A stretch of 64,000 nucleotides of DNA from an uncultured Candidatus Saccharibacteria bacterium (GTDB lineage Bacteria > Patescibacteriota > Minisyncoccia > Phycocordibacterales > UBA2100). Numbering within the stretch: position 1 is the first letter of the stretch; each line of letters opens with the position of its first letter. Under the pieces are notes generated by a model. It ran no database searches, was not told the origin of the DNA, and saw only the letters and a list, made by a program, of their open reading frames with translations. Location of the stretch: contig CAZPQI010000001.1 in assembly GCA_964589005.1 (NCBI GenBank), positions 67,675 through 131,674 of the forward strand, given 5' to 3'. Below, piece by piece: positions 1 through 64,000 of the stretch. A program made the translations under genes and the position numbers.

Positions 1-1288
1 ATTGTCCGATTGCCGTGTGGTACGTGTTCCCAAGACGCCAGGGATTTTCTTCTCCAAACACTTCTTTTTTCCATGCAGGTGTCGGCACAACTCCACGTCC
101 TTCAGCGCCTAATTCAATTCCAGTTTTTTTACCAAGGCCAAAGCGAGAAGCGTATGCGGCGAGTTTTTCTATTCCCAACCCTTCCTGATCTTCGTATCCT
201 CCTCCCACAGCATAAAAATATACGTTAGAAGAAACTGCTAATGCTTGAGTAACATTCACCCATCCGTGTACCTTCCAATCACGAAATATCGAATCGTTTC
301 CCGGTGAATAAGGATTAGGAATTCTAATTTCACCTGTAGAAAGAATTGACGTACTCGGCGTCACCAAACCTTCAGCAAGTGCTGCTGCTGCTATATAGGG
401 CTTCACGATTGATCCCGGAGTATATTCTCCCAATACTGCACGATTTAAAAATGGCTGTTGCTCGTCCACTGAGTAGCTACCTATTTTTTGAGTATCTGAA
501 CCATCGGTCATTATTTGTGGAGAATATTCTGGATAACTAGTCATCGCTATAATCGCCCCTGAGGTAACATCCATAATGAGTCCAGCGCCTCCCACAAAAC
601 CAGCTGTACGTGCACCTTCTTTTACCGCCTTAAATAAAGCACTTTGCACTTGCGCATCGATATTAAGCATGACACTCTCTCCGTCAATTGGATCTTCGAT
701 AGTATTTTCTGATTGAATATTATTTAGAGCATCTACCTCGATAATACGAACGCCGTTTGTTCCTTGCAAGATACTATCTAAACTACTCTCTATTCCATCT
801 TTACCAACATACTCTGTGCGCCACCAATATCCGCTCGCATCTTTTTCTGGATACCCTACAAATCCTAAAATATGGCCAAACCCCTCTGCACTAGTATACG
901 AGCGCAGTGAATACGAATCAAAAATATCTTCTCCTTCTTCAGGTAAGGGTGGTACATTCCACGCAAGCTCGTTGTTGTTTCTATCGTAGACATTTCCTCT
1001 TTCTGCAAACAACACTTCGTGATCAAGACGATTTTTCTGAGAAAGAACAGAGAATGCCTCCCCTTTTGCAATTTGCAAATTCCAAACTTGAAATGCAAAT
1101 AGCAATAAAATCAGCACCGTTGCAACTCCAACAAAATGCGGAACCATGCCATGAATAGAGCGCTCGACTCGCCCTTCGAACTGGTTAGTGTCAAAAGCAG
1201 GTAGATTAAAAGCGTCGAGTAAAACCTCGTCGGGATCTATTCCAGTATTTTTAATAAATCCTGTTGGTCCTTTTTTTCTTCCAAACAT
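1..1288 (-). CDS. mrdA: penicillin-binding protein 2 (peptidoglycan transpeptidase), C-terminus runs off window start
   Basis: Translating the minus strand from the ATG (revcomp of cat at approx 1286-1288) gives MFGRKKGPTGF..., a transmembrane segment, then the SIVK (SxxK) and SSN transpeptidase motifs. Open to the window edge. Not in the ORF track because no stop lies in the window. Sits directly downstream of mreBCD. Confidence 0.85.
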   Translation of the reverse strand, partial: MFGRKKGPTGFIKNTGIDPDEVLLDAFNLPAFDTNQFEGRVERSIHGMVPHFVGVATVLILLLFAFQVWNLQIAKGEAFSVLSQKNRLDHEVLFAERGNVYDRNNNELAWNVPPLPEEGEDIFDSYSLRSYTSAEGFGHILGFVGYPEKDASGYWWRTEYVGKDGIESSLDSILQGTNGVRIIEVDALNNIQSENTIEDPIDGESVMLNIDAQVQSALFKAVKEGARTAGFVGGAGLIMDVTSGAIIAMTSYPEYSPQIMTDGSDTQKIGSYSVDEQQPFLNRAVLGEYTPGSIVKPYIAAAALAEGLVTPSTSILSTGEIRIPNPYSPGNDSIFRDWKVHGWVNVTQALAVSSNVYFYAVGGGYEDQEGLGIEKLAAYASRFGLGKKTGIELGAEGRGVVPTPAWKKEVFGEENPWRLGNTYHTAIGQ

Positions 1289-1341
1289 TCACTTAGAATA
1301 AAATGTATGCGTCAATAGAGCAAGTTTTACTCATATCAATA

Positions 1342-1602
1342 TTATGAACTCCAAAAAAGCCTGTTTCGAACATATTCAATAAGTACTGTACTTACTAAAA
1401 AGAGGCTGGTATAGAAACCTCCAAAAAAAACTGCGTCACCCGTAACCGCAAACAAAAAATCGAGTAGTAGTCCGGTTACTACCACAAAGTAAGAGCGCTG
1501 TATCAGTAGACTTGCTAGTCCAAATAACACAATCATCCACCACATTCCTGCAATTGCGCTGGCAGTAAATATTCCCAATAAAAAAAGGTGGCAAGATTTC
1601 AT
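1342..1602 (-). CDS. mreD: small polytopic membrane protein, likely MreD-like
   Basis: 86-aa hydrophobic ORF immediately downstream of mreC in the mreB-mreC order. No recognisable motif beyond hydrophobicity and position. Confidence 0.45.
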   Translation of the reverse strand: MKSCHLFLLGIFTASAIAGMWWMIVLFGLASLLIQRSYFVVVTGLLLDFLFAVTGDAVFFGGFYTSLFLVSTVLIEYVRNRLFWSS

Positions 1603-1604
1603 AT

Positions 1605-2411
1605 TTACTGGCGCACTCGAGTGAATCGAATAGTCTCTAAATTAAGAGGTGTACGAACCCGAACATGTTGAAATGCGTCGGTTGGTTTTGTTTCTATATC
1701 TCCAATAAATCCAACTAACGCAGATCCTTCAGTAACCAATATAATAGGATCATTTATTTGTATAGGTACGTCGCGCGGTATTTTTGTAGTCATATTGCCA
1801 TTTCCTGTGCCAACCAAAAGCGCCTGCGTTACGCTTTCTCCGCTTCCGATAAGCACTTGTGTTTCTTCTCCTGCTGCTGAAAACAAAGTAACAAGTGCAC
1901 TTTTTTTATTACTTTCAGTAATCGAACCTATAACAACATTAGACGCACCGAAAACCAGTGACCCAACAGCCAACGGCGCACTACCAGAGTTTGCAACAAC
2001 GATAGTACCGTATGGATTTTCTCCACCGCGCGAAATAACTTGCGCCAAAATTCCTATGTTTGTGTGCGAGCTAGTGCCCGCAAGGAGTTTCCTCAACTCT
2101 TCGTTTTCTGTAACCAAAATTAAATTATTCAGCGAATACAACTCTAGCTCACGCACACGCTCTTTTAATATACGCATCTCTTGTTGTAAAGCCTTTTTTG
2201 AGGCTAGCGCAGTGTTCCATGTACTCAATGTATTTCCAAACACTCCTTCGATTCCCCAAAGTGATGCAGCTGGCGTTCGCACTACATTTGAAATTGACCC
2301 GCTAGTAAAAAAATTTACGGTGAACAACAGAACTATAACTATAGAAAAACCAAAAAATAATTTCTCTTTCGCTGGTTTTTTGTCTTTTTTATTCTGTAGG
2401 AGAGAGTTCAT
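1605..2411 (-). CDS. mreC: rod shape-determining protein MreC
   Basis: 268 aa with an N-terminal TM segment, a coiled-coil region (LKERVRELE...), then a beta-rich C-terminal domain. Lies between mreB and the mreD-like ORF. Confidence 0.8.
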   Translation of the reverse strand: MNSLLQNKKDKKPAKEKLFFGFSIVIVLLFTVNFFTSGSISNVVRTPAASLWGIEGVFGNTLSTWNTALASKKALQQEMRILKERVRELELYSLNNLILVTENEELRKLLAGTSSHTNIGILAQVISRGGENPYGTIVVANSGSAPLAVGSLVFGASNVVIGSITESNKKSALVTLFSAAGEETQVLIGSGESVTQALLVGTGNGNMTTKIPRDVPIQINDPIILVTEGSALVGFIGDIETKPTDAFQHVRVRTPLNLETIRFTRVRQ

Positions 2412-3477
2412 GTGTTTGTGTTATTAGTGATTCTTCATACAACTCTAAGTCTTCTAATATCATTCCCGTACCTCGTACCACGGCCGTCATCGGATCGTCT
2501 GATACGTATACCGGCACACCTATATGTTCGCTTAGCAACCCCGACAAGCCACGTATAAGAGCGCCTCCGCCAACTATGTATATTCCACGGCGCATCACGT
2601 CCGATATAACTTCAGGAGGTGCTGTTTCAATAACTTCCTTAACTGCATCTACCAATTGGTCAATCGAACCAGCAATAGCCTCGCGTATATCTGTATCAGT
2701 AATAATAACCTCTCGCGGTAATCCAGTAATTAAATCGCGCCCTCGCACTGTTCCTTCTAGTGGTGTCTCTCCTTCCACAACGCTCGCAGCTGTAATCTTT
2801 AGTTCTTCTGCTGACTTTTTCCCGATGAGAATCTTAAATTCGCTACGAATGTAATTCATAATGTCGTCGTCGAGCTTGTCTCCTGCAATTCGCACGTTTT
2901 TGGAGTTCACAATCCCCCCTAGAGAAATAATACCGATATCCGTTGTGCCACCACCGATGTCTATAATCATAGAGCCCGAAGGTTCTTTAACTGGTAAACG
3001 AATTCCGATTGCGGCTGCCATTGGTTCTTCCACAATAAACACTTCGCGCGCACCTGCGTTTCGTGTAGCGTCTTGTACGGCTCGGACTTCAACCGAGGTT
3101 ATACCTGAAGGAACACCAACGACAACACGAGGCCCTAAGAGACGAGTTTTTCCATCCTGCGCCTTACGAATTAAATAGCTAAGCATTTCTTCGGTAACTT
3201 CAAAGTCTGAGATCACTCCATCAACTAACGGCTGAACTGCAACAACATGCGCAGGGGTTCTACCCAACATGCGTTTAGCATCAGCTCCTATCGCCACTAC
3301 CTGACCAGTTTTTTGATTCAATGCAACCATCGAAGGTTCATTGAGAACTATTCCGCGGCCATTTACATACACCAGCGTGTTCGCAGTTCCTAAGTCAATT
3401 CCAATATCATCGGAAATCAATCCCATCACACGAGTGGAGAGATGCTTGAACCATGCCCGAAGTCGTTCCATACGCAC
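2389..3477 (-). CDS. mreB: rod shape-determining actin-like protein MreB
   Basis: 362 aa. Motifs GIDLGTANT, DIGGGTTD and VVRGTGM. The true start may be a few codons inside the tracked ORF. Confidence 0.95.
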   Translation of the reverse strand: MRMERLRAWFKHLSTRVMGLISDDIGIDLGTANTLVYVNGRGIVLNEPSMVALNQKTGQVVAIGADAKRMLGRTPAHVVAVQPLVDGVISDFEVTEEMLSYLIRKAQDGKTRLLGPRVVVGVPSGITSVEVRAVQDATRNAGAREVFIVEEPMAAAIGIRLPVKEPSGSMIIDIGGGTTDIGIISLGGIVNSKNVRIAGDKLDDDIMNYIRSEFKILIGKKSAEELKITAASVVEGETPLEGTVRGRDLITGLPREVIITDTDIREAIAGSIDQLVDAVKEVIETAPPEVISDVMRRGIYIVGGGALIRGLSGLLSEHIGVPVYVSDDPMTAVVRGTGMILEDLELYEESLITQTHELSPTE

Positions 3478-3478
3478 T

Positions 3479-4753
3479 TTAGATATTTAAAAGCTCCTGT
3501 TCGGTAACAAAGGTAGATGTACCAGTAGCTCGAGAAACAAGCTCGTACTCACCTGATTGCAGTGTTTTTTCACTTACGATTACACGTTTCGGAATTCCAA
3601 TTAAATCGGAGTCAGCAAATTTCTCACCCGCTCTAGCCTCGCGATCATCAAACAATACTGACATTCCGCGCTCTTCCATCTCTTTAAATAATCTTTCAGC
3701 ATCTTCTTTCACATCAGCATTTCCGTTATCAAGCGAAATTAAGTGATACGTAAACGGAGCAATTTCTTCTGGCCACACAAGGCCTTTGTCGTCAGAAAGC
3801 AATTCGGCAACAGTTCCCATGGCACGTGCTGGTCCAATACCGTACGAGCCCATAATAACCGGAATATTCTCACCTTCCTCGTTTTTAAAATTTAAACCAA
3901 GAGCTTCTGAAAAACGTGTACCCAGTGGAAAAATGTTTCCAACTTCGATTGCTTTTTCTTCACGCAATGCAACTCCTTCCCATCCAAGGTCTTTTATAAC
4001 CTCTTCGGTGTTCACTTCTTTGTTCAAGGCAGTACCCGTTTCGTCATTAATATAAATAAGGTCTTCTCCTGCATCAGATATTGTTTGGAACTCATCACTA
4101 AATTTTGAAAAAGAACCTCCGCTTGCAAATGTGCGATAGGTTTTATCTCCAATTCCCAATCGATTAAAAATTTTAGTGTACGCTGCCGCACAGCTTTCAT
4201 AAAATTCTCTAAATCCTTCTTCGTCGCGGTTGAATGAATACAAATCTTTCATCACAAATTCTCGAGTACGCATAATGCCGCTTTTTGCTCGAGTTTCGTT
4301 TCTGAACTTTGTTTGAAATTGATAAATGTATTTAGGTAAATCTTTGTATGAAGAAATGTGTTCCTTAAGAAGCCTCGTGAGTGGCTCCTCGTGAGTGTTT
4401 GCTAACCCAAGCTCTGAACCTGTGTGATATTCATCGCCTTTGTGTAAATTCGTTTTAAACCATACGTCAACTTCAGAATCCTCCCAACGTCCAGATTTTT
4501 TCCAAATTTCTGGGTCTTGCAATGCAGTCATGTCTATTTCTTGTCCGCCAATTGCGTCCATTTCCTCCCGAATCACCTGCACTACTTTATTAAAGGTGCG
4601 CAACCCTAGAGGTAGCAACGTATACACCCCCGCCATTTCTTTATGAATATAGCCAGCTTGAATAAGTAATTGAGCGTTTTTTGAAACCTCGTCTTTCGGA
4701 GCTTCCTTTCGAGTCTTGGTGAAAAGTTTAGATTGGCGAAGTGTTTGAGTCAT
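3479..4753 (-). CDS. proS: prolyl-tRNA synthetase (compact form)
   Basis: Class II aaRS motifs (FRNETRAKSGIMRTREF, GSYGIGPAR) and a C-terminal anticodon-binding domain. The start is taken at the internal Met (MTQTLRQSKLF); the upstream 27 codons look like a spurious extension. Confidence 0.93.
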   Translation of the reverse strand: MTQTLRQSKLFTKTRKEAPKDEVSKNAQLLIQAGYIHKEMAGVYTLLPLGLRTFNKVVQVIREEMDAIGGQEIDMTALQDPEIWKKSGRWEDSEVDVWFKTNLHKGDEYHTGSELGLANTHEEPLTRLLKEHISSYKDLPKYIYQFQTKFRNETRAKSGIMRTREFVMKDLYSFNRDEEGFREFYESCAAAYTKIFNRLGIGDKTYRTFASGGSFSKFSDEFQTISDAGEDLIYINDETGTALNKEVNTEEVIKDLGWEGVALREEKAIEVGNIFPLGTRFSEALGLNFKNEEGENIPVIMGSYGIGPARAMGTVAELLSDDKGLVWPEEIAPFTYHLISLDNGNADVKEDAERLFKEMEERGMSVLFDDREARAGEKFADSDLIGIPKRVIVSEKTLQSGEYELVSRATGTSTFVTEQELLNI

Positions 4754-4914
4754 ATGTCTGGCAAGTTTATCAGAAAACGTGACTAAACAAAACATTGACG
4801 TCCAGAACACTAGTGATACGCTGTAATAAATCAAGAACCATAAAGAGTCTCAAGGTGTGCATATAAACTTTGTATTCGCACCCTGCGGCTCCCTGTGGAT
4901 TGGTGCAAAAAAAA

Positions 4915-5011
4915 CTTCGAATGAACAGGGGAAGTCGCGAACGCCAGATCTCATTCGAAGTTAACGAGAACGGTCTTGGACATATGTAAGTATGCCCAAG
5001 ACCACTTTTTT
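4915..5011 (+). ncRNA. candidate structured small RNA / orphan plus-strand terminator between two minus-strand genes
   Basis: Two hairpins. The first is cttcgaatga...tcattcgaag, a 10-bp stem with a 26-nt loop. The second is ggtcttgg...ccaagacc, followed by ac+TTTTTT. Both flanking genes are on the minus strand, so the structure is unexplained by them. No conserved SRP, tmRNA or RNase P motif was recognised. Confidence 0.25.
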
Positions 5012-5039
5012 ATGTATCTGATTATTGCCAATACCAAAA

Positions 5040-6149
5040 CTACGAAAATAATTTCGCGATATCGTAATAGCTAACTACTAACATCAACAAGATTAATAGC
5101 GAGAAACCAATAATATTAAATATAGTGCTGACTTTTTCATTCATTGGTTTTCCCGAAATTGCCTCGATAGCAATAAACAGAAGTCGTCCACCATCAAGTG
5201 CGGGGAGTGGGATAAGGTTAATAACAGCAAGATTCACAGAAATAAAAGCTGTAAAATATAGTAAGTAGACAAAGCTAACCGAAGACGCATCCCCAACCAA
5301 CCCAGCAATACCTATTGGACCAGCAACCTGAGACCAGTCGGCAGACACGGTCACCACCGAAAGTAGAAAACCTCCCAAGCCTATAGTTACTGCTTTTAGT
5401 GCCTTCATAGTGCCAGTAAAACCTTGTGCGACTGCTTGTGTAAACGGTAGCGATTGATCTGCAACCAATGCCATGGCTATACCAACTGCTGGAGTACCTA
5501 GAGTTTCGTTGATTACACCATGAGCTGGAGTTAGCGTGACTGTTTCTACTGTCTTAACTTTCGAATTGCGTATATACGAAACTACAATCGCTTGCCCCGC
5601 TCTTTCTTGAATAAACGCAGAAATCGTACTTGGTAAAAGCTCCTGCAAGCTCTCGTTTTTGTCTTTTAACCCCACGAGCTCGTCTCCCGCTGCCAAACCA
5701 GCTGCCGCCGCTGGAGACCCCGAAATAACTGAACTAACGATGAGTCGTGTTTCCAAACCAACTGCATCTGCTTCGTCTATCGCAGTAGGAGCGCCAATCA
5801 TTAACGTCGTCGAAAACAACAGCCACGCAAATAGGAGGTTAAATGTAACCCCAGCAATTAACACCGCGGCCTGCACCAACTTTGGTTTATAGACAAATGC
5901 ACGCTTCTTATCTTGCTCGCTATATTTTTCGCTTATACTTTCGCCGAATATCTTTACAAATCCACCAAAAGGAAGCCAATTGATTGTATAGACCGTGTCT
6001 CCTAACTTTCCAATTGTAAATGCGCGCGGCGGGTAACCAATGCCAAACTCATCTACTTTAATACCAAATAATTTTGCAACTAGAAAATGTCCAAGCTCAT
6101 GGATTACAATGAGCACGACGAGGACTGCGATAAAAAGAACAAATGACAT
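5040..6149 (-). CDS. rseP: RIP zinc metalloprotease RseP/site-2 protease
   Basis: HELGHF (HExxH) near the N-terminus, a PDZ-like central region, multiple TM segments and a C-terminal LDGG motif. Confidence 0.9.
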   Translation of the reverse strand: MSFVLFIAVLVVLIVIHELGHFLVAKLFGIKVDEFGIGYPPRAFTIGKLGDTVYTINWLPFGGFVKIFGESISEKYSEQDKKRAFVYKPKLVQAAVLIAGVTFNLLFAWLLFSTTLMIGAPTAIDEADAVGLETRLIVSSVISGSPAAAAGLAAGDELVGLKDKNESLQELLPSTISAFIQERAGQAIVVSYIRNSKVKTVETVTLTPAHGVINETLGTPAVGIAMALVADQSLPFTQAVAQGFTGTMKALKAVTIGLGGFLLSVVTVSADWSQVAGPIGIAGLVGDASSVSFVYLLYFTAFISVNLAVINLIPLPALDGGRLLFIAIEAISGKPMNEKVSTIFNIIGFSLLILLMLVVSYYDIAKLFS

Positions 6150-6242
6150 AATTTATTAGTAGTTAGTTATTAGACGTTAGTCGTTATAGTAAAATTAATC
6201 AAAATATTGTAGTACATTTCCCTAGATACTAGCGACTAATGT

Positions 6243-6791
6243 CTACTGGCTAATTTCTATTTCTTTTTTCTTAAATAATTCTTCTAGCGAACTATTTCCT
6301 GTATCAATATGTTTTTGTAGTTCGTCTTTAGCGCCAAATTTTTCGTCTTCGCTCATGTCTCCTGCTTTTTCTTTTGCTTGAATATCTCCCCACGAATCTT
6401 CGCGTGCACCGCGCAAACTTTGGCGTGCGTCTTCCAATTTGTCTTTAGCAATTTTTATAAGCGAGTCGCGGCGCTCGGACGTAAGCTCAGGAAACGAAAT
6501 TCTAATCCCTTTGTCATCAACACCCACCCCAACACCAAAATTTGCGTCGTTAATTGCTTTCTCAATTTCTTTTATTTGCGAAGTGTCCCACGGAACAATG
6601 CGTAGCGTTCGTGCGTCCTCAACACCAATATTTGCCACTTGATTAAGGGGCATCCGTGAACCGTAGCTATCTACTTGAATTGAATCCAGTAGCGTTGGTG
6701 TTGCGCGCCCCGTGCGAAGTCCCTGATACTCTTTACGCAGCCATTCTTCCCCTTCAGTAATTTTTAACTGCAATTCTTTGAAATCGTACAT
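6243..6791 (-). CDS. frr: ribosome recycling factor
   Basis: 182 aa of typical Frr sequence (LRTGRATPTLLD..., VPWDTSQIKEIEKAI). Confidence 0.95.
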   Translation of the reverse strand: MYDFKELQLKITEGEEWLRKEYQGLRTGRATPTLLDSIQVDSYGSRMPLNQVANIGVEDARTLRIVPWDTSQIKEIEKAINDANFGVGVGVDDKGIRISFPELTSERRDSLIKIAKDKLEDARQSLRGAREDSWGDIQAKEKAGDMSEDEKFGAKDELQKHIDTGNSSLEELFKKKEIEISQ

Positions 6792-6863
6792 GCTGCATAG
6801 TATATAGTATTTTTAATTTTATTTACATTTATTTATATTAAACACCTTGAATACAAACACTTA

Positions 6864-6889
6864 AAGTGTATCGGTTAACCGATACACTT
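6864..6889. repeat. 26-bp perfect palindrome aagtgtatcggttaaccgatacactt (copy 1 of 2)
   Basis: Read directly from the sequence. An identical 26-mer occurs at 48616-48641. Confidence 0.85.
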
Positions 6890-6894
6890 CTCTT

Positions 6895-6944
6895 AAATAT
6901 TAAATACCCATTTTAATATATATTAAAATGGGTATTTAATATTT
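6895..6944. repeat. 50-bp perfect AT-rich palindrome
   Basis: aaatattaaatacccattttaatatatattaaaatgggtatttaatattt. Every position was checked base by base against its reverse complement. It lies in the 550-bp frr-holB intergenic region. Confidence 0.85.
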
Positions 6945-7341
6945 GAGTAAAAGAATAAAGAAAATTTGAGTGTCAGGAAACTTAAAAACAAAAAAGTGGT
7001 GTCGAAACACCACTTTTTAAGATTTTAACCAAAGTGCCGAATATTAAGTACGAAGCAAATATTTTTCGGCTTTTCGAGTCATTAAATTCAGCTTTTGTGC
7101 TGGTATTAGTGCAGCGTTTTCCTTATCCGCACGAAACACAAAGTAACGTAAACGCCACGGCCATGTCCTTGCGAGATATGGAAACTTTTTTGCCAACCAC
7201 CCCTTCGGTTTTTCCCATTGCAGATACAACTTCCTCTCATTCGAAATTGTCGAAATGCGTCTGTGTGTAGATTCGCTCATTTAATTAATCCCTCTTCGTA
7301 AGTTTCTGCTAATAAAACTATACCATTCCAAGTCAAGATAG

Positions 7342-7995
7342 TCAATTCTTTGGTACAACTAATGCAACACTTTCCATAAGTGTTTTAAGTGATGCTCCTT
7401 TGTCTTGTAAAACTTTTCGTACATCAATAATATGCTGCAGTGCAAGTGCGGTAATTTCCGTGTTCTTAGTATTCTTCGTACTATATAATTCTGCTTCAAT
7501 ATTTTTCAAAAGTTCCCCTGCCTCTGATACACTTTTTTCTTTAAGTATTGGCTCCAGTAGTTCTAACCGAGCGCCTGCAGATGCATGTAAAAATTCTTTT
7601 CCAGAAGTGCTTTCTTTTGTCGCCGTAGTCGAGTTTACCACCCAAACGCGAGAACGAAGCGTCGGTAATACATTTTGTATGCCTGTGAGACAGATAAAAA
7701 AGTGTGTTCGCTCTGGTGGCTCTTCAAAAAGTTTCAAGAGTGCATTTTGTGCCTCTCGCGTGCACGACTGCGCTCGATATATAAATAACTGCGTTCCTAG
7801 TGAACGCATACCCGCCATATGAATAAGTGCACGACTGTCATCAATCCCCAACGTTTCAAATTCGCGAACATGCACCTCAGCATCTTTGTGAGAACCTTTC
7901 AGTAATTCCTGCAAACCAATAAAAATCCCCTCGTCATCCTCAAGTAAATACGCATGGTGTAGATTTTTTGTGTCAATAGTTTTGAGAGATTCCAT
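7342..7995 (-). CDS. holB: DNA polymerase III delta-prime subunit (short form)
   Basis: Motifs HAYLLEDD, AQNALLKLFEEPP and LPTLRSR. The usual N-terminal P-loop region is absent or shortened. Confidence 0.8.
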   Translation of the reverse strand: MESLKTIDTKNLHHAYLLEDDEGIFIGLQELLKGSHKDAEVHVREFETLGIDDSRALIHMAGMRSLGTQLFIYRAQSCTREAQNALLKLFEEPPERTHFFICLTGIQNVLPTLRSRVWVVNSTTATKESTSGKEFLHASAGARLELLEPILKEKSVSEAGELLKNIEAELYSTKNTKNTEITALALQHIIDVRKVLQDKGASLKTLMESVALVVPKN

Positions 7996-8084
7996 TGTGT
8001 AAGTATACCGCTGTATACAAACTTACAAAAATAACAATTACGTGTTATACATTGACTAGAAAACACACAACTGGAGGAAAGAAT

Positions 8085-8630
8085 ATGCTTACAACATTTC
8101 GCACTGTCGATATATGGATTCTTGAAAAAGTTGTGGAGCCTTTTTCGTGGACCATTGAATCATTTACCAACTTTAGCAATTTTAGACAAGCACGAGTGAC
8201 ACTTCTGGCATTTTTTGTTTCCTCTTATGGATTGAATACCTCAGGTAGTAGCTTGAGTGTAGTGGAATTGATATCAATGGTTTTTGCTGTTGTTTTATTA
8301 TATTTCCATTCAAAATGGCTGGAAAAAACAAGAAACAGTGGCACACTTAGTATTGCTCGCACAGCGTGGTATCACGTTCATGGGCGATTAATGGGCTGGG
8401 CTCTTGTATTTGTACTTTTGCTCCTAACTATTGCCATGCTAGAACGTAGTGACGAAACTGGCTATCGGAAAGTAGAATTTTTGAGATCCGAATCTGATTT
8501 ATGGTTTAATCTGTTTCTACTGTATGTATACCCATTGTCGGCGCTTTTGTATAGTTATTTTTTAGCATGCAGTTCTATGCCAGCAAAATATGAGCGACAC
8601 TTATCGTCAAAAGAAGTGTATTCTTCTTAA
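8085..8630 (+). CDS. hypothetical membrane protein
   Basis: ATG preceded by GGAGGA at a 6-nt spacing. Several hydrophobic helices. A weak hairpin plus T-run follows the stop. Confidence 0.5.
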   Translation: MLTTFRTVDIWILEKVVEPFSWTIESFTNFSNFRQARVTLLAFFVSSYGLNTSGSSLSVVELISMVFAVVLLYFHSKWLEKTRNSGTLSIARTAWYHVHGRLMGWALVFVLLLLTIAMLERSDETGYRKVEFLRSESDLWFNLFLLYVYPLSALLYSYFLACSSMPAKYERHLSSKEVYSS

Positions 8631-8880
8631 AGACGCTCGACCAAAAGACCCTGCAGAAATGTGGGGTTCTTTTTTTATGTAATTTTTTTAAAATTGATAC
8701 GTACAGGTGAAGTTATCTTGCGAATACCGTGCTAGGAACACGAGTAAAATTTAGGTCATAGCGACTTTTATTTTTGGATGTAGTGCAAGGCGCAGGAGAA
8801 AAACAAAAGAGACGTATTAACAATACGGCGAGTGAAGTTTTTTGAACTGTAACGCAGTAATGCGCCAAAAATAAAAGCCT

Positions 8881-9897
8881 CTACCTCTTGGAGATGATTG
8901 CCTTTTTATAGACGTCTAAATGTTGTAGTGCTATTCCCGTCCCCTTCGCCACACTATACAGTGCATCATCGGCAAGAACTGCTTTCACTCCAGTACGCCG
9001 ATACACCAACTCTGGCAAGTTACGCAACTGCGACGATCCTCCCGACATGGTAATTCCGTTGTCGATAATGTCTGCCGCCAACTCTGGCGGTGTCTCCTGT
9101 AAAACGTCCCTAATAGCCTTTACAATTTCGCGTAGTTCCCGACCAATAGCTTTTACTATTTCATTTGTACTCATCTCAACCGAACGTGGCAACCCTGTTA
9201 AATAATCCCTACCTTTAACTGTCATTGTTAGCTCTTCTTCCATTGGCAAGGCTGAACCAATTTGGGTTTTTACATCTTCTGCCGTTTTGTCTCCTATAGC
9301 TAGATTAAATGTTTTTTTGATATGCGCGGCGATAGCTTCGTCGATGCGATTACCCGCACACTTTACTGAAGTAGAAGCAACAATTCCACCAAGTGAAATC
9401 ACCGCGACATCAGTGGTTCCTCCACCAATGTCAACAATCATATTTCCTTGAGCCTCATGAATAGGGATACCTGCGCCAATTGCGGCCAAGATCGGCTCTT
9501 TTACCACTTGTGCTGTTTTAGCTCCAGCTTTTACTGCTGCTTCAATAACCGCTCGGCGCTCGGCAGATGTAACTCCAGCTGGAACTGAAATCATCACATC
9601 AGGGCGAAAAAAGCTCCACCAGCTTGTTGCCTTGCGCATATAGTAGCGAAGCATTGCTTCAGTTACTCTATAATCTGCAATGACTCCGTCTTTCATAGGT
9701 CGATACGCAATAATGTCATCAGGGGTTCTTCCAACCATTTCTTTCGCTTCATCCCCCACTGCTAGAATTTTATTTTCCTGTTCAGACACCGCCACGACTG
9801 AAGGCTCCCTAAGCACAACGCCTTTCCCAGGAACATAAATAAGAGTATAGGTCGTTCCTAAATCTATTCCCAATTTTGGTGTTAGTGAAAATTCCAT
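8881..9897 (-). CDS. second MreB/Mbl-like actin homolog
   Basis: 338 aa with GIDLGTTYT, DIGGGTTD and VAKGTG motifs. A paralog of the mreB at 2389-3477. Confidence 0.85.
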   Translation of the reverse strand: MEFSLTPKLGIDLGTTYTLIYVPGKGVVLREPSVVAVSEQENKILAVGDEAKEMVGRTPDDIIAYRPMKDGVIADYRVTEAMLRYYMRKATSWWSFFRPDVMISVPAGVTSAERRAVIEAAVKAGAKTAQVVKEPILAAIGAGIPIHEAQGNMIVDIGGGTTDVAVISLGGIVASTSVKCAGNRIDEAIAAHIKKTFNLAIGDKTAEDVKTQIGSALPMEEELTMTVKGRDYLTGLPRSVEMSTNEIVKAIGRELREIVKAIRDVLQETPPELAADIIDNGITMSGGSSQLRNLPELVYRRTGVKAVLADDALYSVAKGTGIALQHLDVYKKAIISKR

Positions 9898-10030
9898 AAT
9901 GATTTACTTTCAATGTAAAGTCGTATGGTGATTGTACTCGCTTCAAAGTTTTTTACAAATTTAAATGAGATAATAATTCTTTATACTAATTTTCTTTGCA
10001 TTTATCTCAAAAATTGTTCTAATGCCACAC

Positions 10031-10786
10031 ATGAAGCGCAAAATACAGAGAAAAACCATTCTAACAGGAGGTAGTATCCTTGCGGTATTCATATTGCTCT
10101 TCGGAGCGTTCAGCCAGGCTGGCTTTGTATTCGCTGGGCCGTATCTAATAACTAAAGGAGGGACACTACTAATAGAACAAGCTCGGCCACAAAGTAATGT
10201 CTTCATAGACAACAGGCAAGTTGGCATCGTTGACGCTAAGGGCAAAGCTACATTCGCTCGAATCAAACCCGGTAAGAGAAATATTATAGTGTCAAACGAA
10301 AGTGCATGGCCATGGACATTTGAATTCGTTAGTATTTCAAGCGAATCTATTACTCTTGAACCTTTGCAAGTTAATGTAAAAACAGACGGAGAAGTTATAA
10401 CTGATACGGAAAACCCTCTAAACAGTATCGCTATTGAAGCATTCAAAAACTACCAACCGCCTACACAAGCAAATCCGTTAGAGCGCAGTACTCGAAAAAT
10501 TTGGGTTGTCGGTTCAAATATTTTTATGCAACAAGAGAACGGCGAAGTAATAAATATTTACGCCTCACAAAATACCATTAGAAACATTTTTTGGTATGGA
10601 GATCGTGATGGCATCTTAATCATCGCATCTTTAAATAATGTATTCGCTTTAGATGTAAGAGAAATTCCTGTTAAAAATTTCCAACCGATTTATACAGGCT
10701 CCGCGCCCGAGGCAGTCGACGACGAATCAACATACGACAAAATATTTATACACGACGCCGACGGCTACCTATATATCACTATTTAG
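10031..10786 (+). CDS. hypothetical exported protein (signal peptide; PEGA-like beta region)
   Basis: N-terminal basic and hydrophobic segment (KRKIQRKTILTGGSILAVFILLFGAFSQA) consistent with a signal peptide. No catalytic motif recognised. Confidence 0.45.
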   Translation: MKRKIQRKTILTGGSILAVFILLFGAFSQAGFVFAGPYLITKGGTLLIEQARPQSNVFIDNRQVGIVDAKGKATFARIKPGKRNIIVSNESAWPWTFEFVSISSESITLEPLQVNVKTDGEVITDTENPLNSIAIEAFKNYQPPTQANPLERSTRKIWVVGSNIFMQQENGEVINIYASQNTIRNIFWYGDRDGILIIASLNNVFALDVREIPVKNFQPIYTGSAPEAVDDESTYDKIFIHDADGYLYITI

Positions 10787-10789
10787 AAT

Positions 10790-12313
10790 TTAAATATCAC
10801 TCACTATTTCTATCTGTGCCCCAATATCTGCGAGGCGCTCGGCAATACGCTCGTACCCTCTTTCAATTGAATATACGTTTCGCAATAAAGAAGTTCCCTC
10901 TGCTGCAAGCATGGCAATAAGCACCACCACCGCAGGACGAAGAGCAGGTGGACACACTACCTGTGCAGCTCTAAGTTCTGTTGGTCCTGTTACAAATACG
11001 CGATGTGGATCGGCAAGTTTTACATCCGCTCCCAAACGATTAAGCTCAGTAAAATAAATAGCTCTTCCTTCCCAAGCCCAATCGTGGATTAGAGTAGTGC
11101 CCTTTGCTTGTGTCGCAATAGGAACAAAGAACGGTAAGTTATCAATGTTAAGCCCTGGATACGGTAGCGGATGTATTTTTATGGGAGACGCTTTCAACTC
11201 CGATGGATATATCGTAAGGTCTACAAGTTTCGTTTTTCCGTTTTTGGAAAAATACACTTTACCTTGTTCATACTTTAATCCCATGTATGTAAGCTTAAGT
11301 AACTCGACTTCAAGAAACTCAATGGGGCACCTTTTTATTTGCAGTTCAGACTTCGTTACTGCTGCGGCACTTATAAACATCATCGACTCTATCGGGTCTT
11401 CGCTATTGTAGTGTGTAATTTTTTTGTCTATTTCGTCTACCCCATACACGGTTAGAGTCGTTGTTCCTACCCCATCAATACGTACGCCAAATTGCCGCAA
11501 CAAAAAACAAACGTCTTGTACTTGGTAATTAGGTGGAGCGTACTTTATTACTGTTTTTCCAGGAATCAGCGCCGCTGTCATCAGTGCGTTAATCGCAGCA
11601 GTGTCACTCGCCTCATACATAACAATTTCTGTAGGCTTCAATTTTTTTACTTTAAATGAATAGTGATTTTCGTGGGTTCCTACACGAACACCAAGAGATT
11701 CAAGGGCGTGCTTGTGTGCAGCTATTGTTCTATCACCCATATTACATCCACCAGCGTGTGGAAGCGTAAAATCGCCTTTACGATGCACCATTGCGGGAAT
11801 AAGCATAAGTACCGATCGCATTTTGCTTGCAGCACTTTTGTCTATACTGGAAAGTTTAAAACTTTTCGGGGGGGTGATATGTAATGTGCACTCGTTAAGA
11901 GCATCAACTTGCACGCCAATGCTTTTAAATACCTCAATCAGTCTATGAATTTCTTCTATGCGTGGAATTCCATGTAGCACTGTCGGAGCCTTGTTTAAAA
12001 GAGACGCACACATCAAAGCAAGCGCGCCGTTTTTGGAAGTGTTAGTAACTGCTGTTCCATGTAACTTTTTTCCACCGGTAACTTTAAAGTCTAAACCTTC
12101 TTTTAAACCAACAACTTGATGTTGTAATACATCGCTTATTTTCAATAGTTGTGTTGTAGAAAGGTTCTGGTCACCCTTTTCCATGCGCGCAACTGCCGAC
12201 TGCGAAGTTTGCATTGCTTGTGCAAACGCTTTCTGAGTTAACCCGCGCTTACGACGAAGATCTTTGATAAAAAGTCCAATTTTACGATGTGATTCTGAAG
12301 ACATGGGGTTCAA
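10790..12313 (-). CDS. murA: UDP-N-acetylglucosamine 1-carboxyvinyltransferase with an N-terminal XRE-family HTH domain (fusion)
   Basis: Residues 1-65 form an HTH_XRE domain (LRRKRGLTQKAFAQAMQTSQSAVARMEKG). From about residue 70 the sequence is MurA-like (KVTGGKKLHGTAV...NGALALMCASLL), including the active-site Cys loop HAGGCNMGDR. It is a single uninterrupted ORF. Confidence 0.8.
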   Translation of the reverse strand: MNPMSSESHRKIGLFIKDLRRKRGLTQKAFAQAMQTSQSAVARMEKGDQNLSTTQLLKISDVLQHQVVGLKEGLDFKVTGGKKLHGTAVTNTSKNGALALMCASLLNKAPTVLHGIPRIEEIHRLIEVFKSIGVQVDALNECTLHITPPKSFKLSSIDKSAASKMRSVLMLIPAMVHRKGDFTLPHAGGCNMGDRTIAAHKHALESLGVRVGTHENHYSFKVKKLKPTEIVMYEASDTAAINALMTAALIPGKTVIKYAPPNYQVQDVCFLLRQFGVRIDGVGTTTLTVYGVDEIDKKITHYNSEDPIESMMFISAAAVTKSELQIKRCPIEFLEVELLKLTYMGLKYEQGKVYFSKNGKTKLVDLTIYPSELKASPIKIHPLPYPGLNIDNLPFFVPIATQAKGTTLIHDWAWEGRAIYFTELNRLGADVKLADPHRVFVTGPTELRAAQVVCPPALRPAVVVLIAMLAAEGTSLLRNVYSIERGYERIAERLADIGAQIEIVSDI

Positions 12314-12335
12314 GGGTAATTTCTAATGTAAATAT

Positions 12336-12359
12336 GTTATATCATATATGATATAACAC
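12336..12359. promoter_or_regulatory. 24-bp perfect palindrome tgttatatcatatatgatataaca in the divergent murA/priA promoter region
   Basis: Read from the sequence. It lies 23 bp upstream of the HTH-murA start on the opposite strand. Proposed as an operator candidate. Confidence 0.5.
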
Positions 12360-12366
12360 AAGCACC

Positions 12367-14316
12367 ATGACACCTATGGTATGCTGTGCGCATTGGAGAT
12401 TACCGTCTCCAAAACTCTGTATGTTTATCATCCACGTTACACCAGTTGCCAAAGGAGGCATACATCAACTCTCCTACTTTTCGTCCCAAGAGTTTCCTGT
12501 GGGCACTATTATTCAAGTTCCCTTACGTAAGAAAGAAATCCCCGCATTGGTGCTAGAGCGCGAAGACGCGCGCGCAGTTAAATCAATTTTGCGCACAAAC
12601 GTATACGAAACTCGAAAAGTACGAAAACAAGAAGCCGTGCATATATTTTCTCCTGAGTTTGTAAGAGCAGCACAAACTACTGCGGCGTACTTTGCAACAT
12701 CTGTTGGAAGTATCATTCACAGTTATGTTCCTGCTGCTATTTTAGCTGCTCCGAGTGGAAAAAATTCGCCACAACAAATACCTGGAAAAGATTCCGTACC
12801 ATTTGAAAGATGTGTGCTTCAAGTTCCCCGCCACGCTCGCGTCGAAAAATATAAAGTGCTTATTCGAAACCGATTCGCAAAAGGGGAGTCGGTATTGCTG
12901 TGTGTGTCCACTCTTCGAGAAGCTCGGTTCTTTTACGAGCAATACAGTCGCGGTATTGAAAAATATTCGTTTTTGCTTGAAAGTTCGCAAACTAAGAAGG
13001 TTCAACAAGAAACATGGAATGCGGCTCTTTTGGAAAAACACCCTGTACTGATAGTTGCTACTCCTACGTTTATAAGTATCCCCCGTGGTGATATTTCGCT
13101 TTTTATTTTGGAACACGAGATGTCGTCGGCATATAAACAACAAACGCGACCGCGCGCAGATGCTCGTATAGTAATAGAAAACGTCGCTCGCGAAACTAAC
13201 AGCACCCTACTATACGCCGGAACTACTGTGAGTGTGCGAGTACACAAGTTGCTGCACGATGGTAGTGCACACGAACTCGACGAACAGGTACGCAAGTTAC
13301 GCACCGAAAATACCGTTACCATAGTCGATAGTAAAAAATCTCGTCGCAGCGCACGAGAGGAAAAATTAGATTTCCCCGTGCTCTCTGTACAGTCGCTCTC
13401 TGAGTTGTACGAATGCCAAAAAAAAGGGAGGCTCTCTTTCGTATTCACTGCGCGGCGAGGCATAGCATCACAAACAACGTGCAATGATTGCGACACGACA
13501 ATAAAGTGCGTGCACTGCGAGTCGCCAATGGTACTACACGAAAGCCGCGGGCAGCGCGAATTACTTTGTCATCGTTGTGGAAGCATGCGCGATGCAAACG
13601 AAACGTGTGTCTTGTGCGGTAGTTGGAACTTAGTACCACTTGGTATTGGATCAGAACGAATCGAGCAATTTTTAAAAAAACATCTTCCCGATTCCAAGCT
13701 CTTTGTACTTACCCGCGATACTGCCTCGACACCGACGAAAGCAAAAAAGATAATCGAAGAGTTTTATGCAACCCCTGGAGCAATTCTCATCGGTACAGAA
13801 ATGGCACTCCCGTACCTCACCATTGAAGTTTCGTGCAGTATTATGAGCTCAATAGATTCCTTATTGTGTATTGCCGACTTCCAAATTGAAGAGCGAATTT
13901 TTTCAATCATTGCAATGTTGCGCGAACGAACCAGTACCATTTTACTTATTGAAACTGGATCCCCAGAAAACCCAATGCTCAAACATGCTCAAAATGGTGC
14001 ATTAGCTGAGTACGCAGAAGAAGAACTAAAACTACGCGAACAGCTGCGCTACCCTCCGTATGCTCATATTATAAAAATAACGTATACGGGAACAAAAGAA
14101 GCTGCCATACAAAATATGCAAAAATTTGTGGAATGTACGTACGCAAAATACAAACCACGCGTTTTTTCTGGCTTCATACAAAAAGGTCGCGACGTGCAAC
14201 TCCACGCACTTATACGAATACCAGTGGAGAATTGGCCAGATACAGAACTCGCTGCAATTTTAGAAAATTTACCACTTTCTTTTACTGTTGATGTAAATCC
14301 TGAACGAACTCTTTAA
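12367..14316 (+). CDS. priA: primosomal protein N' (PriA) homolog with degenerate ATPase motifs
   Basis: N-terminal 3'-DNA-binding-like region and a Cys4 zinc-binding insertion (CNDCD...CVHCES...CHRCGS...CVLCGS). Helicase-core colinearity (LLESS..ETW, LIVATPTF) is kept. Where Walker A (GxTGSGKTEVY) should be, the sequence reads QVPRHARVEKY. Where DEEH should be, it reads LEHE. The real start may be at the Met 18 codons downstream. Confidence 0.8.
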   Translation: MTPMVCCAHWRLPSPKLCMFIIHVTPVAKGGIHQLSYFSSQEFPVGTIIQVPLRKKEIPALVLEREDARAVKSILRTNVYETRKVRKQEAVHIFSPEFVRAAQTTAAYFATSVGSIIHSYVPAAILAAPSGKNSPQQIPGKDSVPFERCVLQVPRHARVEKYKVLIRNRFAKGESVLLCVSTLREARFFYEQYSRGIEKYSFLLESSQTKKVQQETWNAALLEKHPVLIVATPTFISIPRGDISLFILEHEMSSAYKQQTRPRADARIVIENVARETNSTLLYAGTTVSVRVHKLLHDGSAHELDEQVRKLRTENTVTIVDSKKSRRSAREEKLDFPVLSVQSLSELYECQKKGRLSFVFTARRGIASQTTCNDCDTTIKCVHCESPMVLHESRGQRELLCHRCGSMRDANETCVLCGSWNLVPLGIGSERIEQFLKKHLPDSKLFVLTRDTASTPTKAKKIIEEFYATPGAILIGTEMALPYLTIEVSCSIMSSIDSLLCIADFQIEERIFSIIAMLRERTSTILLIETGSPENPMLKHAQNGALAEYAEEELKLREQLRYPPYAHIIKITYTGTKEAAIQNMQKFVECTYAKYKPRVFSGFIQKGRDVQLHALIRIPVENWPDTELAAILENLPLSFTVDVNPERTL

Positions 14317-14346
14317 CACTATGGTCTTTCAAGGTATAGTCCCTCT

Positions 14347-14880
14347 ATGCGAAATATCGTACACATAGGCAGCCCCGTACTGCGCAAAATTGCTCACGAG
14401 GTTGCACCTGGTGATATTCAAAGTGCGGAAATTCAGAAAATAATACAAGATATGAAAACTGTTCTTTCGAGCGAGAAATTTGGTGTAGCTATTGCAGCTC
14501 CGCAGATAGGAGAATCTCTGCGAATTTTTGCTGTGGGCGGTCCCGTGTTCGCATCGAGAGAAAAAGTAGATTTTGATCCAAAGTTACACCTTGACCAAAT
14601 ATTTATAAATCCCGAGATTCTTAAGGTTTCTAAAAAAACAAAAATCGGCGACGAAGGATGTCTTTCGATTCCTGGAAAATACGGTTCAAAGGTTCTACGA
14701 AACGAAAAAGTTTCGATTTCGTATTATGATGAATTTGGAATCAAAACCGAGCGTGGCGCGTCTAGTTTTCTTGCTCGAATTTTTCTTCACGAAATTGACC
14801 ATTTAAATGGAATACTGTATGTAGACGAAGCTCTCGAGGTAATCGATGTAGACGACGATCTTAAACCTCTCAAAAAATAA
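14347..14880 (+). CDS. def: peptide deformylase
   Basis: Motifs GVAIAAPQIG, EGCLSIPG and HEIDHLNG. Confidence 0.95.
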   Translation: MRNIVHIGSPVLRKIAHEVAPGDIQSAEIQKIIQDMKTVLSSEKFGVAIAAPQIGESLRIFAVGGPVFASREKVDFDPKLHLDQIFINPEILKVSKKTKIGDEGCLSIPGKYGSKVLRNEKVSISYYDEFGIKTERGASSFLARIFLHEIDHLNGILYVDEALEVIDVDDDLKPLKK

Positions 14881-14889
14881 AATAAGTGT

Positions 14890-15747
14890 ATGCAAAACTC
14901 TGATATCAAATTTGTATTTTTTGGCACACCAGAAATAGCAGCAACTATTTTGGATGAACTCAAGATGAAGGAGTTAACTCCTTCACTAATTGTTACCGCA
15001 CCTGATAGGCCCGCAGGACGCGGAATGAAGCTTACGTCCCCTCCTGTAAAAGTGTGGGCTGATGAAAATAGGATTCCAACCCTGCAACCAGAAAAATTAG
15101 ATGAAGATTTTATTGCGAAACTTAAGGAAGACAAATGGGATTTGTTTGTGGTATTCGCCTTTAGTTCAATTTTAAAGAAAGAAGTGATTGAAATACCCAT
15201 TCACGGAACCATAAACCTCCACCCTTCACTTCTGCCGAAACTTCGTGGACCATCACCGATAGTGAGTGCTATTCTTACCGATGCAAAAACTACTGGAGTA
15301 ACTGTAATTCAAATAGATGAAAAAATGGACCATGGCTCTATTCTTGCCCAAGAAGAAATTACTCCCGAAACATGGCCACTTCCTGTTACAGAATTGGAAG
15401 AAACTCTTATGAAAATAGGAGGAGAGCTACTTGCAGACACTATTCCAAAAATTATTAGTAAAGATGTGGAACCACGCGAGCAAGACCACTCCGATGCGAC
15501 GTTTTGTCATATGTTAAAAAAAGAAGACGGACTAATTGACCTAAACGACGACCCCTACCAAAGTCTGTTGAAAATCAAAGCTTACGCAGGCTGGCCAGGA
15601 ACCTATTTTTATGTGAAGAAAAATGGAAAGGAAATTCGTGTAAAAATAACCGAAGCTCGCCTAAGCAGCGACAAGCGTTTACTTATTGAGCGCGTTGTTC
15701 CCGAAGGTAAAAAAGAAATGTCGTACGTAGATTTTTTAAAGTCTTGA
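14890..15747 (+). CDS. fmt: methionyl-tRNA formyltransferase (short)
   Basis: N-terminal formyltransferase fold (VFFGTPEIAA, HGTINLHPSLLPKLRGPSPI) and a C-terminal Fmt domain. Forms a def-fmt operon. Confidence 0.9.
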   Translation: MQNSDIKFVFFGTPEIAATILDELKMKELTPSLIVTAPDRPAGRGMKLTSPPVKVWADENRIPTLQPEKLDEDFIAKLKEDKWDLFVVFAFSSILKKEVIEIPIHGTINLHPSLLPKLRGPSPIVSAILTDAKTTGVTVIQIDEKMDHGSILAQEEITPETWPLPVTELEETLMKIGGELLADTIPKIISKDVEPREQDHSDATFCHMLKKEDGLIDLNDDPYQSLLKIKAYAGWPGTYFYVKKNGKEIRVKITEARLSSDKRLLIERVVPEGKKEMSYVDFLKS

Positions 15748-15798
15748 TGTTTTCTATACTCGTGCAATAGTTATAGTGCTGGGGAAAAGGAGTACGTC

Positions 15799-15969
15799 AT
15801 GCGTATAAAAGATGTATCTTTTGCCGATTCCGTGCGTGCACGAAACTTGGCCAGCCACAGAGTTAAAGGAAAATTTCGCCTTCTAGAATACGTCGAAACC
15901 GCCAACACTTGGATAATAGAAATTGTTCTCGAGTCTGGTGAACACAAAACGATTAAAGGCAGTATATAA
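15799..15969 (+). CDS. small hypothetical protein (56 aa; below ORF-track cutoff)
   Basis: ATG preceded by AAAGGAG. MRIKDVSFADSVRARNLASHRVKGKFRLLEYVETANTWIIEIVLESGEHKTIKGSI. Followed by a hairpin terminator. Confidence 0.35.
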   Translation: MRIKDVSFADSVRARNLASHRVKGKFRLLEYVETANTWIIEIVLESGEHKTIKGSI

Positions 15970-15987
15970 AACTCTGAAAGTAACTGC

Positions 15988-16018
15988 TACCCCACCTATG
16001 AGGCGCTTTTGCGTCTCA
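15988..16018. terminator. hairpin (tgaggcgc tttt gcgtctca) plus T-run between convergent genes
   Basis: Near-perfect inverted repeat with one G:T mismatch, followed by tttgttt. Lies between the small ORF on the plus strand and hpf on the minus strand. Confidence 0.5.
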
Positions 16019-16035
16019 TTTGTTTACTTACATGT

Positions 16036-16398
16036 TTACTCCCAAAACTTTAGCATTTTCTTAATTCTGGCTCCCCCTTCGCGTAAAGAATCGAGACGTT
16101 TTGTTTTACCGCGTCGCAGACGTCGCGCAAGTTCATCTTTCGATTCGTCGATTGCCGCGAGTACCGACTCACCGTGCCCTACTGCGTGTGTTCTGTCGGC
16201 TCCTGCGTGAATAGTAATATCGGCTCTAAAAATTTCACCGCTTTGTTGATTTTGTTTTTTATCTAAGCTTACTTCCACTTGTACATTTTCTAACTCTACG
16301 TTTTGCAGTAACTTAACGAGCATCCCTACTTTTTCTTCTGCGTATGAGCGAATTGTATCGGTAAGTTCTATTGTAGTCGCCTTAAAATCTATGTGCAT
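16036..16398 (-). CDS. hpf: ribosome hibernation promoting factor / RaiA family
   Basis: 120 aa typical of YfiA/HPF (MHIDFKATTIELTDTIRSYAEEK...). Confidence 0.85.
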   Translation of the reverse strand: MHIDFKATTIELTDTIRSYAEEKVGMLVKLLQNVELENVQVEVSLDKKQNQQSGEIFRADITIHAGADRTHAVGHGESVLAAIDESKDELARRLRRGKTKRLDSLREGGARIKKMLKFWE

Positions 16399-16414
16399 AA
16401 TTTTATGTTAGTTA

Positions 16415-16654
16415 CTAAGACTTCTCTGGAACAATTGTAAGCACTTTCTTTCGTGCTCGATGTCCTGTTTTAATTATAACTCTCTCTTTCGGTACACCAA
16501 AATGCTCCCCGATGCATTCTCGTACGCGAATATTCGCCATATTGCGCTGTGCTGCTTCACGGACGTATATTTCAAAAGTCCCATCGGTATGGTGAATAAC
16601 TTTCTCTTTTTTGGAGCTCGGAAAAACTTTTACGTTTACCACTGTCTCTACCAT
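16415..16654 (-). CDS. DUF167/YggU-family small protein
   Basis: 79 aa. The pattern (KVFPSSKKEKV...FEIYVREAAQRNMAN..IRVRECIGEHFGVPKERV) resembles the UPF0235 family. Confidence 0.55.
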   Translation of the reverse strand: MVETVVNVKVFPSSKKEKVIHHTDGTFEIYVREAAQRNMANIRVRECIGEHFGVPKERVIIKTGHRARKKVLTIVPEKS

Positions 16655-16774
16655 TACTTTCTATTATATCACGTTGAAAAAACACTTTTCTCGTGTAGAA
16701 TACGGCTCAGTTCTTTCCAAAGTTATATAGATTTTTTCGCTCCGCGGTAGCTCAGTGGTAGAGCAATCGACTGT

Positions 16775-17026
16775 CGAAGGCAGCCTTTGGTAGTAATATC
16801 AAAGTGAAGAACGAGGTGAATTGACTGGAAACCCTAACGTAAAGGCGAGGGCAATCAGCAGCCAAGCTTAATTGAAGGTTCAGAGACTATTCCGAAAGGA
16901 AGTACTATCCATTGTAATTATTTTGCAACTGGACGGGAAGCGCCTCGCATCCTAATCCGATCACGTCAGTGATTTAGGATGGATGATGATATAGTCCACC
17001 CCTTTTGGAAACAATTGGAAAAGGTG
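16775..17026 (+). mobile_element. putative group I intron (approx 252 nt) in the tRNA-Asn anticodon loop
   Basis: The 5' exon ends in U and the intron ends in G. An internal guide GCAG can pair with exon CUGU to form P1. GGAAACCCUAACG, CCAAGCUU and AGAGACUA match elements I recall from small bacterial tRNA group I introns of the Azoarcus tRNA-Ile / cyanobacterial tRNA-Leu type. A GACGGG...AUAGUCC P7-like pairing is present. The size fits that class. Confidence 0.6.
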
Positions 17027-17046
17027 TAATCGATTGGCCATAGGTT

Positions 17047-17064
17047 CGAATCCTATCCGCGGAG
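17047..17064 (+). repeat. direct repeat copy A (tRNA 3' end gaatcctatccgcggagc)
   Basis: An identical 18-mer recurs at 17445-17462. The pair flank the HNH ORF. Confidence 0.75.
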
Positions 17065-17102
17065 CGAAGTAATCTATACTTAAAGAGTGGTAGACTTAAT
17101 AG

Positions 17103-17435
17103 ATGTCTACCACTAAGAAACGAAAAGAAAAACGTACGTACGCCGATCGTCGTGAGTACATGATAAAGGCAGTCGCTAAACGACGCAGAAAGTTACGAAC
17201 TATGGCTTTAGAGCATGGAGGTGGTAAGTGTACGATTTGTGGGTATAAGAAATGCACTAGAGCGCTCACTTTTCATCACCTGGATCCATCTAAGAAAAAG
17301 TTCGGATTATCTGCCAGAGGGATAACTCGCTCATGGGAAAAAACTAAAGCAGAGTTAGAAAAATGTGTTTTGCTATGTATGAACTGCCACATGGAAATAC
17401 ATGATGGAGTTACTAAAGTTCCAAAGAAAAGGTAA
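17103..17435 (+). CDS. HNH endonuclease
   Basis: 110 aa with CxxC...HHLDP...N...CxxCH, a His-Me finger. Lies immediately 3' of the intron-containing tRNA, bracketed by duplicated tRNA 3'-end sequence. Confidence 0.8.
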   Translation: MSTTKKRKEKRTYADRREYMIKAVAKRRRKLRTMALEHGGGKCTICGYKKCTRALTFHHLDPSKKKFGLSARGITRSWEKTKAELEKCVLLCMNCHMEIHDGVTKVPKKR

Positions 17436-17444
17436 TTTTACGTT

Positions 17445-17462
17445 GAATCCTATCCGCGGAGC
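17445..17462 (+). repeat. direct repeat copy B (partial tRNA 3' end)
   Basis: gaatcctatccgcggagc preceded by gtt. One base of the tRNA T-loop (c) is missing. Looks like an att-site-style duplication. Confidence 0.75.
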
Positions 17463-17489
17463 CATCGACATGCAAAAATATTTTTCAAT

Positions 17490-17517
17490 CCATATTTAAT
17501 TACGTAATTAAATATGG
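17490..17517. promoter_or_regulatory. 28-bp perfect palindrome ccatatttaattacgtaattaaatatgg, with a second aattacgtaatt immediately after
   Basis: Lies about 35 bp upstream of the AbrB-like ORF. The TTACGTAA core is present twice. Operator candidate. Confidence 0.5.
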
Positions 17518-17551
17518 AATAAATTACGTAATTCTGCTAAAATCAAAAATA

Positions 17552-17728
17552 ATGGGACGACGCAAACTAAGTGACAAAAACATACGAAAACTAAGTAAAA
17601 TTGGTGGCAAAAGCATCGGTGTCACGATTCCTATTGAAATGGTGCGTAAATTAGGATGGAGAAGTAAGCAAAAGGTTGTTGTAGAAGAAAGAGGCAAGAC
17701 CATTGTCATCAAAGATTGGAAAAAATAA
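17552..17728 (+). CDS. AbrB/MazE/SpoVT-like small DNA-binding protein (58 aa; below ORF-track cutoff)
   Basis: MGRRKLSDKNIRKLSKIGGKSIGVTIPIEMVRKLGWRSKQKVVVEERGKTIVIKDWKK. The pattern (K.G.s..vtIP.e....lg...g..v.v...g..ivI) matches the swapped-hairpin AbrB/MazE fold. Confidence 0.45.
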   Translation: MGRRKLSDKNIRKLSKIGGKSIGVTIPIEMVRKLGWRSKQKVVVEERGKTIVIKDWKK

Positions 17729-17777
17729 AAATCTTAAATTTTTAGAACAAAGGCTTCTAAACCCTTTTTAGATTTTT

Positions 17778-18173
17778 CTATAAAATTTCTTTGTATTCTA
17801 TATAGTTAGTTTGAATCATTTTCTTCCACCAGACAGTCTCGTTATTACCTCTAATGTCATTCTTACAATAAACTAACAATATTTTAACTTCTTTTTTTGT
17901 TTTGTATTGAGCAACAATACATCTATTCCCAGAGGCTTTTGCGGATTCACTTGGTAAAATTTTAAATTCGCACTTATAGATGACAATGTCACTATCCAAA
18001 TCAGAAATAGAACTAGTTACACTCCGATCAATCATTAAATCAAACTTTCTAAGCATCAGAATAAAAGCTGACCACGGAGTGTTAAAAGAACTTTTATATT
18101 TTTTGCGCAAACTCTTTAAGTATAATTTTTCAGCAACACTTTCTGTAGAGACATCGTAATAATTAGTAGACAT
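17778..18173 (-). CDS. hypothetical 131-aa protein, candidate toxin partner of the Panacea-domain protein
   Basis: Overlaps the upstream HTH-Panacea gene by 11 nt, so translational coupling is likely. A weak RelE/ParE-like C-terminal pattern (NRCIVAQYKTKKEVKILLVYCKND). No confident family assignment. Confidence 0.4.
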   Translation of the reverse strand: MSTNYYDVSTESVAEKLYLKSLRKKYKSSFNTPWSAFILMLRKFDLMIDRSVTSSISDLDSDIVIYKCEFKILPSESAKASGNRCIVAQYKTKKEVKILLVYCKNDIRGNNETVWWKKMIQTNYIEYKEIL

Positions 18174-18858
18174 GCTCTGGGTCTTCTTGGGTTATAAGTT
18201 CGTACGGAATAATTGACCCTTTATCGGCAAAAATATATGGTATCTGCTCATGAGTAAACCTTACAATATCCTGCGTATTTGATTTTTTCCAATTATCCCA
18301 GACGTCGTGCATAAGTTTCTCCTCTGCTTTAGAAATAGAGTTTAAAGAATTTTTTTCTGAACCTCGAGTTTCAGAAAAAGAATATGTATCTTTTCCTTCG
18401 TCACTTTTGTGACTTACCACGATACTTCCGTCATCTTCTAATTCTTGAATTGCACGAAAATACGCATCCGGAACTGGGCCGAATTCAATTTTACGATATG
18501 GCATTCCACTTATGCTCTCTTGATGCTTGTAGTACCAAGCGAAGTCAGCAAGATACAAAAGTTTAGCTAGTTTAGTTTTCTTCAATACCTGCCCACTTTT
18601 TTTTGCATCGCGTAAATACGATAGAATCATCTGCTTATACTTTTCATAGTTAGGTGCTTGATTAGATAGAAGCTCTTGAATAGAGATACCAAACATGTCA
18701 GATAGCTTTTGTGCCTCCAGTAAACTAAGTTCTTTTACACCTTTTTCTAAAGAAACGTAAGATGGTCTAGAGATGCCAATCCTCTCAGCAACTTCACCTT
18801 GCGAAAACTTACGGTCTAAACGAAGACTCTTTATAAATTTAAAATAAGTATTACTCAT
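18163..18858 (-). CDS. XRE-HTH + Panacea (DUF4065/SocA-like) domain protein, putative PanA antitoxin/regulator
   Basis: N-terminal HTH (SQGEVAERIGISRPSYVSLEKG). The C-terminal region carries KLAKLLYLADF...GMPY...FGPVPDAY, the conserved core of DUF4065. Confidence 0.65.
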   Translation of the reverse strand: MSNTYFKFIKSLRLDRKFSQGEVAERIGISRPSYVSLEKGVKELSLLEAQKLSDMFGISIQELLSNQAPNYEKYKQMILSYLRDAKKSGQVLKKTKLAKLLYLADFAWYYKHQESISGMPYRKIEFGPVPDAYFRAIQELEDDGSIVVSHKSDEGKDTYSFSETRGSEKNSLNSISKAEEKLMHDVWDNWKKSNTQDIVRFTHEQIPYIFADKGSIIPYELITQEDPEHVY

Positions 18859-19002
18859 AGAAACAGTATACTACATACAAATTATGCTACGTCAACATCT
18901 TATCCACAGGATGTCACCTTTTTGACATCCTAAACGTTACTTGGTAAAATACAAACCACTTCGAGTGCAACGGAGGATTATTAGTTAAGTTTCTCAAAAT
19001 AT

Positions 19003-19146
19003 ATGGGACACAAGAAAGTAACAAGCAAGAGTATGTCTACCAAGGCAAGCAAGGCTTTGCGTAGCGGAAGCACAGGAAAAACTACGAAGTCACTTGCTGG
19101 CTCTACTCTATCGCAAAGCAAGGGGAAACACAGGAAAGGTAAATAG
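19003..19146 (+). CDS. possible 47-aa Lys/Ser/Thr-rich basic peptide (low confidence)
   Basis: MGHKKVTSKSMSTKASKALRSGSTGKTTKSLAGSTLSQSKGKHRKGK, followed by a hairpin (aaaaccga..tcggtttt) plus a T-rich tail. No clear RBS. Confidence 0.2.
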   Translation: MGHKKVTSKSMSTKASKALRSGSTGKTTKSLAGSTLSQSKGKHRKGK

Positions 19147-19289
19147 TAGAAAACCGACCTAAAGGATCGGTTTTCTACAAAAGTTTTATTTCAAGGTCGT
19201 GCGGAAGGGTGACTTTGTTTTTATATACTAGCAATGAATTAGATGTTTAACTAAGAAAATCGTAGGACAAATGTTAATTTGTTTTAAAA

Positions 19290-20453
19290 TTACCGATTTC
19301 CTTTTGCGCGATTGTGTGTTTTACACAACATCTGGCAATTTTTTAGTGAAGTTGCACCACCCTTGCTCCATGCGGCTACGTGATCAGCGTCCATATCACT
19401 CAAGCTCCATACCTTATCCTTGTTAACATCGTGTCCAATAGCACAATGCTGGCAATTTGATTTCCCTTTGGTTTTGGCTGTCTTTGTTTGCGAGGCATAG
19501 ACAGATTTTTTTGTGGCTTCATCAAAAACTCGAACATCAAGAAGTTTTGTATCTTTTTCACCACCTAAAATATATTCAAATACTCCCCTATGATTTCTAA
19601 CATAAGGGTCTGCATATAATTTGTGAACTGTATCAGATAATTTTTTTGGGTTATATCCTTTCTTATGATGTTCTTCATAGAGCCTTCCCCACTCCAAACC
19701 TTTCATTTCACTTTCTATATCGATAAAAGTTTTAGAAACCCAATCAATTACACTACTAAAGTACGTTTCTAATTCACTGATATTAGCATCTTGTCTATGT
19801 TTACTCATATAATCTCCAACTTTTCCACGACTTACCCAATCAAGTGCTTTTGCCAAAAAATCTTGTCTATTAACACTACCCTTGATGTACGCACCCCATT
19901 TCAGAACATTAGAATTTCGTGAATTACTAAACTCTTCTTTTGCAAGTGTTACAAATGGTCCAGAATATATCGCATTGAGAAGTTCTTGTTCGTTTAATGG
20001 CACTCCTGCAATATTAATTGTCTTAAACCACTCTTTTATTTCACTTTCCTTTCCCATGCATTCATAAATTGTTAATTTAGTTTGCATTATTTCTTCTTGT
20101 TTGTCTTTTGAAATACCACTGAAATATTGCTCCATGCCGTTTTCATCTTTAACGGCAAATTTATTAGTTACATATCGTCCAAAGCTAGTGATTCTTTGTT
20201 GTCCATCCAAGACCTCCAAATTATCTTTTCCAACTTTATTGAAATAAATCAAACCTATTGGATAACCTTTCAGAATTGACTCAATTACAGCCACATCTTT
20301 TTTCCCATCAGCATAAATATAATTCCTTTGATACTCTGGCTGAATTTTTAATTTCCCATTTATCCCGAAAAGTCCTTTTCCCTCTAACTCATTATAAACA
20401 AATCCTTCGCAAATCTCTTTTACAGTGTATGTTGTTTTTAGTATTGTTTTCAT
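19290..20453 (-). CDS. DUF262 (ParB-like NTPase, DGQQR motif) + C-terminal HNH nuclease; restriction/defence endonuclease candidate
   Basis: [12 protein letters not shown] is the DUF262 signature. The C-terminus carries CQHC...[12 protein letters not shown]...[15 protein letters not shown], an HNH motif. Its start lies 1 nt after the stop of the upstream methyltransferase. Confidence 0.8.
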
Positions 20454-20454
20454 T

Positions 20455-21618
20455 TTATTTTTTGTGTTTGATTATAATTCTTGAGTATGGAACAACAGCT
20501 TTATCACCAACCATAATATAAAATCTCCATACAGAAGAATGACCTGGAAGAGACTTGTCTATTTCTTTTGGTATAGGAGTTATTCCCAATTTTTTTCCTA
20601 ATGCCCCAATTCCAATTCCAATTATTTCAAATTGTTCTGGGCAATATTTATCCATAAATGATACTGGCACACCCATTTCTCCCTTATAATCATTTGGAAT
20701 CGCTCTTACCATTGGGATATCAATCGCGTCATAATTAGCATATTTTGGATAATAATCTACTTCATACTTCTTTTTTAAATTATTTAATAGAGTAGTATTA
20801 AATTTAAGATTGTCTTTTTCAGACATTAACTGCAGGGGATGGTGCCTAACTCCATGGTCAATATTTGTATACCACCTTATACCATTTACTCTCCAATAAA
20901 ATTTACCATCTTTTATATATGCATTCTTTTCGTCAGACATTTTTTGTGAATCATATAGTTCTTTTGGAGCAATAAAATATGCTGCTCCCCCATTAAAGTA
21001 TGTAGCACCAAGCCACATAATATTATCTTTAATTAAAGGAAAGATTTCTTTATTCGCAATTGTGTTCAAATTCCCTATAATTACAAATTTTTTATTTGCT
21101 TCCAGTATCCAAGCTAAAAACTCTCTAAATAAACTAAATGGAGGATTTGTAATAATTATATCTGCTTCATCTCTTATCTTTTTTACTTCGCTGCTTCTGA
21201 AGTCTCCATCCCCTTTCATGTATTTCCAGTCTAAATCATCTATATCTATCTTATTATCTCCTGTTTTATCTTTTGTAAGAGTAAAAATCTTCCCTTTTAT
21301 TCTGGTTTTCTTTTTGTCAAACCTTGAACTTTTTTCTTCAAAAAGTGTTGTTTCGTATCCCTCCTTATATTTTTTACTTTCTACAGCATAACTTGTAGAA
21401 ACCAATTTTTTTAATTTAAATTTCTCAAAATTCTGTGCAAAGTATTTAGTGAAGTCGCTCCATTCAGGGTCATCGCAAGGTAAGAGAATAACTTTATCTT
21501 TAAAGACATTGGGGTTATATTCAAGATAAGCATTGATCTCTTTTTCAATGTCTTTATATTGTGTATAAAACTCATCGTTTTTTGCATTCTTCGCATCTGC
21601 CAAATTACTTTGTGCCAT
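20455..21618 (-). CDS. DNA amino-methyltransferase (N6-adenine or N4-cytosine), NPPF motif IV
   Basis: [11 protein letters not shown] is the catalytic motif IV of amino-MTases. The N-terminal DEFYT region is present. GC is very low, about 28-30% in sampled stretches. Confidence 0.8.
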
Positions 21619-21688
21619 AATGATTTCAAAACAATCGGGACTAAACCGATTTTATTATTACCAATACTACTCTTTTTGTACAAAAAAG

Positions 21689-22123
21689 CTAAGTTTTGCT
21701 TGAAAAATGCCGTGCAATGAGTTCATGTAAATGCTCCGGATTCTTTACCAAATCAACCAACACTAAACTCTCGGAGACTCCGTTGCGTTCGAGTTCATCT
21801 ACTTCACCCTGTGACGGATCATTATCGAACCAGACGAAGGGTTTTGAAAAGTCGATAGCTTCGGTTTTGTTTTCGCTCCACGTTGTTGGTTTGTATGCGA
21901 GAACATACTGAAAAAGTTCAGACGGGAATATTTTTTGCAGGTGTCGTTGAGCGTTAGTCTCGTCTCCGTGGCGACAGTGTGTAGTAAGCCAATACACATT
22001 GTGGAGCGAGAGAGCTTCCAGAAATTCTTCCAAATGCGCAGCTGGTTTATTGTAATTCGCCAAATCCTCGTGGATTATTGTTCCGTCTATATCTAGGTAG
22101 ATATTTGTTTCTTTGTTTAACAC
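21689..22123 (-). CDS. HAD-superfamily hydrolase (DxDxT motif; nucleotidase/phosphatase-like)
   Basis: IYLDIDGTII matches HAD motif I. 144 aa. Confidence 0.55.
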   Translation of the reverse strand: MLNKETNIYLDIDGTIIHEDLANYNKPAAHLEEFLEALSLHNVYWLTTHCRHGDETNAQRHLQKIFPSELFQYVLAYKPTTWSENKTEAIDFSKPFVWFDNDPSQGEVDELERNGVSESLVLVDLVKNPEHLHELIARHFSSKT

Positions 22124-22162
22124 ACCTTCATTCTAACAGTTAATATTTGCTACACTGGGCAC

Positions 22163-22408
22163 GTGAGAAACAACATGACAATACGAGCGCACGATGAAAA
22201 CATCTTCGCCGAAGGAGGTGGACATTATGTGAGAACTATACCAACACGTGGCCCGAGAGCTCCCTACATTGGATTTATAAAAACAACGCTTGGCGAGGCA
22301 GAGGTTGAGTACGACAACAAGGTGGTTTTTGAAGTGTTGGTGAGTGGCGATGAAATTACCGAGGAAGAGTACAATGATGCTGAAGTAACAGTCTTTAATG
22401 ATATATGA
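22163..22408 (+). CDS. hypothetical 81-aa protein, coupled to the downstream DUF2779 gene
   Basis: ATGA stop/start overlap with the next ORF. Acidic C-terminus. Confidence 0.3.
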   Translation: MRNNMTIRAHDENIFAEGGGHYVRTIPTRGPRAPYIGFIKTTLGEAEVEYDNKVVFEVLVSGDEITEEEYNDAEVTVFNDI

Positions 22409-23889
22409 CCAAAATAAACCTTACAAAAACGGATTTTAAGGAGTACCTACTCTGTAATAAGTGCTTGTGGTTGAAGAAGAAAAAACCAGATGAGTATATA
22501 GATGGGGAATTTTCGCAATTCCTTAAAAAACTGATAAAAGATGGTTACGAAGTTGAAAGGTACGCTCAGGGGTTGTTTCCTGGTGGGGTTTTTGTTTCCG
22601 GGGATAAAGAAACACTAATTAAAAAAACAAAGGAGCTACTAAAGGGCACAAAACCAATTTTCCAAGCGACATTTGAAACTATTGAGGGTCTTTTTGCAAA
22701 AATTGATATTCTCAATTTTAATGAGGAAACTAAAAAGTGGGATTTGTATGAAGTTAAAGCGAGCTCGGACATAAAAACTGATATCCAACACAATCACGTA
22801 AAAGACCTTATATTCCAAACTATTTTGCTAGAAAACGCGGGAGTAGACTTGGGTGAGAGTTACATAATTCACCTCAACAAAGAATACAGGCGTAATGGTG
22901 AAGTAGATATTCATGAGCTTCTTACTACTGAAAACCTAAAAGAGGAAGTGGGCGAGCAAAAAGAAGAAGTGCGAGACGAAATGAACCAAGCGTTAAAACT
23001 ATTGGCAAAAGACGAAATTGCGCTTGATAGTTGCGACTGTTTATATAAAAGCAGTGGTCAACACTGCGACTGTTTTGCAAAGTTTAATCCGCAAGTGCCT
23101 GAATACTCAGTGCACAATATTTTAATGGGTAAGAAGCTTAAAGCTTTGGTGGATGACGGAATTGTAGACATTACAAAAATCCCAGAAAACTTTGAACTTA
23201 CTGATATTCAACAGCAAAAAGTAGATTTACAAAAAGACGAACAGCCGATTATTAATCGCGAAGCAGTGGACGAAGCACTCTCGGGGCTGGTGTATCCAAT
23301 ATACTTTTTCGACTACGAAACGTACCCCTCGCCCATTCCTCCGCTTGATGCGTACAAACCAAACCAACACTTTGTATTTCAGGTTTCTATTCATGCCTTG
23401 CATGAAGACGGAGAACTAGAGCACTTTGAATTTTTAGCAGAAGAAATGGAAGGCTCGACAGAAGCGTTGGTGAATATGATGCGCGATAGTATTGGTGACA
23501 CTGGCAGTATTGTGGTTTGGAACGATGTGTTTGAGAAAGGTAGAAATATAGAACTCGCGGAGCTACACCCAGAAGAAAAGGACTTCCTGCTTGGGTTGAA
23601 CGAAAGAACGTTTGATTTAATGAAAGTATTTAAACGCGACTATACTCGCCCAGATTTTTACGGAAGCGCCTCTATTAAAGCTGTATTACCCGCTATGGTG
23701 CCCGAACTCTCGTACAAAGATTTGGAAGTACAGAATGGAACAATGGCAATGAGTGAGTGGAAAAAGATTATCGATGGTGAACTGGGCCTAAAGAGCGCAC
23801 AAAAGGCTCGTAAAGACTTACTCGACTATTGCGGGTTAGATACGTTCGCAATGGTAGAGATATATAAGAAGATTAAGGAAGAGTCGTAA
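22405..23889 (+). CDS. DUF2779-like protein: N-terminal Cys-containing PD-(D/E)xK-type nuclease region + C-terminal DnaQ-like 3'-5' exonuclease region
   Basis: N-terminal LLCNKCLWL with additional Cys (CDCLYKSSGQHCDC). C-terminal YFFDYETY resembles Exo I (DxE) and LDYCGLDTFAMVEIYKK resembles Exo III (YxxxD). Confidence 0.55.
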   Translation: MTKINLTKTDFKEYLLCNKCLWLKKKKPDEYIDGEFSQFLKKLIKDGYEVERYAQGLFPGGVFVSGDKETLIKKTKELLKGTKPIFQATFETIEGLFAKIDILNFNEETKKWDLYEVKASSDIKTDIQHNHVKDLIFQTILLENAGVDLGESYIIHLNKEYRRNGEVDIHELLTTENLKEEVGEQKEEVRDEMNQALKLLAKDEIALDSCDCLYKSSGQHCDCFAKFNPQVPEYSVHNILMGKKLKALVDDGIVDITKIPENFELTDIQQQKVDLQKDEQPIINREAVDEALSGLVYPIYFFDYETYPSPIPPLDAYKPNQHFVFQVSIHALHEDGELEHFEFLAEEMEGSTEALVNMMRDSIGDTGSIVVWNDVFEKGRNIELAELHPEEKDFLLGLNERTFDLMKVFKRDYTRPDFYGSASIKAVLPAMVPELSYKDLEVQNGTMAMSEWKKIIDGELGLKSAQKARKDLLDYCGLDTFAMVEIYKKIKEES

Positions 23890-23934
23890 ACGTATCGAAG
23901 TTGTTGTTTTAATTTCATAATATATTGCAAGGAT

Positions 23935-24333
23935 ATGAAGAAGAGAAAATCATTACCTAAAAAGCTTCAACTCGAAATATATAATCGAGATTACTGGACT
24001 TGCCAGTATTGTGGAGATCCTGTGTTTTATGTTCAAACCTTGAAACTATTAGAAAAACTCAGTCCAGACTGCGGATACTATCACCCTAATGGTAAATCAG
24101 AGAAAATGCTAAAGCTGTTTTTTAATAAATGGGCTAGTATTGACCACGTAAAACCATTTACAAAATACGGTGAAGACTCACTTGAAAATCTCGTAACAGC
24201 TTGTTGGGAATGCAATCTTAGAATGGGCAACAAAGATGATAAGCAAGGCAAAAGAAAGCCCAGAAAGATCAAAAAGCATCAAAAAACTAAATCTTGGGAT
24301 GGTCTTTACTCCCTTTATGAGAAGCTAAGATAA
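23935..24333 (+). CDS. HNH endonuclease
   Basis: CQYCGD...IDHVKP...N...CWECN. Confidence 0.8.
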   Translation: MKKRKSLPKKLQLEIYNRDYWTCQYCGDPVFYVQTLKLLEKLSPDCGYYHPNGKSEKMLKLFFNKWASIDHVKPFTKYGEDSLENLVTACWECNLRMGNKDDKQGKRKPRKIKKHQKTKSWDGLYSLYEKLR

Positions 24334-24383
24334 AATGAAGAATCTTAGACTCAAAGTGCTATACTAAACGAACAATTGAATAA

Positions 24384-24526
24384 ATTATCAAGAAAGATGT
24401 GAAGGGACTAGCCTTATGACCATCTTAGCAACCTGTCTCTTCGTCCAGATAAGGTGCTCCATCTAGCCTGTATAGGAAAGATAACAATGCATCAGCATCT
24501 TACCCTTCACAGGAAAGATGTTTTTT
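24384..24526 (+). promoter_or_regulatory. SAM-I (S-box) riboswitch with terminator in the metK leader
   Basis: UUAUCAAGAAAGAUGUGAAGGGACUAGCC...GCAACC...AGAUAAGGUGCUCC...AUCUAGCC...GGAAAGAUAA matches the SAM-I consensus blocks (YUCUUAUCAAGAG..GGAGGGACUGGCC...GCAACC...AAGGUGCUAA..CCAGC..GAUAAGA). It is followed by the hairpin catctt...aagatg plus TTTTTT just before the metK start. Confidence 0.8.
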
Positions 24527-24539
24527 AGTGTTAAAAGAT

Positions 24540-25478
24540 ATGAAGAAAACAGCAGAATTCGTAAGTCCAAAGCATCCAGATAAAATATGCGACTATATAG
24601 CGGATATTATATTAGATGCTTACTTGGGTGATGATAAAGATAGCAGAGTGGCCATCGAGGTTATGGGTGGCCACAATCTTGTTACCGTAAACGGAGAAGT
24701 AACGAGCAAGACAACCATAGATATTGAGGGGCTTATAAAAAACATAGTAGGCTCAGATTACAAAGTGATATCTAATGTCGTAGCACAAAGTAGCGAAATA
24801 GCGCGCGGTGTAGACACTGGAGGTGCAGGTGACCAAGGAATAATGAAGGGTTACGCAACAAGCGAGACAGAAAGCCTAATGCCATTAGAGTACGAACTTG
24901 CTCGAAACTTATGTATGAAAATTTTTGAGGTTTATCCTTATGACGGCAAGACTCAAATTACAATCGATGGAGAAAAAGTTACGTCGGTAATTGCTAGTTT
25001 TCAAAATTCTAAAAGTGATGAGCTGTTATCATTAGTAAAAAGTATTATTCAGTCCGAAGAGTACTTCATAAACCAATCAGGAGAGTGGTCGCAAGGTGGA
25101 TTTGATGCAGATACTGGGCTCTCGGGACGAAAACTTATTGTAGATAATTATGGCCCTGAAGTGACCATAGGAGGTGGCTCCTTTTCTGGAAAAGATTACA
25201 CAAAAGTGGACCGCTCGGGAGCATATATGGCTCGAAAAATATCTGTTGACTACCTAAAGAAGCGCTCAGCCAAGGAAGTACATACGAAGTTAGCATATGC
25301 GATAGGAAAACCTGAACCAGTTATGGCAACTGCTATTATAGACGGAAAAGAAATTCCAATAGAGGGGTACAATTTAACACCTGCTGGGATAAGGAAATTA
25401 CTGAAACTAGATAAGCTAAAGTTGTCGACAACCTCTAACTGGGGCCATTTTGGTAGAGGTTTTGAATGGGACGTTTAG
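24540..25478 (+). CDS. metK: S-adenosylmethionine synthetase (compact)
   Basis: Motifs KHPDKICDYIAD, GAGDQG and GGGSFSGKD. The first ATG lies 4 codons inside the tracked ORF, which is GTG-initiated. Confidence 0.93.
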   Translation: MKKTAEFVSPKHPDKICDYIADIILDAYLGDDKDSRVAIEVMGGHNLVTVNGEVTSKTTIDIEGLIKNIVGSDYKVISNVVAQSSEIARGVDTGGAGDQGIMKGYATSETESLMPLEYELARNLCMKIFEVYPYDGKTQITIDGEKVTSVIASFQNSKSDELLSLVKSIIQSEEYFINQSGEWSQGGFDADTGLSGRKLIVDNYGPEVTIGGGSFSGKDYTKVDRSGAYMARKISVDYLKKRSAKEVHTKLAYAIGKPEPVMATAIIDGKEIPIEGYNLTPAGIRKLLKLDKLKLSTTSNWGHFGRGFEWDV

Positions 25479-25615
25479 TAAATAACTCCATACGCAAGCC
25501 AAAGCGCGCTTTTAGCAACCTCCAATAAATTGTTCTGAGTGCATTTTTTAGTTGGAGCAAATAAAATTGGCCACGTGTGATATATTAATCTTATCAATAA
25601 TGAAAATATAAAAAT

Positions 25616-26095
25616 ATGGAATTCTCAAAAGAAATCACTATAAATGCACCGGCTGAGAAAGTTTGGGATATTCTCGCACATCAATTTGCCGATGTTGGTA
25701 GTTGGGCACGCTCAATTTCAGAATCATCAGTAAATCGCGATGCACAAAACGTTGGTAACTCCCCTGTCGGTGGTCGCGTATGTTCGACCAGTATTGGTCA
25801 CATCTCTGAAGAATTTATTGATTACGACGAAGAGGGTATGACATTTAGCTTCAAAGGTGTTATCACCTCAAAAATGTTTACGAGTGTAATTAGCACAAAC
25901 CTTGTTACGGCTATAGACGATAACACGTCGAAGGTCACCGTAACTCCGAGCATCAACCTAACGCCTTTGGGGATGTTAATGTATCCGCTGATTAAAATGA
26001 ATCTCAGTAAAACAATAAACGAAGTTTTACTAGACTTAAAATACTTTGCCGAAAACGACAAGCCTTCGCCCGAAAAAAACGCTACACAAAAATAA
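25616..26095 (+). CDS. SRPBCC (Bet v1-like/polyketide cyclase-like) family protein
   Basis: The INAPAEKVWDIL opening is typical of SRPBCC proteins. Confidence 0.6.
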   Translation: MEFSKEITINAPAEKVWDILAHQFADVGSWARSISESSVNRDAQNVGNSPVGGRVCSTSIGHISEEFIDYDEEGMTFSFKGVITSKMFTSVISTNLVTAIDDNTSKVTVTPSINLTPLGMLMYPLIKMNLSKTINEVLLDLKYFAENDKPSPEKNATQK

Positions 26096-26133
26096 TAACA
26101 AACTAACACTATAGATGTGGAACATATGTTACT

Positions 26134-26167
26134 TGACACAAGTTTATCTTAAGATAAACTTGTGTCA
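26134..26167. promoter_or_regulatory. 34-bp perfect palindrome tgacacaagtttatcttaagataaacttgtgtca abutting the phd start codon; TTGACA..16..TAAACT promoter-like element inside it
   Basis: Read from the sequence and checked against its reverse complement. Operator candidate for TA autoregulation. Its geometry implies a leaderless or near-leaderless phd mRNA. Confidence 0.55.
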
Positions 26168-26436
26168 TGAATGCAAACTTAACAAAAAAAAATACCGTGG
26201 GTCTTAAAGAACTGCGCGAGAACATCGAAACATACATTAAACGTGTGAGTAAAGGCGAAGTACTCACTGTTTTTAGACGCTCTACTCCCCTTTTCAAAAT
26301 ATCCCCAGTCGACGCGGAAGAAACTGGCTGGGAAACCATAGTAGATTTCACCAAAAAAACAGGACACGGCGTCCCTGTTGAAGAACTACTAGCCTCAATG
26401 AAAAAGATGCATGGACAAAAATCAAAAGTTTCTTAA
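26167..26436 (+). CDS. Phd/YefM-family antitoxin
   Basis: VGLKELRENIETYIKRVSKGEVLTVFRRSTPLFKISP. Confidence 0.75.
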   Translation: MNANLTKKNTVGLKELRENIETYIKRVSKGEVLTVFRRSTPLFKISPVDAEETGWETIVDFTKKTGHGVPVEELLASMKKMHGQKSKVS

Positions 26437-26653
26437 ACGACTCAGTACTAAAGAATTCTCATCTGTAGAAAAAGCCCTGCATAAAATTAATGTTGGTGAT
26501 ACTAAAAATCTTGATATAAAAAAGTTAACAGGATACCAAGACGTATATAGAGTACGAATTAAAACAATTCGAATTATTTTTCTCATCAACGAAAATCGCA
26601 TTGACGTGCTTGAGATTAGTAGACGAAATGAGAAAACGTATAAAAAATTCTGA
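26411..26653 (+). CDS. RelE/ParE-family toxin
   Basis: YRVRIKTIRIIFLINENRIDVLEISRRNEKTY. Overlaps the phd gene by 26 nt. Confidence 0.75.
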   Translation: MDKNQKFLKRLSTKEFSSVEKALHKINVGDTKNLDIKKLTGYQDVYRVRIKTIRIIFLINENRIDVLEISRRNEKTYKKF

Positions 26654-26728
26654 TATCGTCCTAATTCCATAAGGACAAAATTTCTTACTTATGCTATATT
26701 TTTCATGTTAGTAATAAATACAAAAAAT

Positions 26729-26929
26729 ATGAAAACTCTTAAATGTGATTTATGTGAAGTAACAGCAGACGGCGAGACATTCGAAGAATGGATGAAAGCA
26801 CTTCATCCTCACTATATGGAGGCTCACGCTGATATGATGAAAGGAATGGAGGGAATGAGCGAAGAAGATAAGAAGGAACATATGAAAAAGTGGATGGATG
26901 AAAACAAAGCACGGTTTGACGCTGAATAA
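26729..26929 (+). CDS. DUF1059-like small metal-binding protein
   Basis: MKTLKCDLCEV...HMKKWMDEN. The start is taken at an internal Met. A perfect hairpin terminator follows. Confidence 0.5.
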   Translation: MKTLKCDLCEVTADGETFEEWMKALHPHYMEAHADMMKGMEGMSEEDKKEHMKKWMDENKARFDAE

Positions 26930-26950
26930 CGCGAGACTGTCACAATAGTA

Positions 26951-26976
26951 AAAAGCACCGAGCTCGGTGCTTTTTA
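26951..26976 (+). terminator. rho-independent terminator (aaaagcaccgagctcggtgcttttt)
   Basis: Perfect GC-rich hairpin with a T-run. Confidence 0.8.
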
Positions 26977-27090
26977 CTTTGCTAAATGGCAACTATATAC
27001 TGTGTAGAAATTGTTTATGAGTATCTGAATACTTGTGCATATATTTGAACATTGCTAAAATATAATAATTAAAATTAACTAGAAAATCGT

Positions 27091-27948
27091 ATGAGTAATA
27101 CAAATACATGGGTTACTGGAATTGTTCTTTTAGTAATTGGATTTTTTGTAGGATCCTACGGATTAGGTATAGGAAGCTCAGCAAAGAATGTAGCTGTAGC
27201 ATCAGAAATGTCTGCAAGTGCTGATGGGTTAGCTTTATGGCAGTTCCCTGACAAACGGGCGCTCGATCCAGAAATATTCGGGACTCCACAAAATCCACTA
27301 AATAGTGACTTGCTTCCATTGAGCAAACGGGACGTAAACACAGCTGGAACAGCATATACAACAATAAAACAGCCAGCCATGTTTTCAAATAAAACAAAGC
27401 AAACTACCGGCTCGATAACTATTTCTGTTTCAGATTTGACAGCAAAAGATGGACCGAATTCAAAAGATTCTGCAGAAGTGGAAGCTAACTTTAAGGGACC
27501 AAATGGCGAGAAATTTAGAGTAGTTCTTAATAAACTCATATCAAAAGGTGGAGAACACCAGATGTTTGGTGGAGTAGGCACAAACGTGCTTATGCATGGT
27601 GCAACGGGTATTGGGACTCCCCTTGTTGCTGAAGAGTTCTCATACATTACCCTCTGGGGTACTGGAGACTTCTACAAAGACGGAGAACTTGTAGATGAAA
27701 ACCGAATAATTCATATTATGGTCAGTGAGCGCACACGAGATGCTGATTTCAAAGTTGGATTTGGTGTAGCGCAACCTGACAAACTGGAAATTCACTTAGC
27801 AATGCCTCCAAAGAAGGGAACGCCATCAGGACCAGTTGACAGTCCATTGCCAACGGGAGTTATTTTACCTAACGGAGTCGAACAGCCCTTCATACACACA
27901 AACTTCTATGGAAACATAGAATTGAATGGCAACCAATTTGTGCAGTAG
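27091..27948 (+). CDS. hypothetical exported protein (285 aa)
   Basis: N-terminal TM segment/signal peptide (WVTGIVLLVIGFFVGSYGLG). No recognisable domain. Confidence 0.5.
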   Translation: MSNTNTWVTGIVLLVIGFFVGSYGLGIGSSAKNVAVASEMSASADGLALWQFPDKRALDPEIFGTPQNPLNSDLLPLSKRDVNTAGTAYTTIKQPAMFSNKTKQTTGSITISVSDLTAKDGPNSKDSAEVEANFKGPNGEKFRVVLNKLISKGGEHQMFGGVGTNVLMHGATGIGTPLVAEEFSYITLWGTGDFYKDGELVDENRIIHIMVSERTRDADFKVGFGVAQPDKLEIHLAMPPKKGTPSGPVDSPLPTGVILPNGVEQPFIHTNFYGNIELNGNQFVQ

Positions 27949-27971
27949 AAATAGCGGAAACACATTCATTT

Positions 27972-27999
27972 AAAAACATCCTTACACAAGGATGTTTTT
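27972..27999 (+). terminator. rho-independent terminator (aaaaacatccttacacaaggatgttttt)
   Basis: Perfect hairpin flanked by an A-run and a T-run. Confidence 0.8.
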
Positions 28000-28107
28000 A
28001 ATTCAGTACAAAGGTGTGCAAAATTACTGCTACTGCTTGCGTATATGCCTAAAAACGTTAGGATAACGTATCGAACATTGAAAACTGATTAGTTAAAACT
28101 CATATTT

Positions 28108-28251
28108 ATGGCAAAACGAGCAACAGGTATTGAAAAAGGTAAAAAATCCCATTCACGAAAAACAAAAAAACGTCTTGACGTAAAGCACGCAATGCTTGAG
28201 AAAAAAGCAGAAAAAAATAAGTATAAGAACAAAAATAAGGGAAAAAGATAG
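28108..28251 (+). CDS. possible 47-aa highly basic peptide (low confidence)
   Basis: MAKRATGIEKGKKSHSRKTKKRLDVKHAMLEKKAEKNKYKNKNKGKR. Followed immediately by a very strong terminator. Confidence 0.25.
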   Translation: MAKRATGIEKGKKSHSRKTKKRLDVKHAMLEKKAEKNKYKNKNKGKR

Positions 28252-28261
28252 ATTTTTACCT

Positions 28262-28301
28262 CAAGCAAAAAGGAGCTCGCGTCGCGAGCTCCTTTTTGCT
28301 T
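28262..28301 (+). terminator. strong rho-independent terminator (caagcaaaaaggagctcgcg tc gcgagctcctttttgcttg)
   Basis: 19-bp perfect stem. Confidence 0.8.
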
Positions 28302-28329
28302 GACATATGCACCCTAATGCTATTTAATA
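28300..28329 (+). promoter_or_regulatory. sigma70-like promoter (TTGACA..17-18..TTAATA) with a roughly 175-nt 5'-UTR upstream of csp
   Basis: The -35/-10 elements were read by eye. A long 5'-UTR is characteristic of cold-shock genes. Confidence 0.4.
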
Positions 28330-28504
28330 CCTCTTAATCAAGTAGCTCCTATAGAGGAAAACCAAGTCGAGTTTGATTTTTTGGGTTGTTTACTGTGACT
28401 AGCTAGGAGAATCGCGAAAGCTTGCTTTCACGATATCCGAGTTACGGCACAATATGGAACGAATTCCATATTTGAAGTATTATAAATTTTTTGTTCAAAG
28501 AAAA

Positions 28505-28705
28505 ATGACACAAGGAACTATCGCTCGCATCATGGATAAAGGCTACGGCTTTATCAAGGTTGAAGGGCAAGAAAAGGACCTTTTCTTTCACTCTAACGAA
28601 CTTCAAAACGCTTCGTTTGACGACCTACAAGAGGGAGACAACGTAGAGTTCGAAGTTACAGAGGGAGAAAAAGGACCACAAGCTGTGAACGTTAGCAAAG
28701 TCTAA
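28505..28705 (+). CDS. cspA: cold-shock protein (CspA family)
   Basis: 66 aa. MTQGTIARIMDKGYGFIKVEGQEKDLFFH... carries the RNP1/RNP2-like motifs. Confidence 0.9.
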   Translation: MTQGTIARIMDKGYGFIKVEGQEKDLFFHSNELQNASFDDLQEGDNVEFEVTEGEKGPQAVNVSKV

Positions 28706-28875
28706 CTAGAGCATATTTGAAAACTTCATTCCGGCTCTGTTTTCACGTATTTCCCCCGACTACTCGTAAGAAAATTTTTGAAATATCTCGATATTCCTCT
28801 AACTTTCTTGCTTCGTATCGAACGAAATACGATAAAACATCCTCGAAAGCAAGTTTTCAAACAAGCTCTCACAAC

Positions 28876-28907
28876 AAAAACCCCGCGGGCTAGCCCGCGG
28901 GGTTTTT
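28876..28907. terminator. bidirectional terminator (aaaaaccccgcgggctagcccgcggggttttt)
   Basis: Perfect GC hairpin flanked by A5 and T5. Confidence 0.8.
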
Positions 28908-28966
28908 GTTTTTCTACTCCGAAGATCCACACTAGTACACACGTGCAAATACTTTATACTGTTGAG

Positions 28967-29566
28967 GTGAAATCTTTTTTCCAGGAGCTACTAAGTACAC
29001 GGAGAGGAAAATTTTGGGCACTATTCTTTATTTTGGTACTCCTTTCACTGTTTTTCCAAATAGTACATTTTGGTGAACATATAATCCAAACTGTAGCTTG
29101 GATTTTTGGATACCGTGGCGCTCCATACGTTACAACTACTGGCCATTACTTGATTCAAACATTGGGTACCATAGCAGCTCCTACAGCTGATGCGGCTCGT
29201 CAATTTCTTATGGGAAACGAAATCTTGCACCTCATCGGAAACGCAATCTATGCCTTTGGAACCGTGGGATTACTCTTTTTTATTCGTATCAAAGTTGCTA
29301 TAACAGCTGCACTTATAGAAGTGTTTCATCTCTACGAACATATTTCTCTAACCCTTTCTGCCGCAATAATGAGCTCTCCTATTGGTATGAGCACTCTTTG
29401 GGGGCTAACTATGGATCCAGCAATTTCAGTAACCATTCGCGTATGGTGGCATTTCTCCATGAATGCTATTCCAACATTCTTATCGATACTCGCTCTTTAC
29501 TTTGTGTATAAATCAGTGAAGCTCAAAAATAAAAAGCGTAAAGACTCTGCGATTGAAACTCTATAA
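28967..29566 (+). CDS. hypothetical polytopic membrane protein (start uncertain)
   Basis: The tracked ORF (28778-) reads through the terminator at 28876-28907, so its N-terminus is rejected. GTG at 28967 or a downstream TTG/ATG are candidate starts. Multiple hydrophobic helices. Confidence 0.35.
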   Translation: MKSFFQELLSTRRGKFWALFFILVLLSLFFQIVHFGEHIIQTVAWIFGYRGAPYVTTTGHYLIQTLGTIAAPTADAARQFLMGNEILHLIGNAIYAFGTVGLLFFIRIKVAITAALIEVFHLYEHISLTLSAAIMSSPIGMSTLWGLTMDPAISVTIRVWWHFSMNAIPTFLSILALYFVYKSVKLKNKKRKDSAIETL

Positions 29567-29602
29567 TAGCGATGCGAAAACAAGTCTTCGCGCCGTATTT
29601 TT

Positions 29603-31408
29603 TTACTTCTGATTATTCTTTTGGTTGCTCGTTGCCATTTTTCTGTCGGTTTCGGTGAGGTACTGCTTACGTAAGCGAATATCACTCGGCGTTACCTCCA
29701 AATACTCATCTGCGCCCATATACCCCATCGCTTTTTCTAATGTTAACTCTAGTGGCGGTGCAAGCTTTATATTTTCATCCGTCCCTGACGCACGCATATT
29801 TGTAAGTTGCTTGCCTTTTGTAGGGTTTACCATCATATCTTCTCCTTTAGAAGTATTACCGACTACCATTCCTTCATATACTTCAGTAGTGGGAGCGATA
29901 TACAATACTCCTCTCTCTTGCAAATTTGCCAATGAAAAACCAAGTGCTTTCCCATTTGCCATTGAAACCATCGAACCAAGTTCTGTTTTCTGAATTTCTC
30001 CAGCGTATGGTCCAAAGTGACTAAATATAGATGTCATAATTCCCTCTCCTTTTGTGTCGATGATCATTTCGTTTCTATACCCTAAGAGTCCTCGCGTAGG
30101 AACTTCTAACGTAATACGCACCTCTCCGTGCTCTTGCACCATACCTGTCATAACACCACGACGCTTTCCCAATTTTTCAATAACCGCTCCAGAGAATTCG
30201 TCTGGGACCAAAATGCTCACATCTTCATACGGTTCCAATTTTTTACCATCTTTTTCTTTAAAAATAACTTCAGGTTGCGAAACAGAAAGCTCGAATCCTT
30301 CACGACGCATATTTTCTATTAGAACTGCAAGATGCAATTCCCCTCGTCCGTACACCTTCATTCGTGCGCCCTCTAGAAAGTCTACACGAAGCCCGACATT
30401 TACTTCTAATTCTTTTTCTAAACGCTCTCGAATCTGTCGTCCAGTTACATACTTTCCTACGCGTCCTGCAAATGGGGAACTATTTACAAACATAAAGAAG
30501 GAGATCGTGGGCTCATCCACTGCAATAGCGGGAAGTGCTTCGCCTCCGGCAACTTGCAAAAGTGTGTGACCGATAAAAATTTCTGGGATACCCGCAATCA
30601 TCACAATGTCACCTGCGCTAGCCTCTTTAACTTCTTTTTTGGTCATACCTTCAAACGTAAAAAGTTTTGCTACTTTCCCCTTGAACTCATTGCCCGTAGC
30701 ATCTTTAAGAAAAATGTCTTGCTTCTCTTTAATAGTTCCTTCATAAATGCGCGCCACACCCATACGTCCGAGAAAATTATCATGCGCAAGGTTGAATACT
30801 TGGCTAGACAGAGCCTTGTCTTTAAGGTTATCTCCCGAAGCTGCGGGGATTTTTTCTAGTATTGTGTCGAGTATTGGAGTTAAATCCACGGCGTTGTCTT
30901 CCATTTTACGCTTTGCCACACCATCGCGCCCAATAGCGTATAGCGTCGGAAAATCCAATTGTTCGTCAGTCGCTCCAAGATCTAAAAAGAGTTCGTATAC
31001 AGCCTCCTGAGCTTTATCCACATCCGCTGCTGGTTTATCAATCTTGTTTAAAATAAGTATCGGCTTGAGTCCAAGCTCGAGCGATTTCTTCAATACAAAT
31101 TTTGTTTGTGGCATTGGACCTTCGGCTGCGTCTACTACCAATAAAACAGAATCGATCGAACGCAGTACACGTTCAACTTCTGAACCAAAATCGGCGTGCC
31201 CAGGCGTATCGAGGATATTTATCTTGGTGTCTTTATAGAATACGCTAGTATTTTTTGCATAGATTGTAATACCCCGTTCCATTTCCAGTGCATCAGAATC
31301 CATAGATACTCCTTCTTTTCCAGCACCAGTTTGCGCAAGAAGAGCATCAGTAAGTGTTGTCTTACCGTGGTCTACGTGGGCTATGATTGCTATGTTTCGT
31401 ATTTCCAT
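29603..31408 (-). CDS. typA: translational GTPase TypA/BipA
   Basis: AHVDHGKTT, DTPGH and NKIDK G-motifs with EF-G-like domains. The start is taken at MEIRNIAIIAHVDHGKT. Confidence 0.95.
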   Translation of the reverse strand: MEIRNIAIIAHVDHGKTTLTDALLAQTGAGKEGVSMDSDALEMERGITIYAKNTSVFYKDTKINILDTPGHADFGSEVERVLRSIDSVLLVVDAAEGPMPQTKFVLKKSLELGLKPILILNKIDKPAADVDKAQEAVYELFLDLGATDEQLDFPTLYAIGRDGVAKRKMEDNAVDLTPILDTILEKIPAASGDNLKDKALSSQVFNLAHDNFLGRMGVARIYEGTIKEKQDIFLKDATGNEFKGKVAKLFTFEGMTKKEVKEASAGDIVMIAGIPEIFIGHTLLQVAGGEALPAIAVDEPTISFFMFVNSSPFAGRVGKYVTGRQIRERLEKELEVNVGLRVDFLEGARMKVYGRGELHLAVLIENMRREGFELSVSQPEVIFKEKDGKKLEPYEDVSILVPDEFSGAVIEKLGKRRGVMTGMVQEHGEVRITLEVPTRGLLGYRNEMIIDTKGEGIMTSIFSHFGPYAGEIQKTELGSMVSMANGKALGFSLANLQERGVLYIAPTTEVYEGMVVGNTSKGEDMMVNPTKGKQLTNMRASGTDENIKLAPPLELTLEKAMGYMGADEYLEVTPSDIRLRKQYLTETDRKMATSNQKNNQK

Positions 31409-31595
31409 ATGTATAACTTTCATAACTACGTATATTTTGAATGAAGAAATAAACGTAGTGATTATTCTGAATTTATGTCTCGATTTCTCCCCGCTTTTCT
31501 TAGGGAGAAATTGCTAGACCACAATTACCACTAACAATCCCTCACGCCTCGAACTGTACGTAGTTCTGCAACTTCTACACTAGTTGCATTTAAAC

Positions 31596-31660
31596 AAAAA
31601 AACCCGCACTAGCGGGTAATGTGTGCAAACTATACAACACTTGCACTATTAATTCAATAT
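31596..31660 (-). promoter_or_regulatory. minus-strand promoter (TTGAAT..17..TATAGT), followed within about 10 nt of the predicted +1 by a terminator-like hairpin (acccgcactagcgggt plus U7), about 200 nt upstream of typA
   Basis: Elements read from the sequence on the minus strand. Their function as an attenuator or 5' stabiliser is inference. Confidence 0.3.
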
Positions 31661-31701
31661 GTGCGCTATACTAAACTTATATTAAGTAATTACGTACGTG
31701 T

Positions 31702-32085
31702 ATGTTGGAATCTATTATTATAAACGTAAATTGGGTCGCGACTCTTGTCGGAGCAGTCGTAGCCTTTGGTGTTGGATGGTTGTGGTACTCACAAAAAATG
31801 TTTGGTACTAAATGGGCAGAAGGAATCGGATTAGTTGGAGATCACAAACCAACGACGCACGCAATGGTTGCGCAAGGTGTTGGAACTTTTCTTCTCGCAT
31901 GGGTTATCGGTGTTACTGAAACCACGGGAGCAATTGCTCTTGCTATTCTTATTGCACTTACCATTTCGGTTCTTATAAAAGCCAACGGCTTTTGGTCCCA
32001 AAAAAGTAAGTATGCAATTGCTGTTGAATCGGGATACATTCTCGTTATGGTGATCATTATGATCGCCGCACACGCATTTTTGTAA
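31702..32085 (+). CDS. small hydrophobic membrane protein
   Basis: 127 aa with four predicted TM helices. Confidence 0.45.
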   Translation: MLESIIINVNWVATLVGAVVAFGVGWLWYSQKMFGTKWAEGIGLVGDHKPTTHAMVAQGVGTFLLAWVIGVTETTGAIALAILIALTISVLIKANGFWSQKSKYAIAVESGYILVMVIIMIAAHAFL

Positions 32086-32188
32086 GAATTTTAAAAAATG
32101 GCACAGGTCAAGCTAAAAACAAAAGGACACTGCGAAGCGTCTCTGATTTTCTTAATGGAATCAAGAAAAGCGCGCAGCTACAAAGACG

Positions 32189-33250
32189 ATGGGAGATAAC
32201 ATAAAAAACCAATTTCGTCCGTATATGAAATACATACCGACGGCTGCACTAGCATTCGGTCTGGTTTTCGATATTTTTACAATCGACCGACCAGACGCAC
32301 TATTTGAAAACGTAACCATCATTGGTTACTTAGTACTCAGTGCTCTTGCGATGCTCGCTCTACAAGCTCGTATACATAAAGAAAGCGAAAATAAAAGATT
32401 ACTACTACTTGGTATTTTACAATTTAGTTTCGGAAACCTAGCGAGCGCACTTATGGTGCTTTACGCACGTAGTGGAACACTAGCTGGAAGCGCAATTTTT
32501 ATTATTATTCTTGCGCTTTTATTAATTGGAAATGAAGTACTTAAAAATAACTACGCACGAACTCATTTGCGAATTGTGATTTGGTTCACACTCCTGCTTA
32601 CTTACAGCACACTCGCAGTTCCAATACTTTTAAACAGCATCGGTGTAATGACATTCTTTGTAAGTATTCTCATAGCACTTGGTCTTGCAGCGTTTTTTGT
32701 CTTTCTTCTTTCTCGAGTCGTACGTAACTCATTCAAAAGTCGTGCTCGTCGTGCGTTAGTTTCGGTCGTGCTGGTAGCAACAGGCTTTAGTGGCTTGTAT
32801 TTTGCTAATCTTATCCCTCCTGTACCACTCGCACTAAAATCTATCGGCATCTACCACTCAGTTGAACGAGTAGACCAAGTGTATAATGCGCAATACGAGG
32901 CACCGCGATGGTACGAATTTTGGCGAGAAACTAACAAAACATTCAGCTATAAAGCAGGTGATCTTGCGTATTGTTTTTCTTCAGTATTTGCACCACGTGA
33001 TTTAAAAACTGAAATCCGCCATCGATGGGAAAGATATGACGAAACAAAAAAGGAATGGCGAACTGTTGCGCGTATTCCATTTCCCATCCTTGGCGGTCGC
33101 GATGCTGGGTTCCGAGGCTATACACAAACTTCACAAATATCTGAGGGCACATGGCGTTGCGGTGTTGAAACTGCACGAGGTAATTTAATTGGACGCACCA
33201 CATTTATAGTAGAAAACGGGACTCAAAAAATAAAATCTACCACTCTATAA
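32189..33250 (+). CDS. hypothetical membrane protein (polytopic N-terminal half, soluble C-terminal domain)
   Basis: 353 aa. Hydrophobic segments run through about residue 210. The C-terminal region is rich in W/R/Y. Confidence 0.45.
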   Translation: MGDNIKNQFRPYMKYIPTAALAFGLVFDIFTIDRPDALFENVTIIGYLVLSALAMLALQARIHKESENKRLLLLGILQFSFGNLASALMVLYARSGTLAGSAIFIIILALLLIGNEVLKNNYARTHLRIVIWFTLLLTYSTLAVPILLNSIGVMTFFVSILIALGLAAFFVFLLSRVVRNSFKSRARRALVSVVLVATGFSGLYFANLIPPVPLALKSIGIYHSVERVDQVYNAQYEAPRWYEFWRETNKTFSYKAGDLAYCFSSVFAPRDLKTEIRHRWERYDETKKEWRTVARIPFPILGGRDAGFRGYTQTSQISEGTWRCGVETARGNLIGRTTFIVENGTQKIKSTTL

Positions 33251-33908
33251 CTTTTTCATTTTTTTCATGCAGATACTTATTTGCCTGACTAAAATGTTTG
33301 CAGCCGAAAAAACCATTATATGCAGAAAATGGTGACGGATGCGAAGCCTCAAGCACCAAGTGTTTTGCCCAGTCGATGTCACTCCCCTTCTTTTTTGCGT
33401 AGTTTCCCCACAACATAAATACAATTCCTTCGCGTTCGTCAGATAACTTCTTAATTATCGCATCAGTAAATTCTTCCCAACCTTTTCCTTGGTGCGAGCC
33501 AGCTTCGTGAGCTTGAACTGTAAGAGTAGAATTAAGAAGAAGCACCCCTTGTTTCGCCCATCTCTCTAAATCACCACCACCTTCCAGTAATGATGGACAT
33601 CCGATGTCCATCATTATCTCTTTATATATGTTTTGTAGTGAAGGGGGAAGCCGCACACCCTCGCTGACCGCAAAACATAAACCATTTGCTTGTCCTTCGC
33701 CATGGTATGGATCTTGCCCAAGAATAACAACTTTAACGTCATCAAACGGACATAGGTCTAAAGCTCGAAATATGTTTTTTGGATGAGGGTATACTTTTCT
33801 CTCAGAATATTCTTCGTGTACGAATTCGCACAAATTTTTAAAGTACGTTTTATTAAACTCACTTTTTAGTTTAATTCCCCACGATTTTTCAATTTGAACA
33901 TCTTTCAT
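33237..33908 (-). CDS. ung: uracil-DNA glycosylase (family 1)
   Basis: Motifs GQDPYHG and HPSPFS. 223 aa. Confidence 0.95.
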   Translation of the reverse strand: MKDVQIEKSWGIKLKSEFNKTYFKNLCEFVHEEYSERKVYPHPKNIFRALDLCPFDDVKVVILGQDPYHGEGQANGLCFAVSEGVRLPPSLQNIYKEIMMDIGCPSLLEGGGDLERWAKQGVLLLNSTLTVQAHEAGSHQGKGWEEFTDAIIKKLSDEREGIVFMLWGNYAKKKGSDIDWAKHLVLEASHPSPFSAYNGFFGCKHFSQANKYLHEKNEKVIEW

Positions 33909-33983
33909 AATTATCTAAAAGAGTACCACGTTGCATCAACCTCAATCACCTATTTTCGACGAGAATATAAAGAAAACAAAAAG

Positions 33984-34028
33984 CACTGTAAGTGATACGT
34001 CATAAAAAGTAACGTATCACTTACAGTG
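33984..34028 (-). terminator. 17-bp-stem hairpin (cactgtaagtgatacgt...acgtatcacttacagtg) with a T-run on the minus strand
   Basis: Perfect inverted repeat with an 11-nt loop. Lies downstream of the minus-strand ORF 34054-34431. Confidence 0.6.
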
Positions 34029-34053
34029 TATATATTGATTGAGCGCATTCACA

Positions 34054-34431
34054 CTAAACTGCTTCATCACCAACCACCTTTGTGCTGGTGATTAAATATC
34101 CTTTAAGCGTATTGGCGTACCTAACTTTTATAACCCTGTACGTTCCGAAGTCTTCGATTACATTTAGTACTGTAATGAGTCGGACAATCCTGATACATAG
34201 CAGATTACTGTTAAAAAGTTCCACACCCTTATTGAAATCCCTTTCAAACATTTTTCCGATTAAAATAGCAGTGTCCTTGTTCTGACAATACGGACCAGTA
34301 AAAAGAGTCATCTCACCAATCGTAAATGGTTTCTTATACTTTCGAGGATGGTAAGAAGCTGTGAGAAAGAAAATCATGGTGAAACTCAACGCAAGAGTAA
34401 TGGTTACCCTGCGAAACCTTTCCATATTCAT
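34054..34431 (-). CDS. hypothetical protein with N-terminal TM segment
   Basis: 125 aa. No motif recognised. Confidence 0.35.
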   Translation of the reverse strand: MNMERFRRVTITLALSFTMIFFLTASYHPRKYKKPFTIGEMTLFTGPYCQNKDTAILIGKMFERDFNKGVELFNSNLLCIRIVRLITVLNVIEDFGTYRVIKVRYANTLKGYLITSTKVVGDEAV

Positions 34432-34534
34432 TTATTTGCCTTTCTACAAAAAATTGCCCTTAAAAAAGAGCGACTATAGTAAGTAATATATAAATACTGC
34501 ACTTAGTCAATAAAATATGCATAACCGTACATAT

Positions 34535-34565
34535 AAAAACACTCGTCAATGACGAGTGTTTTTAT
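34535..34565. terminator. bidirectional terminator (aaaaacactcgtcaatgacgagtgttttt)
   Basis: Perfect hairpin flanked by A5 and T5. Confidence 0.8.
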
Positions 34566-34579
34566 ATGTATCACTACCG

Positions 34580-34849
34580 TTATTTACGGAAGCAATCACG
34601 ACACTTCAAATTGCTAGTGTCTCGAGGTTCAAATGGTAAGCTCGTAATGGCTCCCCCACAATCAGCACAAGTCCAGTTTCCTTCGTGCATTGCACGTTCA
34701 GGACGATCAGTTTGCCCTTTCTTGTGGCAGTCTCCGCATTTAAGCGAGTCTGCTCGCGCAGGATCTGGTTCGAATGGAAGTTCTGTAATTGCACCTCCAC
34801 AACTACCACATTTCCAATCTCCAGTGAACATTTTTCTTTCTTCGTTCAT
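34580..34849 (-). CDS. tandem zinc-ribbon protein (two CxxC...CxxC repeats)
   Basis: Repeat 1 is GDWKCGSCGGAITELPFEPD...LKCGDC. Repeat 2 is GNWTCADCGGAITSLPFEPR...LKCRDC. Confidence 0.5.
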   Translation of the reverse strand: MNEERKMFTGDWKCGSCGGAITELPFEPDPARADSLKCGDCHKKGQTDRPERAMHEGNWTCADCGGAITSLPFEPRDTSNLKCRDCFRK

Positions 34850-34976
34850 TGTAAAATATTTTTTCTATTAGTACGTTTTCAGTGTCGACGCGATTAGTGC
34901 ACACAAACTGCAGGCAAATCTATTTCGAAAACCATAATAAGCCTATCACGTATGATATACTCTCGCATACAAAATT

Positions 34977-35714
34977 ATGGATAGAGAAAAACCCGCACTC
35001 GAGATAAAAAATTTACACAAAGCGTACGGCAAAACAGTTGCTGTGGACGATATTTCTCTTACACTACCGCGTGGTGCTTTTTTAGGGCTCTTGGGACCAA
35101 ACGGTGCAGGTAAATCGACTCTTATAAACTGCATTGTAGGAGTAAACAAAATAACAAGTGGTACGATTAGCACTTTTGGGTTCGATGTCGAAAAAGACTA
35201 CCGTGAATCGCGCAGAACAATTGGCATCGCCCCACAAGAATTTAATGTGGATTTTTTCGCAAAAGTTTGGAAAGTCCTCGACTATGTAGGCGGGTACTAC
35301 GGTATGCGAAAAGAAGAGAGGGCACAACGTATCGAAGAACTCCTTGACCAATTTCAACTTCAGAAACATCGCGATAAATCGTTTAACGAACTATCGGGTG
35401 GATTAAAGCGACGTGTTGTGCTCGCTCGTGCACTCATACACGACCCTGAGCTCATCATTCTAGACGAGCCAACAGCAGGGATTGATGTTGAGCTCCGCCG
35501 TGAATTATGGGGACACTTACAAGAACTTTCAAAACGAGGAAAAACCATACTCCTTACATCTCACTACCTCGACGAAGTAGAGTTGCTCGCAGACCGTTTT
35601 GCTTTTATTAGCGACGGAAAAATAGTTGCACAAGGATCAAAAGAGAAAATGCTCACAGGAGGTAAAGACTTAGAAGATTTATATCTTGAATTAACTAGTA
35701 ATAACAACGTATGA
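34977..35714 (+). CDS. ABC transporter ATP-binding protein
   Basis: Motifs GPNGAGKST, LSGGLKRR and ILDEPTAGID. Confidence 0.9.
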   Translation: MDREKPALEIKNLHKAYGKTVAVDDISLTLPRGAFLGLLGPNGAGKSTLINCIVGVNKITSGTISTFGFDVEKDYRESRRTIGIAPQEFNVDFFAKVWKVLDYVGGYYGMRKEERAQRIEELLDQFQLQKHRDKSFNELSGGLKRRVVLARALIHDPELIILDEPTAGIDVELRRELWGHLQELSKRGKTILLTSHYLDEVELLADRFAFISDGKIVAQGSKEKMLTGGKDLEDLYLELTSNNNV

Positions 35715-36472
35715 ACTGGATAGGACTCTACACACTCGTGCGCAAAGAAATGGAGCGAACATTTCGCGTGGTTATTCAGACAATTTTTAGCCCTGTTATT
35801 TCTGCCACACTATTTATATTTGTCTTTGGAACAATCGTAGGGACACGCATCGACGAAATCGGAGGCGTACCATATATCGTATTCGTATTTCCAGGAATTT
35901 TAATTATGAATGTTCTTACGTCAGCGTTCTCTCACTCTTCAAGCGCAATATATTTTGCTCGGTTTATTCGTAACATCGACGAAATGCTTGTCGCCCCTCT
36001 TTCATACTTCGAAATTATGCTGGCTAATGTCATCAGTTCTGTAACGCGCGCCATTGTCGTTGGTTTTGTTATTGTGCTTGTGGGTATTCTTTTCGGCGCT
36101 GTTCAAATGCAAAACTTCTTTCTCTTTCTCATATATATTATCGCAGTTGCTGTTGTTTTTGCACTTCTTGGTATTATTACTGGTCTTGCCGCCAAAAGTT
36201 TTGAGCAACTTAATATTTTAAGCACGTTTATAATACTTCCTTTCTCATTTTTGGGAGGAATGTTTTACACACTCGATATGTTACCCGCTGCGGCACAAAA
36301 AGTAGCCGTTCTTAATCCATTCTTTTACTTTGTTGATGGAATTCGCTACGCAATGGTAGGTATTCACGACTCCAATCTGCTTGTCGGCGCTGGACTAATG
36401 CTTGCACTCATTCTTTCGCTAGGAGCCATAGTATGGTGGATTTTCTACACTGGTTGGAGAATTCGTGAATAG
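35711..36472 (+). CDS. ABC-2 type transporter permease
   Basis: Six TM segments. Coupled to the ATPase by an ATGA overlap. Confidence 0.8.
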   Translation: MNWIGLYTLVRKEMERTFRVVIQTIFSPVISATLFIFVFGTIVGTRIDEIGGVPYIVFVFPGILIMNVLTSAFSHSSSAIYFARFIRNIDEMLVAPLSYFEIMLANVISSVTRAIVVGFVIVLVGILFGAVQMQNFFLFLIYIIAVAVVFALLGIITGLAAKSFEQLNILSTFIILPFSFLGGMFYTLDMLPAAAQKVAVLNPFFYFVDGIRYAMVGIHDSNLLVGAGLMLALILSLGAIVWWIFYTGWRIRE

Positions 36473-36518
36473 AAGGAATTAACTCTAGAGTTAATTCCTT
36501 CATGGTATACTCCCCATT

Positions 36519-37043
36519 ATGAGCACAACACTACGCCTTTCGGGAGCTGTGATACTCTCCGTAATAGCGTTTATTCTTTGGGCGATTACTTCTCCTTCGA
36601 CGACAATAGAACCAATAGTTGCCGAGCCTGAGTCAGCAGTGGTAACACGAGTAATAGATGGGGACACCATAGTGATTACTGGTGCTGAAAAAGTACGACT
36701 TATCGGTATAAATACTCCTGAATTTTATGGAGATTCCGAAAGTAACGAATGTTTTGCGTTAGAAGCAAAATCGCTCATCGAACAACTTATCCTCGGAAAA
36801 AGTATACGTCTAGAAAGCGACGTTTCGCAGACCGACAAATATAACCGACTTTTACGATATGTATATATCGAAAATTCCCCTTCTTCTGATGCCGAAGATG
36901 TGTCAGTAAATGAAATCTTGGTGCAAGAAGGATTCGCACGCGCTCGTGCTTTTCCACCCGACACTAAACTACAAGCAGAACTAAAAGGACTAGAGCGCAA
37001 CGCACAAGAAAACAAACTCGGTTTATGGGGAGTATGTGAATAG
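36519..37043 (+). CDS. thermonuclease (SNase-like) family protein with N-terminal TM anchor
   Basis: VIDGDTIVI...RLIGINTPE...YNRLLRYVY...GLWG, typical of micrococcal-nuclease homologs. Confidence 0.8.
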   Translation: MSTTLRLSGAVILSVIAFILWAITSPSTTIEPIVAEPESAVVTRVIDGDTIVITGAEKVRLIGINTPEFYGDSESNECFALEAKSLIEQLILGKSIRLESDVSQTDKYNRLLRYVYIENSPSSDAEDVSVNEILVQEGFARARAFPPDTKLQAELKGLERNAQENKLGLWGVCE

Positions 37044-37055
37044 TGTTCGCCTTCC

Positions 37056-37463
37056 CTAACTCTTTACATGCGCAGGACACTTACATCCATGTGGTTTTAT
37101 AAATTCATCCACATATTCTTTTCCATAGTCGTATCCAAGTTCCTCTCCTACTGTAATATTTCTTGTTGCATAAAAGTTAAGTTGTCCTGCTTCGACTTCT
37201 ACCTCTGCATTTGGCTTACAAAAATGATTAATGTATCGCGCAGTATTCTCGCGTGTTGCTCCATCAATTGTATACCACTCGTTTATTTCAAATAAATATT
37301 TTGTCAGTCGTTTGTCTGCTTGCGCTGCTGAAATAAGCTCTCCAGTGTATTCAACTATAAATTCCCCTTTCTGTATTGGCGCTGTTGCAAAAAGACCAAG
37401 CCCCATACCCGTGCTGGCTCGTTTAACTGTAATTTTTGGCTGTGTACTTTGTGTATCTGTCAT
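37056..37463 (-). CDS. SET-domain protein (putative lysine methyltransferase)
   Basis: GLGLFA...IQKGEFIVEYTGE...ARYINHFCKPN...GEELGYDY...C.C post-SET cysteines. Confidence 0.8.
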   Translation of the reverse strand: MTDTQSTQPKITVKRASTGMGLGLFATAPIQKGEFIVEYTGELISAAQADKRLTKYLFEINEWYTIDGATRENTARYINHFCKPNAEVEVEAGQLNFYATRNITVGEELGYDYGKEYVDEFIKPHGCKCPAHVKS

Positions 37464-37485
37464 ATAAGCTGTAAAATATAAGCAC

Positions 37486-37728
37486 ATGGATATTTACACA
37501 AGTAGCTCGCTAGCACAAGCAAGTTCTGCCGCTTCCTCTGTGTGGGTACCAATGTTTCTTGCAATATTCGTATTTTTTGTACTCTATAGTGCGGTGCTCG
37601 TGTATCATTGGTTTACATACAGTATTCACGCACGTGCCGCCATTATGGCAACCACCGCTTATTTTATACTGAGTGCAGTGTTTCTTTTTTCAATGCTAGC
37701 GAGCGCCGTCACACTTTCAATTTTTTAA
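37486..37728 (+). CDS. small membrane protein
   Basis: 80 aa with two hydrophobic helices. Confidence 0.3.
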   Translation: MDIYTSSSLAQASSAASSVWVPMFLAIFVFFVLYSAVLVYHWFTYSIHARAAIMATTAYFILSAVFLFSMLASAVTLSIF

Positions 37729-37737
37729 TTTTTTATT

Positions 37738-38304
37738 ATGGTGCATAGATTACTACATAAAATAAGTTTGCAGCAAAACGAGAAGGTCTTGCTTATAGTA
37801 CGAAAACATTGGTTTACCTACTTTGTAAGCACACTAGGAATTATTGGTATCGGCATACTCCCCTTTATCGTCATCGCATTCGTTGCTCCCTTTATAGCCG
37901 CCAACCCTGCGGTGCCCGCTTTTTTTACCGCAGTATGGTTACTAGCTATTTGGATGATGTTTTTTACTGTCTGGACAAACTACTATTTAGACATATGGAT
38001 AGTTACCGACAAACGAATTATAAATATAGACCAAGTATATTTATTTAAACGCAACATATCTACACTGCGAGTTGAACGCGTGCAGGATATTAAAATAGAA
38101 GTCCATGGTTTTTTTGCAACGTTCTTTGATTTTGGAAATATACAAATTCAAACTGCAGGTCCAGAAGCCAGCTTTTATCTTATTAAAGGAATTCCTAATC
38201 CGAGCAATGTACGCAACGCCATTTTAGAGCGCGTTGATTTAACGACCGAACACAAAGACCGTTTCCAATACAACACCGATCAACGACCGTCGCAGAGCGA
38301 ATAG
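37738..38304 (+). CDS. bacterial PH-domain (YdbS/YdbT-like, DUF304) membrane protein
   Basis: A two-TM hairpin followed by a PH-like region (YYLDIWIVTDKRIINI). Confidence 0.55.
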   Translation: MVHRLLHKISLQQNEKVLLIVRKHWFTYFVSTLGIIGIGILPFIVIAFVAPFIAANPAVPAFFTAVWLLAIWMMFFTVWTNYYLDIWIVTDKRIINIDQVYLFKRNISTLRVERVQDIKIEVHGFFATFFDFGNIQIQTAGPEASFYLIKGIPNPSNVRNAILERVDLTTEHKDRFQYNTDQRPSQSE

Positions 38305-38351
38305 TAATATATGCAAGACACTGATTACGTTTTTTGCTATTATTGCTGCTA

Positions 38352-39596
38352 ATGAAACTTTCAACAGATAGCTACAAAGGAGTACGAGATTTTTATCCAC
38401 GCGATAAATTTGTACACGACTATATGGTAAATACTCTTTCGCAGGTGTGTGAGAGTTTTGGCTATGAATCTTACGACGCCTCAATTTTAGAACCTGCCGA
38501 GCTTTATAGAACTAAAACAAGCGATGAAATAGTCACTGAGCAAACCTATACATTTGAAGATCGAGGTGGCCGCGAAGTCACACTGCGCCCTGAAATGACT
38601 CCAACGGTAGCGCGCATGGTCGCTGGGAAATCGCGCGAGCTTGGCTTTCCACTGCGTTGGTACTCAATGCCAAACCTTTTTAGATACGAACGAGCACAAC
38701 GAGGTCGCCTTCGTGAGCATTGGCAACTTAACGCCGATTTATTTGGCATTGCTGGAGTAGATGCAGATGTGGAAATAATTTCGCTTGCATATAACCTTAT
38801 GACCTCCTTTGGTGCAACTGATGCTGATTTCGTAATTCGACTCAACGACCGAAGTGTCTTTGAACACATTTTTGACGAACTAAATATAGACTCAGGAACT
38901 CGCAAGGGTATCATGTCTCTTTTAGACAAACGCGCTAAAATAGACAACTTTGAAAGCGAACTCACAAAATTAACCGGAGACAAATCAAAAAAACTCATCG
39001 AGCTTCTTAATAGCGCCGCCTCCAACCCACTACTAGAAAACTTGCAATCACGCTTGGTTACACTTGGAATCACCAACGCTATCATCGACACTTCAATTGT
39101 TCGTGGTTTTGACTATTACACTGGTATGGTTTTCGAAATATTTGATACAGCGAAAGAAAATAATCGCTCACTAGCAGGTGGCGGCCGTTACGACGGTCTC
39201 CTTGAAATGTTTGGCGTTGACGCTATTCCCACTGTCGGTTTTGCGCTTGGTGATGTCACTATGAAAGATTTTTTGGAAACCCATGATCTCCTTCCTGAGT
39301 ACGTTTCGCCGACTGACATAATGCTGTGCGTCCTAGACGAAAATTCAACAGAATTTGCAAATCAAGTGGCGCAAAGTCTGCGTGACCAAGATATTAACGT
39401 TGCGGTTAATTACTCTTATAAAAAAGCAGGTGACCAAATCAAGCTCGCAGACAAAAAGTCGATTCCTTTCGCCGCGTGTGTTGGTGCAAAAGAGATAGAT
39501 AGTGGCAAACTTTCTGTAAAACATTTAGCAAGCGGTGACCAAAGCGAACTTTCGATTGAAGAAATAGCCGACCATATATTCACTCACGAATTATAG
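38352..39596 (+). CDS. hisS: histidyl-tRNA synthetase
   Basis: Motifs RGFDYYTGMVFE and GGGRYD with a C-terminal anticodon-binding domain. ATG lies 6 codons inside the TTG-initiated tracked ORF. Confidence 0.95.
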   Translation: MKLSTDSYKGVRDFYPRDKFVHDYMVNTLSQVCESFGYESYDASILEPAELYRTKTSDEIVTEQTYTFEDRGGREVTLRPEMTPTVARMVAGKSRELGFPLRWYSMPNLFRYERAQRGRLREHWQLNADLFGIAGVDADVEIISLAYNLMTSFGATDADFVIRLNDRSVFEHIFDELNIDSGTRKGIMSLLDKRAKIDNFESELTKLTGDKSKKLIELLNSAASNPLLENLQSRLVTLGITNAIIDTSIVRGFDYYTGMVFEIFDTAKENNRSLAGGGRYDGLLEMFGVDAIPTVGFALGDVTMKDFLETHDLLPEYVSPTDIMLCVLDENSTEFANQVAQSLRDQDINVAVNYSYKKAGDQIKLADKKSIPFAACVGAKEIDSGKLSVKHLASGDQSELSIEEIADHIFTHEL

Positions 39597-39692
39597 GATT
39601 CTCTACATGGGAAAACACAAGGGAATCAAACCAAAACTAACAGCAATAGATGCTTTATCGAGGCCAATAAAGAAATATGCTACACTAAAAAT

Positions 39693-39932
39693 ATGGACAT
39701 CGATAAACTTGCAATAATAATGAAAGATGGTTTTGACTCAGTTGATACACGTTTCGATTCCATCGAACAAGAACTACGAGAAATGCGTAACGAATTCAGC
39801 CAACAACTGAAAGAAGTAAGAAACGATATCGAAAACTTACAACAAATGCGTGGATACTCAAAAGAGATTGATACGCTTATAGGTCGTGTCGGAGAACTCG
39901 AAAAACAATTTAAGCAAAAATTCGCGTCGTAG
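39693..39932 (+). CDS. small coiled-coil hypothetical protein
   Basis: 79 aa, heptad-rich. Confidence 0.3.
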   Translation: MDIDKLAIIMKDGFDSVDTRFDSIEQELREMRNEFSQQLKEVRNDIENLQQMRGYSKEIDTLIGRVGELEKQFKQKFAS

Positions 39933-39960
39933 CCACTACTAATACTGTAATATCTCTAGG

Positions 39961-40536
39961 ATGCGTAAAATAGTTTTTGATATAGAAACGAGTAATACTT
40001 TTGGAGACGTGGGCTCGGGGAATCCCGCAGCGCTGGATATATCGGTTGTATGCTTGCATGATTCTGAAACAGACGAATACCATTCGTTTCTTCAGGAAGA
40101 TTTCTCGAAACTATGGAAATTTATTGAAGGAGCCGACATGCTTATAGGATACAATTCAGATCATTTCGATATTCCTCTTTTGGATAAATACTACCCTGGC
40201 GACTTAACTGCTATAAAAAGTTTAGATTTGTTGAAAGAAATTCACGCATCACTTGGACGTCGTGTTAAACTCGACGCAATTGCACAGGCGACCCTTGGAG
40301 AAAAAAAGAGCGGGCATGGCTTGCAAGCAATCCAGTGGTGGCGCGCAGGTGAAAAACAAAAAGTTATTGACTACTGTATTCAGGATGTAAAAGTAACCAA
40401 GAAAGTGTACGAATACGCACGTAAGCACGGAAAAGTGAAATATAAAGATTTAAGTACCATTAAAGATATTCAGCTCGATACAAGCACATGGGAAAACAAA
40501 GAAGATTCGTCGCTCACACATACTCTACCATTTTAA
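39961..40536 (+). CDS. DnaQ-like 3'-5' exonuclease (RNase H-like fold)
   Basis: VFDIETS (Exo I), YNSDHFDIPLL (Exo II) and YCIQDVKVT (Exo III, YxxxD). Confidence 0.7.
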   Translation: MRKIVFDIETSNTFGDVGSGNPAALDISVVCLHDSETDEYHSFLQEDFSKLWKFIEGADMLIGYNSDHFDIPLLDKYYPGDLTAIKSLDLLKEIHASLGRRVKLDAIAQATLGEKKSGHGLQAIQWWRAGEKQKVIDYCIQDVKVTKKVYEYARKHGKVKYKDLSTIKDIQLDTSTWENKEDSSLTHTLPF

Positions 40537-41462
40537 ATAAACACGATAATGATTCCAAGTGCGAGTAATAGCCTATACCAAACAAATATATAGAGGGTAT
40601 TGTTGCGCAGAAATTTCAGAAGGTAGTGGATTACAAAAATTGCTACAATAAAGGCTGTAAACGTTCCGATTAGGACATCAACCCCTATTTCACCGAGTCC
40701 CACATCAAATGCCTGCTTGGCGCCTGCGCCGATAAAAATTGGTATTCCTAGCAAAAAGCTAAACTTTGCAGACACAGCTCGCGGTAAGCCAAAAAACATT
40801 CCACCCGAGATAGTCATTCCTGAGCGACTCATTCCAGGAATGAGGGCGAGTGATTGAAACAATCCAATAGCCAACCCTTTCTTCCAACTTCCCTTCTCCC
40901 AAATGGTCAGGGAGCCTCCTTGACCATTTGAGTTACGAACTGTTGTGTATCGCTCGGCAGAGATCATAATTAATGACCCAATTATAAGAGCTACTGCAAC
41001 GAGTAACGGGTTCCGAAAAATCGTAGCCATAATATCTTCAAGAAAAAGTCCTAAAATTACTGCTGGTATTATTCCAACAATAAGTGCGTATAACATTTGC
41101 TTGTCCTCTTCGGCAACCTCAATCCCAAAAGGAGTAATCCGATTACTACCGTTTGGCAGCAGTCCGGTTACTACCGTGTAAAGAGTTGCTGTTAATTTCA
41201 AAATATCACGCCAAAAATAAACAACTATTGCGGCAGCTGTGGCAAAGTGTAGAAATGAATCAAATGTTAGGTCAAGTACCCCCGCAGACCCTAAAAATTC
41301 ACGTGCGAGAATTAAATGCCCCGAAGAAGAAATTGGTAAAAACTCGGTAAGTCCCTGTACGATTCCTAGTATTATATTTGTAAAAATTGTTGGTTCAATC
41401 ATATATGAACCATATCGTACAACACTAACGTATTTCAACAAAATTTCTTTATTCGTCATCAA
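40533..41462 (-). CDS. uppP: undecaprenyl-diphosphatase
   Basis: GLTEFLPISSSGHL and SRSGMTISGG motifs. Eight TM segments. Confidence 0.9.
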   Translation of the reverse strand: MMTNKEILLKYVSVVRYGSYMIEPTIFTNIILGIVQGLTEFLPISSSGHLILAREFLGSAGVLDLTFDSFLHFATAAAIVVYFWRDILKLTATLYTVVTGLLPNGSNRITPFGIEVAEEDKQMLYALIVGIIPAVILGLFLEDIMATIFRNPLLVAVALIIGSLIMISAERYTTVRNSNGQGGSLTIWEKGSWKKGLAIGLFQSLALIPGMSRSGMTISGGMFFGLPRAVSAKFSFLLGIPIFIGAGAKQAFDVGLGEIGVDVLIGTFTAFIVAIFVIHYLLKFLRNNTLYIFVWYRLLLALGIIIVFI

Positions 41463-42318
41463 CTAAACCAAAACGATAGACATCAAAAGAATCCTCGCCT
41501 TCAAACATGTCGGAGGGATTCGGGAGATAAATACGTTTACGTGTAATTTCTTTTGTCGCGTCGTTTATGAGCTTGTGAAAAACTTTAAATTCCTCTTTGC
41601 ACTCATCAAAATTAATTACATGCTTGCGCATTTGGCTTCTCCCGTCTGCATTTCTAGTTTTTTTACATTCAAAAAAAATAAAACGCTTTACTGGTTTTTT
41701 AAATTCCTGCGAAACGGTGTAGTAATTAAAAATTGCCTGTAATACAAAAAGTGTTTTGTCTTTCCCCTTTGAGCTGAAAAACGCAACAAATTTGTGATCA
41801 ACAATATCAACCGCACCTTTATTTCCTCTCGATTCCACAACTAAATCTGAAACTGCTTTCACAGGAAGTGCTAACCCTTTTACTTTTGCATATCCTTTAA
41901 CTTCAACTCCAAGCACTTTATGCCTAGGAGGGCGTGCGAGATAAAAACCAACTGAACGTAAATACTCTTTCTCCATCACTAATCTTTTCTTTTTTTGCGC
42001 TCCGCGCGTCTTGTGGACACCAAAGTTTATTTCGAAATTTGGTACGTCGCGTAGATATTCAAGTCCAATATCAATTGCCTCATCTTTAGGTACTCCCTCG
42101 TAAAAATGCTGTAGCGCAACATGTCCAGCTCGGCCTGTAATGCCGGCAGGAGAGCTCGGAGTGTCGTATATATGCTCAACATAGCGCTTGTACCACGCCA
42201 GTGGGTTGCGCAGCAATGCCATCAAAGAAGAGTGGCTCCAGTATTTTATGGGAGGTTTTCTTCTTACCCTGACTTTCGTCTTCTGTATAACTTTCTGTTT
42301 CTTTTTCGCTCGCACCAT
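41449..42318 (-). CDS. PD-(D/E)xK-superfamily nuclease-like protein
   Basis: GRAGHVALQHF plus D...VDIVDHKF-type motifs. The N-terminus is Lys/Arg-rich. Confidence 0.5.
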   Translation of the reverse strand: MVRAKKKQKVIQKTKVRVRRKPPIKYWSHSSLMALLRNPLAWYKRYVEHIYDTPSSPAGITGRAGHVALQHFYEGVPKDEAIDIGLEYLRDVPNFEINFGVHKTRGAQKKKRLVMEKEYLRSVGFYLARPPRHKVLGVEVKGYAKVKGLALPVKAVSDLVVESRGNKGAVDIVDHKFVAFFSSKGKDKTLFVLQAIFNYYTVSQEFKKPVKRFIFFECKKTRNADGRSQMRKHVINFDECKEEFKVFHKLINDATKEITRKRIYLPNPSDMFEGEDSFDVYRFGLVDDE

Positions 42319-42333
42319 AGGCAGCAGTATACA

Positions 42334-43497
42334 TTACGAGTTTGCCACGGCACCAGAAACCGCTTCCACTATCCCCTCGTCAAATGGTTCAGGAATTATT
42401 TTTTCTGCTGTTGGCTCTTTAACAAGTGCTGCGAGGGCTTCAGCTGCTTTAATTTTCATATCGTCGGTAATTTGCGAAACTCCTGAATCAAATGCTCCTT
42501 TAAATATTCCAGGGAATACTAATGAATTGTTTATCTGATTTGGTTGATCCGAACGGCCCGTGGCTACTACTGTAGCTCCCGCATTTCTTGCAACATCTGG
42601 ATCAATTTCAGGCACAGGATTCGCAAGTGCAAAGATTATTGGTTCTGAATTCATAGTCGCAACCATTTCTTTCGTTAAAATATTCGGTGCTGAAACCCCT
42701 ATAAATACATCCTTACCAACTACGGCTTCCTCTAACCCGCCACAAATTTCGCTAATAGCACAACATTCCAGTATCTTTTTCTGAGACACATCTAAGTCTT
42801 CGCGACACTTTGAAACAATACCTCCTCCGTCAACAATAGTTACTCGAGGAAAACCGTACTTCTGCAATAGCGAAACTATCGCAATACCTGCCGCCCCAGA
42901 ACCAGTAACAACAATTTTCAAATCATCTTTAATCTTCCCAGTAACCTTAAGTGCATTAATGAGTCCTGCCAAAACTACAATAGCGGTGCCGTGTTGGTCG
43001 TCGTGAAATACAGGGATATCGAGTTCTGCTTTTAATCTTTCCTCAATTTCAAAACACCGTGGTGCAGAAATATCTTCAAGATTAATACCACCAAATGTAG
43101 GAGCAATATTCTTAATCGTCTCTACTATTTCGTCAACATCTTGTGTGGCAAGAGCTATAGGAAAAGCATCCACACCAGCAAAGGTTTTAAACAGTGCACA
43201 TTTGCCCTCCATAACTGGTAACGCCGCTTCTGGGCCAATATTGCCCAAGCCAAGCACTGCTGAGCCATCTGTGATGACAGCCACCATCTTTTTAGTCGCG
43301 ACTAAATCGCGTGCTCGTTCAGGATTTTTGGCAATCAATTCTGAAACTGCTGCCACGCCTGGCGTATAGGCGATTGAAAGCTCCTCTTTGTTTGTAACGG
43401 GGAATATACTTTCAATGCGAATCTTTCCACCCTTTTCTTCGTGCTGCCTGATTGATTCCTCTCCGTAATTCATTCGGGCAAGTATATCACGCAGCAT
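42334..43497 (-). CDS. NAD(P)-dependent malic enzyme (short form)
   Basis: YTPGVA, the GSGAAGIAI Rossmann motif, and ALANPVPEI. Confidence 0.9.
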   Translation of the reverse strand: MLRDILARMNYGEESIRQHEEKGGKIRIESIFPVTNKEELSIAYTPGVAAVSELIAKNPERARDLVATKKMVAVITDGSAVLGLGNIGPEAALPVMEGKCALFKTFAGVDAFPIALATQDVDEIVETIKNIAPTFGGINLEDISAPRCFEIEERLKAELDIPVFHDDQHGTAIVVLAGLINALKVTGKIKDDLKIVVTGSGAAGIAIVSLLQKYGFPRVTIVDGGGIVSKCREDLDVSQKKILECCAISEICGGLEEAVVGKDVFIGVSAPNILTKEMVATMNSEPIIFALANPVPEIDPDVARNAGATVVATGRSDQPNQINNSLVFPGIFKGAFDSGVSQITDDMKIKAAEALAALVKEPTAEKIIPEPFDEGIVEAVSGAVANS

Positions 43498-43589
43498 TAT
43501 ACAGCACAGCCTTTGCAGAAAGGTGCTCTTAGTGATAAAATCGCTCGGTACATTTATCCGTTACTAGCTTAATAAAGGACAGGGAACTT

Positions 43590-44015
43590 ATGAATACCGA
43601 AGTAGCACAAGAAAAACAATACGACGTCGAACGAATCGAAACACCGCTCGACATTGCACGTGGAAATTTCGAGAAATGGAACGAAGCTCTGCAGAGCAAA
43701 GATCCAGCTATTGTGTCCGCACTTTATACAGAAAGTGCATCATTTCTTCCCACTATGGAGGTGACAAAAAGTGGTCGTGCTGAAGCGGAACAATATTTTG
43801 TTCATTTTCTTGACAAATTACCACTTGGTACTATTACAGAAGATACCGTGCAGCAAATAACCAACGATACTATCGTCCACTCAGGCCTTTATGACTTTGA
43901 ACTTGGTCCAGAAAATAACCGAAGTATCGCACATGCTCGCTTTACGTTTGTTTGGACACAAATAGACGGTTCGTGGAAAATCTTACACCACCATTCGTCT
44001 GTTGTTCCACAGTAG
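43590..44015 (+). CDS. NTF2-like/SnoaL-like (DUF4440-type) protein
   Basis: 141 aa. The pattern (ALYTESASFLPT...WKILHHHSS) fits the NTF2-like fold. Confidence 0.45.
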   Translation: MNTEVAQEKQYDVERIETPLDIARGNFEKWNEALQSKDPAIVSALYTESASFLPTMEVTKSGRAEAEQYFVHFLDKLPLGTITEDTVQQITNDTIVHSGLYDFELGPENNRSIAHARFTFVWTQIDGSWKILHHHSSVVPQ

Positions 44016-44078
44016 GAGCCTAACGAAATAATGTTGTACAAAAACCCTTGCTTAAGTGCGAGGGTTTTTATATTAAGA

Positions 44079-44699
44079 TTAAACAATTTCTTTTTCCTCA
44101 GGTTTCAGTTCTCTCAATTTTTGGTCTTCTTGGTACAGTTTGTAAAGTTCATTCATTGCTCGTTGTATCATTTCTTCATCATACGCATCGAAAAATTTCT
44201 CAAGCCTATGCACGAGTCTACGGACGCTATCGGCTATTAACCCCTCTATATTTTCTTCTAACTTCTCTCCAAGCACATCCTCTCTTCCAAAGGATCTCTC
44301 CATTTTTATATACAAATCATCGATATTTTCAAGTTCTCGGATCGCCTGAGCAATCAGAATATTTTCTTCAGAACTGAGTTCCTTAGACTCATACGTTTCG
44401 CTCCTTGCTACGGCACTAATTTTTCTCATGCGTGCTGAAAGTGCATTAATTTCCTGAAGTAATTTTTTTGCAGCCTCTGTGTCAAGACGGGGGACTATTG
44501 GTTTTTCTGGAAATAAATCTTTCACAAAGCCAGTACTGTAATGAGCTTGGCTCTCATTTGGACTCGTTGAAATACTTGCTTGAGCATTACCTTCTGGAAC
44601 AGCAAGTGCTCCAAAAAGTGCTGTGGCAAATATAGCCGCCTTTTTCCCGTTGACCTTTTTACCTTTTTCCGGATTTTCGTTACCAATTTTTTCGATCAT
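44079..44699 (-). CDS. hypothetical secreted coiled-coil protein
   Basis: Signal-peptide-like N-terminus (KKAAIFATALFGALAVP) followed by an E/K-rich coiled coil. Confidence 0.4.
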   Translation of the reverse strand: MIEKIGNENPEKGKKVNGKKAAIFATALFGALAVPEGNAQASISTSPNESQAHYSTGFVKDLFPEKPIVPRLDTEAAKKLLQEINALSARMRKISAVARSETYESKELSSEENILIAQAIRELENIDDLYIKMERSFGREDVLGEKLEENIEGLIADSVRRLVHRLEKFFDAYDEEMIQRAMNELYKLYQEDQKLRELKPEEKEIV

Positions 44700-44740
44700 A
44701 TTAAAAATTATCGCCTAACTCGTATCGAAAGTATACCAGA

Positions 44741-45682
44741 TCATAAATTAGAGGAACGATTCAATATAACTAAAAGTGCCATCCTAACCCATAAACCATT
44801 TTGAGCTTGCTCGAAGTGGCGTGCGTGCGAGTCGTTGTCCACCTCCACTGCCATTTCATCCACTCTCGGCAATGGATGCATAATAATTGCATCGTCCTTC
44901 ATTTGTTCAGCTAACTTTTTTGTTAATACATATTTTCCTTGAGCTTTTTCGTATTCTTCTTCACTCCCAAAGCGCTCCTTTTGTATTCGAGTCATATAGA
45001 GTACGTCTACTTTTTTAATGACTTCCTCAATCGTCTGCAGTTCCATATATGGAACTGCATTCTCTTTTAAATGTTCTTTCAGACTCTCCTTAAGCGAGCA
45101 GCTCTTTGGAGCAACAAAGCTAAAAGAATTTCCTGTGAATTTGGCAAGAATATACACCATCGAATCACACGTGCGCCCGTTGAGTAAATCGCCCACTCCT
45201 GCGATATGTAAGTTCTCGAGCGTTCCATGCTCGCGCCAAATGGTGTACACGTCAAGAAGCCCCTGCGTTGGATGCTGGCTACGCCCCGAGCCTGCGTTTA
45301 TCAATGGAACAGAAACTGTGGAGAGTGCTTTTATAGATGCGTCATCTTCGTGATGTCGCATAATAATCATATCGCTGTACATCGAAATAATACGAATAGT
45401 ATCTTCAATAGTTTCTCCTTTAGATACTGAAGAAGAACCTCGGGCGTTTTCAGTGGAAATTATAGAGCCACCCAGGCGAGCTATTGCAGACTCGAACGAA
45501 AGGCGCGTGCGAGTTGAGGGTTCATAAAAAAGCGTGGCAACTACTTTGCCACGCAATTCATTTTGGTATTCCTGAGGATTTGTCCGAATATCGTCAGTAA
45601 GAGCAAATAATTCCGCTAGAAACTCCGGCGTAAATTGCTGCGCGAGTATAGTGTGTGTATACGGACTCGGGTACGTACCCAT
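44741..45682 (-). CDS. pyrB: aspartate carbamoyltransferase catalytic subunit
   Basis: Motifs STRTRLSFE, HPTQ and HPLPR. The start is taken at the internal Met (MGTYPSPY). Confidence 0.95.
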   Translation of the reverse strand: MGTYPSPYTHTILAQQFTPEFLAELFALTDDIRTNPQEYQNELRGKVVATLFYEPSTRTRLSFESAIARLGGSIISTENARGSSSVSKGETIEDTIRIISMYSDMIIMRHHEDDASIKALSTVSVPLINAGSGRSQHPTQGLLDVYTIWREHGTLENLHIAGVGDLLNGRTCDSMVYILAKFTGNSFSFVAPKSCSLKESLKEHLKENAVPYMELQTIEEVIKKVDVLYMTRIQKERFGSEEEYEKAQGKYVLTKKLAEQMKDDAIIMHPLPRVDEMAVEVDNDSHARHFEQAQNGLWVRMALLVILNRSSNL

Positions 45683-45783
45683 TAAAACTAAATGGTAACA
45701 TTGGGACTCACAAACCACAAATATTGTAAAAATAAATTACCCTCATTAGCTTGCTCTAGAGTAGTTTATTACTACGTAGTTAT

Positions 45784-46791
45784 CTACGTATTTAAATGCT
45801 GAGAAAAAGGGTGTATGCATTCTTTTAACTCATAAGCATCCCCATGTCCTAGTAAACCTAAGTACGATTGCAAAGTCTCTTGCTTTCCATCAGTTTCAGC
45901 AACCCTCTTTAACATCCTGCGTTTTGTTACACTGCGTAGCACACGATGGTTAGGAAAATGTACCCAACCTAAAAAATCTATCCCAGAAGCAAGTGTCTCA
46001 ACAGAAGTCTTTCGTTGATGTAATTCGAGCTGTAGTTTAACTTGTAAAAACCTTTCGATATATCGAAAGGTTTTTACAGGAACATTCCTATCGTGTGAAA
46101 GAAACATGAAATCGTCAGCATAACGAATATAGTATTTTGCTTTCAGTTTGTGCTTAACAAACTGGTCAAACTCATTCATATATATATTAACAAAAAGTTG
46201 CGAAGTGAGGTTACCAAGCGGTAATCCTTTTCCTTTCACCCCGGAGTTGAAGCTCCCCATAATTTCTGCCAAAAGTGCAATACTATCTTTGTCAGCGATA
46301 TGTTTCTTCAAAATATCCATTAAGATACTATGGTCAATAGAGGCAAAGAACTTTCGTATGTCGCTTTTAAATACCCATACTGTTTTCGTGTTGTTTTTGG
46401 AAACTTTGTTTGAAAAACTACGAAAACGATTCACCGCTTTGTGTGTTCCCTTATTACTTCTACAAGAATATGAGTCAGCGATGAACGTGTTGTCAAAATA
46501 TGGATAGAGTTGTCTATATAATGCGTGGTGAAGCAAGCGATCACGGACACTTGCCTTGTGAATATTTCTTGGCTTCGGGTCGGAAATATTAAAGGCTTCG
46601 TATTTGCCATGCTTGTATATTTTGTTTTTTAAATCTTGGTGTAATGAAAGTATGTTATCCATTAGATGTAATTGGAATTCCTGCACATCTTTTCGTTTTC
46701 TTTTACCATTGAGAAATTCCTTCCACGCACCAAGAAGATTTTCTACTGAGATGATATCATTGTATGTATGAGAAAATCTCAACATCAGCAT
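45784..46791 (-). CDS. reverse transcriptase, DGR-type
   Basis: YIRYADDFMF is the YADD catalytic motif. GLPLGNLTSQLFVNIYMNEFD carries the DGR-specific [I/L]GxxxSQ motif 4. The N-terminus is FENLLGAWKEFLNGKRKRKDV. No maturase/X or En domain, 336 aa. The start is at ATG (MLMLRF); the tracked ORF uses an upstream TTG through a G10 run. Confidence 0.9.
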   Translation of the reverse strand: MLMLRFSHTYNDIISVENLLGAWKEFLNGKRKRKDVQEFQLHLMDNILSLHQDLKNKIYKHGKYEAFNISDPKPRNIHKASVRDRLLHHALYRQLYPYFDNTFIADSYSCRSNKGTHKAVNRFRSFSNKVSKNNTKTVWVFKSDIRKFFASIDHSILMDILKKHIADKDSIALLAEIMGSFNSGVKGKGLPLGNLTSQLFVNIYMNEFDQFVKHKLKAKYYIRYADDFMFLSHDRNVPVKTFRYIERFLQVKLQLELHQRKTSVETLASGIDFLGWVHFPNHRVLRSVTKRRMLKRVAETDGKQETLQSYLGLLGHGDAYELKECIHPFSQHLNT

Positions 46792-46798
46792 AATACTA

Positions 46799-46808
46799 CC
46801 CCCCCCCC
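46799..46808. repeat. C10/G10 homopolymer in the 35-bp gap between the RT and avd start codons
   Basis: Read from the sequence. This is the only long G/C homopolymer noticed in the window. Confidence 0.8.
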
Positions 46809-46826
46809 GCAACTACTCAACCTAAG

Positions 46827-47180
46827 TTGATACCAGTGGTTTTAAGATTGAAGGATGTGTACGGTATATGGCAAGCATATCTTATACACTTCCCGAAACA
46901 AAATCGCTATACTCTTGGCTCAAAAATTGACGAAGTATTCTTGCTCGCTATAGAATATTGTTTCCTAGCTAGTTACGCCCCAAAAGATACTAAAATTATT
47001 CACCTCAACCGCTGTATATCGCGAGTTGACCTTCTTAAGTTACTTTTACAATTATCTTGGGAAATACAAGCACTGGACACTAAAAAATATACGGTACTTA
47101 GTGAACAACTACAGGAAGTAGGCAGAATGCTTGGCGGGTGGAGAAAGGGGTTGGAAGTTAAAAACTCCCCACAAAAGTGA
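46827..47180 (+). CDS. avd: Avd-like accessory variability determinant (four-helix-bundle, 23S rRNA-IVS protein family)
   Basis: 117 aa. YGIWQAYLIHFPKQNRYTLG..., the central LLKLLLQLSWEI, and the C-terminal EVGRMLGGWRKG line up with Bordetella bAvd (EVGRILGSWIARVNRKG). Initiates at TTG. It is encoded on the strand opposite to the RT, TR and target. Confidence 0.7.
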   Translation: MIPVVLRLKDVYGIWQAYLIHFPKQNRYTLGSKIDEVFLLAIEYCFLASYAPKDTKIIHLNRCISRVDLLKLLLQLSWEIQALDTKKYTVLSEQLQEVGRMLGGWRKGLEVKNSPQK

Positions 47181-47193
47181 GGAGAAAATGATG

Positions 47194-47309
47194 TGTTGCT
47201 TGACCACCAAGCGATGGCGAGAGTCCGCATTCCAGACGTTGTCATTGTCAAAGCGGTTCACGTTGACCTTGAGCTTACCAGCATTCACATTGACGTTAGC
47301 GACAAACAG
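47194..47309 (-). repeat. DGR template repeat (TR)
   Basis: The minus-strand reading frame is LFVANVNVNAGKLKVNVNRFDNDNVWNADSRHRLVVKQ, with 8 AAC/AAT codons. It is 100% identical to the VR except at 10 adenines. Confidence 0.85.
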
Positions 47310-47638
47310 AGACGATATGTGAAGTGTGCCATCCATACCACCAACATTTGATAGCGAATTAACAAATATTTGTATTTTATGCGAGACCTAAAAGTCTTCA
47401 GAGAACACCTCACCAACAAACTATTTTTTTAAAAGAAATAACGTAACCATGCTCCAATCAGTCGTAACTTTATGAACTCTAAACTACGTCTTCCTACACA
47501 CAAACTTCCAAAGCCGTGACCGTTGAAATATTATCTGTGGCTTCCTTAGTATACAAAAGAAATCCCTCGGGCGCCCATAAAAAATGAGAGCGTCCGAGGG
47601 ACTAAGGTTCAAAGGGTCAAAGACCAAAGTGCAAAGAA

Positions 47639-48295
47639 TCAAACAGTCTGTTGCTTGACCACCAAGCGATGGCGAGAGTCCGCACGCCAGACGTAGCCAT
47701 AGTCAAAGCGGTCCACGTAGACCTTGAGCTTACCAGCACTCACATCGACGTAAGCGACAAACAGTTCATCATTTACTTCAAACAAAAAGAAGGTGCCATA
47801 TCCTTCTTGCCGGAGCAAGTCGCGATGCGAGCGGCAAAACTCTTTTATCTGTCCCTGGGTGAGACAGAACTTGTGTGGGTCGCCGAGTGAGCTAAACAGC
47901 GTTTGATAGTTACCGTCGTGTGTCATTTCGTACACGTCAACGGCTGTTTTTTCGGTGTCTTCGCCGGGGACGTTCGTGCTCCAGTTTTTGAAGTCACTGT
48001 CAACCCATCCGTTGAAGACGTCGTTGGCTTTAGCGAGTGTGACCGCGCCCTTCGCGAAAGCGATGGTGGTACTTTCAAGATAATGGAGGTAATCGTTGTC
48101 CTTGGTAGGGGCGATGGCCTCTAAAAATGCCTCGATACCACATTCCATTGCTTCGGCTCCAGCCTGAGTGCCAAGACGATGAATCGCCTCATCACTTATT
48201 CCGTGTTCACGGAGTCCGTTGATAACCCCACCTGCAAACTGAACGAGCCAACCTGCACCAGAGATAATCTCGTGTGGTTTATTTTTGCTAGACAT
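47639..48295 (-). CDS. DGR target protein (218 aa) with C-terminal variable region
   Basis: No signal peptide (MSSKNKPHEIISGAG...). The last 41 residues (LFVAYVDVSAGKLKVYVDRFDYGYVWRADSRHRLVVKQQTV) are encoded by the VR. Confidence 0.8.
   Translation of the reverse strand: MSSKNKPHEIISGAGWLVQFAGGVINGLREHGISDEAIHRLGTQAGAEAMECGIEAFLEAIAPTKDNDYLHYLESTTIAFAKGAVTLAKANDVFNGWVDSDFKNWSTNVPGEDTEKTAVDVYEMTHDGNYQTLFSSLGDPHKFCLTQGQIKEFCRSHRDLLRQEGYGTFFLFEVNDELFVAYVDVSAGKLKVYVDRFDYGYVWRADSRHRLVVKQQTV
47649..47764 (-). repeat. DGR variable repeat (VR)
   Basis: Aligned to the TR, the substitutions are N>Y, N>D, N>S, N>Y, N>D, N>Y, D>G, N>Y and N>R (the last being 2 nt). Every changed nucleotide is A in the TR. 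Confidence 0.85.
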
Positions 48296-48615
48296 TTTAG
48301 TCCTTCCTATGGTTCAAATCTCATTCAGAACGTGTGTCCCAAACCTCATTCTCACCAATTTAAGTTGAAAAATACTACGCCACAATGGTCATAGCTACAA
48401 ATCACCTAAACTTAGGTACCTTGTAGCTATAACCAACAAAATCTCTTATGTAAAGAACTATGCGTATACTATACCACATTTTATAGAGTACGCAAGTTCG
48501 CAAGTCCTGAAAGACAGGTAGAAATACACAGGATGCACAAAAAAACTGTTTCGTAGTTACGTAGCGAATCCAGTGTTGGGTATACTGTATGAAGCTTCAA
48601 ATTCATACTAGATCA

Positions 48616-48641
48616 AAGTGTATCGGTTAACCGATACACTT
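48616..48641. repeat. 26-bp perfect palindrome aagtgtatcggttaaccgatacactt (copy 2 of 2), flanked by a 7-bp direct repeat actagat
   Basis: Identical to 6864-6889. actagat lies at 48607-48613 and at 48646-48652. Confidence 0.85.
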
Positions 48642-48669
48642 ATGCACTAGATTTTAAGATTAATTTTAG

Positions 48670-48707
48670 AAATAATACCGCACTTGTTAATAAGTGCGGT
48701 ATTATTT
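48670..48707. repeat. 38-bp near-perfect AT-rich palindrome (aaataataccgcactt gttaat aagtgcggtattattt)
   Basis: 15-bp arms. Lies directly after palindrome copy 2, mirroring the arrangement at 6864-6944. Confidence 0.75.
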
Positions 48708-48779
48708 AAGCTAGCAGCTCCAAGCTCACGACTACTTTCCCAAGGCGAGCAAGAGTGCTGCTAGTTCGAGGAGTATAAG

Positions 48780-48827
48780 AAAACTACTTCGAGATGTACG
48801 TCTTTGGTACTTCTCGAAGTAGTTTTT
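48780..48827. terminator. rpoD terminator: 15-bp-stem hairpin (aaaactacttcgaga...tctcgaagtagtttt) flanked by A and T runs
   Basis: Lies 40 bp downstream of the rpoD stop on the minus strand. Symmetric, so it could act bidirectionally. Confidence 0.7.
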
Positions 48828-48867
48828 GTAAATGCGACAAAGAAATAGTAGTGCTGTTGCTCGCCGA

Positions 48868-50148
48868 CTAGTAGTTTTTCAACTGAGCAGCCCTCTCGTG
48901 TAATCGTATTTTCTCAAGCGACTTTGCTTCAATTTGTCGGATACGTTCGCGCGTAACACCAAACATCTTTCCAACTTCTTCAAGTGTGTGGCAAATCCCC
49001 TCTTCGTTGAGGCCGTTACGCATTTCCAGAATTTTTCGTTCTTTATCTGAAAGTTCTTCAAGTACTGCAGTAATATGCTCTGAAAGAATACGACGACTCG
49101 CGGATTGGTCGGGGGACTCCATTCTATCGTCGGCAATAAAGTGCCCAAGTGTTGACTTGTCTTCGCCTTCATCACCCACTGGTGATTCCAAACTAATAGT
49201 TGCTTGGCTAATTTTCTGAATATGGTGAATTTTCTCAACATCTAAGTCCATTTCTACCGCGACTTCTTCTGGCATTGGGTCTCGCCCTAAGTGTTGCGAA
49301 AGCTCGCGCACTCGCTGTTTATACTTTGCGATTGTTTCCACCATGTGCACAGGAATACGAATCGTGCGCGACTGGTCGGCAAGTGCACGAGTAATAGCTT
49401 GGCGAATCCACCATGTTGCGTATGTTGAGAATTTATATCCTTTTGTGTAATCAAATTTATCAACTGCCTTAAACAGACCAAGGTTTCCTTCTTGAATAAG
49501 GTCGAGTAACGTAAGGTCGCTTGAACGTCCTACATACTTTTTGGCAATCGAGACTACAAGACGCAAGTTCGAACGAGCTAAAATACCGCGCGCCTCATCG
49601 TCGCCAACCTCAATACGCTTTGCGAGCTCTTTTTCCATATCAGCATTAATAAGTGGGTATTGACCAATTTCGCGCAAGTACATTTGTACTGAGTCGCGAG
49701 ACGCATCCGACCCTGAGCCAAACTTTTTCTTATCAAGAATAGTTTCGGTGTTATTTTCTAGAAGACCACCACTTTCGAGCACATCAATCCTCGCTGCTGC
49801 GAAACGTTCGTACAGTTCCTCAAGAAATACAATATCCTGCTCGATAGCGGGAAACTCTTTAAGAATCTCATCGTATGTAACATACCCGCGTTCGTGTCCT
49901 TTTTTCAATAGCTTTTCCGCTTGACGTTCCTTTTTTGACGCCCCTTTCTTTGGTGGTGTACGTTTTGGAGTAATTTTTTTAATCGCAGCTTTAACAACGG
50001 GTACAACCTTAGAAACAGCGGGTTTCTTCGTGATTTTCCTTACCGCTTTTTTTACTGACGTTTTTTTAGCAACCTTTTTGGTCACTGCTTTCTTCTTTAC
50101 TACTGCCTTTCTAGGGGCAATTTTCTTTGTGGTCTTCTTTTTGGCCAT
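48868..50148 (-). CDS. rpoD: RNA polymerase sigma-70 factor RpoD with Lys/Ala-rich N-terminal tail
   Basis: Regions 1.2 to 4 are all present ([21 protein letters not shown], the [14 protein letters not shown] -10 recognition motif and the 4.2 [21 protein letters not shown]). The N-terminal roughly 75 aa is about 35% Lys ([27 protein letters not shown]...). Confidence 0.95.
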
Positions 50149-50396
50149 ATATTTTAATTTCTAAACCTGTTCCCATATAATAATCTTCGCCTATTACGCT
50201 TAGTTCTGGCTACAACTTGCTTCGTAAACCTCACCAATACGGTGTATTGATTCAACTTGCTCAACTTCGTTTCGCTCAAAACGCCACGTAATATACTTCG
50301 AAGATTAAACGTGAACAGGTCTTACTTTATAGTGTTTTAAATAAAATTCAACTGTTTTGCTCCACTTGGACCTCCGACTTCCAAGTTGGCGTTATC

Positions 50397-52094
50397 TTAT
50401 AAATTTGCGAGCTTTATATGTAACTCTTGGCACTTCAGTGCCATTTCCTCTATTTTTTTTGCATTCCCCTCGCTTTCTGCTTTTTTAAGTTCTGCACTAG
50501 CTATTTCCAACTCTTTTCTAACTCCTCCATTTATTAAGCGCTCGAGTAAATCATTAATTGCGCTCCTTGTTGCGTCTTCTGTTGTATATAACAATTCGAA
50601 TCGGAACGCTGCTTCTGTATCACCTATTAATCTTTCTTCATGTGCTTTAAAACCAATTGGCGTAAGTGCATCTTCTATCTGTTTTTTAAATCTTTTAACA
50701 TCAACAAATGGTTCGCTAAGACTTTTTTGCCATAGGTACATTAACATCAACTCGTTTTCTACATTACGTACCTTCTCCATACGTTTTTCTTTATCACCCC
50801 CATTAGTAACTCCAGCATTTAATGGTGTCGCTTTTATTTTGGAAAGCTCTTGTCGTACCGCTTCTTCTTTTACTGCCAACTGAGCAGCAACTTTTTGAAT
50901 AAAGTGACTCTTGTCTATTTCGCTCGCAATGTCGTGTAAATATGGCAACACCTCTTTGGTTACGATAAGTTTAAATGCGCGGTCGTCTTTTGCATGCTCG
51001 CGATAATATTCTAGAAGAAACTCTACAACATGTTTAGAATCTTTTATCGCCTTCTTCCAATTATCTACGTCGCCTCTTCCAAGCATATCCGACGGATCCT
51101 CTCCTTCTGGCAAGGCAACTATCTTTACATCAAACCCGGCGCGCAGCGCAGCGCGAGCCGACTTCCCTGCACTTGCGATGCCTGCCTCATCTGAATCCAG
51201 TGCTAAGCAAAGATTATTCGACATTCGCCCCAGTAACACAATATGCTCGGGGGTCAGTGCAGTGCCCGAAAGCGCCACGGTGTTTGTATATTTCGCTTGA
51301 TGTGTCGCTAGCAAATCCATTTGACCTTCAACTAACACTGCAAAATTTGTTTTACGAATAGCCTGTCGTGCCCTATCGTAGCCGTATAAAATTTTCGATT
51401 TATGATACAGCGCAGTTTCAGGAGAATTTATATATTTCCCAGTGTTGTCGTCTTCTTTATCGAATATCCTTCCTGAGAACGCCACCACACGCCCTACACT
51501 ATCAGTAATGGGAAACATAATCCGTGAGCGAAAACGATCATAAAAGCCTTTATCTCCCTTTTTTATCAACCCCGCATCTTCAATATGCTTCTCACTAAAT
51601 CCAGCTGCCCTAAGATGGTCCAGTGCACCACTCCACCCATCGGGCGCAAATCCAACACGAAAAGATTCAATAGTTTCTTTAGTCAGACCGCGATCGGTTA
51701 AGTACTTGATCGCCTTTTTATTTTTCTTTAGGTTGTCTACATAATACGCAGTTACCGATTCAAGAATAGAAAACAAAGTATCTTTGTCGTCTTTCTGAAC
51801 TCCTTTGTCGAATGTTAACTCTACTCCAGATTTATCGGCGAGCATTTTAAGTGCACCTCTAAAATCAAGCCCCTCGATTTCTTGCACAAAAGTGAAAATG
51901 TCGCCGCCCACACCGCAACCAAAGCAGTGATACGTATCTCGCATAGGTGACACAATAAACGACGGGGTCTTTTCTGCGTGGAACGGGCACTTACCCTTCA
52001 GGTTACTCCCCGCTGCTTTAAGTTCAACGTACTGCCCTACCACTTCCTCGATAGAAAGCCGTTCTTTTATATTTTCTACATTTCCTATAGCCAT
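50397..52094 (-). CDS. dnaG: DNA primase
   Basis: CPFHAEKTPSF zinc ribbon, RNA-polymerase domain and TOPRIM (EGQMDLL, ALDSDEAG) motifs. Confidence 0.95.
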   Translation of the reverse strand: MAIGNVENIKERLSIEEVVGQYVELKAAGSNLKGKCPFHAEKTPSFIVSPMRDTYHCFGCGVGGDIFTFVQEIEGLDFRGALKMLADKSGVELTFDKGVQKDDKDTLFSILESVTAYYVDNLKKNKKAIKYLTDRGLTKETIESFRVGFAPDGWSGALDHLRAAGFSEKHIEDAGLIKKGDKGFYDRFRSRIMFPITDSVGRVVAFSGRIFDKEDDNTGKYINSPETALYHKSKILYGYDRARQAIRKTNFAVLVEGQMDLLATHQAKYTNTVALSGTALTPEHIVLLGRMSNNLCLALDSDEAGIASAGKSARAALRAGFDVKIVALPEGEDPSDMLGRGDVDNWKKAIKDSKHVVEFLLEYYREHAKDDRAFKLIVTKEVLPYLHDIASEIDKSHFIQKVAAQLAVKEEAVRQELSKIKATPLNAGVTNGGDKEKRMEKVRNVENELMLMYLWQKSLSEPFVDVKRFKKQIEDALTPIGFKAHEERLIGDTEAAFRFELLYTTEDATRSAINDLLERLINGGVRKELEIASAELKKAESEGNAKKIEEMALKCQELHIKLANL

Positions 52095-52162
52095 AGATAA
52101 TTCCTATGTTAGCACGCTTAACTAGCTTATTAGCCACTAAACTACGTAGATTTAAAGCCTAT

Positions 52163-55100
52163 TTATCTATCTCGCGGCGGTTCGTTTTGTGTAAGTTCCT
52201 TTTGTAAGTTTTTAATGGCATCGTACTTCTTACTTCCTTCAAATCCTGATCCTGCGGGAATAATTCGCCCAACAATCACGTTCTCTTTCAACCCAACAAG
52301 ATTGTCTTGTGCTCCACGAACGGCAGCTTCGCTTAATTTACGTGTAGTGTTTTGGAATGATGCTGAAGAAAGGAAACTATTTCGCGTAAGTGACGTTTCG
52401 GTAATACCAGTTACAACTTGGTCGGCAACGGCAACTATTCCCTTTGCCTCCTTAACCCTATCGTTTTCAATTTCTAATTGAACATCCTCAATCACCTGTC
52501 CCACAGAGAATTTCGTATCTCCTGAACTTTTGATTTTTCGACGTGAGAACATTTGCTTAATTACCACCTCAAGGTGCTTACGAGAAATCGAAATACCTTG
52601 GAGTTCATAAATCTTATTAATTTCAGTAATTATGTATTCTTGGGTGAGTTCCTTTCCTGCATAAAGGAAGAGTTCGGGAAGCTCTGCAGATCCGTCAGTC
52701 ATAAAATCTCCCTTAGTTACCGATTGCCCTTTCTTTACCAGAATCTGTCGCACGTGTGGAATTTTGTACTCCAATTCACGCTTCTTTGAACTCTTGCTTG
52801 TTCCTGTTGGAAGCAACGTAATAATCGTATCGTCTCCTTCTTTAATAAGATCAGAAACGACTCCGTCAATTCGTGCAAGAGTTGCCGGGCTCTTAGGTGA
52901 GCGCTTATCAAACACCTCTTCCACGCGTGGCAAACCTTGCGTAATATCTCCACCAATTGAGGCGGTACCACCTGCGTGCTTTGTGTTCATGGTTAGCTGA
53001 GTCGACGGTTCTCCAAGTGACTGCGCAGCAACCGTACCAACTGCTTCTCCAAGATCAACGAGTTCATTTGTAGTTAGGTCGTATCCGTAACACTGCTGAC
53101 ACACACCTTTGCGAGTTTTACATGTCATAGGTGAGCGCACCATAGCGCTTTCTATACCTGAATTTTCGATAACCTCTGCATCTATTGCAGAAACCAAGTG
53201 CCCTCGTTTAAAGAGTTCTTTCTTTCCGTCTATCAACGGCTCTGAAAGAGTACGTCCTTTTGTTGCACGTCCGATAGAAATTTCCATTCCTAATGCGTTT
53301 ATACGAGAAACTAATGCCCCATCTTTTGTTCCACAGTTCTTTTCGGTAATAACGATGTCTTGTGCCACGTCAAAGAGTCGACGTGTTAGATATCCGGCCT
53401 GTGCAGTTTTAAGTGCAGTATCGGCTAGGCCCTTGCGAGATCCGTGAGTCGTAATGAAGTATTCAATTGGTGTCATTCCCTCTTTATATGAAGCAATAAC
53501 AGGAGTTTCAATAATATCTCCTTTCGGGTTTTGAATAAGCCCCTTCATTCCTGTCATCTGAGTAAGCTGGCCAACTGAACCACGAGCACCTGAAGTAATC
53601 ATGTCACTTACTGAACCATGCGGGTCAACTGCGTCCATCACTGATTCTTCAATTTGAGTTTTCGCTTTTTGCCACAGTTCAATAGACATGCGACGTCGCT
53701 CTCCATCTGAAAGAAGCCCCTCGTTGTATTGTTCTCGAAGTTCAAGAACTGCTTTTTTTGTAACCTCAATTATTTCTTCTTTCTTAACTGGTGAAGCAAG
53801 GTCAGAAAGTCCCCAAGTAACGCCAGAGTGAGTAGCATATTTGAATCCAAAGACCTTAATTTTGTCGAGAATTTTTGGCATACCCTCAAGTCCGTACTGT
53901 GCAATAAGAGCGTCTACAAGTTTATTCATGTATCGGCGGTCGACAGTCTCGTTGATGTACGGGAAGTCTGTTGGCAACACCGTATTGAACAAAAGTCGTC
54001 CTACCGTAGTTTCGAATAGTTTTCCTTCAAATTCTTTGTATTTTTCTGAATCTCCAGGAAGAACCTGGATTTTTGAACGGAAGCCCACTATGTCGTAGTC
54101 GTATGCGCCAATAGCGCGGTTTGTAGTTTCAAATATCGCCCCTTCTCCTTTTTCTCCCTCAACAATTTTAGTCATCCAGTAAATTCCGAGGATCATATCC
54201 TGACGAGCGTTTGTTGTAACATCCCCCGATCCTGGCTTCAGAATATTCTTGTGTGACGACATAATAGTTCGTGCCTCAAACTGTGCTTCGTCACTAAGAG
54301 GCACGTGTACTGCCATCTGGTCGCCATCAAAGTCGGCGTTAAACGCTTCACACACTAATGGATGAAGTTGAATAGCACTTCCTTCAATAAGTACGGGGCG
54401 GAACCCTTGCATACTTTGACGGTGCAATGTTGGTGCGCGGTTTAGGAGTACGTACTTTTCTCGAATTACTTCTTCAAGAATCGCCCATACTTCTGGAATT
54501 CCTTCTTCTATAAGTCGCCCCGCTCCACGAATGTTGTATGCGATTTCTCGCTCAAGGAGTCCTGCAATAATAAACGGACGGAACAATTCCAATGCCATGT
54601 GCTTAGGAAGTCCACATTGGTCAAGAGAAAGATCTGGACCAACCACAATTACACTTCGTCCTGAATAGTCTACTCGCTTACCAAGTAAGTTTTGGCGGAA
54701 GTATCCCTGTTTTCCTTTAAGATAATCTGCAAGAGACTTAAGTGGTCGTGAGCGTTGCCCGCCAACTGAGTAGGCGGTGTTTCCACGGCGCACCGAGTTG
54801 TCGAGCAGTGCATCAACTGCCTCTTGCAAAATTCGTTTTTCGTTACGCAAGATTACGTCTGGTGCATAAATATCCTTAAGTTTTTTAAGTCGGTTGTTTC
54901 GGTTAATGACACGTCGGTAGAGGTCGTTAATGTCCGACGAAGCGTGTCGTCCACCCTCAAGTGCAACCATCGGTCGCAGAGCAGGTGGAATAATTGGAAG
55001 CCTAGTCATAAACATCCATTCGGGGCGAACATTTGCGTCGTGCATTTGTTTTACTAATGCAATACGCTTTTGTAGTTTTACTCGCTCTGCTGCTCCGGCA

Positions 55101-55828
55101 CTTTCACTTTTTTCTGTAAGAATTTTTAAAAATTCTGGAAGGTCGAGCTTTACAAAAATGTCGTATAGAGCTTCAGCTCCAATTTTTGCTTCAAAACATG
55201 CCGAATACTTAAGTGCAAATTTGTGATATTCACCTTCTTCAAGCACTACTCCTTCCTTGATACTTTCAATTTCTTTCTTCGCAACTGTTGCAAGCTCTTT
55301 CAAAACTTTCTTTGTTTTTTCATCTTTAACTTCCTTGCTCTTAGCCTTAAATTCGCTTTCCAAGTCTTTCAGCAATCGCGCTTTCTCATCGTTAATCACT
55401 TTCGTAATAATGTATCCCGCAAAATAGACTACCTTTTCCACTTCAGAAGCAGAGATACCAAGTAGTAATGCGATTCGTGATGGGATTCCACGATGGAACC
55501 AAATGTGCGCTACGGGTGTTGCAAGTTCGATGTGTCCCATTCGCTCACGGCGCACAACACTTCGCGTTATTTCTACGCCACATTTTTCACATACGATTCC
55601 TTTAAATCGGATGCCACGATACTTTCCACAATAGCATTCGAAGTCTTTTTCTGGACCAAAAATCTTTTCGTCGAAAAGACCATTTTTCTCTGGCCGTTGT
55701 GTACGGTAGTTAATTGTTTCTGGTTTGGTAACCTCTCCACGAGACCACTCCAGTACCCTCTCAGGTGACGCGAGTTTAAGCGTTACCTTGTCGAAATCAT
55801 TTATGAGCATTTCTTTGTTGGTTTTCAT
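52163..55828 (-). CDS. rpoC: DNA-directed RNA polymerase subunit beta'
   Basis: 1221 aa. CxxC zinc motif, NADFDGDQM catalytic loop, and the bridge helix and trigger loop regions. Confidence 0.98.
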   Translation of the reverse strand: MKTNKEMLINDFDKVTLKLASPERVLEWSRGEVTKPETINYRTQRPEKNGLFDEKIFGPEKDFECYCGKYRGIRFKGIVCEKCGVEITRSVVRRERMGHIELATPVAHIWFHRGIPSRIALLLGISASEVEKVVYFAGYIITKVINDEKARLLKDLESEFKAKSKEVKDEKTKKVLKELATVAKKEIESIKEGVVLEEGEYHKFALKYSACFEAKIGAEALYDIFVKLDLPEFLKILTEKSESAGAAERVKLQKRIALVKQMHDANVRPEWMFMTRLPIIPPALRPMVALEGGRHASSDINDLYRRVINRNNRLKKLKDIYAPDVILRNEKRILQEAVDALLDNSVRRGNTAYSVGGQRSRPLKSLADYLKGKQGYFRQNLLGKRVDYSGRSVIVVGPDLSLDQCGLPKHMALELFRPFIIAGLLEREIAYNIRGAGRLIEEGIPEVWAILEEVIREKYVLLNRAPTLHRQSMQGFRPVLIEGSAIQLHPLVCEAFNADFDGDQMAVHVPLSDEAQFEARTIMSSHKNILKPGSGDVTTNARQDMILGIYWMTKIVEGEKGEGAIFETTNRAIGAYDYDIVGFRSKIQVLPGDSEKYKEFEGKLFETTVGRLLFNTVLPTDFPYINETVDRRYMNKLVDALIAQYGLEGMPKILDKIKVFGFKYATHSGVTWGLSDLASPVKKEEIIEVTKKAVLELREQYNEGLLSDGERRRMSIELWQKAKTQIEESVMDAVDPHGSVSDMITSGARGSVGQLTQMTGMKGLIQNPKGDIIETPVIASYKEGMTPIEYFITTHGSRKGLADTALKTAQAGYLTRRLFDVAQDIVITEKNCGTKDGALVSRINALGMEISIGRATKGRTLSEPLIDGKKELFKRGHLVSAIDAEVIENSGIESAMVRSPMTCKTRKGVCQQCYGYDLTTNELVDLGEAVGTVAAQSLGEPSTQLTMNTKHAGGTASIGGDITQGLPRVEEVFDKRSPKSPATLARIDGVVSDLIKEGDDTIITLLPTGTSKSSKKRELEYKIPHVRQILVKKGQSVTKGDFMTDGSAELPELFLYAGKELTQEYIITEINKIYELQGISISRKHLEVVIKQMFSRRKIKSSGDTKFSVGQVIEDVQLEIENDRVKEAKGIVAVADQVVTGITETSLTRNSFLSSASFQNTTRKLSEAAVRGAQDNLVGLKENVIVGRIIPAGSGFEGSKKYDAIKNLQKELTQNEPPRDR

Positions 55829-55832
55829 ACGC

Positions 55833-58800
55833 TTATTTGTCGGTGTTAGAGCTACTAATAGGATTTTTTTCTAGGTTTATATCGAGTGCTAATCCACGCA
55901 GGTGACGAACCAAAACATTAAATGTCGCAGGTACGTTTGGCTCTCGTATACGCTCCCCTTTTACAATCGCATCGAATGCGGCTGAGCGTCCAAGAATATC
56001 GTCTGACTTAATGGTGAGCACTTCACGTAGTGCATACGCCGCACCGTAGCCAAGCATTGCCCACACTTCCATTTCTCCAATTCGTTGCCCCCCGTTTTGC
56101 GCTTTACCGCCAAGTGGCTGCTGTGTAGTAATAGAATATGGTCCCACACTACGCATGTGAATCTTATCTTCCACCATGTGGTGAAGTTTTAAGATGTACA
56201 TATTTCCAACGGCAATAGGTTGGTCGAATTTGTCTCCTGTTCGTCCATCGTAAAGTTCTAGTTTTCCTGTTTCGGGGAATCCGGCCTCTTTAAGTTCATC
56301 TGTAATTTCTTTTTCGGTCGTTCCCGAGAACGGTGCAACAATCGCCTGATACCCAAGCTCTTCAGCAGCGAGCCCGAGATGCATTTCCAAAATCTGCCCC
56401 AAGTTCATACGAGAAGGCACTCCGAGGGGTGTCAAAATAATATCAATTGGCTTTCCTTCTTTTGTATATGGCATGTCTTCTTCGGGAAGTACGCGAGAAA
56501 TAACACCCTTGTTACCGTGGCGTCCTGCAAGTTTGTCTCCCACTGAAATGTTTCGCAATTGCGCTACTTCGATGTGAATTCGCTTAATGATTCCACTTTC
56601 AAGTTGGTCACCGTTTTCACGAGAGAATATGCGAATTTTTACAATGCGTCCTCGTTTTCCTGCTTCCATTCGTAGTGATGTATCTTTAACATCTTTAGCT
56701 TTCTCACCAAAAATAGAACGAAGTAGTCGCTCTTCTGGTGTCAATTGTGTCTCACCCTTTGGCGTTACTTTACCTACTAGAATGTCGCCCGAGCGAACCT
56801 CTGCACCAATGCGCACAATTCCCTCTTCGTCTAAGTTTTTAAGTTTCATTTCCGAAACGTTCGGAATATCGTAGGTTGTTACCTCGGGGCCAAGTTTCGT
56901 GTCGCGAACATACGACACAAATTCTTCAACATGAATTGAGGTAAATTTACTTTCTTTCACGAGTCGTTCAGAAATAACAATAGCATCCTCGTAGTTGGAT
57001 CCCGCCCACGACATAAATGCAATGCGTGCGTTTTGTCCAATAGCAATTTGCCCATCAACACTTGAAGATGTATCTGCAATAATGTCACCAGTTTTTATTT
57101 TATCGCCAACATTTACTGCAACTCGTTGGTGGAACATAGACATGTCGTTGGTACGTGAAAATAAAACAAGTTTATACTCTTTTTCCTTTCCTTTTGTATT
57201 TTTAACAACTACCTTACGCGCGTCGGCGTAGGTAACGGTGCCAGATTCAGTTGCAATTATAAGACGGCCCGAGTCGCGCGCTGCGTTTTCTTCGATACCT
57301 GTGGCAACATACGGAATTTCAGGAATGACGCAGGGAGTTGCCTGCTTTTGCATGTTTGATCCCATAAGTGAGCGGTTTGCGTCATCGTGCTCCAAAAACG
57401 GAATCATGGTTGTTGCAACTGAAAATGCTTGTCCTGTAGCTACTTCAATATATTCAACTTCTGTTGGCTTCACAAAATATGGTTCTCCCTTTTTGCGTGC
57501 TTCAATAAGTTTTCCTTCTATTTTTCCGTTTTTGTCGCGATCGGTTGCAGCATGAGCGATAAAGTAACGCTCTTCCACAAGTGCATTCATGTAAACAATT
57601 TCGTTTGTAACCTTTCCTTTCTCTACACGCGCATACGGAGTTTCAATAATTCCAAAATCGTTTAGTCGTGCGTGTACTGCAAGACGCAGAATAAGTCCGA
57701 TGTTTTGTCCTTCAGGAGTTTGAATTGGACACAATCGTCCGTAGTGGCTCGTGTGCACATCGCGCACATCAAAACCAGCTCGCTCACGTGTAAGACCTCC
57801 GGGGCCAAGTGCACTTAAGGTTCGCAAGTGCTCAAGTTCAGCGAGAATATTGTGCTGATCCATGAACTGCGAAAGTTGGTTTGTGGAAAAGAATTCCATA
57901 ACCGCAGCTGAGAATGGCCGCGGGTTAATGAATTGTACGGGTAAAATAGTTTCTGCATCAACGGTCGACATTCTATCTTGAATGTTACGCTTCATACGAC
58001 TCATTCCGATTCGTACTTGGTGTTGCATCATTTCGCCGACATAGCGAACACGACGAAATCCAAGGTGGTCGATATCATCTTCTTGTGCTCCTTTTGTGTT
58101 GTTAAGTGTAATTATGTTCCCTACAATACGCACAACGTCATCTTTTGTAAGTGTTTGTTCTTCAAGTGCCTTAGGGGTAGTTTTAAGATCAAAACGGTGA
58201 TTAAACTGGTATCGTCCCACACGCGAGAAATCGTATCGTTCCTTGCTAAAAATTGTAGAAACAAATTCTCGTGCGCTGTCAGGTGTTGCTAGGTCTCCAT
58301 CGCGAAGTCGTTTATATACTTCAACAAATGCATCAGCTGTAGTTTCTGCAATGTCGTTCTCGAGTGACGCTTTAATTACTTCATCTGCCCCTTTCACGTC
58401 CTTAAACGCTTTAAGCATCTCCTTTTCAGTCTCAAGACCAAAAATCTTTAAGAATGTAGTTACAGGAAACTTTCTCTTGCGATCAATCTTTACGTAAATA
58501 GCTCCATCTGGTTCTGCTTCAATTTCTACCCATGCACCACGGGCTGGAATAATTTTTGCGCCAAAATATTTTGCTCCCTTTATTTCGTTCTTCAAGAAAA
58601 ATACACCGTACGAACGGGCAAGCTGTGGTACCACCACACGCTCAACACCATTGATGATAAACGTACCGTGGTCGGTCATATATGGGAAATCGGCTAGGAA
58701 AATCTCCTGGCTCTTTTTCTCTCCTGTAGTTTTATTAGTGAGCTTCGCTTCAATGCGAAGTGGAATCTTATAGGTAAGACGCTTAAATTTAGCGTAGTGC

Positions 58801-59021
58801 TCGTCGTACTCTGGTTTTCCAAATTTGAAGCTCGAGATGTCGAGATCAAACTTTTTTCCCGAGTAATCGGAAATTGGCGAGAACTCCTCAAAAACAGATT
58901 TAACTCCAACTTCGAGGAGTCGCTTGTACGAGTTCAATTGTTCACAAACAAGGTCAGGTGTTTCGGTCATGTTCGTGGTGAACTTCCCGAAATGTTTTTT
59001 GGGTAATTTTGTGTTACTCAT
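55833..59021 (-). CDS. rpoB: DNA-directed RNA polymerase subunit beta
   Basis: 1062 aa with the conserved beta-subunit blocks (GRHGNKGV, the rifampicin cluster region). Confidence 0.98.
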   Translation of the reverse strand: MSNTKLPKKHFGKFTTNMTETPDLVCEQLNSYKRLLEVGVKSVFEEFSPISDYSGKKFDLDISSFKFGKPEYDEHYAKFKRLTYKIPLRIEAKLTNKTTGEKKSQEIFLADFPYMTDHGTFIINGVERVVVPQLARSYGVFFLKNEIKGAKYFGAKIIPARGAWVEIEAEPDGAIYVKIDRKRKFPVTTFLKIFGLETEKEMLKAFKDVKGADEVIKASLENDIAETTADAFVEVYKRLRDGDLATPDSAREFVSTIFSKERYDFSRVGRYQFNHRFDLKTTPKALEEQTLTKDDVVRIVGNIITLNNTKGAQEDDIDHLGFRRVRYVGEMMQHQVRIGMSRMKRNIQDRMSTVDAETILPVQFINPRPFSAAVMEFFSTNQLSQFMDQHNILAELEHLRTLSALGPGGLTRERAGFDVRDVHTSHYGRLCPIQTPEGQNIGLILRLAVHARLNDFGIIETPYARVEKGKVTNEIVYMNALVEERYFIAHAATDRDKNGKIEGKLIEARKKGEPYFVKPTEVEYIEVATGQAFSVATTMIPFLEHDDANRSLMGSNMQKQATPCVIPEIPYVATGIEENAARDSGRLIIATESGTVTYADARKVVVKNTKGKEKEYKLVLFSRTNDMSMFHQRVAVNVGDKIKTGDIIADTSSSVDGQIAIGQNARIAFMSWAGSNYEDAIVISERLVKESKFTSIHVEEFVSYVRDTKLGPEVTTYDIPNVSEMKLKNLDEEGIVRIGAEVRSGDILVGKVTPKGETQLTPEERLLRSIFGEKAKDVKDTSLRMEAGKRGRIVKIRIFSRENGDQLESGIIKRIHIEVAQLRNISVGDKLAGRHGNKGVISRVLPEEDMPYTKEGKPIDIILTPLGVPSRMNLGQILEMHLGLAAEELGYQAIVAPFSGTTEKEITDELKEAGFPETGKLELYDGRTGDKFDQPIAVGNMYILKLHHMVEDKIHMRSVGPYSITTQQPLGGKAQNGGQRIGEMEVWAMLGYGAAYALREVLTIKSDDILGRSAAFDAIVKGERIREPNVPATFNVLVRHLRGLALDINLEKNPISSSNTDK

Positions 59022-59355
59022 AATTTTTATAACTTTCTTATTTGGCGTAGTTCGTTGTTACCGCACAAAAAACCCTCGCTCCCCATATTGCAATATGGCT
59101 CGCTCGATTTTCCGCTTGCGCCTAGAACTACATCCAAATGCGTAAGTTCTAGAATAACTACAAACTAGAACGACGACGCAGAATCCCGACCAAAGGATTT
59201 TCTACCTCGTTTAACTTACACACTATGTTTATAAAGGGGTCAGGTGGGACTGGGAGTTTAACCACCTAACTAAAGTATTAAAAAACACTTTTCATAACAC
59301 AGCTGGTGACAAGCACACAACTAGCCATAACACAATCGAACAAAAAGTTCCCGCC

Positions 59356-59383
59356 ATTTTACATGATGCAGGAATTTTGTCAA
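59356..59383 (-). promoter_or_regulatory. near-consensus sigma70 promoter TTGACA-16-TAAAAT upstream of rpoB
   Basis: Read on the minus strand. About 335 nt upstream of the rpoB start. Confidence 0.45.
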
Positions 59384-59396
59384 ACACCTCTACCCT

Positions 59397-59588
59397 AAAA
59401 ACACATGTCGTTGTGTCTGGGTGAATGTTTTTATTCTAAAAACCCAAAACAGACAGTTAACTGTCTGTTTATTCAAAATGCCCTAGGAGCCTCCTAGGGC
59501 ATTTTGATTCCTCCCAATCTTCAACCTGCCTGCCGGCAAGGCAGGTAATTATACGTTTACATTTTTCGTCGATGGTGGATTGGAGTTT
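59397..59588. repeat. R-family intergenic repeat copy 1 (about 192 bp) with three hairpins H1-H3
   Basis: Near-identical to 62099-62292. H1 is aaacagacagttaactgtctgttt at 59447-59470. H2 is aaaatgccctaggagcctcctagggcatttt at 59475-59505, a terminator-like hairpin flanked by an A-run and a T-run. H3 is a GC-rich hairpin at 59524-59546. The repeat abuts the pepE stop. Confidence 0.85.
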
Positions 59589-60239
59589 TTATACAACAAC
59601 ACTTTCGCCTTCTCCTACTATTTCAATTTCTCCGTCAGCAACTTTGATCGCTGAGTTGTCGTCAATTCCGTACAACGGAGTTTGCAAGTCTTCTATTGAT
59701 TCTAAAATTTCTTTTCTAGATTGTGGAAAGTGAGCTGAGTTGAGGTGAGGAATGACTATCAAGTCAACAAAATCTAAAGACGGCTCCAGTTCTTTTTCTC
59801 GTTGTTCTTTAGGATACACTTGTTTAAATACTTCACCTGGCATAAATTTCCCAGCCACCATGCTTCCTGCACTAATTCCCATAAACACACGGGTCTCTAA
59901 TAGTTCGGGAAGTGTTGCTCCCAACCCAGATTCACTAATCATTTTTGCTAAATACTGCTCATCGCCACCGCCAAAGCAAATCAAATTTGCTTTTTCTAGT
60001 CTTGGACGCCACTTGTCTTCAGGAATCGCAGAAATATCTACAATATCAATAAATCCATAATCTTGTTCTTGAAAATGTCGTAAGTCGTCGATGAGCCACC
60101 CCTTGCCGCTTTTTTCAAGATTTGCAGCTGTCGGAACAAATACTAATTTCACTTCATTGGCAGGAACACCAACAAGATCAAGAATTGCGTCTGCGATAGT
60201 TTTATTTCTAATCCCCGCCGATGTCAAAAGTAATTTCAT
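59589..60239 (-). CDS. pepE: peptidase S51 (dipeptidase E-like)
   Basis: MKLLLTSAG, GGGD and GISAGSM (Ser nucleophile) motifs. Confidence 0.85.
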   Translation of the reverse strand: MKLLLTSAGIRNKTIADAILDLVGVPANEVKLVFVPTAANLEKSGKGWLIDDLRHFQEQDYGFIDIVDISAIPEDKWRPRLEKANLICFGGGDEQYLAKMISESGLGATLPELLETRVFMGISAGSMVAGKFMPGEVFKQVYPKEQREKELEPSLDFVDLIVIPHLNSAHFPQSRKEILESIEDLQTPLYGIDDNSAIKVADGEIEIVGEGESVVV

Positions 60240-60250
60240 ATTTTCATTAT

Positions 60251-60350
60251 ACCAAACCAAACACCCATCCCCTAAAACACATCTTTGTTATATCCGATTG
60301 AATATTTTTTATTATAAAACTCCAAAACCTCCAGTTAACTGGAGGTTTTG
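60251..60350. repeat. S-family intergenic element copy 1: a gene terminator hairpin plus a conserved roughly 55-nt leader carrying TGnTATAAT about 7 nt from the pepE ATG
   Basis: Shares cctaaaacacatctttg.t....c.g.ttgaatattttt with 60950-61050. Hairpin aacctccagttaactggaggtt lies at about 60326-60347. Confidence 0.7.
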
Positions 60351-60380
60351 AGGTTTCTATATACAAGGGACGGCTCTTTG

Positions 60381-60926
60381 TCATGACTTATTGTCTTTAG
60401 GTTTTTTATTTGCATCTTCGATCCACTTCTGCATTTCAGTTCGAGTCATAATGCCATTAGCGGTACGTGCTTCATCAGTAACACCGGACTCTTCATCAGA
60501 GAGAATCTCTCGGAGAATTATATTTCCCTCTTCGTCTCTTCCCATCTGCGTTCCCCATTTCTGTTTTTCGTTTATTGAAAGCAAGTATCTATCCTCTGCA
60601 AGACACACAAAGTGCCGAGCAACCTCATATCCTCCGTCTACTGATTCCTGTGCGAGCTCTTGGGCTAATTGATAGTCTTTGGTTTTTTGTCCATGTTGGA
60701 ATAGTAAAGCAAGATGAAATAAACTCTTTGGTGAAAGAGGTGCCGTTTCCTTGTTTTCTACTATTTCTACCGCACGTGCGTATCGAACTTTATCACGTTC
60801 AAAGCAAAGTTGTGGATCTGTACTAAAAAGACCACTAGCCACTCTATCTCCCTGATCCTCCTCATACATCTTTTGTGTTTCTCGCTCGAGATCAGAAGTT
60901 ATTTCTGGTTCTTCAATTTCTTCCAT
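60381..60926 (-). CDS. hypothetical acidic protein (181 aa)
   Basis: No motif recognised. Flanked by S-family elements. Confidence 0.35.
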   Translation of the reverse strand: MEEIEEPEITSDLERETQKMYEEDQGDRVASGLFSTDPQLCFERDKVRYARAVEIVENKETAPLSPKSLFHLALLFQHGQKTKDYQLAQELAQESVDGGYEVARHFVCLAEDRYLLSINEKQKWGTQMGRDEEGNIILREILSDEESGVTDEARTANGIMTRTEMQKWIEDANKKPKDNKS

Positions 60927-60949
60927 ACAACAATCTTACCTCCACACAC

Positions 60950-61050
60950 CACCAAAACCAACTCCCTTCTCCTAAAACACATCTTTGGTGTGCTCGGTTG
61001 AATATTTTTGTTTGTAAAAAAATACCGCCGCCCGAGGTGGGCGACGGTAA
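60950..61050. repeat. S-family intergenic element copy 2
   Basis: GC hairpin accgccgcccgaggtgggcgacggt (about 61024-61048) followed by a T-run on the minus strand, then the conserved leader ahead of the 60381-60926 gene. Confidence 0.7.
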
Positions 61051-61074
61051 AATATAAATTTGTGGAAAATCTAG

Positions 61075-61992
61075 TTAGGCAATAATATTAAGTTTTTTCT
61101 CTTGTATACCTAACTTGATATATGTCCAAGCAGCTTCCGACGTTTGCCGATTAACAGAACCTCTTGCCGCGTCTTGCACAGTGGCGAACACAGAACCGCA
61201 ACTCTGTGTAGCAATTTCGTGCAGTTTCTTCCACGTCACTTCGTCCATTTCCATTGGACGGTGAGGGTCTGTAAGCATATTAAGACTCTCCGCTTGACAA
61301 ATCATTAATAAAACATTTGCCCGAGCATCCCCACAGACACGTAGTACCGATTCAACTATATGTGGATCAAGTAGCGAAGAAGATTTTAACGTAAGCGTTT
61401 CAAGCCCGTTACTCTTTGTTGGCTTCCACACCCAACGAACAAAAGACTCCCAAAAAGCAAACGTGACCGAAACGGCATGATCACTTCCAGAATTCTTCCA
61501 AGCTGGGCGCGGGATATTATAAGAACGTTCAGTTGGATCAAAAAACCACAGTAACTTTTCTAACAAAACAACACCGTAAGCGCCAGACTTTAAGAAGAGT
61601 TTCTCAAAATCATTACTGTGATTACACCCTTTGAAAAAATTTCTAGCAAGAGCGCGGTGTGCCTTTTTTACGACTGCTTGCAACGATTCGTGTTGTTCGC
61701 GAAGTCGAGAGTCCAGTCGACTGGATACACCAAACACGTCGTAGCCATTAGCAAGATCCAAGTAACGAATTATGCAATCAATTTCCAAATCACGTTTCTT
61801 ATCCCAATCGCTACCACTGAGCGTATTCATATCAAATCCTATATGGACTAATTCACTCACTTGCCATAGTGGAACCGGTTTTTGCAAAAGAACTTCATCC
61901 AAAGTTTCCCTCCACTGAGAGTACGTACATAGATGGCGGATATCACACCCATTAAGAGGATGTCCATCTTGAAGAATATTCGTATCTGCCAT
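61075..61992 (-). CDS. hypothetical protein (about 306 aa)
   Basis: The start is taken at MADTNIL, preceded by AAGGGAA. No motif recognised. Confidence 0.35.
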   Translation of the reverse strand: MADTNILQDGHPLNGCDIRHLCTYSQWRETLDEVLLQKPVPLWQVSELVHIGFDMNTLSGSDWDKKRDLEIDCIIRYLDLANGYDVFGVSSRLDSRLREQHESLQAVVKKAHRALARNFFKGCNHSNDFEKLFLKSGAYGVVLLEKLLWFFDPTERSYNIPRPAWKNSGSDHAVSVTFAFWESFVRWVWKPTKSNGLETLTLKSSSLLDPHIVESVLRVCGDARANVLLMICQAESLNMLTDPHRPMEMDEVTWKKLHEIATQSCGSVFATVQDAARGSVNRQTSEAAWTYIKLGIQEKKLNIIA

Positions 61993-62098
61993 TTTTCTAT
62001 TCCCTTTTTGTTTCAAGACCGAACCATTTACGATCTGTGCTTAGACTATGCTACTTTGAAATCCTTCTGTCAAGACTACTGCCAGAAACCAAATTTCA

Positions 62099-62292
62099 AA
62101 AAACACATGTCGTTGTGTCTGGGTGAATGTTTTTATTCTAAAAACCCAAAACAGACAGTTAACTGTCTGTTTATTCAAAATGCCCTAGGAGCCTCCTAGG
62201 GCATTTTGATTCCTCCCAATCTTCAACCTGCCTGCGCAGGCAGGTAATTATACGTTTACGTTTTTCGTCGATGGTGAGTTGAGGGTATTTTG
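62099..62292. repeat. R-family intergenic repeat copy 2
   Basis: Identical to copy 1 through H1 and H2. H3 is a perfect 20-bp palindrome acctgcctgcgcaggcaggt here. Abuts the doc stop. Confidence 0.85.
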
Positions 62293-62730
62293 CTAAGTGG
62301 ATATATTTTCTCGAATCCATTTCGCTAAATCTTTTTTAACTTCAAGAAAATCTTCTGACTTTGTTCGAGCTAACCAAAGCGCTTTATTGGTAAGTTCATC
62401 AGGATTTACAGTGAACCTTTGCTCATTAAGAGACAGGAACACCAAAAAAGAAATTGTAGACATGCGTTTATTACCGTTAGCAAATATCTGCCCTTTGCAA
62501 ATTGTGTAGAAAATAATAGCTGCCTTATCTTCAATATCTGGATACAACTCTGTACCGTAGGATGTGCGCTGAGGAACAGCAACAAGACGTTCTATTCCCA
62601 TATTATCTGCCAGTGAAAAATCTGGAATTGGCTCTCCTCTATCACCAGTCCAACTGGCGAGTAATTTATGGATACGCTTATAATCCTCTTTATCGAGATA
62701 CTGTATCTTTGACTTGTTCTCCCCGATCAT
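62293..62730 (-). CDS. doc: Doc/Fic-family toxin (death-on-curing)
   Basis: FANGNKRMS matches the Fic/Doc HxFx(D/N)GNKR core. 145 aa. Confidence 0.8.
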   Translation of the reverse strand: MIGENKSKIQYLDKEDYKRIHKLLASWTGDRGEPIPDFSLADNMGIERLVAVPQRTSYGTELYPDIEDKAAIIFYTICKGQIFANGNKRMSTISFLVFLSLNEQRFTVNPDELTNKALWLARTKSEDFLEVKKDLAKWIRENIST

Positions 62731-62842
62731 ATCGCGCCAAATCTTTAAAAGTCTTTTCGTATCGTTTTAATGCACTTTTACTCACACTTTTAATTGTGTG
62801 ATTCTGAACTGCTCTCTTTAGGATTTTTTTAATGGTGGTCAT
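62690..62842 (-). CDS. small 50-aa ORF overlapping the doc start, candidate cognate antitoxin (below ORF-track cutoff)
   Basis: MTTIKKILKRAVQNHTIKSVSKSALKRYEKTFKDLARYDRGEQVKDTVSR. Overlaps doc by 41 nt, in the usual upstream-antitoxin position. Confidence 0.35.
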   Translation of the reverse strand: MTTIKKILKRAVQNHTIKSVSKSALKRYEKTFKDLARYDRGEQVKDTVSR

Positions 62843-62925
62843 ATGAATGTATTAATAGTCATTATACACCAATCTAAAGCATTCAATCAACTAACACGAT
62901 GGATAGACACGTGTAAAACATACAC

Positions 62926-63022
62926 TTCAAAATGCCCTAGGAGCCTCCTAGGGCATTTTGACATCTTTCAATCTTCAATAATTATACGTGTACGTTTTTC
63001 GTCGATGGTGAGCTGGGGTTTT
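62926..63022. repeat. R-family repeat copy 3 (partial: H2 plus the 3' tail, H3 deleted)
   Basis: Carries aaaatgccctaggagcctcctagggcatttt and ...attatacgtgtacgtttttcgtcgatggtgag. Confidence 0.8.
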
Positions 63023-63210
63023 TAACTTCTAAATATTCTGTGCCAAAACAAAAACCTTGCGATTAATCGCAAGGTTTTTGTTTTCATATTACCCAAGAGG
63101 GATCTCTTAAACTCATATACCAGATGTTAATTGACTCATCGCTTAAAACGCGTCATCATCCTGCCAGAACAAAACAAATTGAAAACCAACTCATATGGAG
63201 GATATATATC

Positions 63211-63579
63211 ATGAGTTTTTTACTTTTTGGAATAACTTTAGGAAAAAAGCCTACCTCACAGCCAACCGAACCAGATCCTTGGGAAGGCAGCTCTGGTACG
63301 CACGTTAGCGTCTACAAGTCAGAGATACAGAATATTGCAGACTTTCTGTCTGATGACACACGAAAGGTGCTCACACGATTCGTTCGAGAAGAGAAATGTG
63401 CGGAACTTTATGTGGAGGGTGATGCCGATGGTTATGGAATTATTGCAAAAATACACATACATGTATCCAAAGGTGTTCCATATGAAGCGGTCGTAAATCC
63501 CGTAAACCTTAAGAAATCTGAGGAAATGGCGTTCATTAACAAAATACCTCTCTCTGTCGAATTTAAACGAGATTCCTAA
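63211..63579 (+). CDS. hypothetical protein with N-terminal TM segment
   Basis: ATG preceded by GGAGGA. No motif recognised. Confidence 0.4.
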   Translation: MSFLLFGITLGKKPTSQPTEPDPWEGSSGTHVSVYKSEIQNIADFLSDDTRKVLTRFVREEKCAELYVEGDADGYGIIAKIHIHVSKGVPYEAVVNPVNLKKSEEMAFINKIPLSVEFKRDS

Positions 63580-63595
63580 AAATTGCGGTATTCCT

Positions 63596-63633
63596 AAATC
63601 TCTCAGAAGTATAAGACTACTTCTGAGAGATTT
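63596..63633. terminator. bidirectional terminator (aaatctctcagaagta taagac tacttctgagagattt)
   Basis: Perfect 16-bp stem between convergent genes. Confidence 0.8.
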
Positions 63634-64000
63634 TTATTTTTTCTTTTCTTTTTGTTTTTCTTTCCACTCTTCGATATTTTTGTGATGACCTGAGAGCAAG
63701 ACACTGGGGACTTTATAATTTTTCCCTTTCCATTTTAATACTTCGGGTCGTGTGTATACTTCGGGGCTTGCGGTACGAGAATCCTCGAGTGACTCAACAT
63801 TACCAAGTACTCCAGGAACATTGCGTGTTATTGCGTCCGCAACCACAGCTGCGGGCAACTCGCCGCCAGTGAGTACATACGGGCCAATTGACACTGGTTT
63901 TGCTTTCAGTATTTTCACCACACGTGCATCGATTCCTTCGTAGTGGCCACAGAGAAATATGATGTGCTTTTTCTTTGCCGCAAGACGCACTGCATCTTTT
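63634..64000 (-). CDS. trmD: tRNA (guanine37-N1)-methyltransferase, N-terminus beyond window end
   Basis: C-terminal TrmD motifs (GHYEGIDARV, LTGGELPAAVVADAI). The tracked Met at 63990 is internal and the ORF is open to the window edge. Confidence 0.85.
   Translation of the reverse strand, partial: KDAVRLAAKKKHIIFLCGHYEGIDARVVKILKAKPVSIGPYVLTGGELPAAVVADAITRNVPGVLGNVESLEDSRTASPEVYTRPEVLKWKGKNYKVPSVLLSGHHKNIEEWKEKQKEKKK

Follow-up and report, generated by a model that had tools for sequence, protein, structure and literature searches.

The locus analysed here raises three connected questions: which tRNA is encoded by the two gene halves found at positions 16741-17064 of the window (the whole stretch of 64 kb of DNA under analysis), what kind of element separates them, and why an HNH endonuclease gene lies a short distance beyond. 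Overall, our analysis suggests, with high confidence, that the locus is a Patescibacteria chromosomal tRNA-Asn(GUU) gene carrying an ORF-less intron with subgroup IA features between U35 and U36, and that the HNH gene is most likely a relocated endonuclease of the family found with such introns. The features of the locus are listed in Table 1.

Table 1. Positions of the features identified in and around the interrupted tRNA-Asn gene, in window coordinates.
Feature	Position	Strand	Description and evidence
Promoter-like site	16674..16701	+	TTGAAA-16 nt-TAGAAT, about 40 nt 5' of the tRNA start; consensus match alone, 10/12
Leader strand of leader-trailer helix	16726..16740	+	Would lengthen the acceptor stem by about 15 bp; partner is the trailer 17064-17078
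tRNA-Asn(GUU) 5' exon	16741..16774	+	tRNA positions 1-35, final base U35; in-silico splice, ARAGORN tRNA-Asn(gtt)
P1	16771..16783	+	C32-U33-G34-U35 and intron C+1 pair with G-GCAG (guide 16780-16783); loop GAA
Group I intron	16775..17026	+	252 nt, ORF-less, between anticodon positions 35 and 36; Rfam, homologs, covariation
P2	16785..16804	+	Hairpin of 8 bp, GUAA tetraloop; two-sided changes in 8/8 pairs, pairing in 85% of cells
P3, 5' strand	16812..16818	+	Partner 16941-16947; 7 pairs, 99% of cells paired
P4 and P5	16822..16860	+	P4 16822-16828 / 16855-16860 encloses P5 16832-16835 / 16848-16851
P6	16861..16879	+	GCC / GGU, distal part very short; 3 invariant pairs
P7, 5' strand	16883..16889	+	GAGACUA with bulged A16884; partner 16992-16997
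P7.1 and P7.2	16890..16933	+	P7.1 16890-16901 (UUCC-GAAA-GGAA) and P7.2 16908-16933, between P7 and P3'
P3, 3' strand	16941..16947	+	
P8	16948..16985	+	Long interrupted hairpin; recovered in single-sequence fold
P7, 3' strand	16992..16997	+	UAGUCC; invariant
P9, 3' tail and omega-G	17001..17026	+	Hairpin 17001-17018 (GAAA loop), 3' tail, omega-G 17026
tRNA-Asn 3' exon	17027..17064	+	tRNA positions 36-73; last base is discriminator G73, CCA not encoded
18-nt direct repeat, proximal copy	17048..17065	+	tRNA T-loop to position 74; perfect, 0 expected by chance
Trailer strand of leader-trailer helix	17064..17078	+	Starts with G73, paired to C16740
Extended -10-like motif	17088..17096	+	TGGTAGACT, 6 nt 5' of the HNH start codon; putative promoter
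Free-standing HNH endonuclease gene	17103..17435	+	110 aa (333-nt ORF); Pfam, PHROG, homology
18-nt direct repeat, distal copy	17445..17462	+	9 nt past the HNH stop, then CA (...GGAGCCA)

In-silico joining of the two exons yielded a 72-nt cloverleaf that ARAGORN identified as tRNA-Asn(GUU), with a 7-nt anticodon loop (CUGUUAA) and without encoded CCA. The initial annotation had proposed a tRNA-Asn(GUU) made of these two exons, with U1-A72 and G73; its coordinates proved exact, and both features are present in the spliced cloverleaf. U1-A72 and G73 both fit the identity elements known for tRNA-Asn. Exon identity to the published Patescibacteria members ranges from 64 to 83%, the upper value being reached with the tRNA-Asn of a Paceibacteria genome (GCA_016699245). 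In its default mode, ARAGORN found no tRNA in the whole 64-kb window; with introns allowed, it called tRNA-Thr(tgt) i(33,252), with boundaries 2 nt further left.

This call amounts to a tRNA-Thr(UGU) interrupted between positions 33 and 34, and the ambiguity is real because in both registers the exon ends in U (U33 in the Thr register) and the intron in G (17024 in the Thr register). Asn is favoured over Thr by the register of P1 and by the homologs. The splice-site wobble is U16774.G16780, which places U35 opposite G, whereas U33 faces the A of GCAG. Intron position +1 forms a covarying pair with the base just 5' of the guide GCAG (G-C in 12 sequences, C-G in 5, A-U in 5 and G.U or U.G in 4), and this neighbour pair fixes the 35/36 register across 31 homologs. 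P1 was tabulated directly; MAFFT misaligned U35 of the window, so that the P1 helix reads 53% in that alignment. The architecture of P1 is identical in every sequence with a correctly identified guide, the automatic choice of guide being wrong for the endonuclease-containing introns L005, L008, L009, L011, L015 and L018. Omega-G (G17026) stands directly before the 3' exon UAAUCG, and 30 of the 31 homolog introns have a final G.

Further points bear on the Thr call. With its G73 and U1-A72, the body of the tRNA agrees with that of Asn genes. Five tRNAs, none of them tRNA-Thr, were available from the fetched Patescibacteria loci and did not discriminate between the two readings. The mis-call of tRNA-Asn 35/36 introns as tRNA-Thr(UGU) 33/34 by ARAGORN is already documented, and the homolog in GCA_016700035.1, which the window matches in P1 layout and in the 5-nt L1, self-splices in vitro at 35/36, as established by sequencing of the ligated product; mutation of its omega-G to C stopped exon ligation (PMC13011429). 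A threonine tRNA is thus extremely improbable.

The insert was identified as a group I intron by the Rfam model Intron_gpI (RF00028), which matched 16725-17018 (+) over its full length (1-253) with 77.9 bits (E = 4.5e-18) against a gathering score of 50. An insert of roughly 252 nt in the anticodon loop had been claimed from the sequence, with a 5' exon ending in U, an omega-G and a GCAG guide facing CUGU; the insert is exactly 252 nt long, and these elements were located at U16774, G17026 and 16780-16783 with 16771-16774. The core blocks named at the same time (GGAAACC...CUAACG, CCAAGCUU and AGAGACUA) are all present; such motifs are common to many group I introns.

Comparison with 16 homologs revealed 87% standard pairs for the P1-P9 structure, against 72% in shuffles (none of 500 reached 87%), and 32-46% when the partners were slid. 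Changes on both sides were found for 42 of the 69 pairs. Helices P3, P4, P5, P8 and P9 covary: three pairs of P3 show compensatory changes in 7-8 of the 16 sequences, P4 is paired in 100% of cells with such changes in five of its six pairs, and P5 is 72% paired with three covarying pairs. The outer nine pairs of P8 are 86% paired, eight of them with compensatory changes, and P9 is 74% paired, with compensatory changes in four pairs. P6 and P7 are invariant. As its three pairs do not vary, P6 speaks neither for nor against the structure; the six pairs of P7, which forms part of the P3/P7 pseudoknot and by analogy would be the guanosine-binding helix, are unchanged in all 16 sequences. Folding of the window sequence by itself gave z = -5.4 and recovered most helices.

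In the window copy, P6 is unusually short, the long P6a of Saccharimonadia homologs being nearly missing, and P9 contains two U.U mismatches. The truncated P6 and the mismatches would suit a dead copy, that is, an unspliced intron or a pseudogene, with a second, intact tRNA-Asn elsewhere in the genome, of which 64 kb are visible. Such decay is very unlikely, since genomes rarely hold interrupted and uninterrupted copies with the same anticodon (PMC13011429), the core pairs in P1, P3, P4, P5, P7 and P8 are all standard, the Rfam score lies 28 bits above the gathering score, the cloverleaf is perfect and the gene occupies a conserved syntenic position. The readings as an IS fragment, a chimera or a pseudogene, which the initial annotation had named as possible refutations, found no support.

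Extra helices P7.1 and P7.2 are a hallmark of subgroup IA. In the window, 51 nt separate P7 from P3', most of them appearing as an insertion in the Rfam alignment. Among the 10 homologs with a P7.1, this helix is 90% paired; P7.2, at 50%, is poorly aligned among homologs and folds in the window, and single-sequence folding recovered both helices. The closest DNA matches of the intron are phage introns (Staphylococcus, Bacillus, Vibrio and others). The compact core without P7.1/P7.2 and the insertion site at 33/34, 34/35 or 36/37, by which IC3 introns are recognised, were not found. The additional helices and the phage introns among the nearest DNA matches fit subgroup IA rather than IC3, and so does the published classing of the homologs, in which 25 of 28 introns at 35/36 were assigned to IA (PMC13011429).

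From the covarying core, the P1 register and homology to the published class, we infer that the window copy splices. The promoter-like site near 16674-16701 would probably drive transcription of the precursor; in the region, such sites are no more numerous than in shuffles. P1 would arise by pairing of anticodon-loop residues C32-U35 with the guide GCAG, which would put U35 into the U.G wobble. The bond after U35 would then be attacked by a free guanosine docked in P7; omega-G would replace this guanosine, the 3'-OH of U35 would attack before U36, and the exons would be ligated to a functional tRNA-Asn. Leader and trailer belong to the inverted repeat 16726-16747 / 17057-17078, which is 22 nt long and 91% complementary, and their helix was recovered in both MFE and centroid folds. 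Equivalent leader-trailer helices of 13-16 bp, differing in sequence, were found at three related loci (L010, L013 and L021).

The gene order priA-def-fmt-hpf-DUF167-tRNA-Asn is common to many Patescibacteria MAG loci, with protein identities of 30-55%. The window contains no rRNA gene; by this synteny and by its relatives, the host is probably a member of Patescibacteria and not of Firmicutes. A phage origin of the window was rejected, as phage sequences gave only short matches to the group I core (12-18% coverage) and the neighbours are chromosomal housekeeping genes. Downstream lie genes for MazE-like, Panacea-domain, GmrSD-like and EcoRI-methylase-like proteins.

The HNH ORF begins 38 nt downstream of the tRNA. 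Its product matched Pfam HNH (PF01844) marginally (21.5 bits, cut-off 21.4) and PHROG 2255 with E = 2.8e-27, as well as 6me0_C, the endonuclease domain of a group II intron maturase (E = 2.7e-5); among NCBIfam models, none matched. The residues invariant in the family (C43, C46, H58, H59, C88, C92, N94, C95 and H96) are all present. Over about 100 aa, the protein shares 49-70% of its residues with the products of four published ORFs located inside introns (E 2e-30 to 5e-56). A length of 110 aa is small for a site-specific enzyme. In 16 of 21 loci, the HNH start codon is preceded by the motif TGGTAnAnn, whether the gene is internal or external to the intron; the background is about 0.03 such motifs per 100 nt. 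Almost every intron-encoded copy has (T/S/V)QLP as its C-terminus, with codons overlapping the GCAGC guide; this C-terminus has drifted in all six free-standing copies and reads TKVP in the window. The gene is most likely the same small endonuclease that other introns carry in the P1 loop, relocated outside the intron. Its homology and position are direct observations; its activity and target are what we infer from them.

The distribution of the family was analysed in genome loci, in which exons were mapped by acceptor-stem complementarity and by ARAGORN on the spliced product. Of 25 loci, 20 have a member within or adjacent to a split tRNA-Asn, in four relative positions, and in five of the 25 the gene is free-standing beside an endonuclease-free intron; in about one-quarter of HNH-associated loci the gene is outside the intron. 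Loci L010 and L004 contain the same three blocks in permuted order. A neighbour-joining tree, weakly resolved at about 100 aa, suggests several relocations of the gene. With few exceptions, the HNH relatives come from Patescibacteria MAGs. A search for a relative with an empty site found none, the closest loci being about 68% identical in DNA and their Fmt proteins at most 53% identical.

A sample independent of HNH was provided by metagenome loci. Among the matches listed, 12 of about 60 assessable endonuclease-free tRNA-Asn introns, or about one-fifth, have a cognate HNH gene no more than a few hundred bases away, and 48 (about 80%) have none nearby. As most of these introns with adequate flanks lack a nearby HNH gene, the tRNA-Asn intron persists without it. 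This prevalence would also suit an HNH gene that plays no part in intron mobility, whether as a selfish gene that has escaped or is decaying, or as one reused, for example in defence. The drifted C-terminal tail, the pseudogenes among intron-encoded copies (frameshifts in L021, an in-frame stop in L005) and the border with a restriction and toxin-antitoxin cluster point in the same direction. On the other side, the ORF is intact with every invariant residue, the upstream motif conserved in the family is kept, and members of the family seldom occur away from tRNA-Asn, which argues for continued targeting of this gene and not for random drift. A gene without a role in mobility is a serious possibility that falls short of an even chance. 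In the preferred reading, the HNH protein serves, or served until recently, as homing endonuclease of the tRNA-Asn intron family, and from its outside position it could cut intron-less tRNA-Asn alleles and so mobilise the adjacent intron in trans.

The perfect 18-nt direct repeat that brackets the HNH cassette, running from the tRNA T-loop to position 74, allows another explanation, in which the cassette was brought in by a small integrative element that attaches at the 3' end of tRNA-Asn and leaves attL/attR-like scars. Similar copies of the tRNA 3' end do occur downstream of about 15% of related tRNA-Asn loci, among the matches listed. They are equally common with HNH (3 of 12 loci) and without it (15 of 97), again among the matches listed; no integrase lies between the repeats, which enclose only the 333-nt HNH ORF, and the trailer, which belongs to the bracketed stretch, is complementary to the native leader, so that this part is not foreign. 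An integrative element is therefore unlikely. A reading of the repeat as a homing footprint was likewise dropped, because tRNA 3'-end copies occur both with and without HNH.

The initial annotation had regarded Asn as an unusual host for a bacterial tRNA intron. Its structural reading stood, and its view of the host proved outdated. The classes of interrupted tRNA were enlarged to 21 by Williams 2020 (bioRxiv 10.1101/2020.01.27.920355) and, according to Nakagawa et al. 2026 (PMC13011429), include 'Asn.4Ug'. The latter study (preprint 2025, mSystems 2026) reported 15 tRNA-Asn(GUU) 35/36 introns in 95 complete Patescibacteria genomes. The window intron is 59-71% identical to 10 of 11 full-length published Patescibacteria tRNA-Asn introns and 48% identical to the eleventh (GCA_030583765), and invariant blocks are common to the aligned sequences. 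Our metagenome scan revealed at least 120 tRNA-Asn(GUU) 35/36 intron loci; the class is therefore common in the environment.

The importance of the intron itself lies mainly in annotation. Default tRNA finders miss the gene and intron-aware ones report tRNA-Thr, so that a genome of this kind would be scored as lacking tRNA-Asn, a gap already pointed out in the literature. The intron kind is already described; the novel element is the HNH gene outside the tRNA gene, and our search of the literature found no description of a free-standing HNH gene beside a tRNA-Asn intron. The conclusion of Nakagawa et al. was that homing endonucleases are missing from most tRNA introns, whose horizontal spread is hence limited; endonuclease genes were sought only within introns of more than 500 bp, and adjacent copies are unmentioned (PMC13011429). 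If the outside copies are active, intron mobility in reduced genomes has been underestimated, and the loci would document, as few natural cases do, how an endonuclease gene enters and leaves its intron.

A wider proposal is that the window and its relatives represent the first cellular collaborative homing at a tRNA gene, in which the HNH gene has moved repeatedly, occupying the P1 loop and at least three outside sites (downstream, upstream on the same strand and upstream divergent), and still mobilises an ORF-less intron in trans. We advance this tentatively and consider it somewhat doubtful on balance. If true, a share of the seemingly immobile endonuclease-free tRNA introns of Patescibacteria would be mobile, and the loci would constitute natural intermediates for the assembly and break-up of composite mobile introns.

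Comparison with known systems places these results in context. Classical IC3 introns reside in tRNA-Leu(UAA) at 34/35, tRNA-fMet at 33/34, Azoarcus tRNA-Ile(CAU) and tRNA-Arg(CCU) at 36/37. Like them, the window intron is a small ORF-less ribozyme in an anticodon loop that forms P1 from loop nucleotides, with the core motifs GCCAAGC, AGAGACUA and AUAGUC in common; unlike them, it is inserted at 35/36 and has P7.1/P7.2. With the Patescibacteria Asn 35/36 class it shares the host tRNA, the site, the GCAGC guide, the P1 layout and the HNH family, the nearest member being that of the Paceibacteria genome GCA_016699245. The published endonuclease-bearing introns of this class are about 570-600 nt long and hold the HNH ORF within the P1 loop, whereas in the window the 252-nt intron is ORF-less and the HNH gene lies 38 nt beyond the tRNA 3' end. 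Collaborative homing in phages likewise combines an ORF-less self-splicing intron with an adjacent free-standing endonuclease gene, and relatives with the same endonuclease embedded in the intron, as found here, are predicted by the transition model. The phage examples concern protein-coding genes, with cleavage at the intron site demonstrated; the putative counterpart described here concerns a tRNA gene on a cellular chromosome. Finally, the phage model describes invasion of the endonuclease gene into the intron, whereas the drifted (T)QLP tail of the window copy suggests movement out of it.

Exons 16741-16774 and 17027-17064 joined in silico gave a 72-nt cloverleaf, called by ARAGORN as tRNA-Asn(GUU), with U1-A72, discriminator G73 and CUGUUAA as its anticodon loop; CCA is not encoded. 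Exactly 252 nt separate the two exons. The covariance search proposed by the initial annotation, with the Rfam Intron_gpI model, matched 16725-17018 (+) over the whole model at 77.9 bits (gathering score 50, E = 4.5e-18). Together, the two results bear out the earlier reading of a tRNA-Asn(GUU) gene split by a 252-nt group I intron. ARAGORN with default settings reported no tRNA gene in the entire 64-kb window, since the sole tRNA gene present is masked by its intron; this shows how such genomes get scored as being without tRNA-Asn.

With introns allowed, ARAGORN called tRNA-Thr(UGU), with both boundaries shifted 2 nt to the left. The two registers are ambiguous because in both the exon ends in U and the intron ends in G. 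In P1, however, C32-U33-G34-U35 pairs with the guide G-C-A-G, U35 facing G, in every homolog in which the correct guide was identified, and U33 would face A in the Thr register. Next to the U35.G pair, the first intron base and the base 5' of GCAG covary among 31 homologs (G-C in 12, C-G in five, A-U in five, G.U or U.G in four). This pair fixes the register as Asn 35/36. P1 layout and loop length are the same in the window (CUGU/CGAAG-GCAG, slash at the splice site) and in the experimentally spliced intron of GCA_016700035.1 (CUGU/UAAAG-GCAG).

The Asn host had been thought unusual, a premise that fails because such introns were already described by Nakagawa et al. (mSystems 2026, PMC13011429; preprint July 2025) and earlier by Williams (bioRxiv 2020). 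Williams raised the interrupted-tRNA classes to 21, and 'Asn.4Ug' is attributed to that work in Nakagawa et al. Analysis of 95 complete Patescibacteria genomes by the latter revealed 15 tRNA-Asn(GUU) genes bearing a group I intron at 35/36, which were assigned to subgroup IA, are often mislabelled as Thr(UGU) 33/34 by ARAGORN and tFind, and in four cases encode an HNH endonuclease (PMC13011429). For GCA_016700035.1, precise in vitro self-splicing at 35/36 was reported, in work in which the ligated tRNA was sequenced and an omega-G to C mutant served as control (PMC13011429). The window intron is a further member of this published and experimentally validated class. Compared with sequences from Table S3 of Nakagawa et al., it is 59-71% identical to 10 of 11 full-length tRNA-Asn introns and 48% identical to the eleventh, the nearest relative being in the Paceibacteria genome GCA_016699245; exon identity is 64-83%.

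Helices P1-P9, P7.1 and P7.2 were written out for the window, and pairs were then counted across an alignment of 16 introns lacking an endonuclease, namely that of the window, ten published ones and five taken from genome contigs. Standard pairs occupied 87% of cells compared with 72% in column shuffles, none of 500 shuffles attaining the observed value, and fell to 32-46% when partners were slid by 1-3 columns. Changes on both sides were found in 42 of 69 pairs, compensatory changes lying mostly in P2, P3, P4, P5, P8 and P9; P6, P7 and the exon side of P1 do not vary and are therefore uninformative on covariation. Single-sequence folding of the precursor (z = -5.4) recovered most intron helices and the tRNA arms. 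About 50 nt, mostly treated as insertion by Rfam, separate the P7 5' strand from P3'. As modelled, they hold P7.1 and P7.2, a subgroup IA trait, in agreement with the class of Nakagawa et al. (PMC13011429) and with phage introns being the nearest DNA matches. The sequence motifs cited in the initial annotation are present but found in many group I introns, and give no indication of the IC3 type.

The genes adjoining tRNA-Asn are priA, def, fmt, a ribosome hibernation factor gene and a DUF167 gene. Identical gene order ending in tRNA-Asn was found at many Patescibacteria MAG loci (30-55% protein identity), which indirectly suggests a chromosomal gene at a conserved position in a host that is probably a Patescibacterium with only distant kinship to the retrieved ones. 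The same sequence is also present on one contig in JGI metagenome 3300033050. Directly past the tRNA and HNH genes, genes of defence and toxin-antitoxin type cluster at 17552-21618, the three that follow the MazE-like one lying on the minus strand.

Features of the window and their positions
Feature	Position	Strand	Remark
Enolpyruvyl-transferase family protein	10790-12313	-	Pfam EPSP_synthase fold, MurA-like by eye; N-terminal Xre-type helix-turn-helix (HTH_3, E = 1.3e-11), an unusual fusion
P7.1	16890-16901	+	GAAA-capped hairpin between P7 5' strand and P3'
P7.2	16908-16933	+	Longer hairpin between P7 5' strand and P3'
HNH endonuclease ORF, 110 aa	17103-17435		Pfam 21.5 bits vs 21.4 cut-off; PHROG 2255 E = 2.8e-27
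MazE-like antitoxin	17552-17728		In defence/toxin-antitoxin-type cluster
HTH plus SocA/Panacea-domain protein	18163-18858		
GmrSD N-terminal domain plus HNH protein	19290-20453		
EcoRI-like adenine methyltransferase	20455-21618		
SAM (S-box) riboswitch	24382-24487	+	Rfam RF00162, 49.7 bits vs gathering score 44.4

The HNH cassette lies between the two copies of a perfect direct repeat of 18 nt taken from the tRNA 3' end (17048-17065 and 17445-17462, the distal copy reading ...GGAGCCA). In about 15% of related loci (among them the window, L010, L015, L018, L029, L045, L061, L073, L102, L112, L119, L137 and L144), further copies of the tRNA-Asn 3' end, from the T-loop to about position 73, are found downstream of the gene; most are direct and about 153-190 nt away, at times accompanied by an inverted one at +48 to +59. 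Since their frequency is independent of HNH presence, the repeat is not attributable to the endonuclease, and its reading as an HNH insertion footprint was dropped. These copies may be the scars of former attachment sites, or else a small, possibly new element. Between the distal copy and the MazE-like gene, palindromic repeats at 17484-17533 (AATTACGTAATT twice and a 20-nt perfect-spacing inverted repeat) may be an operator. The leader (16726-16740) pairs with the trailer (17064-17078), lengthening the acceptor stem by about 15 bp. Equivalent helices of 13-16 bp, with other sequences and pairing kept, occur at five related loci (L010, L013, L021, L098 and L111); the helix is confined to few lineages (2 of 108 metagenome loci among the matches listed).

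By profile comparison, the HNH protein matches a group II intron maturase in its endonuclease domain; against all four published intron-encoded endonucleases its identity is 49-70% over about 100 aa, and all invariant Cys, His and Asn are retained. While the published ORFs lie inside the P1 loop, their final codons overlapping the guide, the window gene lies 38 nt beyond the tRNA. When GTDB species genomes were scanned with this protein, 25 loci emerged, almost all of them from Patescibacteria; 20 of the 25 have a split tRNA-Asn(GUU). Among these 20, HNH is inside the intron at 14 (intron length 544-633 nt), downstream on the same strand as in the window at L002 and L010, upstream on the same strand at L016, and upstream and divergent at L006 and L007; the last five introns are all ORF-less (230-278 nt). 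L010 and another retrieved locus, L004, have three common blocks in permuted order (74-79% identity), and free-standing copies are interspersed with intron-encoded ones in a weakly resolved neighbour-joining tree. Nearly all intron-encoded proteins end in (T/S/V)QLP, the codons of which form the GCAGC guide and the start of P2. This tail has diverged in all six free-standing copies (TKVP in the window), which fits a relaxed RNA constraint once the gene had left the intron. The pattern TGGTAnAnn 5' of the start codon at 16 of 21 loci, with the gene inside or outside the intron alike, suggests that the gene may carry its own promoter. Decaying intron-encoded copies (L021, 5004-5322, frameshifts and several stop codons; L005, 1326-1676, in-frame stop) fit the cycle of gain and decay that is usual for genes of homing endonucleases. 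Beyond Patescibacteria, more distant relatives at 40-56% identity, in which a Cys-rich N-terminal extension is longer, are present in Chamaesiphon MAGs (L023, L024) and an Oligoflexia MAG (L025, L026); a scripted scan found no split tRNA-Asn near these four.

Endonuclease-free introns of the tRNA-Asn type were also sought by pattern in metagenomes, unseeded by HNH, which gave at least 120 loci; among the matches listed 109 were resolved, all with tRNA-Asn. The HNH family lay within about 650 nt at 12 of these and was absent at 48 with at least 700 nt of flank on both sides, the flanks of the other 49 being too short to judge; hence, about one in five assessable loci among the matches listed has an adjoining free-standing copy. 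Such copies are not mentioned in Nakagawa et al. (PMC13011429) and were not found elsewhere in the literature. The new element is modest: a putative cognate endonuclease gene outside the intron, in an arrangement that recurs across Patescibacteria sequences. The closest known parallel to HNH beside an ORF-less intron is collaborative (trans) homing in phages, by analogy with which HNH would cut intron-less tRNA-Asn.

Follow-up and report, generated by a model that had tools for sequence, protein, structure and literature searches.

A free-standing gene for an HNH endonuclease lies between two exact copies of the same 18 nucleotides in the 64-kb stretch of DNA analyzed here (hereafter, the window), and the first of these copies is the 3′ end of a functional tRNA gene that is itself interrupted by a group I intron. 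The question raised by this locus is how the end of a tRNA gene came to stand on both sides of a nuclease gene: through integration of a mobile element at the tRNA 3′ end, as the layout would suggest at first glance, or through events connected with the intron next door.

The 3′ end of a tRNA gene recurs behind an HNH gene

The repeated sequence, GAATCCTATCCGCGGAGC, is found at 17048–17065 and again at 17445–17462, on the plus strand in both cases and with a start-to-start spacing of 397 nt; no further match occurs in the window at up to 3 mismatches. Two matches were obtained in none of 100 shuffles (0.02 expected).

17048..17065, plus strand: first copy of the 18-mer, G57 to C74 of the functional tRNA

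This copy spans the 3′ half of the T-loop, the 3′ strands of the T-stem and acceptor stem, the discriminator G73, and one more base, while the second copy starts 9 nt past the stop codon of the HNH gene. The same arrangement is present in L087 and L088, which are independent metagenome assemblies of this organism (98.6%–99.9% identical), indicating that the repeat layout is not an assembly artefact. The duplicated tRNA end around the HNH ORF, as reported in the first-pass annotation, is thus confirmed.

The upstream copy belongs to a tRNA-Asn gene with an ORF-less group I intron

The features on the upstream side of the HNH gene are as follows.

16674..16701, plus strand: promoter-like site, with TTGAAA and TAGAAT separated by 16 nt, some 40 nt before the tRNA, matching the consensus at 10 of 12 positions
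16726..16747, plus strand: left arm of a leader/trailer inverted repeat, pairing with 17057–17078 and extending the acceptor stem
16741..16774, plus strand: tRNA-Asn(GUU) exon 1, positions 1–35; ARAGORN reports tRNA-Asn(gtt) after 16774 is joined to 17027
16775..17026, plus strand: group I intron without an ORF, 252 nt, at 35/36 (Rfam RF00028, 77.9 bits, E = 4.5e-18)
17027..17065, plus strand: tRNA-Asn exon 2, positions 36 to 73 plus C74; CCA is partly encoded, the gene reading GCG
17066..17102, plus strand: spacer from the tRNA to the HNH gene, homologous to the spacers of relatives L089 and L086 (GAAGTAAT(C/T)TAT...)

Standard ARAGORN without an intron search found no tRNA at this locus, and its intron search proposed a tRNA-Thr(UGU) with a 252-nt intron at 33 (33/34). 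The discriminator base is G73, which we take to be an identity element of tRNA-Asn and which fits a tRNA-Asn here. According to Nakagawa et al. 2026 (PMC13011429), tRNA-Asn(GUU) genes of Patescibacteria carry IA group I introns at 35/36, and ARAGORN and tFind mis-call such tRNAs as Thr(UGU) at 33/34 through a 2-nt shift of the boundary. Because of this boundary shift and of G73, we rejected the Thr(UGU) call in favor of Asn(GUU) at 35/36. The marks of a group I intron at this site are all present, namely, the covariance match, a U closing the 5′ exon, a G closing the intron (both ends read from the sequence), and a tRNA-Asn(GUU) fold once the exons are joined. Splicing is predicted for the present intron, and PMC13011429 reports splicing in vitro for Patescibacteria tRNA-Asn introns of this class and site.

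The two arms of the leader/trailer inverted repeat are 22 nt long and 91% complementary. Such complementarity is also present in L003, L086, and L089, and in L001 the tRNA is inverted together with its leader and trailer flanks. The promoter-like site is a consensus match only, not significant relative to shuffles, and the spacer between tRNA and HNH gene (17066–17102) contains no terminator-like site. The locus is surrounded by priA, def, fmt, hpf, and a DUF167 gene, and the matches of the encoded proteins indicate a member of the Paceibacteria.

The HNH gene is conserved and preceded by a start-codon hairpin

17103..17435, plus strand: free-standing gene of the putative homing-endonuclease type with an HNH motif, 110 aa, identified through Pfam, PHROG, and its homologues
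17086..17114, plus strand: hairpin over the HNH start codon with a 10-bp stem, GTGGTAGAC / GTCTACCAC, arms at 17086–17095 and 17105–17114

The encoded protein passes the Pfam HNH model (PF01844) narrowly, at 21.5 bits against a cut-off of 21.4, and matches the HNH endonuclease families of the phage collection PHROG strongly (E = 2.8e-27). It has more than 625 homologues at 60%–85% identity, and the family has 36 invariant positions that include the pattern CxxC...CxxC, HH, N, H (among them C43, C46, H58, H59, C92, N94, C95, H96, and H100), so that the motif, the catalytic His and Asn, and the zinc-binding Cys pairs expected of the HNH superfamily are all accounted for. An AF2 model of the protein (pLDDT 83) gave weak Foldseek matches, with E values of at least 0.04 and none at or below 0.001; these were mostly to HNH nucleases and include Cap5, Cas9 HNH domains, T4 endonuclease VII, and the Gme HNH. 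A search of PDB sequences with the family profile and an NCBIfam search returned no match. A second HNH ORF in the window, at 23935–24333, is unrelated to the 110-aa gene.

Comparison with orthologues of the clade gave dN values of 0.11–0.19 and saturated dS. The low dN together with the saturated dS indicates a functional HNH gene, held under strong purifying selection, and an old clade; the saturation also means that the gene has been resident there since before the clade diversified. Judged by its sequence, then, the ORF encodes an intact HNH nuclease and is subject to strong purifying selection, and in the functional sense it would be a homing endonuclease.

The start codon is buried in a hairpin of the form GTGGTA(T/G)AC, loop, GT(A/C)TACCAC, which precedes intronic and free-standing copies of the HNH gene alike. 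In the window, a compensatory pair of changes (T>G and A>C) makes the stem perfect. We note in passing that the 5′ arm resembles an extended −10 element (TGGTATACT in relatives). A reading of TGGTATACT as purely a promoter was set aside: the TAGACT of the window is the compensatory change that perfects the hairpin, which argues that the RNA structure is the conserved feature.

In relatives, the HNH family resides mostly inside the same intron

To place the gene in context, we assembled related loci from a family-profile scan of one genome per species, which gave 80 loci, and added metagenome loci and exact-protein look-ups; a metagenome scan with the single HNH protein yielded few close relatives, the best at 76% identity. 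The HNH ORF lies inside the intron of the same tRNA in 73 of 105 related Patescibacteria loci. These HNH-bearing introns are 530–716 nt long, the ORF beginning about 35 nt in and its stop codon being followed by a core of about 240 nt and exon 2. The four HNH-bearing tRNA-Asn introns in complete genomes that are described in PMC13011429 match our intronic loci. In about 20% of the loci, the HNH gene is instead free-standing beside an ORF-less intron of about 200–350 nt. In 11 of these loci, the window among them, it follows the tRNA in the same orientation; in 6, the tRNA upstream of it is inverted, and in 4 it comes before the tRNA.

Both forms occupy the def-fmt-hpf-tRNA locus, with an intronic HNH gene in L133, L135, and L136 and a free-standing one in the window, L003, L004, L086, and L131. 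L137 is likewise intronic, with a contig that starts inside the intron, and the flank of L089 is too short to show synteny. The HNH protein of the window is orthologous to those of the intronic loci L133, L135, and L137, at 75%–76% identity, and its ORF stands outside the 35/36 intron, 37 nt after the tRNA. A neighbor-joining tree, resting on about 105 aa, interleaves free-standing and intronic forms, and this topology suggests several independent free-standing lineages.

Linkage of a free-standing HNH gene to a tRNA with an ORF-less intron is seen in the window, in L001, L003, L004, L086, L089, and L131, and in about 14 other loci; free-standing nuclease, ORF-less intron, and conserved linkage together constitute the arrangement known as collaborative homing. 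The earlier suggestion that the gene is a free-standing homing endonuclease tied to the neighboring group I intron is therefore borne out by the family's predominantly intronic residence and by what is given in PMC13011429. In the six relatives named, the HNH gene sits at the same spot after the same tRNA, and no second repeat follows it (35 nt of flank being available for that search in L089). Identity to the window protein is 77%–84% in these relatives, L131 standing outside that comparison; the L131 protein (P0006) is 80% identical to that of the window. The genes downstream of HNH differ in every relative. The possibility of a minimal mobile HNH cassette, also raised at first, is not supported in the sense of a recent arrival, given the saturated dS and the presence of HNH at the same position in six relatives.

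The downstream copy is the tail of a tRNA-Asn gene

17439..17464, plus strand: tRNA-Asn 3′ exon relic, consisting of a degenerate TACGTT-, copy 2 (17445–17462), and then CA

The similarity between the two ends does not stop at the 18-mer. Upstream of copy 2, the sequence TACGTT-GAATCC... aligns with TAGGTTCGAATCC... of the tRNA at 24 of 25 bases with one gap, and the extended local alignment to exon 2 scores 38, compared with a shuffle maximum of 20. At its other end, copy 2 continues as ...GGAGC-CA, giving a full CCA end, where the functional gene reads ...GGAGC-GA; the tRNA genes of some relatives (L131 and L134) do encode CCA. The extension into the T-stem and T-loop and the CCA together identify copy 2 as the tail of a tRNA-Asn gene, and this alignment evidence establishes it as the end of a displaced or decayed tRNA-Asn 3′ exon.

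Comparable remnants flank free-standing HNH genes elsewhere. A relic of exon-2 nt 16–44 (21 of 30 bases identical) follows directly on the gene in L048, the HNH stop codon of L098 falls within a relic of exon-2 nt 16–37, and in L045, with its HNH gene ahead of the tRNA, a relic of exon 1 comprising acceptor strand and D-arm is found on the upstream side of HNH. From these relics, free-standing HNH copies appear to lie among what is left of a second or displaced tRNA-Asn. Candidate intron-core relics after free-standing HNH genes (GAAAAA..CAAGG in L003 and L004) were rejected, as they lie within the next coding gene and do not rise above shuffles. A GTTGAA microhomology at the window is only a suggestion. 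An allele lacking HNH would be recognizable by ATAGGTTCGAATCCTATCCGCGGAGCCATCGACATG, in which an intact T-arm runs straight into the sequence flanking copy 2.

Exact tRNA 3′-end copies also terminate a structured element in relatives

In 26 of 83 loci, a same-strand copy of the tRNA's own 18-mer is found no more than 500 nt downstream (10 of the copies being exact), compared with none of the 83 upstream control regions. The HNH gene is intronic in 20 of these 26 loci (20 of the 65 intronic loci); downstream copies are thus common even where HNH is intronic, and the repeat by itself is no mark of HNH insertion.

Most of the downstream copies form the 3′ end of a structured element of about 135 nt, which we call element X. 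It comes after the tRNA and a terminator-like hairpin. Its sequence opens with the acceptor 5′ strand and closes with the T-stem and acceptor 3′ strands of the tRNA, often followed by CA. The element contains hairpins, and of the 34 base pairs in its covariance model (R1; 135 positions), 21 have a compensatory change in one sequence or more. Across 97 related loci, the model detects 35 copies, sometimes in tandem. In L019, the element follows a tRNA-Ala and copies the end of that tRNA instead. Searches with ARAGORN and Rfam for an identity as tmRNA, tRNA, or a known RNA family found nothing.

Copy 2 might accordingly be read as the 3′ end of a lost element X, the HNH gene having replaced or split an X unit. 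The abundance of X ends that carry the genome's own tRNA 18-mer, their restriction to the downstream side, the CA that often follows them, and the position of X between tRNA and HNH in L086, L050, and L098 all favor such an origin. However, model R1 finds no element X in the window, its one hit being a spurious 13.8-bit hairpin match at 28878–28903. In addition, the sequence leading into copy 2 corresponds to the T-stem and T-loop (TAGGTTC) and not to the P4 hairpin and AG of X, and the relics of L048 and L098 include the T-stem 5′ strand and variable loop, which are absent from X. As the bases before copy 2 are tRNA-like and not X-like, they argue that copy 2 does not derive from X, and we consider a lost element X unlikely here. 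The two phenomena may nonetheless be related.

No recombinase is seen among the ORFs scanned beside the repeat

The first-pass annotation had read the two copies as attL and attR. On that reading, the 397-bp segment made up of the spacer, HNH, and one repeat would be a minimal or decayed integrative element, with attL at the tRNA end. The segment of a tRNA gene from T-loop to 3′ end is a classic sub-site for tRNA-targeting integrases, and the direct repeat covers just this segment. Relatives L093 and L078, moreover, carry tandem repeat-bounded units at the same tRNA, and a low-GC island of defense genes begins directly after copy 2 in the window.

17465..22150, no strand assigned: start of a variable low-GC (0.31–0.37) segment with a MazE/AbrB-like gene, an HTH-Panacea pair, a GmrSD-like DUF262-HNH gene, and an EcoRI-type methylase

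The MazE/AbrB-like gene has a palindromic operator at 17484–17523, and about 12 kb of toxin–antitoxin and restriction-type genes separate HNH from BipA (29603–31423, minus strand), where synteny with relatives resumes. What a direct repeat at both ends would lead one to expect of an integrative element is, however, missing. Pfam scans of most ORFs of at least 90 aa and several shorter ones between 17.4 and 32 kb revealed no tyrosine or serine recombinase, so that none is seen among the tested ORFs from HNH to BipA (17.4 to 29.6 kb). No third copy of the repeat marks the far end of the island, a search from 17.5 to 32 kb at up to 5 mismatches returning no match (6 mismatches in the best candidate); tRNA k-mers of at least 10 nt are likewise absent elsewhere. 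Neither an empty site nor an HNH-less allele was found among the relatives examined, and the same-strain assemblies are identical at the locus, so that the occupied/empty polymorphism of an integrating element is absent as well. The comparison with related genomes, proposed as a way to look for a tRNA joined directly to the downstream flank, turned up six relatives with HNH in the same place and no attR. Furthermore, the cargo belongs to a family that normally resides in the adjacent intron, and copy 2 reaches upstream into tRNA sequence for which an att core has no need.

With no recombinase among the ORFs tested, no third repeat, no empty site, and relatives that lack the repeat, integration of the attL/attR type is unsupported, and we regard it as distinctly improbable. 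Of the proposed insertion at a tRNA 3′ end, the topology fits (the functional end regenerated, the old end downstream, and copy 2 its relic), and the attL/attR mechanism finds no support.

A further explanation starts from the island itself, which could have come from a related strain together with that strain's tRNA-Asn 3′ fragment and have been joined behind HNH by recent illegitimate recombination. Copy 2 does fall exactly on the boundary of conserved synteny and the drop in GC, contig L087 breaks 10 nt after it, and its CCA is like that of the tRNA genes of L131 and L134; under this history, one would expect a genome in which CATCGACATGCAAAAAT and the island come straight after an intact tRNA-Asn. 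Against it, L138, which holds the closest homologue of the island's first gene, shares the operator and contains no tRNA fragment, and its homology to the window begins only at about 17489, roughly 26 nt past copy 2, from which it follows that the relic was not brought in by the mazE-like module. A similar relic also follows HNH in L048 and L098 despite their unrelated downstream genes, and we give this explanation very little weight. A chance match, finally, is already refuted by the shuffle controls, for the two 18-mer matches and for the score of the extended alignment alike.

A proposed origin for the arrangement

Established by the comparisons above are the enzyme family and its intronic home, the conserved linkage, the long residence and constraint of the gene, and the tRNA-Asn origin of copy 2. 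The account that we favor, and consider somewhat probable, is that of a tRNA-Asn(GUU) gene with an ORF-less intron accompanied by a free-standing copy of a usually intronic HNH gene and by a displaced tRNA tail, with no integrase involved. The HNH cassette, made up of the start-codon hairpin and the ORF, would sit in the remains of a second or displaced copy of tRNA-Asn. A rearrangement would have placed a splicing-competent tRNA 3′ end (copy 1) before the cassette and left the older, CCA-bearing end (copy 2) behind it, whether by tandem duplication and reciprocal decay or by repair triggered by the endonuclease.

As to how the locus works, the nuclease would cut tRNA-Asn alleles that lack the HNH gene, and repair of the double-strand break would copy the intron, exon 2, and HNH together, which amounts to collaborative homing. 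More speculatively, the trailing tRNA fragment could act as a downstream homology arm where flanking genes differ, which is the role that we prefer for it, and each round of homing could regenerate the tail from the tRNA end of the recipient. An alternative role for copy 2 would be that of a tRNA-like 3′-end processing signal on read-through transcripts, in analogy to what has been suggested for the tRNA-linked repeats of E. coli (PMC8144298).

Several observations weigh against this account. The arrangement is old, yet the 18-mer is perfect, which means that something keeps it matched to the tRNA, be it renewal, gene conversion, or selection; renewal of the tail at each homing event would explain both the identity of copy 2 and the differing downstream genes. 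A length of 18–25 nt is short for a homology arm, no allele without HNH came to light, and exact downstream copies of tRNA 3′ ends are also common as the ends of element X, which leaves a link to X some probability. Given six close relatives with no recognizable relic, decay or loss must also be assumed.

A bolder possibility is that HNH and the trailing 3′-exon fragment form a self-contained homing cassette, with X as a rider on, or by-product of, the same breaks. The nuclease would then cut tRNA-Asn genes in the variable-loop/T-arm region, with the tRNA body providing homology on the left and the 18–25-nt tail on the right; such a cassette could spread between genomes whatever lies downstream, its copy of the tail renewed at each event, and X would be a non-autonomous mimic of the tRNA top half that copies the end of whichever tRNA it follows. 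We regard this version as doubtful.

Relation to known systems

The closest known counterpart is the intronic HNH gene in tRNA-Asn of Patescibacteria, which, as described in PMC13011429, shares with our locus the tRNA, the site and class of intron, and the HNH family; intronic homologues are 61%–76% identical to the window protein. The window differs from that description in that its intron is ORF-less and the HNH gene follows 37 nt after the tRNA, with a 3′-exon relic behind it. ORF-less introns of this kind were scored in that study as lacking an endonuclease gene, and free-standing copies go unmentioned in the sections consulted.

The locus further resembles the collaborative homing of phages, both in having a free-standing nuclease beside a gene with an ORF-less group I intron and in the occurrence of one nuclease family as intronic and free-standing forms at one locus. 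The cyanophage F-CphI/psbA and nrdA cases and the pathway of Bonocora and Shub are reportedly examples of collaborative homing. In T4, mobE and I-TevIII provide a free-standing endonuclease beside an ORF-less or defunct intron, with collaborative or trans homing (PMC2790892). Unlike the phage systems, the present candidate lies on a bacterial chromosome, involves a tRNA gene in place of a protein gene, and includes exon relics.

A second set of counterparts is formed by the tRNA-linked repeats of E. coli, units found downstream of tRNA and rRNA genes (PMC8144298; Egan and Landy 1978; Rudd 1999). Their ends comprise 18–19 bp identical to the 3′ end of the upstream gene (Stenum et al. 2021, PMC8144298); each locus has from one to several units, and a function as processing signal has been proposed (PMC8144298). 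The window agrees with this description at its repeat end, with 18 of 18 bases identical, or 20 of 20 relative to a mature CCA end, and element X corresponds closely to the E. coli repeats. Unlike the latter, the unit in the window encloses a protein gene; the structured body that relatives have (X) is missing from it, and its upstream extension reveals a copy made from the whole T-arm. Rfam searches for homology to these repeats (TLR/rtT) were negative, both for the window (gathering threshold) and for four relatives (E values up to 1).

With integrative elements that use tRNA att sites, the locus shares the direct repeat from T-loop to 3′ end, the regenerated functional end, and the displaced old end; it differs from them in lacking an integrase, a far-end repeat, and an empty-site polymorphism, and in carrying a single endonuclease of an intron family as its cargo. 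A final parallel is atp6 of Allomyces (fungal mitochondria), where an endonuclease ORF is said to have been inserted at the 3′ end of the gene, bringing a replacement end and leaving the displaced original downstream. That case offers the same order of hybrid functional gene end, nuclease gene, and displaced original end, and it differs in having a protein-coding host gene and a GIY-YIG nuclease.

Implications

Two known kinds of arrangement come together at this locus, a homing endonuclease of an intron family, placed as in collaborative homing, and a tRNA-linked 3′-end repeat; new here are the bacterial chromosomal tRNA gene as the site and the exon relics. About 100 genomes present one locus and one nuclease family in four layouts (HNH intronic, after the tRNA, before it, or beside an inverted tRNA), with exon relics marking the rearrangements, and this natural series bears on how endonuclease genes enter and leave introns. 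It was recently concluded that most tRNA introns of Patescibacteria have no endonuclease gene and are hence immobile. That conclusion is qualified by our findings, since some of the "ORF-less" introns have a nuclease next door. Element X in Patescibacteria could in turn make the nature and origin of tRNA-linked repeats testable by comparative genomics, and if HNH with its trailing fragment should indeed prove to be a self-contained cassette, this would provide a mechanistic origin for tRNA-linked repeats, whose source in E. coli has gone unexplained since 1978.

A structured unit with tRNA-derived ends in related loci

Among the loci compared with the window, we identified a structured unit of approximately 135 nt, which we call element X, located 3' of a tRNA and a terminator-like hairpin. 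The ends of this unit duplicate the acceptor and T stems of the preceding tRNA (which in the locus L019 is a tRNA-Ala), its 3'-terminal 18 nt equal G57-C74 of that tRNA, and in some loci the units are arranged in tandem. A covariance model yielded 35 matches in 97 loci, and 21 of the 34 predicted pairs show compensatory changes. Element X resembles the tRNA-linked repeats of E. coli, and had no match in Rfam or ARAGORN.

Examples of element X in related loci
L012, 5629-5765
L093, 1277-1412
L093, 1456-1590
L077, 4402-4539, (-) strand
L036, 4341-4482, (-) strand
L019, 748-884, (-) strand

The segment downstream of the second tRNA 3' end

Beyond the second copy of the 18-nt tRNA 3' end, the window contains a segment of low GC content (0.31-0.37; 17465-22150) that carries defense-type genes, and whose position is occupied by unrelated genes in relatives.

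Defense-type features within window 17465-22150
MazE/AbrB-like gene whose operator (17484-17523) is a perfect palindrome
HTH and Panacea-domain gene with a small partner
GmrSD-like DUF262-HNH gene
EcoRI-type adenine methylase

L087, a contig assembled independently from the same organism, ends 10 nt past this second copy, a break that could reflect strain heterogeneity at the boundary.

Farther along the window, a shortened S-adenosylmethionine synthetase gene (24528-25478) has a SAM riboswitch in its upstream region (RF00162, 49.7 bits; 24382-24487). At 23935-24333 there is a second small HNH ORF, of 132 aa (Pfam HNH E 1.2e-10), whose sequence is unrelated to that of the tRNA-linked HNH. Two perfect palindromes in the variable region may be bidirectional terminators: one at 28261-28303, with arms of 21 nt and a 1-nt spacer, and the other at 28873-28910, whose 19-nt arms abut.

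Flanks of the tRNA and start of the HNH gene

The window tRNA is surrounded by a 22-nt inverted repeat (16726-16747 / 17057-17078) that lengthens the acceptor stem into leader and trailer. Compared with L003, the related loci L001 and L002 have the whole tRNA and its intron, inverted-repeat flanks included, turned around relative to the HNH gene. In L045, where the HNH gene follows a relic of the 5' tRNA exon (approximately 4885-4955), a GC-rich hairpin (CCCGCCCG...CGGGCGGG) splits that relic, separating its acceptor strand from its D-arm.

The HNH start codon itself is buried in a conserved hairpin (window 17086-17114) common to intronic and free-standing copies of the gene, the 5' arm of which is similar to an extended -10 element. 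Phage intron endonucleases are under translational control, and the start-codon hairpin recalls such control.

Follow-up and report, generated by a model that had tools for sequence, protein, structure and literature searches.

The interval 17065-24333 of the 64,000-nucleotide stretch of DNA analyzed here (the window) is indeed a variable region, though one of patchwork make-up, in a Patescibacteria bacterium with a tiny genome. It is probably an ordinary, decayed accessory slot shaped by several events, rather than a single integrated island. In the reconstruction we favor, it would be the left two-thirds of a hypervariable slot that extends from an intron-containing tRNA-Asn to typA in a Paceibacteria-type Patescibacterium, was assembled through several events and has since lost its integrase. 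Three layers would make it up: a trailer-promoter-HNH1 unit at 17066-17462 that moves together with the group I intron of tRNA-Asn, low-GC selfish or defence cargo gained horizontally (17463-21650), and genes of native composition that are merely sited in the slot (HAD-like, 81 aa, DUF2779 Cas4-like nuclease and HNH2; 21651-24333) and would be lineage-typical or of origin not known. Imported restriction-modification (R-M) and toxin-antitoxin (TA) genes account for about 4 kb of the region. We infer the order of events, as we do every enzymatic activity named below. The gene content and annotations of an initial annotation of this DNA were present where it had placed them (Pfam, PADLOC, NCBIfam), and are listed here with the flanking features.

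16741..16774, plus strand: 5' exon of tRNA-Asn(GUU), ending ...CUGU (sequence; ARAGORN with introns allowed)
16775..17026, plus strand: group I intron of 252 nt without an ORF (Rfam RF00028, 77.9 bits, E 4.5e-18)
17027..17066, plus strand: 3' exon of tRNA-Asn, the last 18 nt of which (17048-17065) are copy 1 of a direct repeat (sequence, spliced fold)
17103..17435, plus strand: HNH1, free-standing HNH endonuclease gene of a tRNA-Asn intron-associated family (PF01844)
17445..17462, plus strand: repeat copy 2, an exact 18-nt copy of the tRNA 3' end, GAATCCTATCCGCGGAGC (repeat search)
17552..17728, plus strand: orphan small ORF with a MazE/AbrB fold, 58 aa (PF04014, 2.9e-7)
17778..18173, minus strand: putative toxin, 131 aa, with a RelE/HigB-superfamily fold (predicted structure)
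18163..18858, minus strand: HTH and Panacea antitoxin, PanA-like (PF13274, 3.5e-15; PF01381, 9.8e-13)
19290..20453, minus strand: candidate type II restriction endonuclease (REase) with a GmrSD_N/DUF262 N-terminal domain and a C-terminal HNH domain (PF03235, 1.9e-21; PF01844, 5e-7; PADLOC REase_II, 1.7e-82)
20455..21618, minus strand: EcoRI-family N6-adenine DNA methyltransferase (MTase) (PF13651, 8e-118; PADLOC MTase_II, 1.9e-80)
21689..22123, minus strand: HAD-like small protein with a DxDGT motif (NCBIfam HAD-IB, weak, E 0.022)
22163..22408, plus strand: 81-aa ORF (ORF call)
22405..23889, plus strand: DUF2779 protein with a Cas4/RecB-like N-terminal nuclease region (PF11074, 2.6e-34; PADLOC Cas4, 6e-6)
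23935..24333, plus strand: HNH2, stand-alone zinc-ribbon and HNH nuclease (PF01844, 1.2e-10)
24382..24487, plus strand: SAM riboswitch (Rfam RF00162, 49.7 bits)
24528..25478, plus strand: metK, short, 316 aa (Pfam)
29603..31423, minus strand: typA/bipA, the first gene where synteny resumes and the true right border of the slot (synteny)

The slot between tRNA-Asn and typA

Gene order is not conserved across this locus. Relatives keep the left flank priA-def-fmt-HPF-(DUF167)-tRNA-Asn(+HNH), and synteny restarts at typA, the homologues of which are 84-87% identical; the content between tRNA-Asn and typA was different in every genome compared, and hence is accessory at this locus. Most of 80 metagenomic loci share the order def-fmt-HPF-tRNA-Asn, as do L164, L166 and L167 (L numbers are our labels for the sequences compared). 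typA follows tRNA-Asn/HNH after 0.65 kb in L164, 3.1 kb in L089 and 3.7 kb in L167, with unrelated genes between. Apart from HNH1, none of the island genes lies between tRNA-Asn and typA in the distant relatives L089, L164, L166 and L167, an absence that could come partly from general rearrangement given those distances. We found no same-species genome with an empty site, and even the nearest relatives are distant, with Fmt identity of no more than 55%. The metagenome contigs from the same species are short, and two of them (L083 and L179) carry foreign-looking ends that we judge chimeric, although they could be real variants. The metK riboswitch, taken earlier as the right border, does not mark one: metK is still inside the variable slot, which runs to about 26.7-29.6 kb. 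It is not syntenic in L089, L164 and L167, and it adjoins tRNA-Asn in L061, L153 and L158.

The integration hot spot postulated at the tRNA is well supported by relatives. The sequence of L169 and those of L170-173 are 100% identical up to a point 2 nt past the tRNA end, where they part; L170 has a serine recombinase at this divergence point, and L090 carries a gene for a large serine recombinase that overlaps the end of the tRNA. Judged from these recombinase genes, tRNA-Asn does serve as an integration hot spot in this lineage.

The initial annotation took the region for one island of about 7 kb. A single integrative defence island of about 7.3 kb, spanning 17065-24333 and inserted by one site-specific integration at the tRNA-Asn 3' end, with later loss of the integrase and the right-hand att site, would explain why the region starts directly after the tRNA, why recombinase-borne elements occupy exactly this site in relatives, why the 3' end of the tRNA has a fossil duplicate and why its genes occur at this site in no relative compared. 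We regard this as unlikely, and as already weakened by several findings. The ORFs between 17 and 29.6 kb contain no integrase or recombinase domain by Pfam, NCBIfam or PADLOC. The 18-mer occurs only at 17048-17065 and 17445-17462, enclosing 397 nt with HNH1 as the sole gene bracketed, and the second att-like repeat sought near 24.3 kb was not found there or elsewhere in the window, even with up to 5 mismatches allowed. HNH1 keeps its position in relatives that lack the cargo, synteny restarts only at typA and not at metK, and the composition is mosaic, the right third being native in both GC and GC3.

The genes of that right third point the same way. The DUF2779 gene has native GC and is preceded and overlapped by the 81-aa ORF. 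Its protein has 1902 homologues, the best of them 55-71% identical and mostly from Patescibacteria, and on this basis we count it as a widespread, lineage-typical gene of Patescibacteria. The HAD-like ORF is likewise native in composition (GC 42.5%, GC3 z +1.8). HNH2 showed no similarity to HNH1 on comparison and appears unrelated to it; it is absent upstream of metK in 79 relatives.

The region resembles tRNA-associated islands in lying directly 3' of a tRNA gene, in its R-M, TA and nuclease genes, its low-GC core, the duplicated tRNA 3' end and content that varies among relatives, where serine recombinases actively target this same tRNA. Unlike such islands, it has no integrase, its repeat leaves the cargo unbounded, its composition is patchy, and native genes as well as metK lie inside the slot. 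In the multi-event slot that we prefer, repeat copy 2 would be the fossil of an older tRNA end, formerly joined directly to downstream cargo. The repeat may have arisen through a homing-associated illegitimate join, as a recombinase att scar or by target duplication. The same 18-nt repeat is found in the same-species contig L081, and duplicates of the tRNA 3' end are also present in L088, L095, L117 and L180.

HNH1 and the tRNA-Asn group I intron

The region does begin next to tRNA-Asn, as first described (the tRNA ends at 17065/17066 and the first gene starts at 17103), with the qualification that this tRNA gene is split by an intron. ARAGORN at default settings did not detect the tRNA here because the 252-nt group I intron interrupts the gene; it was detected once introns were permitted. 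The intron lies in tRNA-Asn (16741-17066) at anticodon position 35/36, and the spliced product of 73 nt folds as tRNA-Asn(GUU). A U precedes the 5' splice site, pairing with the G of GCAG, and the final intron nucleotide is G. Group I introns in tRNA-Asn of Patescibacteria occupy the same insertion site, 35/36, and some of those in tRNA-Asn(GUU) encode HNH ORFs that have been called homing endonuclease genes (PMC13011429). The window matches these in tRNA, insertion site, intron type and HNH family, but differs from the HNH-encoding introns in that its own intron lacks an ORF, the HNH gene being placed 38 nt past the tRNA instead.

The PF01844 score of HNH1 is borderline (21.5 bits versus a cut-off of 21.4), and an extended -10-like motif, TGGTAGACT, lies ahead of the gene at 17088-17096. 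Its homologues fall in 625 clusters, and a CxxC...HH...N...CxxCH pattern is conserved among 120 homologues. Orthologues are found inside the intron in L139, L108 and L169-177. In the window and its nearest relatives the gene stands free; free-standing copies, at most 250 nt from a tRNA-Asn that contains an intron, occur in L164, L166-168 and L180-184 as well as here. All nine of nine sampled homologues lie within or beside an intron-containing tRNA-Asn. A gene of this family occurs at none of 25 intron-less tRNA-Asn loci versus two of five intron-bearing ones (Fisher p=0.036, calculated with the 19 intron-less loci in which the sequence reaches at least 600 nt to either side of the tRNA). In the embedded forms, the final codons of the HNH ORF overlap the internal guide sequence of the intron. 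These associations indicate that HNH1 belongs with the group I intron of tRNA-Asn, as a partner conserved in position, and is not defence cargo; the initial assignment of the HNH gene adjoining the tRNA to the defence genes is contradicted by its intron-encoded and intron-adjacent orthologues.

One could instead read HNH1 as an McrA-like restriction or defence nuclease that adjoins the tRNA by chance and has nothing to do with the intron. Several homologues carry the JGI automatic name '5-methylcytosine-specific restriction endonuclease McrA', and HNH1 has a weak PADLOC match to 'Effector endonuclease' (E 0.0012). HNH1 is also strongly conserved: its identity is 78-84% in relatives where that of Def, Fmt and HPF is 48-57% and that of PriA 39-42%. 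This is compatible with a host-beneficial gene; such conservation is unusual in a selfish endonuclease and might reflect a host function. We nevertheless consider a chance neighbor improbable, given where all nine sampled members lie, the absence of the family from the 25 intron-less loci, the overlap of embedded reading frames with the internal guide sequence, and the independent naming of the embedded ORFs as homing endonuclease genes (PMC13011429).

Composition and origin of the cargo

Across the 64 kb profiled, 17065-24333 is the GC minimum at the 2.3, 5 and 7.3 kb scales. The initial annotation was right that this is the lowest-GC stretch of the window, but the difference is 35.8% versus 41.1% in the rest, not 28-32% versus 42-47%. 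GC and tetranucleotide profiles single out as a clear outlier only 17463-21650 (33.1% versus 41.3% GC; tetranucleotide z 2-3). Unlike this segment, 17103-17435 (HNH1) and 21651-24333 show no compositional deviation, the latter with 39.3% GC and gene GC3 z from -0.5 to +1.8. Within the outlier, GC3 z is -2.1 and -2.6 for the R-M genes, the MTase value being the lowest of the region, and only mildly deviant, at -1.1 and -1.4, for the TA genes. The proposal of horizontally acquired defence cargo holds for 17463-21650, where the R-M pair is a mobile cassette, and not for HNH1 or DUF2779.

The MTase gene lies immediately upstream of the REase gene, and its product matches EcoRI_methylase (PF13651) over its full length. 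Plasmid genes in Moraxella, Enterococcus, Rhodococcus and Arthrobacter encode proteins 62-67% identical to the REase, and the MTase is 52-58% identical to its plasmid counterparts. The MTase-then-REase order is shared with plasmids of Pseudomonadota, Bacillota and Actinomycetota, and a pair in the same order is also present in L036. By sequence comparison, then, the pair is a cross-phylum mobile cassette. It is like the plasmid cassettes that join an EcoRI-family MTase to a DUF262(GmrSD_N)-HNH nuclease, for example in Moraxella osloensis pSKB0120-6 and Enterococcus faecium pBN83-1 (REase 64-67%, MTase 52-58%), in domains, order, orientation and abutting genes; unlike them, it is located on the chromosome of a Patescibacterium. 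Elsewhere, the DUF262 N-terminal domain is typical of GmrSD enzymes that depend on DNA modification; in this cassette its partner is a methylase. The EcoRI-family m6A methylase would protect host DNA, and the DUF262-HNH nuclease would cut unmethylated DNA. Counts of palindromic hexamers gave no clear sign of restriction avoidance (GAATTC, 23 observed and 23.3 expected).

The same layer would include the orphan MazE-like gene and a PanA(Panacea)-type type II TA pair. The antitoxin has an N-terminal HTH_3 domain and a Panacea domain at residues 97-207, and its ORF overlaps that of the putative toxin by 11 nt on the same strand. The toxin has no Pfam match and belongs to a small family of 32 clusters. 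Its AlphaFold model (pLDDT 87) has RelE, HigB2, YoeB and YafQ as top Foldseek matches at probability 1.00, the best being 1wmi_A (E 7e-4, TM 0.55/0.78). Given this predicted RelE/HigB fold, the toxin is probably a ribosome-dependent mRNase, neutralized through direct antitoxin binding. PanAT are type II TA systems with a Panacea-domain antitoxin (Kurata et al. 2022, PMC8832971), and the pair in the window resembles them in that the gene of an HTH and Panacea antitoxin lies upstream of a small toxin ORF and overlaps it. It differs in the small family of its toxin, which lacks a Pfam match and is placed with RelE/HigB by predicted fold.

That nothing at all was acquired, the low GC reflecting AT-rich native genes and intergenic DNA in a rearranged, fast-evolving CPR genome, fits the modest GC gap (5 points over the whole interval), comparable GC3 elsewhere in the window (for example z -2.2 at 37056-37487) and the loose synteny of Patescibacteria around metK, but is very hard to reconcile with a REase that shares 62-67% identity with plasmid genes from three other phyla when its housekeeping neighbors reach only 39-57% even within Paceibacteria, with a segment whose GC is the lowest in the 64 kb at all scales profiled and whose tetranucleotide z is up to 3, and with slot content that is genome-specific between strongly syntenic flanks.

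Relation to collaborative homing

HNH1 would be a gene of the homing-endonuclease family that, in the clade of the window, stands free beside the tRNA and not inside the intron. Its most likely role would be to cut intron-less tRNA-Asn alleles; repair of the cut would then copy in the intron, the exon flanks and the HNH gene, by 'collaborative' or 'trans' homing. Such homing in phages is said to have been described by Zeng et al. 2009 and by Bonocora and Shub 2009, and reportedly involves T4 mobE/I-TevIII. The arrangement in the window is similar in its ORF-less intron with an adjoining free-standing HNH gene, and in an endonuclease family that is both embedded and free-standing in related genomes. 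It differs in concerning a bacterial chromosome and a tRNA gene, as opposed to a protein-coding gene of a phage, and in an endonuclease that is unusually conserved and known here from its sequence. In phages, free-standing endonucleases mobilize ORF-less group I introns (reviewed in PMC3984707). The partnership of a free-standing HNH gene with a tRNA-Asn intron would be a modestly new side observation.

Composition and gene content downstream of tRNA-Asn

The genes that the initial annotation had listed between tRNA-Asn and the metK riboswitch (17065-24333) were all found at the positions it gave them. They are listed here together with the tRNA gene.

Features of the tRNA-Asn to metK region (window coordinates)
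16741-17066: tRNA-Asn gene, split; 5' exon 16741-16774, ending CUGU, and 3' exon from 17027 (read from the sequence)
16775-17026: group I intron, 252 nt, ORF-less, at anticodon position 35/36
17103-17435: HNH1, HNH gene beside the tRNA (PF01844, barely above cut-off)
17552-17728: MazE/AbrB-fold ORF (PF04014)
17778-18173, minus strand: 131-aa ORF, partner of the Panacea antitoxin, no Pfam model
18163-18858, minus strand: HTH and Panacea antitoxin (PF13274), overlapping the 131-aa ORF
19290-20453, minus strand: GmrSD_N/DUF262 and HNH nuclease (PADLOC 'REase_II', 1.7e-82)
20455-21618, minus strand: EcoRI-family methylase (PF13651)
21689-22123, minus strand: HAD-like ORF (motif and weak match only)
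22163-22408: 81-aa ORF without a reliable family match
22405-23889: DUF2779 protein with a Cas4-like N-terminus (PF11074)
23935-24333: HNH2, second HNH gene (PF01844)
Directly after HNH2 in gene order: SAM riboswitch, then metK

The island has 35.8% GC, compared with 41.1% in the window outside it (40.5% for the window as a whole); at each of three scales, no stretch of the window has less. The low-GC character proposed for the entire tract is, however, confined to 17463-21650 (33.1% GC, tetranucleotide z 2-3); HNH1 (40.5% GC) and the right third (39.3% GC, GC3 z -0.5 to +1.8) do not differ from background. GC3 z stands at -2.1 and -2.6 in the two R-M genes (nuclease and methylase, in that order), and at -1.1 and -1.4 in the pair of TA genes formed by the antitoxin and its 131-aa partner.

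The closest annotated relatives of the R-M genes are plasmid genes, always abutting in the order MTase then REase, from Moraxella osloensis (REase 67%, MTase 58% identical), Enterococcus faecium (64% and 52%), and Rhodococcus and Arthrobacter (REase about 62%; Arthrobacter MTase 55%). Neighbouring housekeeping proteins reach 39-57% identity even among Paceibacteria. Because the R-M genes are closer to plasmid genes than the housekeeping genes are to those of Paceibacteria, and have the lowest GC3 of the region, sequence comparison shows the pair to be a cassette in horizontal movement; for this cassette, the proposed horizontal acquisition stands. An attempt to predict the R-M target from avoided palindromes in the window yielded nothing, and a comparison of the REase with solved structures gave no informative sequence match.

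The 131-aa ORF belongs to a family of 32 clusters without a Pfam model. Its alignment-based AlphaFold model (pLDDT 87) matches almost exclusively RelE, HigB2, YoeB and YafQ toxins (best match 1wmi_A, E 7e-4). Judged by this predicted fold, the two TA genes would form a toxin-antitoxin module of the PanAT type (PMC8832971), with a putative ribosome-dependent mRNase as the toxin. The TA and R-M modules are separated by a 431-nt spacer, which contains an unannotated 47-aa lysine/serine-rich ORF (MGHKKVTSKS..., 19003-19174), followed by a hairpin terminator-like sequence; a second, similar basic 47-aa ORF lies at 28108-28251.

A search for an empty site in the same species by exact-protein look-ups returned only short JGI contigs (L080-L083, L178, L179), of which L178 is collinear with window 17633-19630. 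Two carry unrelated ends, L083 over 675 nt (1-675, joined at 19322) and L179 over 196 nt (1-196, joined at 18967). Both ends are Bacteroidota-like (BNR/Sortilin), at 39% and 47% GC, and are probably assembly chimeras; alternatively, they may come from a strain that has an additional gene between its TA and R-M modules.

A variable slot and its recombination target

Of the 80 loci recovered in a metagenome scan with Fmt, most retain the order priA-def-fmt-HPF(-)-DUF167(-)-tRNA-Asn(+). Of these loci, the nearest (L086, L088-L090) are, like three closer genomes reached through HNH1 (L164, L166, L167), collinear with the window at 3.4-17.4 kb, and homology picks up again at typA (29603-31423, 84-87% identity) and beyond. 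The content from tRNA-Asn, or its adjacent HNH gene, to typA is different in each genome, this slot measuring 0.65 kb in L164 (one gene), 3.1 kb in L089, about 3.7 kb in L167 (five called genes) and 12.1 kb in the window. L089 has in common with the window slot only a 74-aa ORF (26705-26929) and a cold-shock gene (28454-28705). Content beside tRNA-Asn thus does vary among relatives, but the border of the variable region is typA, not metK as first drawn: since homology resumes only there, the region exceeds 17065-24333 and includes metK.

The metK gene is absent from the slots of L089, L164 and L167, lies back-to-back with tRNA-Asn in L153 and L158, and in L061 follows it, with its riboswitch, after a gap of about 115 nt. 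MetK (24528-25478) is the short 316-aa form typical of Patescibacteria, and its best relatives, at no more than 77% identity, are in Nomurabacteria and Paceibacterota MAGs, which assigns the window to a Patescibacteria (CPR) genome; one related locus, L012, has two metK copies (2185-3114 and 10001-10933) 7 kb apart. Scans for closer relatives reached 77% identity with nearly no shared synteny among genomes (MetK) and 55% identity among metagenomes (Fmt). Just beyond metK in the same slot, an 89-aa Phd/YefM-like ORF overlaps an 80-aa ParE/RelE-like ORF (26167-26653); the Pfam matches are weak and below cut-offs, and the two are likely to be a second TA pair.

The DUF2779 gene had also been taken for imported defence cargo. 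It has 1902 homologues, and the best 120, which share 54-71% identity with it, belong mostly to Yonath-, Kaiser- and Paceibacteria; plasmid matches reach only 33-36% identity, phage matches were nil, and solved structures gave no informative sequence match. Given this distribution across Patescibacteria lineages and its native GC, the gene looks like a lineage-typical one sitting in the slot.

The integration hot spot proposed at the tRNA holds for the lineage, although the window itself has no recombinase left there: its ORFs from 17 to 29.6 kb are free of integrase and recombinase domains. Contigs L169 and L170-173 are 100% identical over 3551 nt and split (at 3552) 2 nt past the tRNA-Asn 3' end, where L170-173 continue into a Resolvase/Recombinase gene and an AAA_25 gene, a presence/absence polymorphism inside one species. 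In L090, the gene for a 539-aa large serine recombinase (12305-13924) overlaps the tRNA end, and several kb on, past an MltG-like gene, are helicase, ParB-like and Dam-type methylase genes. Both cases are serine-recombinase elements of related Paceibacteria that start at the tRNA-Asn 3' end or overlap it.

Duplicates of the tRNA 3' end occur downstream of the tRNA in L088 (+191 nt; flanked stretch 11849-12039), L095 (+179; 15848-16028), L117 (+951; 13291-14241) and L180 (2256-2437). The inserts of about 180 nt in L088, L095 and L180 contain an inverted T-loop-like GGATTCGAAA motif. Those of L088 and L095 align poorly as a shared element, and their only Rfam matches were sub-threshold ones to microRNA and leader families, taken as chance. 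In the window, the last 18 nt of the tRNA (GAATCCTATCCGCGGAGC, 17048-17065) have one exact second copy, at 17445-17462, a repeat also present in the same-species contig L081. With up to five mismatches, neither strand of the 64 kb holds a third copy, including at 26.7 and 29.6 kb and at 24.3 kb, where an att-like repeat had been suggested. The repeat therefore brackets 397 nt and HNH1 alone. Directly 3' of the second copy is a 40-nt AT-rich near-perfect palindrome (17484-17523; 20-nt arms, 90%), which could represent the former terminator of the tRNA, or a site of recombination.

The tRNA-Asn group I intron and its HNH partner

ARAGORN in default mode predicted no tRNA in the whole window. Rfam placed a group I intron at 16725-17018 (77.9 bits), and the spliced exons give a canonical 73-nt tRNA-Asn(GUU) fold. 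The U before the 5' splice site pairs with the G of GCAG and the final intron base is G, making the boundaries consistent with a group I intron. Insertion at 35/36 in Patescibacteria tRNA-Asn was recently described, with splicing shown experimentally (PMC13011429). The label tRNA-Thr(UGU), assigned by ARAGORN with introns allowed, was rejected because the splice site would fall at U-A and not at the P1 U.G, and because the tRNA body matches the tRNA-Asn of relatives. The 5' leader (16726-16747) is complementary to the 3' trailer (17057-17078), extending the acceptor stem to a 22-nt helix (91%); judged by eye, this complementarity is also present in L164 and L166, and the helix may have a role in pre-tRNA processing or intron folding.

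HNH1 has homologues in 625 clusters (64-85% identity), and all nine sampled family members lie beside or in an intron-containing tRNA-Asn, so that HNH1 is better annotated with the intron than as defence cargo. In L139, L108, L169-173, L174-176 and L177, a copy 65-70% identical to HNH1 is embedded in the intron, between the 5' exon and the ribozyme core; in L139 and L108, where the DNA was read, the gene's final codons (TQLP) overlap with the internal guide sequence GCAGC. Elsewhere the gene stands free next to a tRNA with an ORF-less intron, either downstream (window, L166, L167/168, L180/181) or divergent (L164, L182/184).

A C-terminal QL[PST] motif served as proxy for the embedded state, and was right in 10 of 10 family members with readable motif and inspected context (four embedded, six free-standing). 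Among the best 120 of the 625 clusters, 70 are embedded-like and 46 (about 40%) lack the motif. Together with the inspected examples of both states, this indicates that the same endonuclease family exists free-standing and intron-embedded within one bacterial lineage. In the unbiased set derived from Fmt, an HNH1-type gene is found at none of 25 intron-less tRNA-Asn loci versus two of five intron-bearing ones (Fisher p=0.036, counting the 19 intron-less loci in which the tRNA has 600 nt or more on each side).

HNH1 is 78-84% identical where Def, Fmt and HPF are 48-57% and PriA 39-42%, a conservation matching that of MreB and TypA. This suggests that the gene either keeps homing between lineages or has been domesticated for a host function. 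Free-standing and embedded genes alike have an extended -10-like TGGTAnAnT motif upstream of the ATG, suggesting a self-contained, nearly leaderless promoter-HNH cassette. The motif reads TGGTAGACT at window 17088-17096 and, by eye, TGGTATAAT at L139 12515-12523, 6-10 nt ahead of the start codon. HNH2 was considered as a paralogue and dismissed, the two having no similarity; HNH1 gave no informative sequence match to solved structures.

To our knowledge, the pathway by which collaborative homing leads to a composite mobile intron has so far been documented in phages. The dual state of the HNH1 family would be a chromosomal, cellular example of it. The free-standing HNH gene and ORF-less intron of the window resemble the collaborative, or trans, homing described in phages (PMC3984707). 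The study of Patescibacteria introns sought endonuclease genes only within introns longer than 500 bp, reported four HNH cases in tRNA-Asn and concluded that tRNA introns of this group mostly lack homing endonucleases and have limited mobility; it does not mention the free-standing arrangement (PMC13011429). We tentatively propose that a free-standing HNH beside the tRNA might serve, in trans, many of the tRNA-Asn group I introns that count as 'endonuclease-less' in Patescibacteria.

Proposed origin and significance

We infer the following history. The unit of leader, tRNA, intron, trailer and HNH1 would be old in this clade, and the second 18-mer would mark where a former tRNA-Asn gene ended, with the low-GC cargo at that time joined directly to it, as in L170. 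Later, the unit would have been interposed together with its complete tRNA, either by homing or gene conversion ended by an illegitimate join at the T-loop, of which the 18-nt duplication could be the footprint, or by att-type recombination. The TA and R-M modules would have arrived horizontally, the recombinase would since have been lost, and the remaining genes would be residents of a slot reshuffled in every lineage.

The initial observation is thus partly confirmed and its interpretation partly supported. The defence islet is ordinary and made of known kinds; it adds one R-M and one TA pair to the catalogue and carries little weight as such. It does illustrate that plasmid-type selfish modules common to Proteobacteria, Firmicutes and Actinobacteria persist in ultra-small CPR genomes, and that recombinases target tRNA-Asn in this lineage. 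The sole feature that a specialist might find new, the partnership of a free-standing HNH with an ORF-less intron, lies at the edge of the region, and the position of HNH1 qualifies the view that Patescibacteria tRNA introns seldom move (PMC13011429). If HNH1 does act in trans, intron mobility in CPR would have been underestimated, and the locus would present natural 'before and after' states of mobile-intron assembly.
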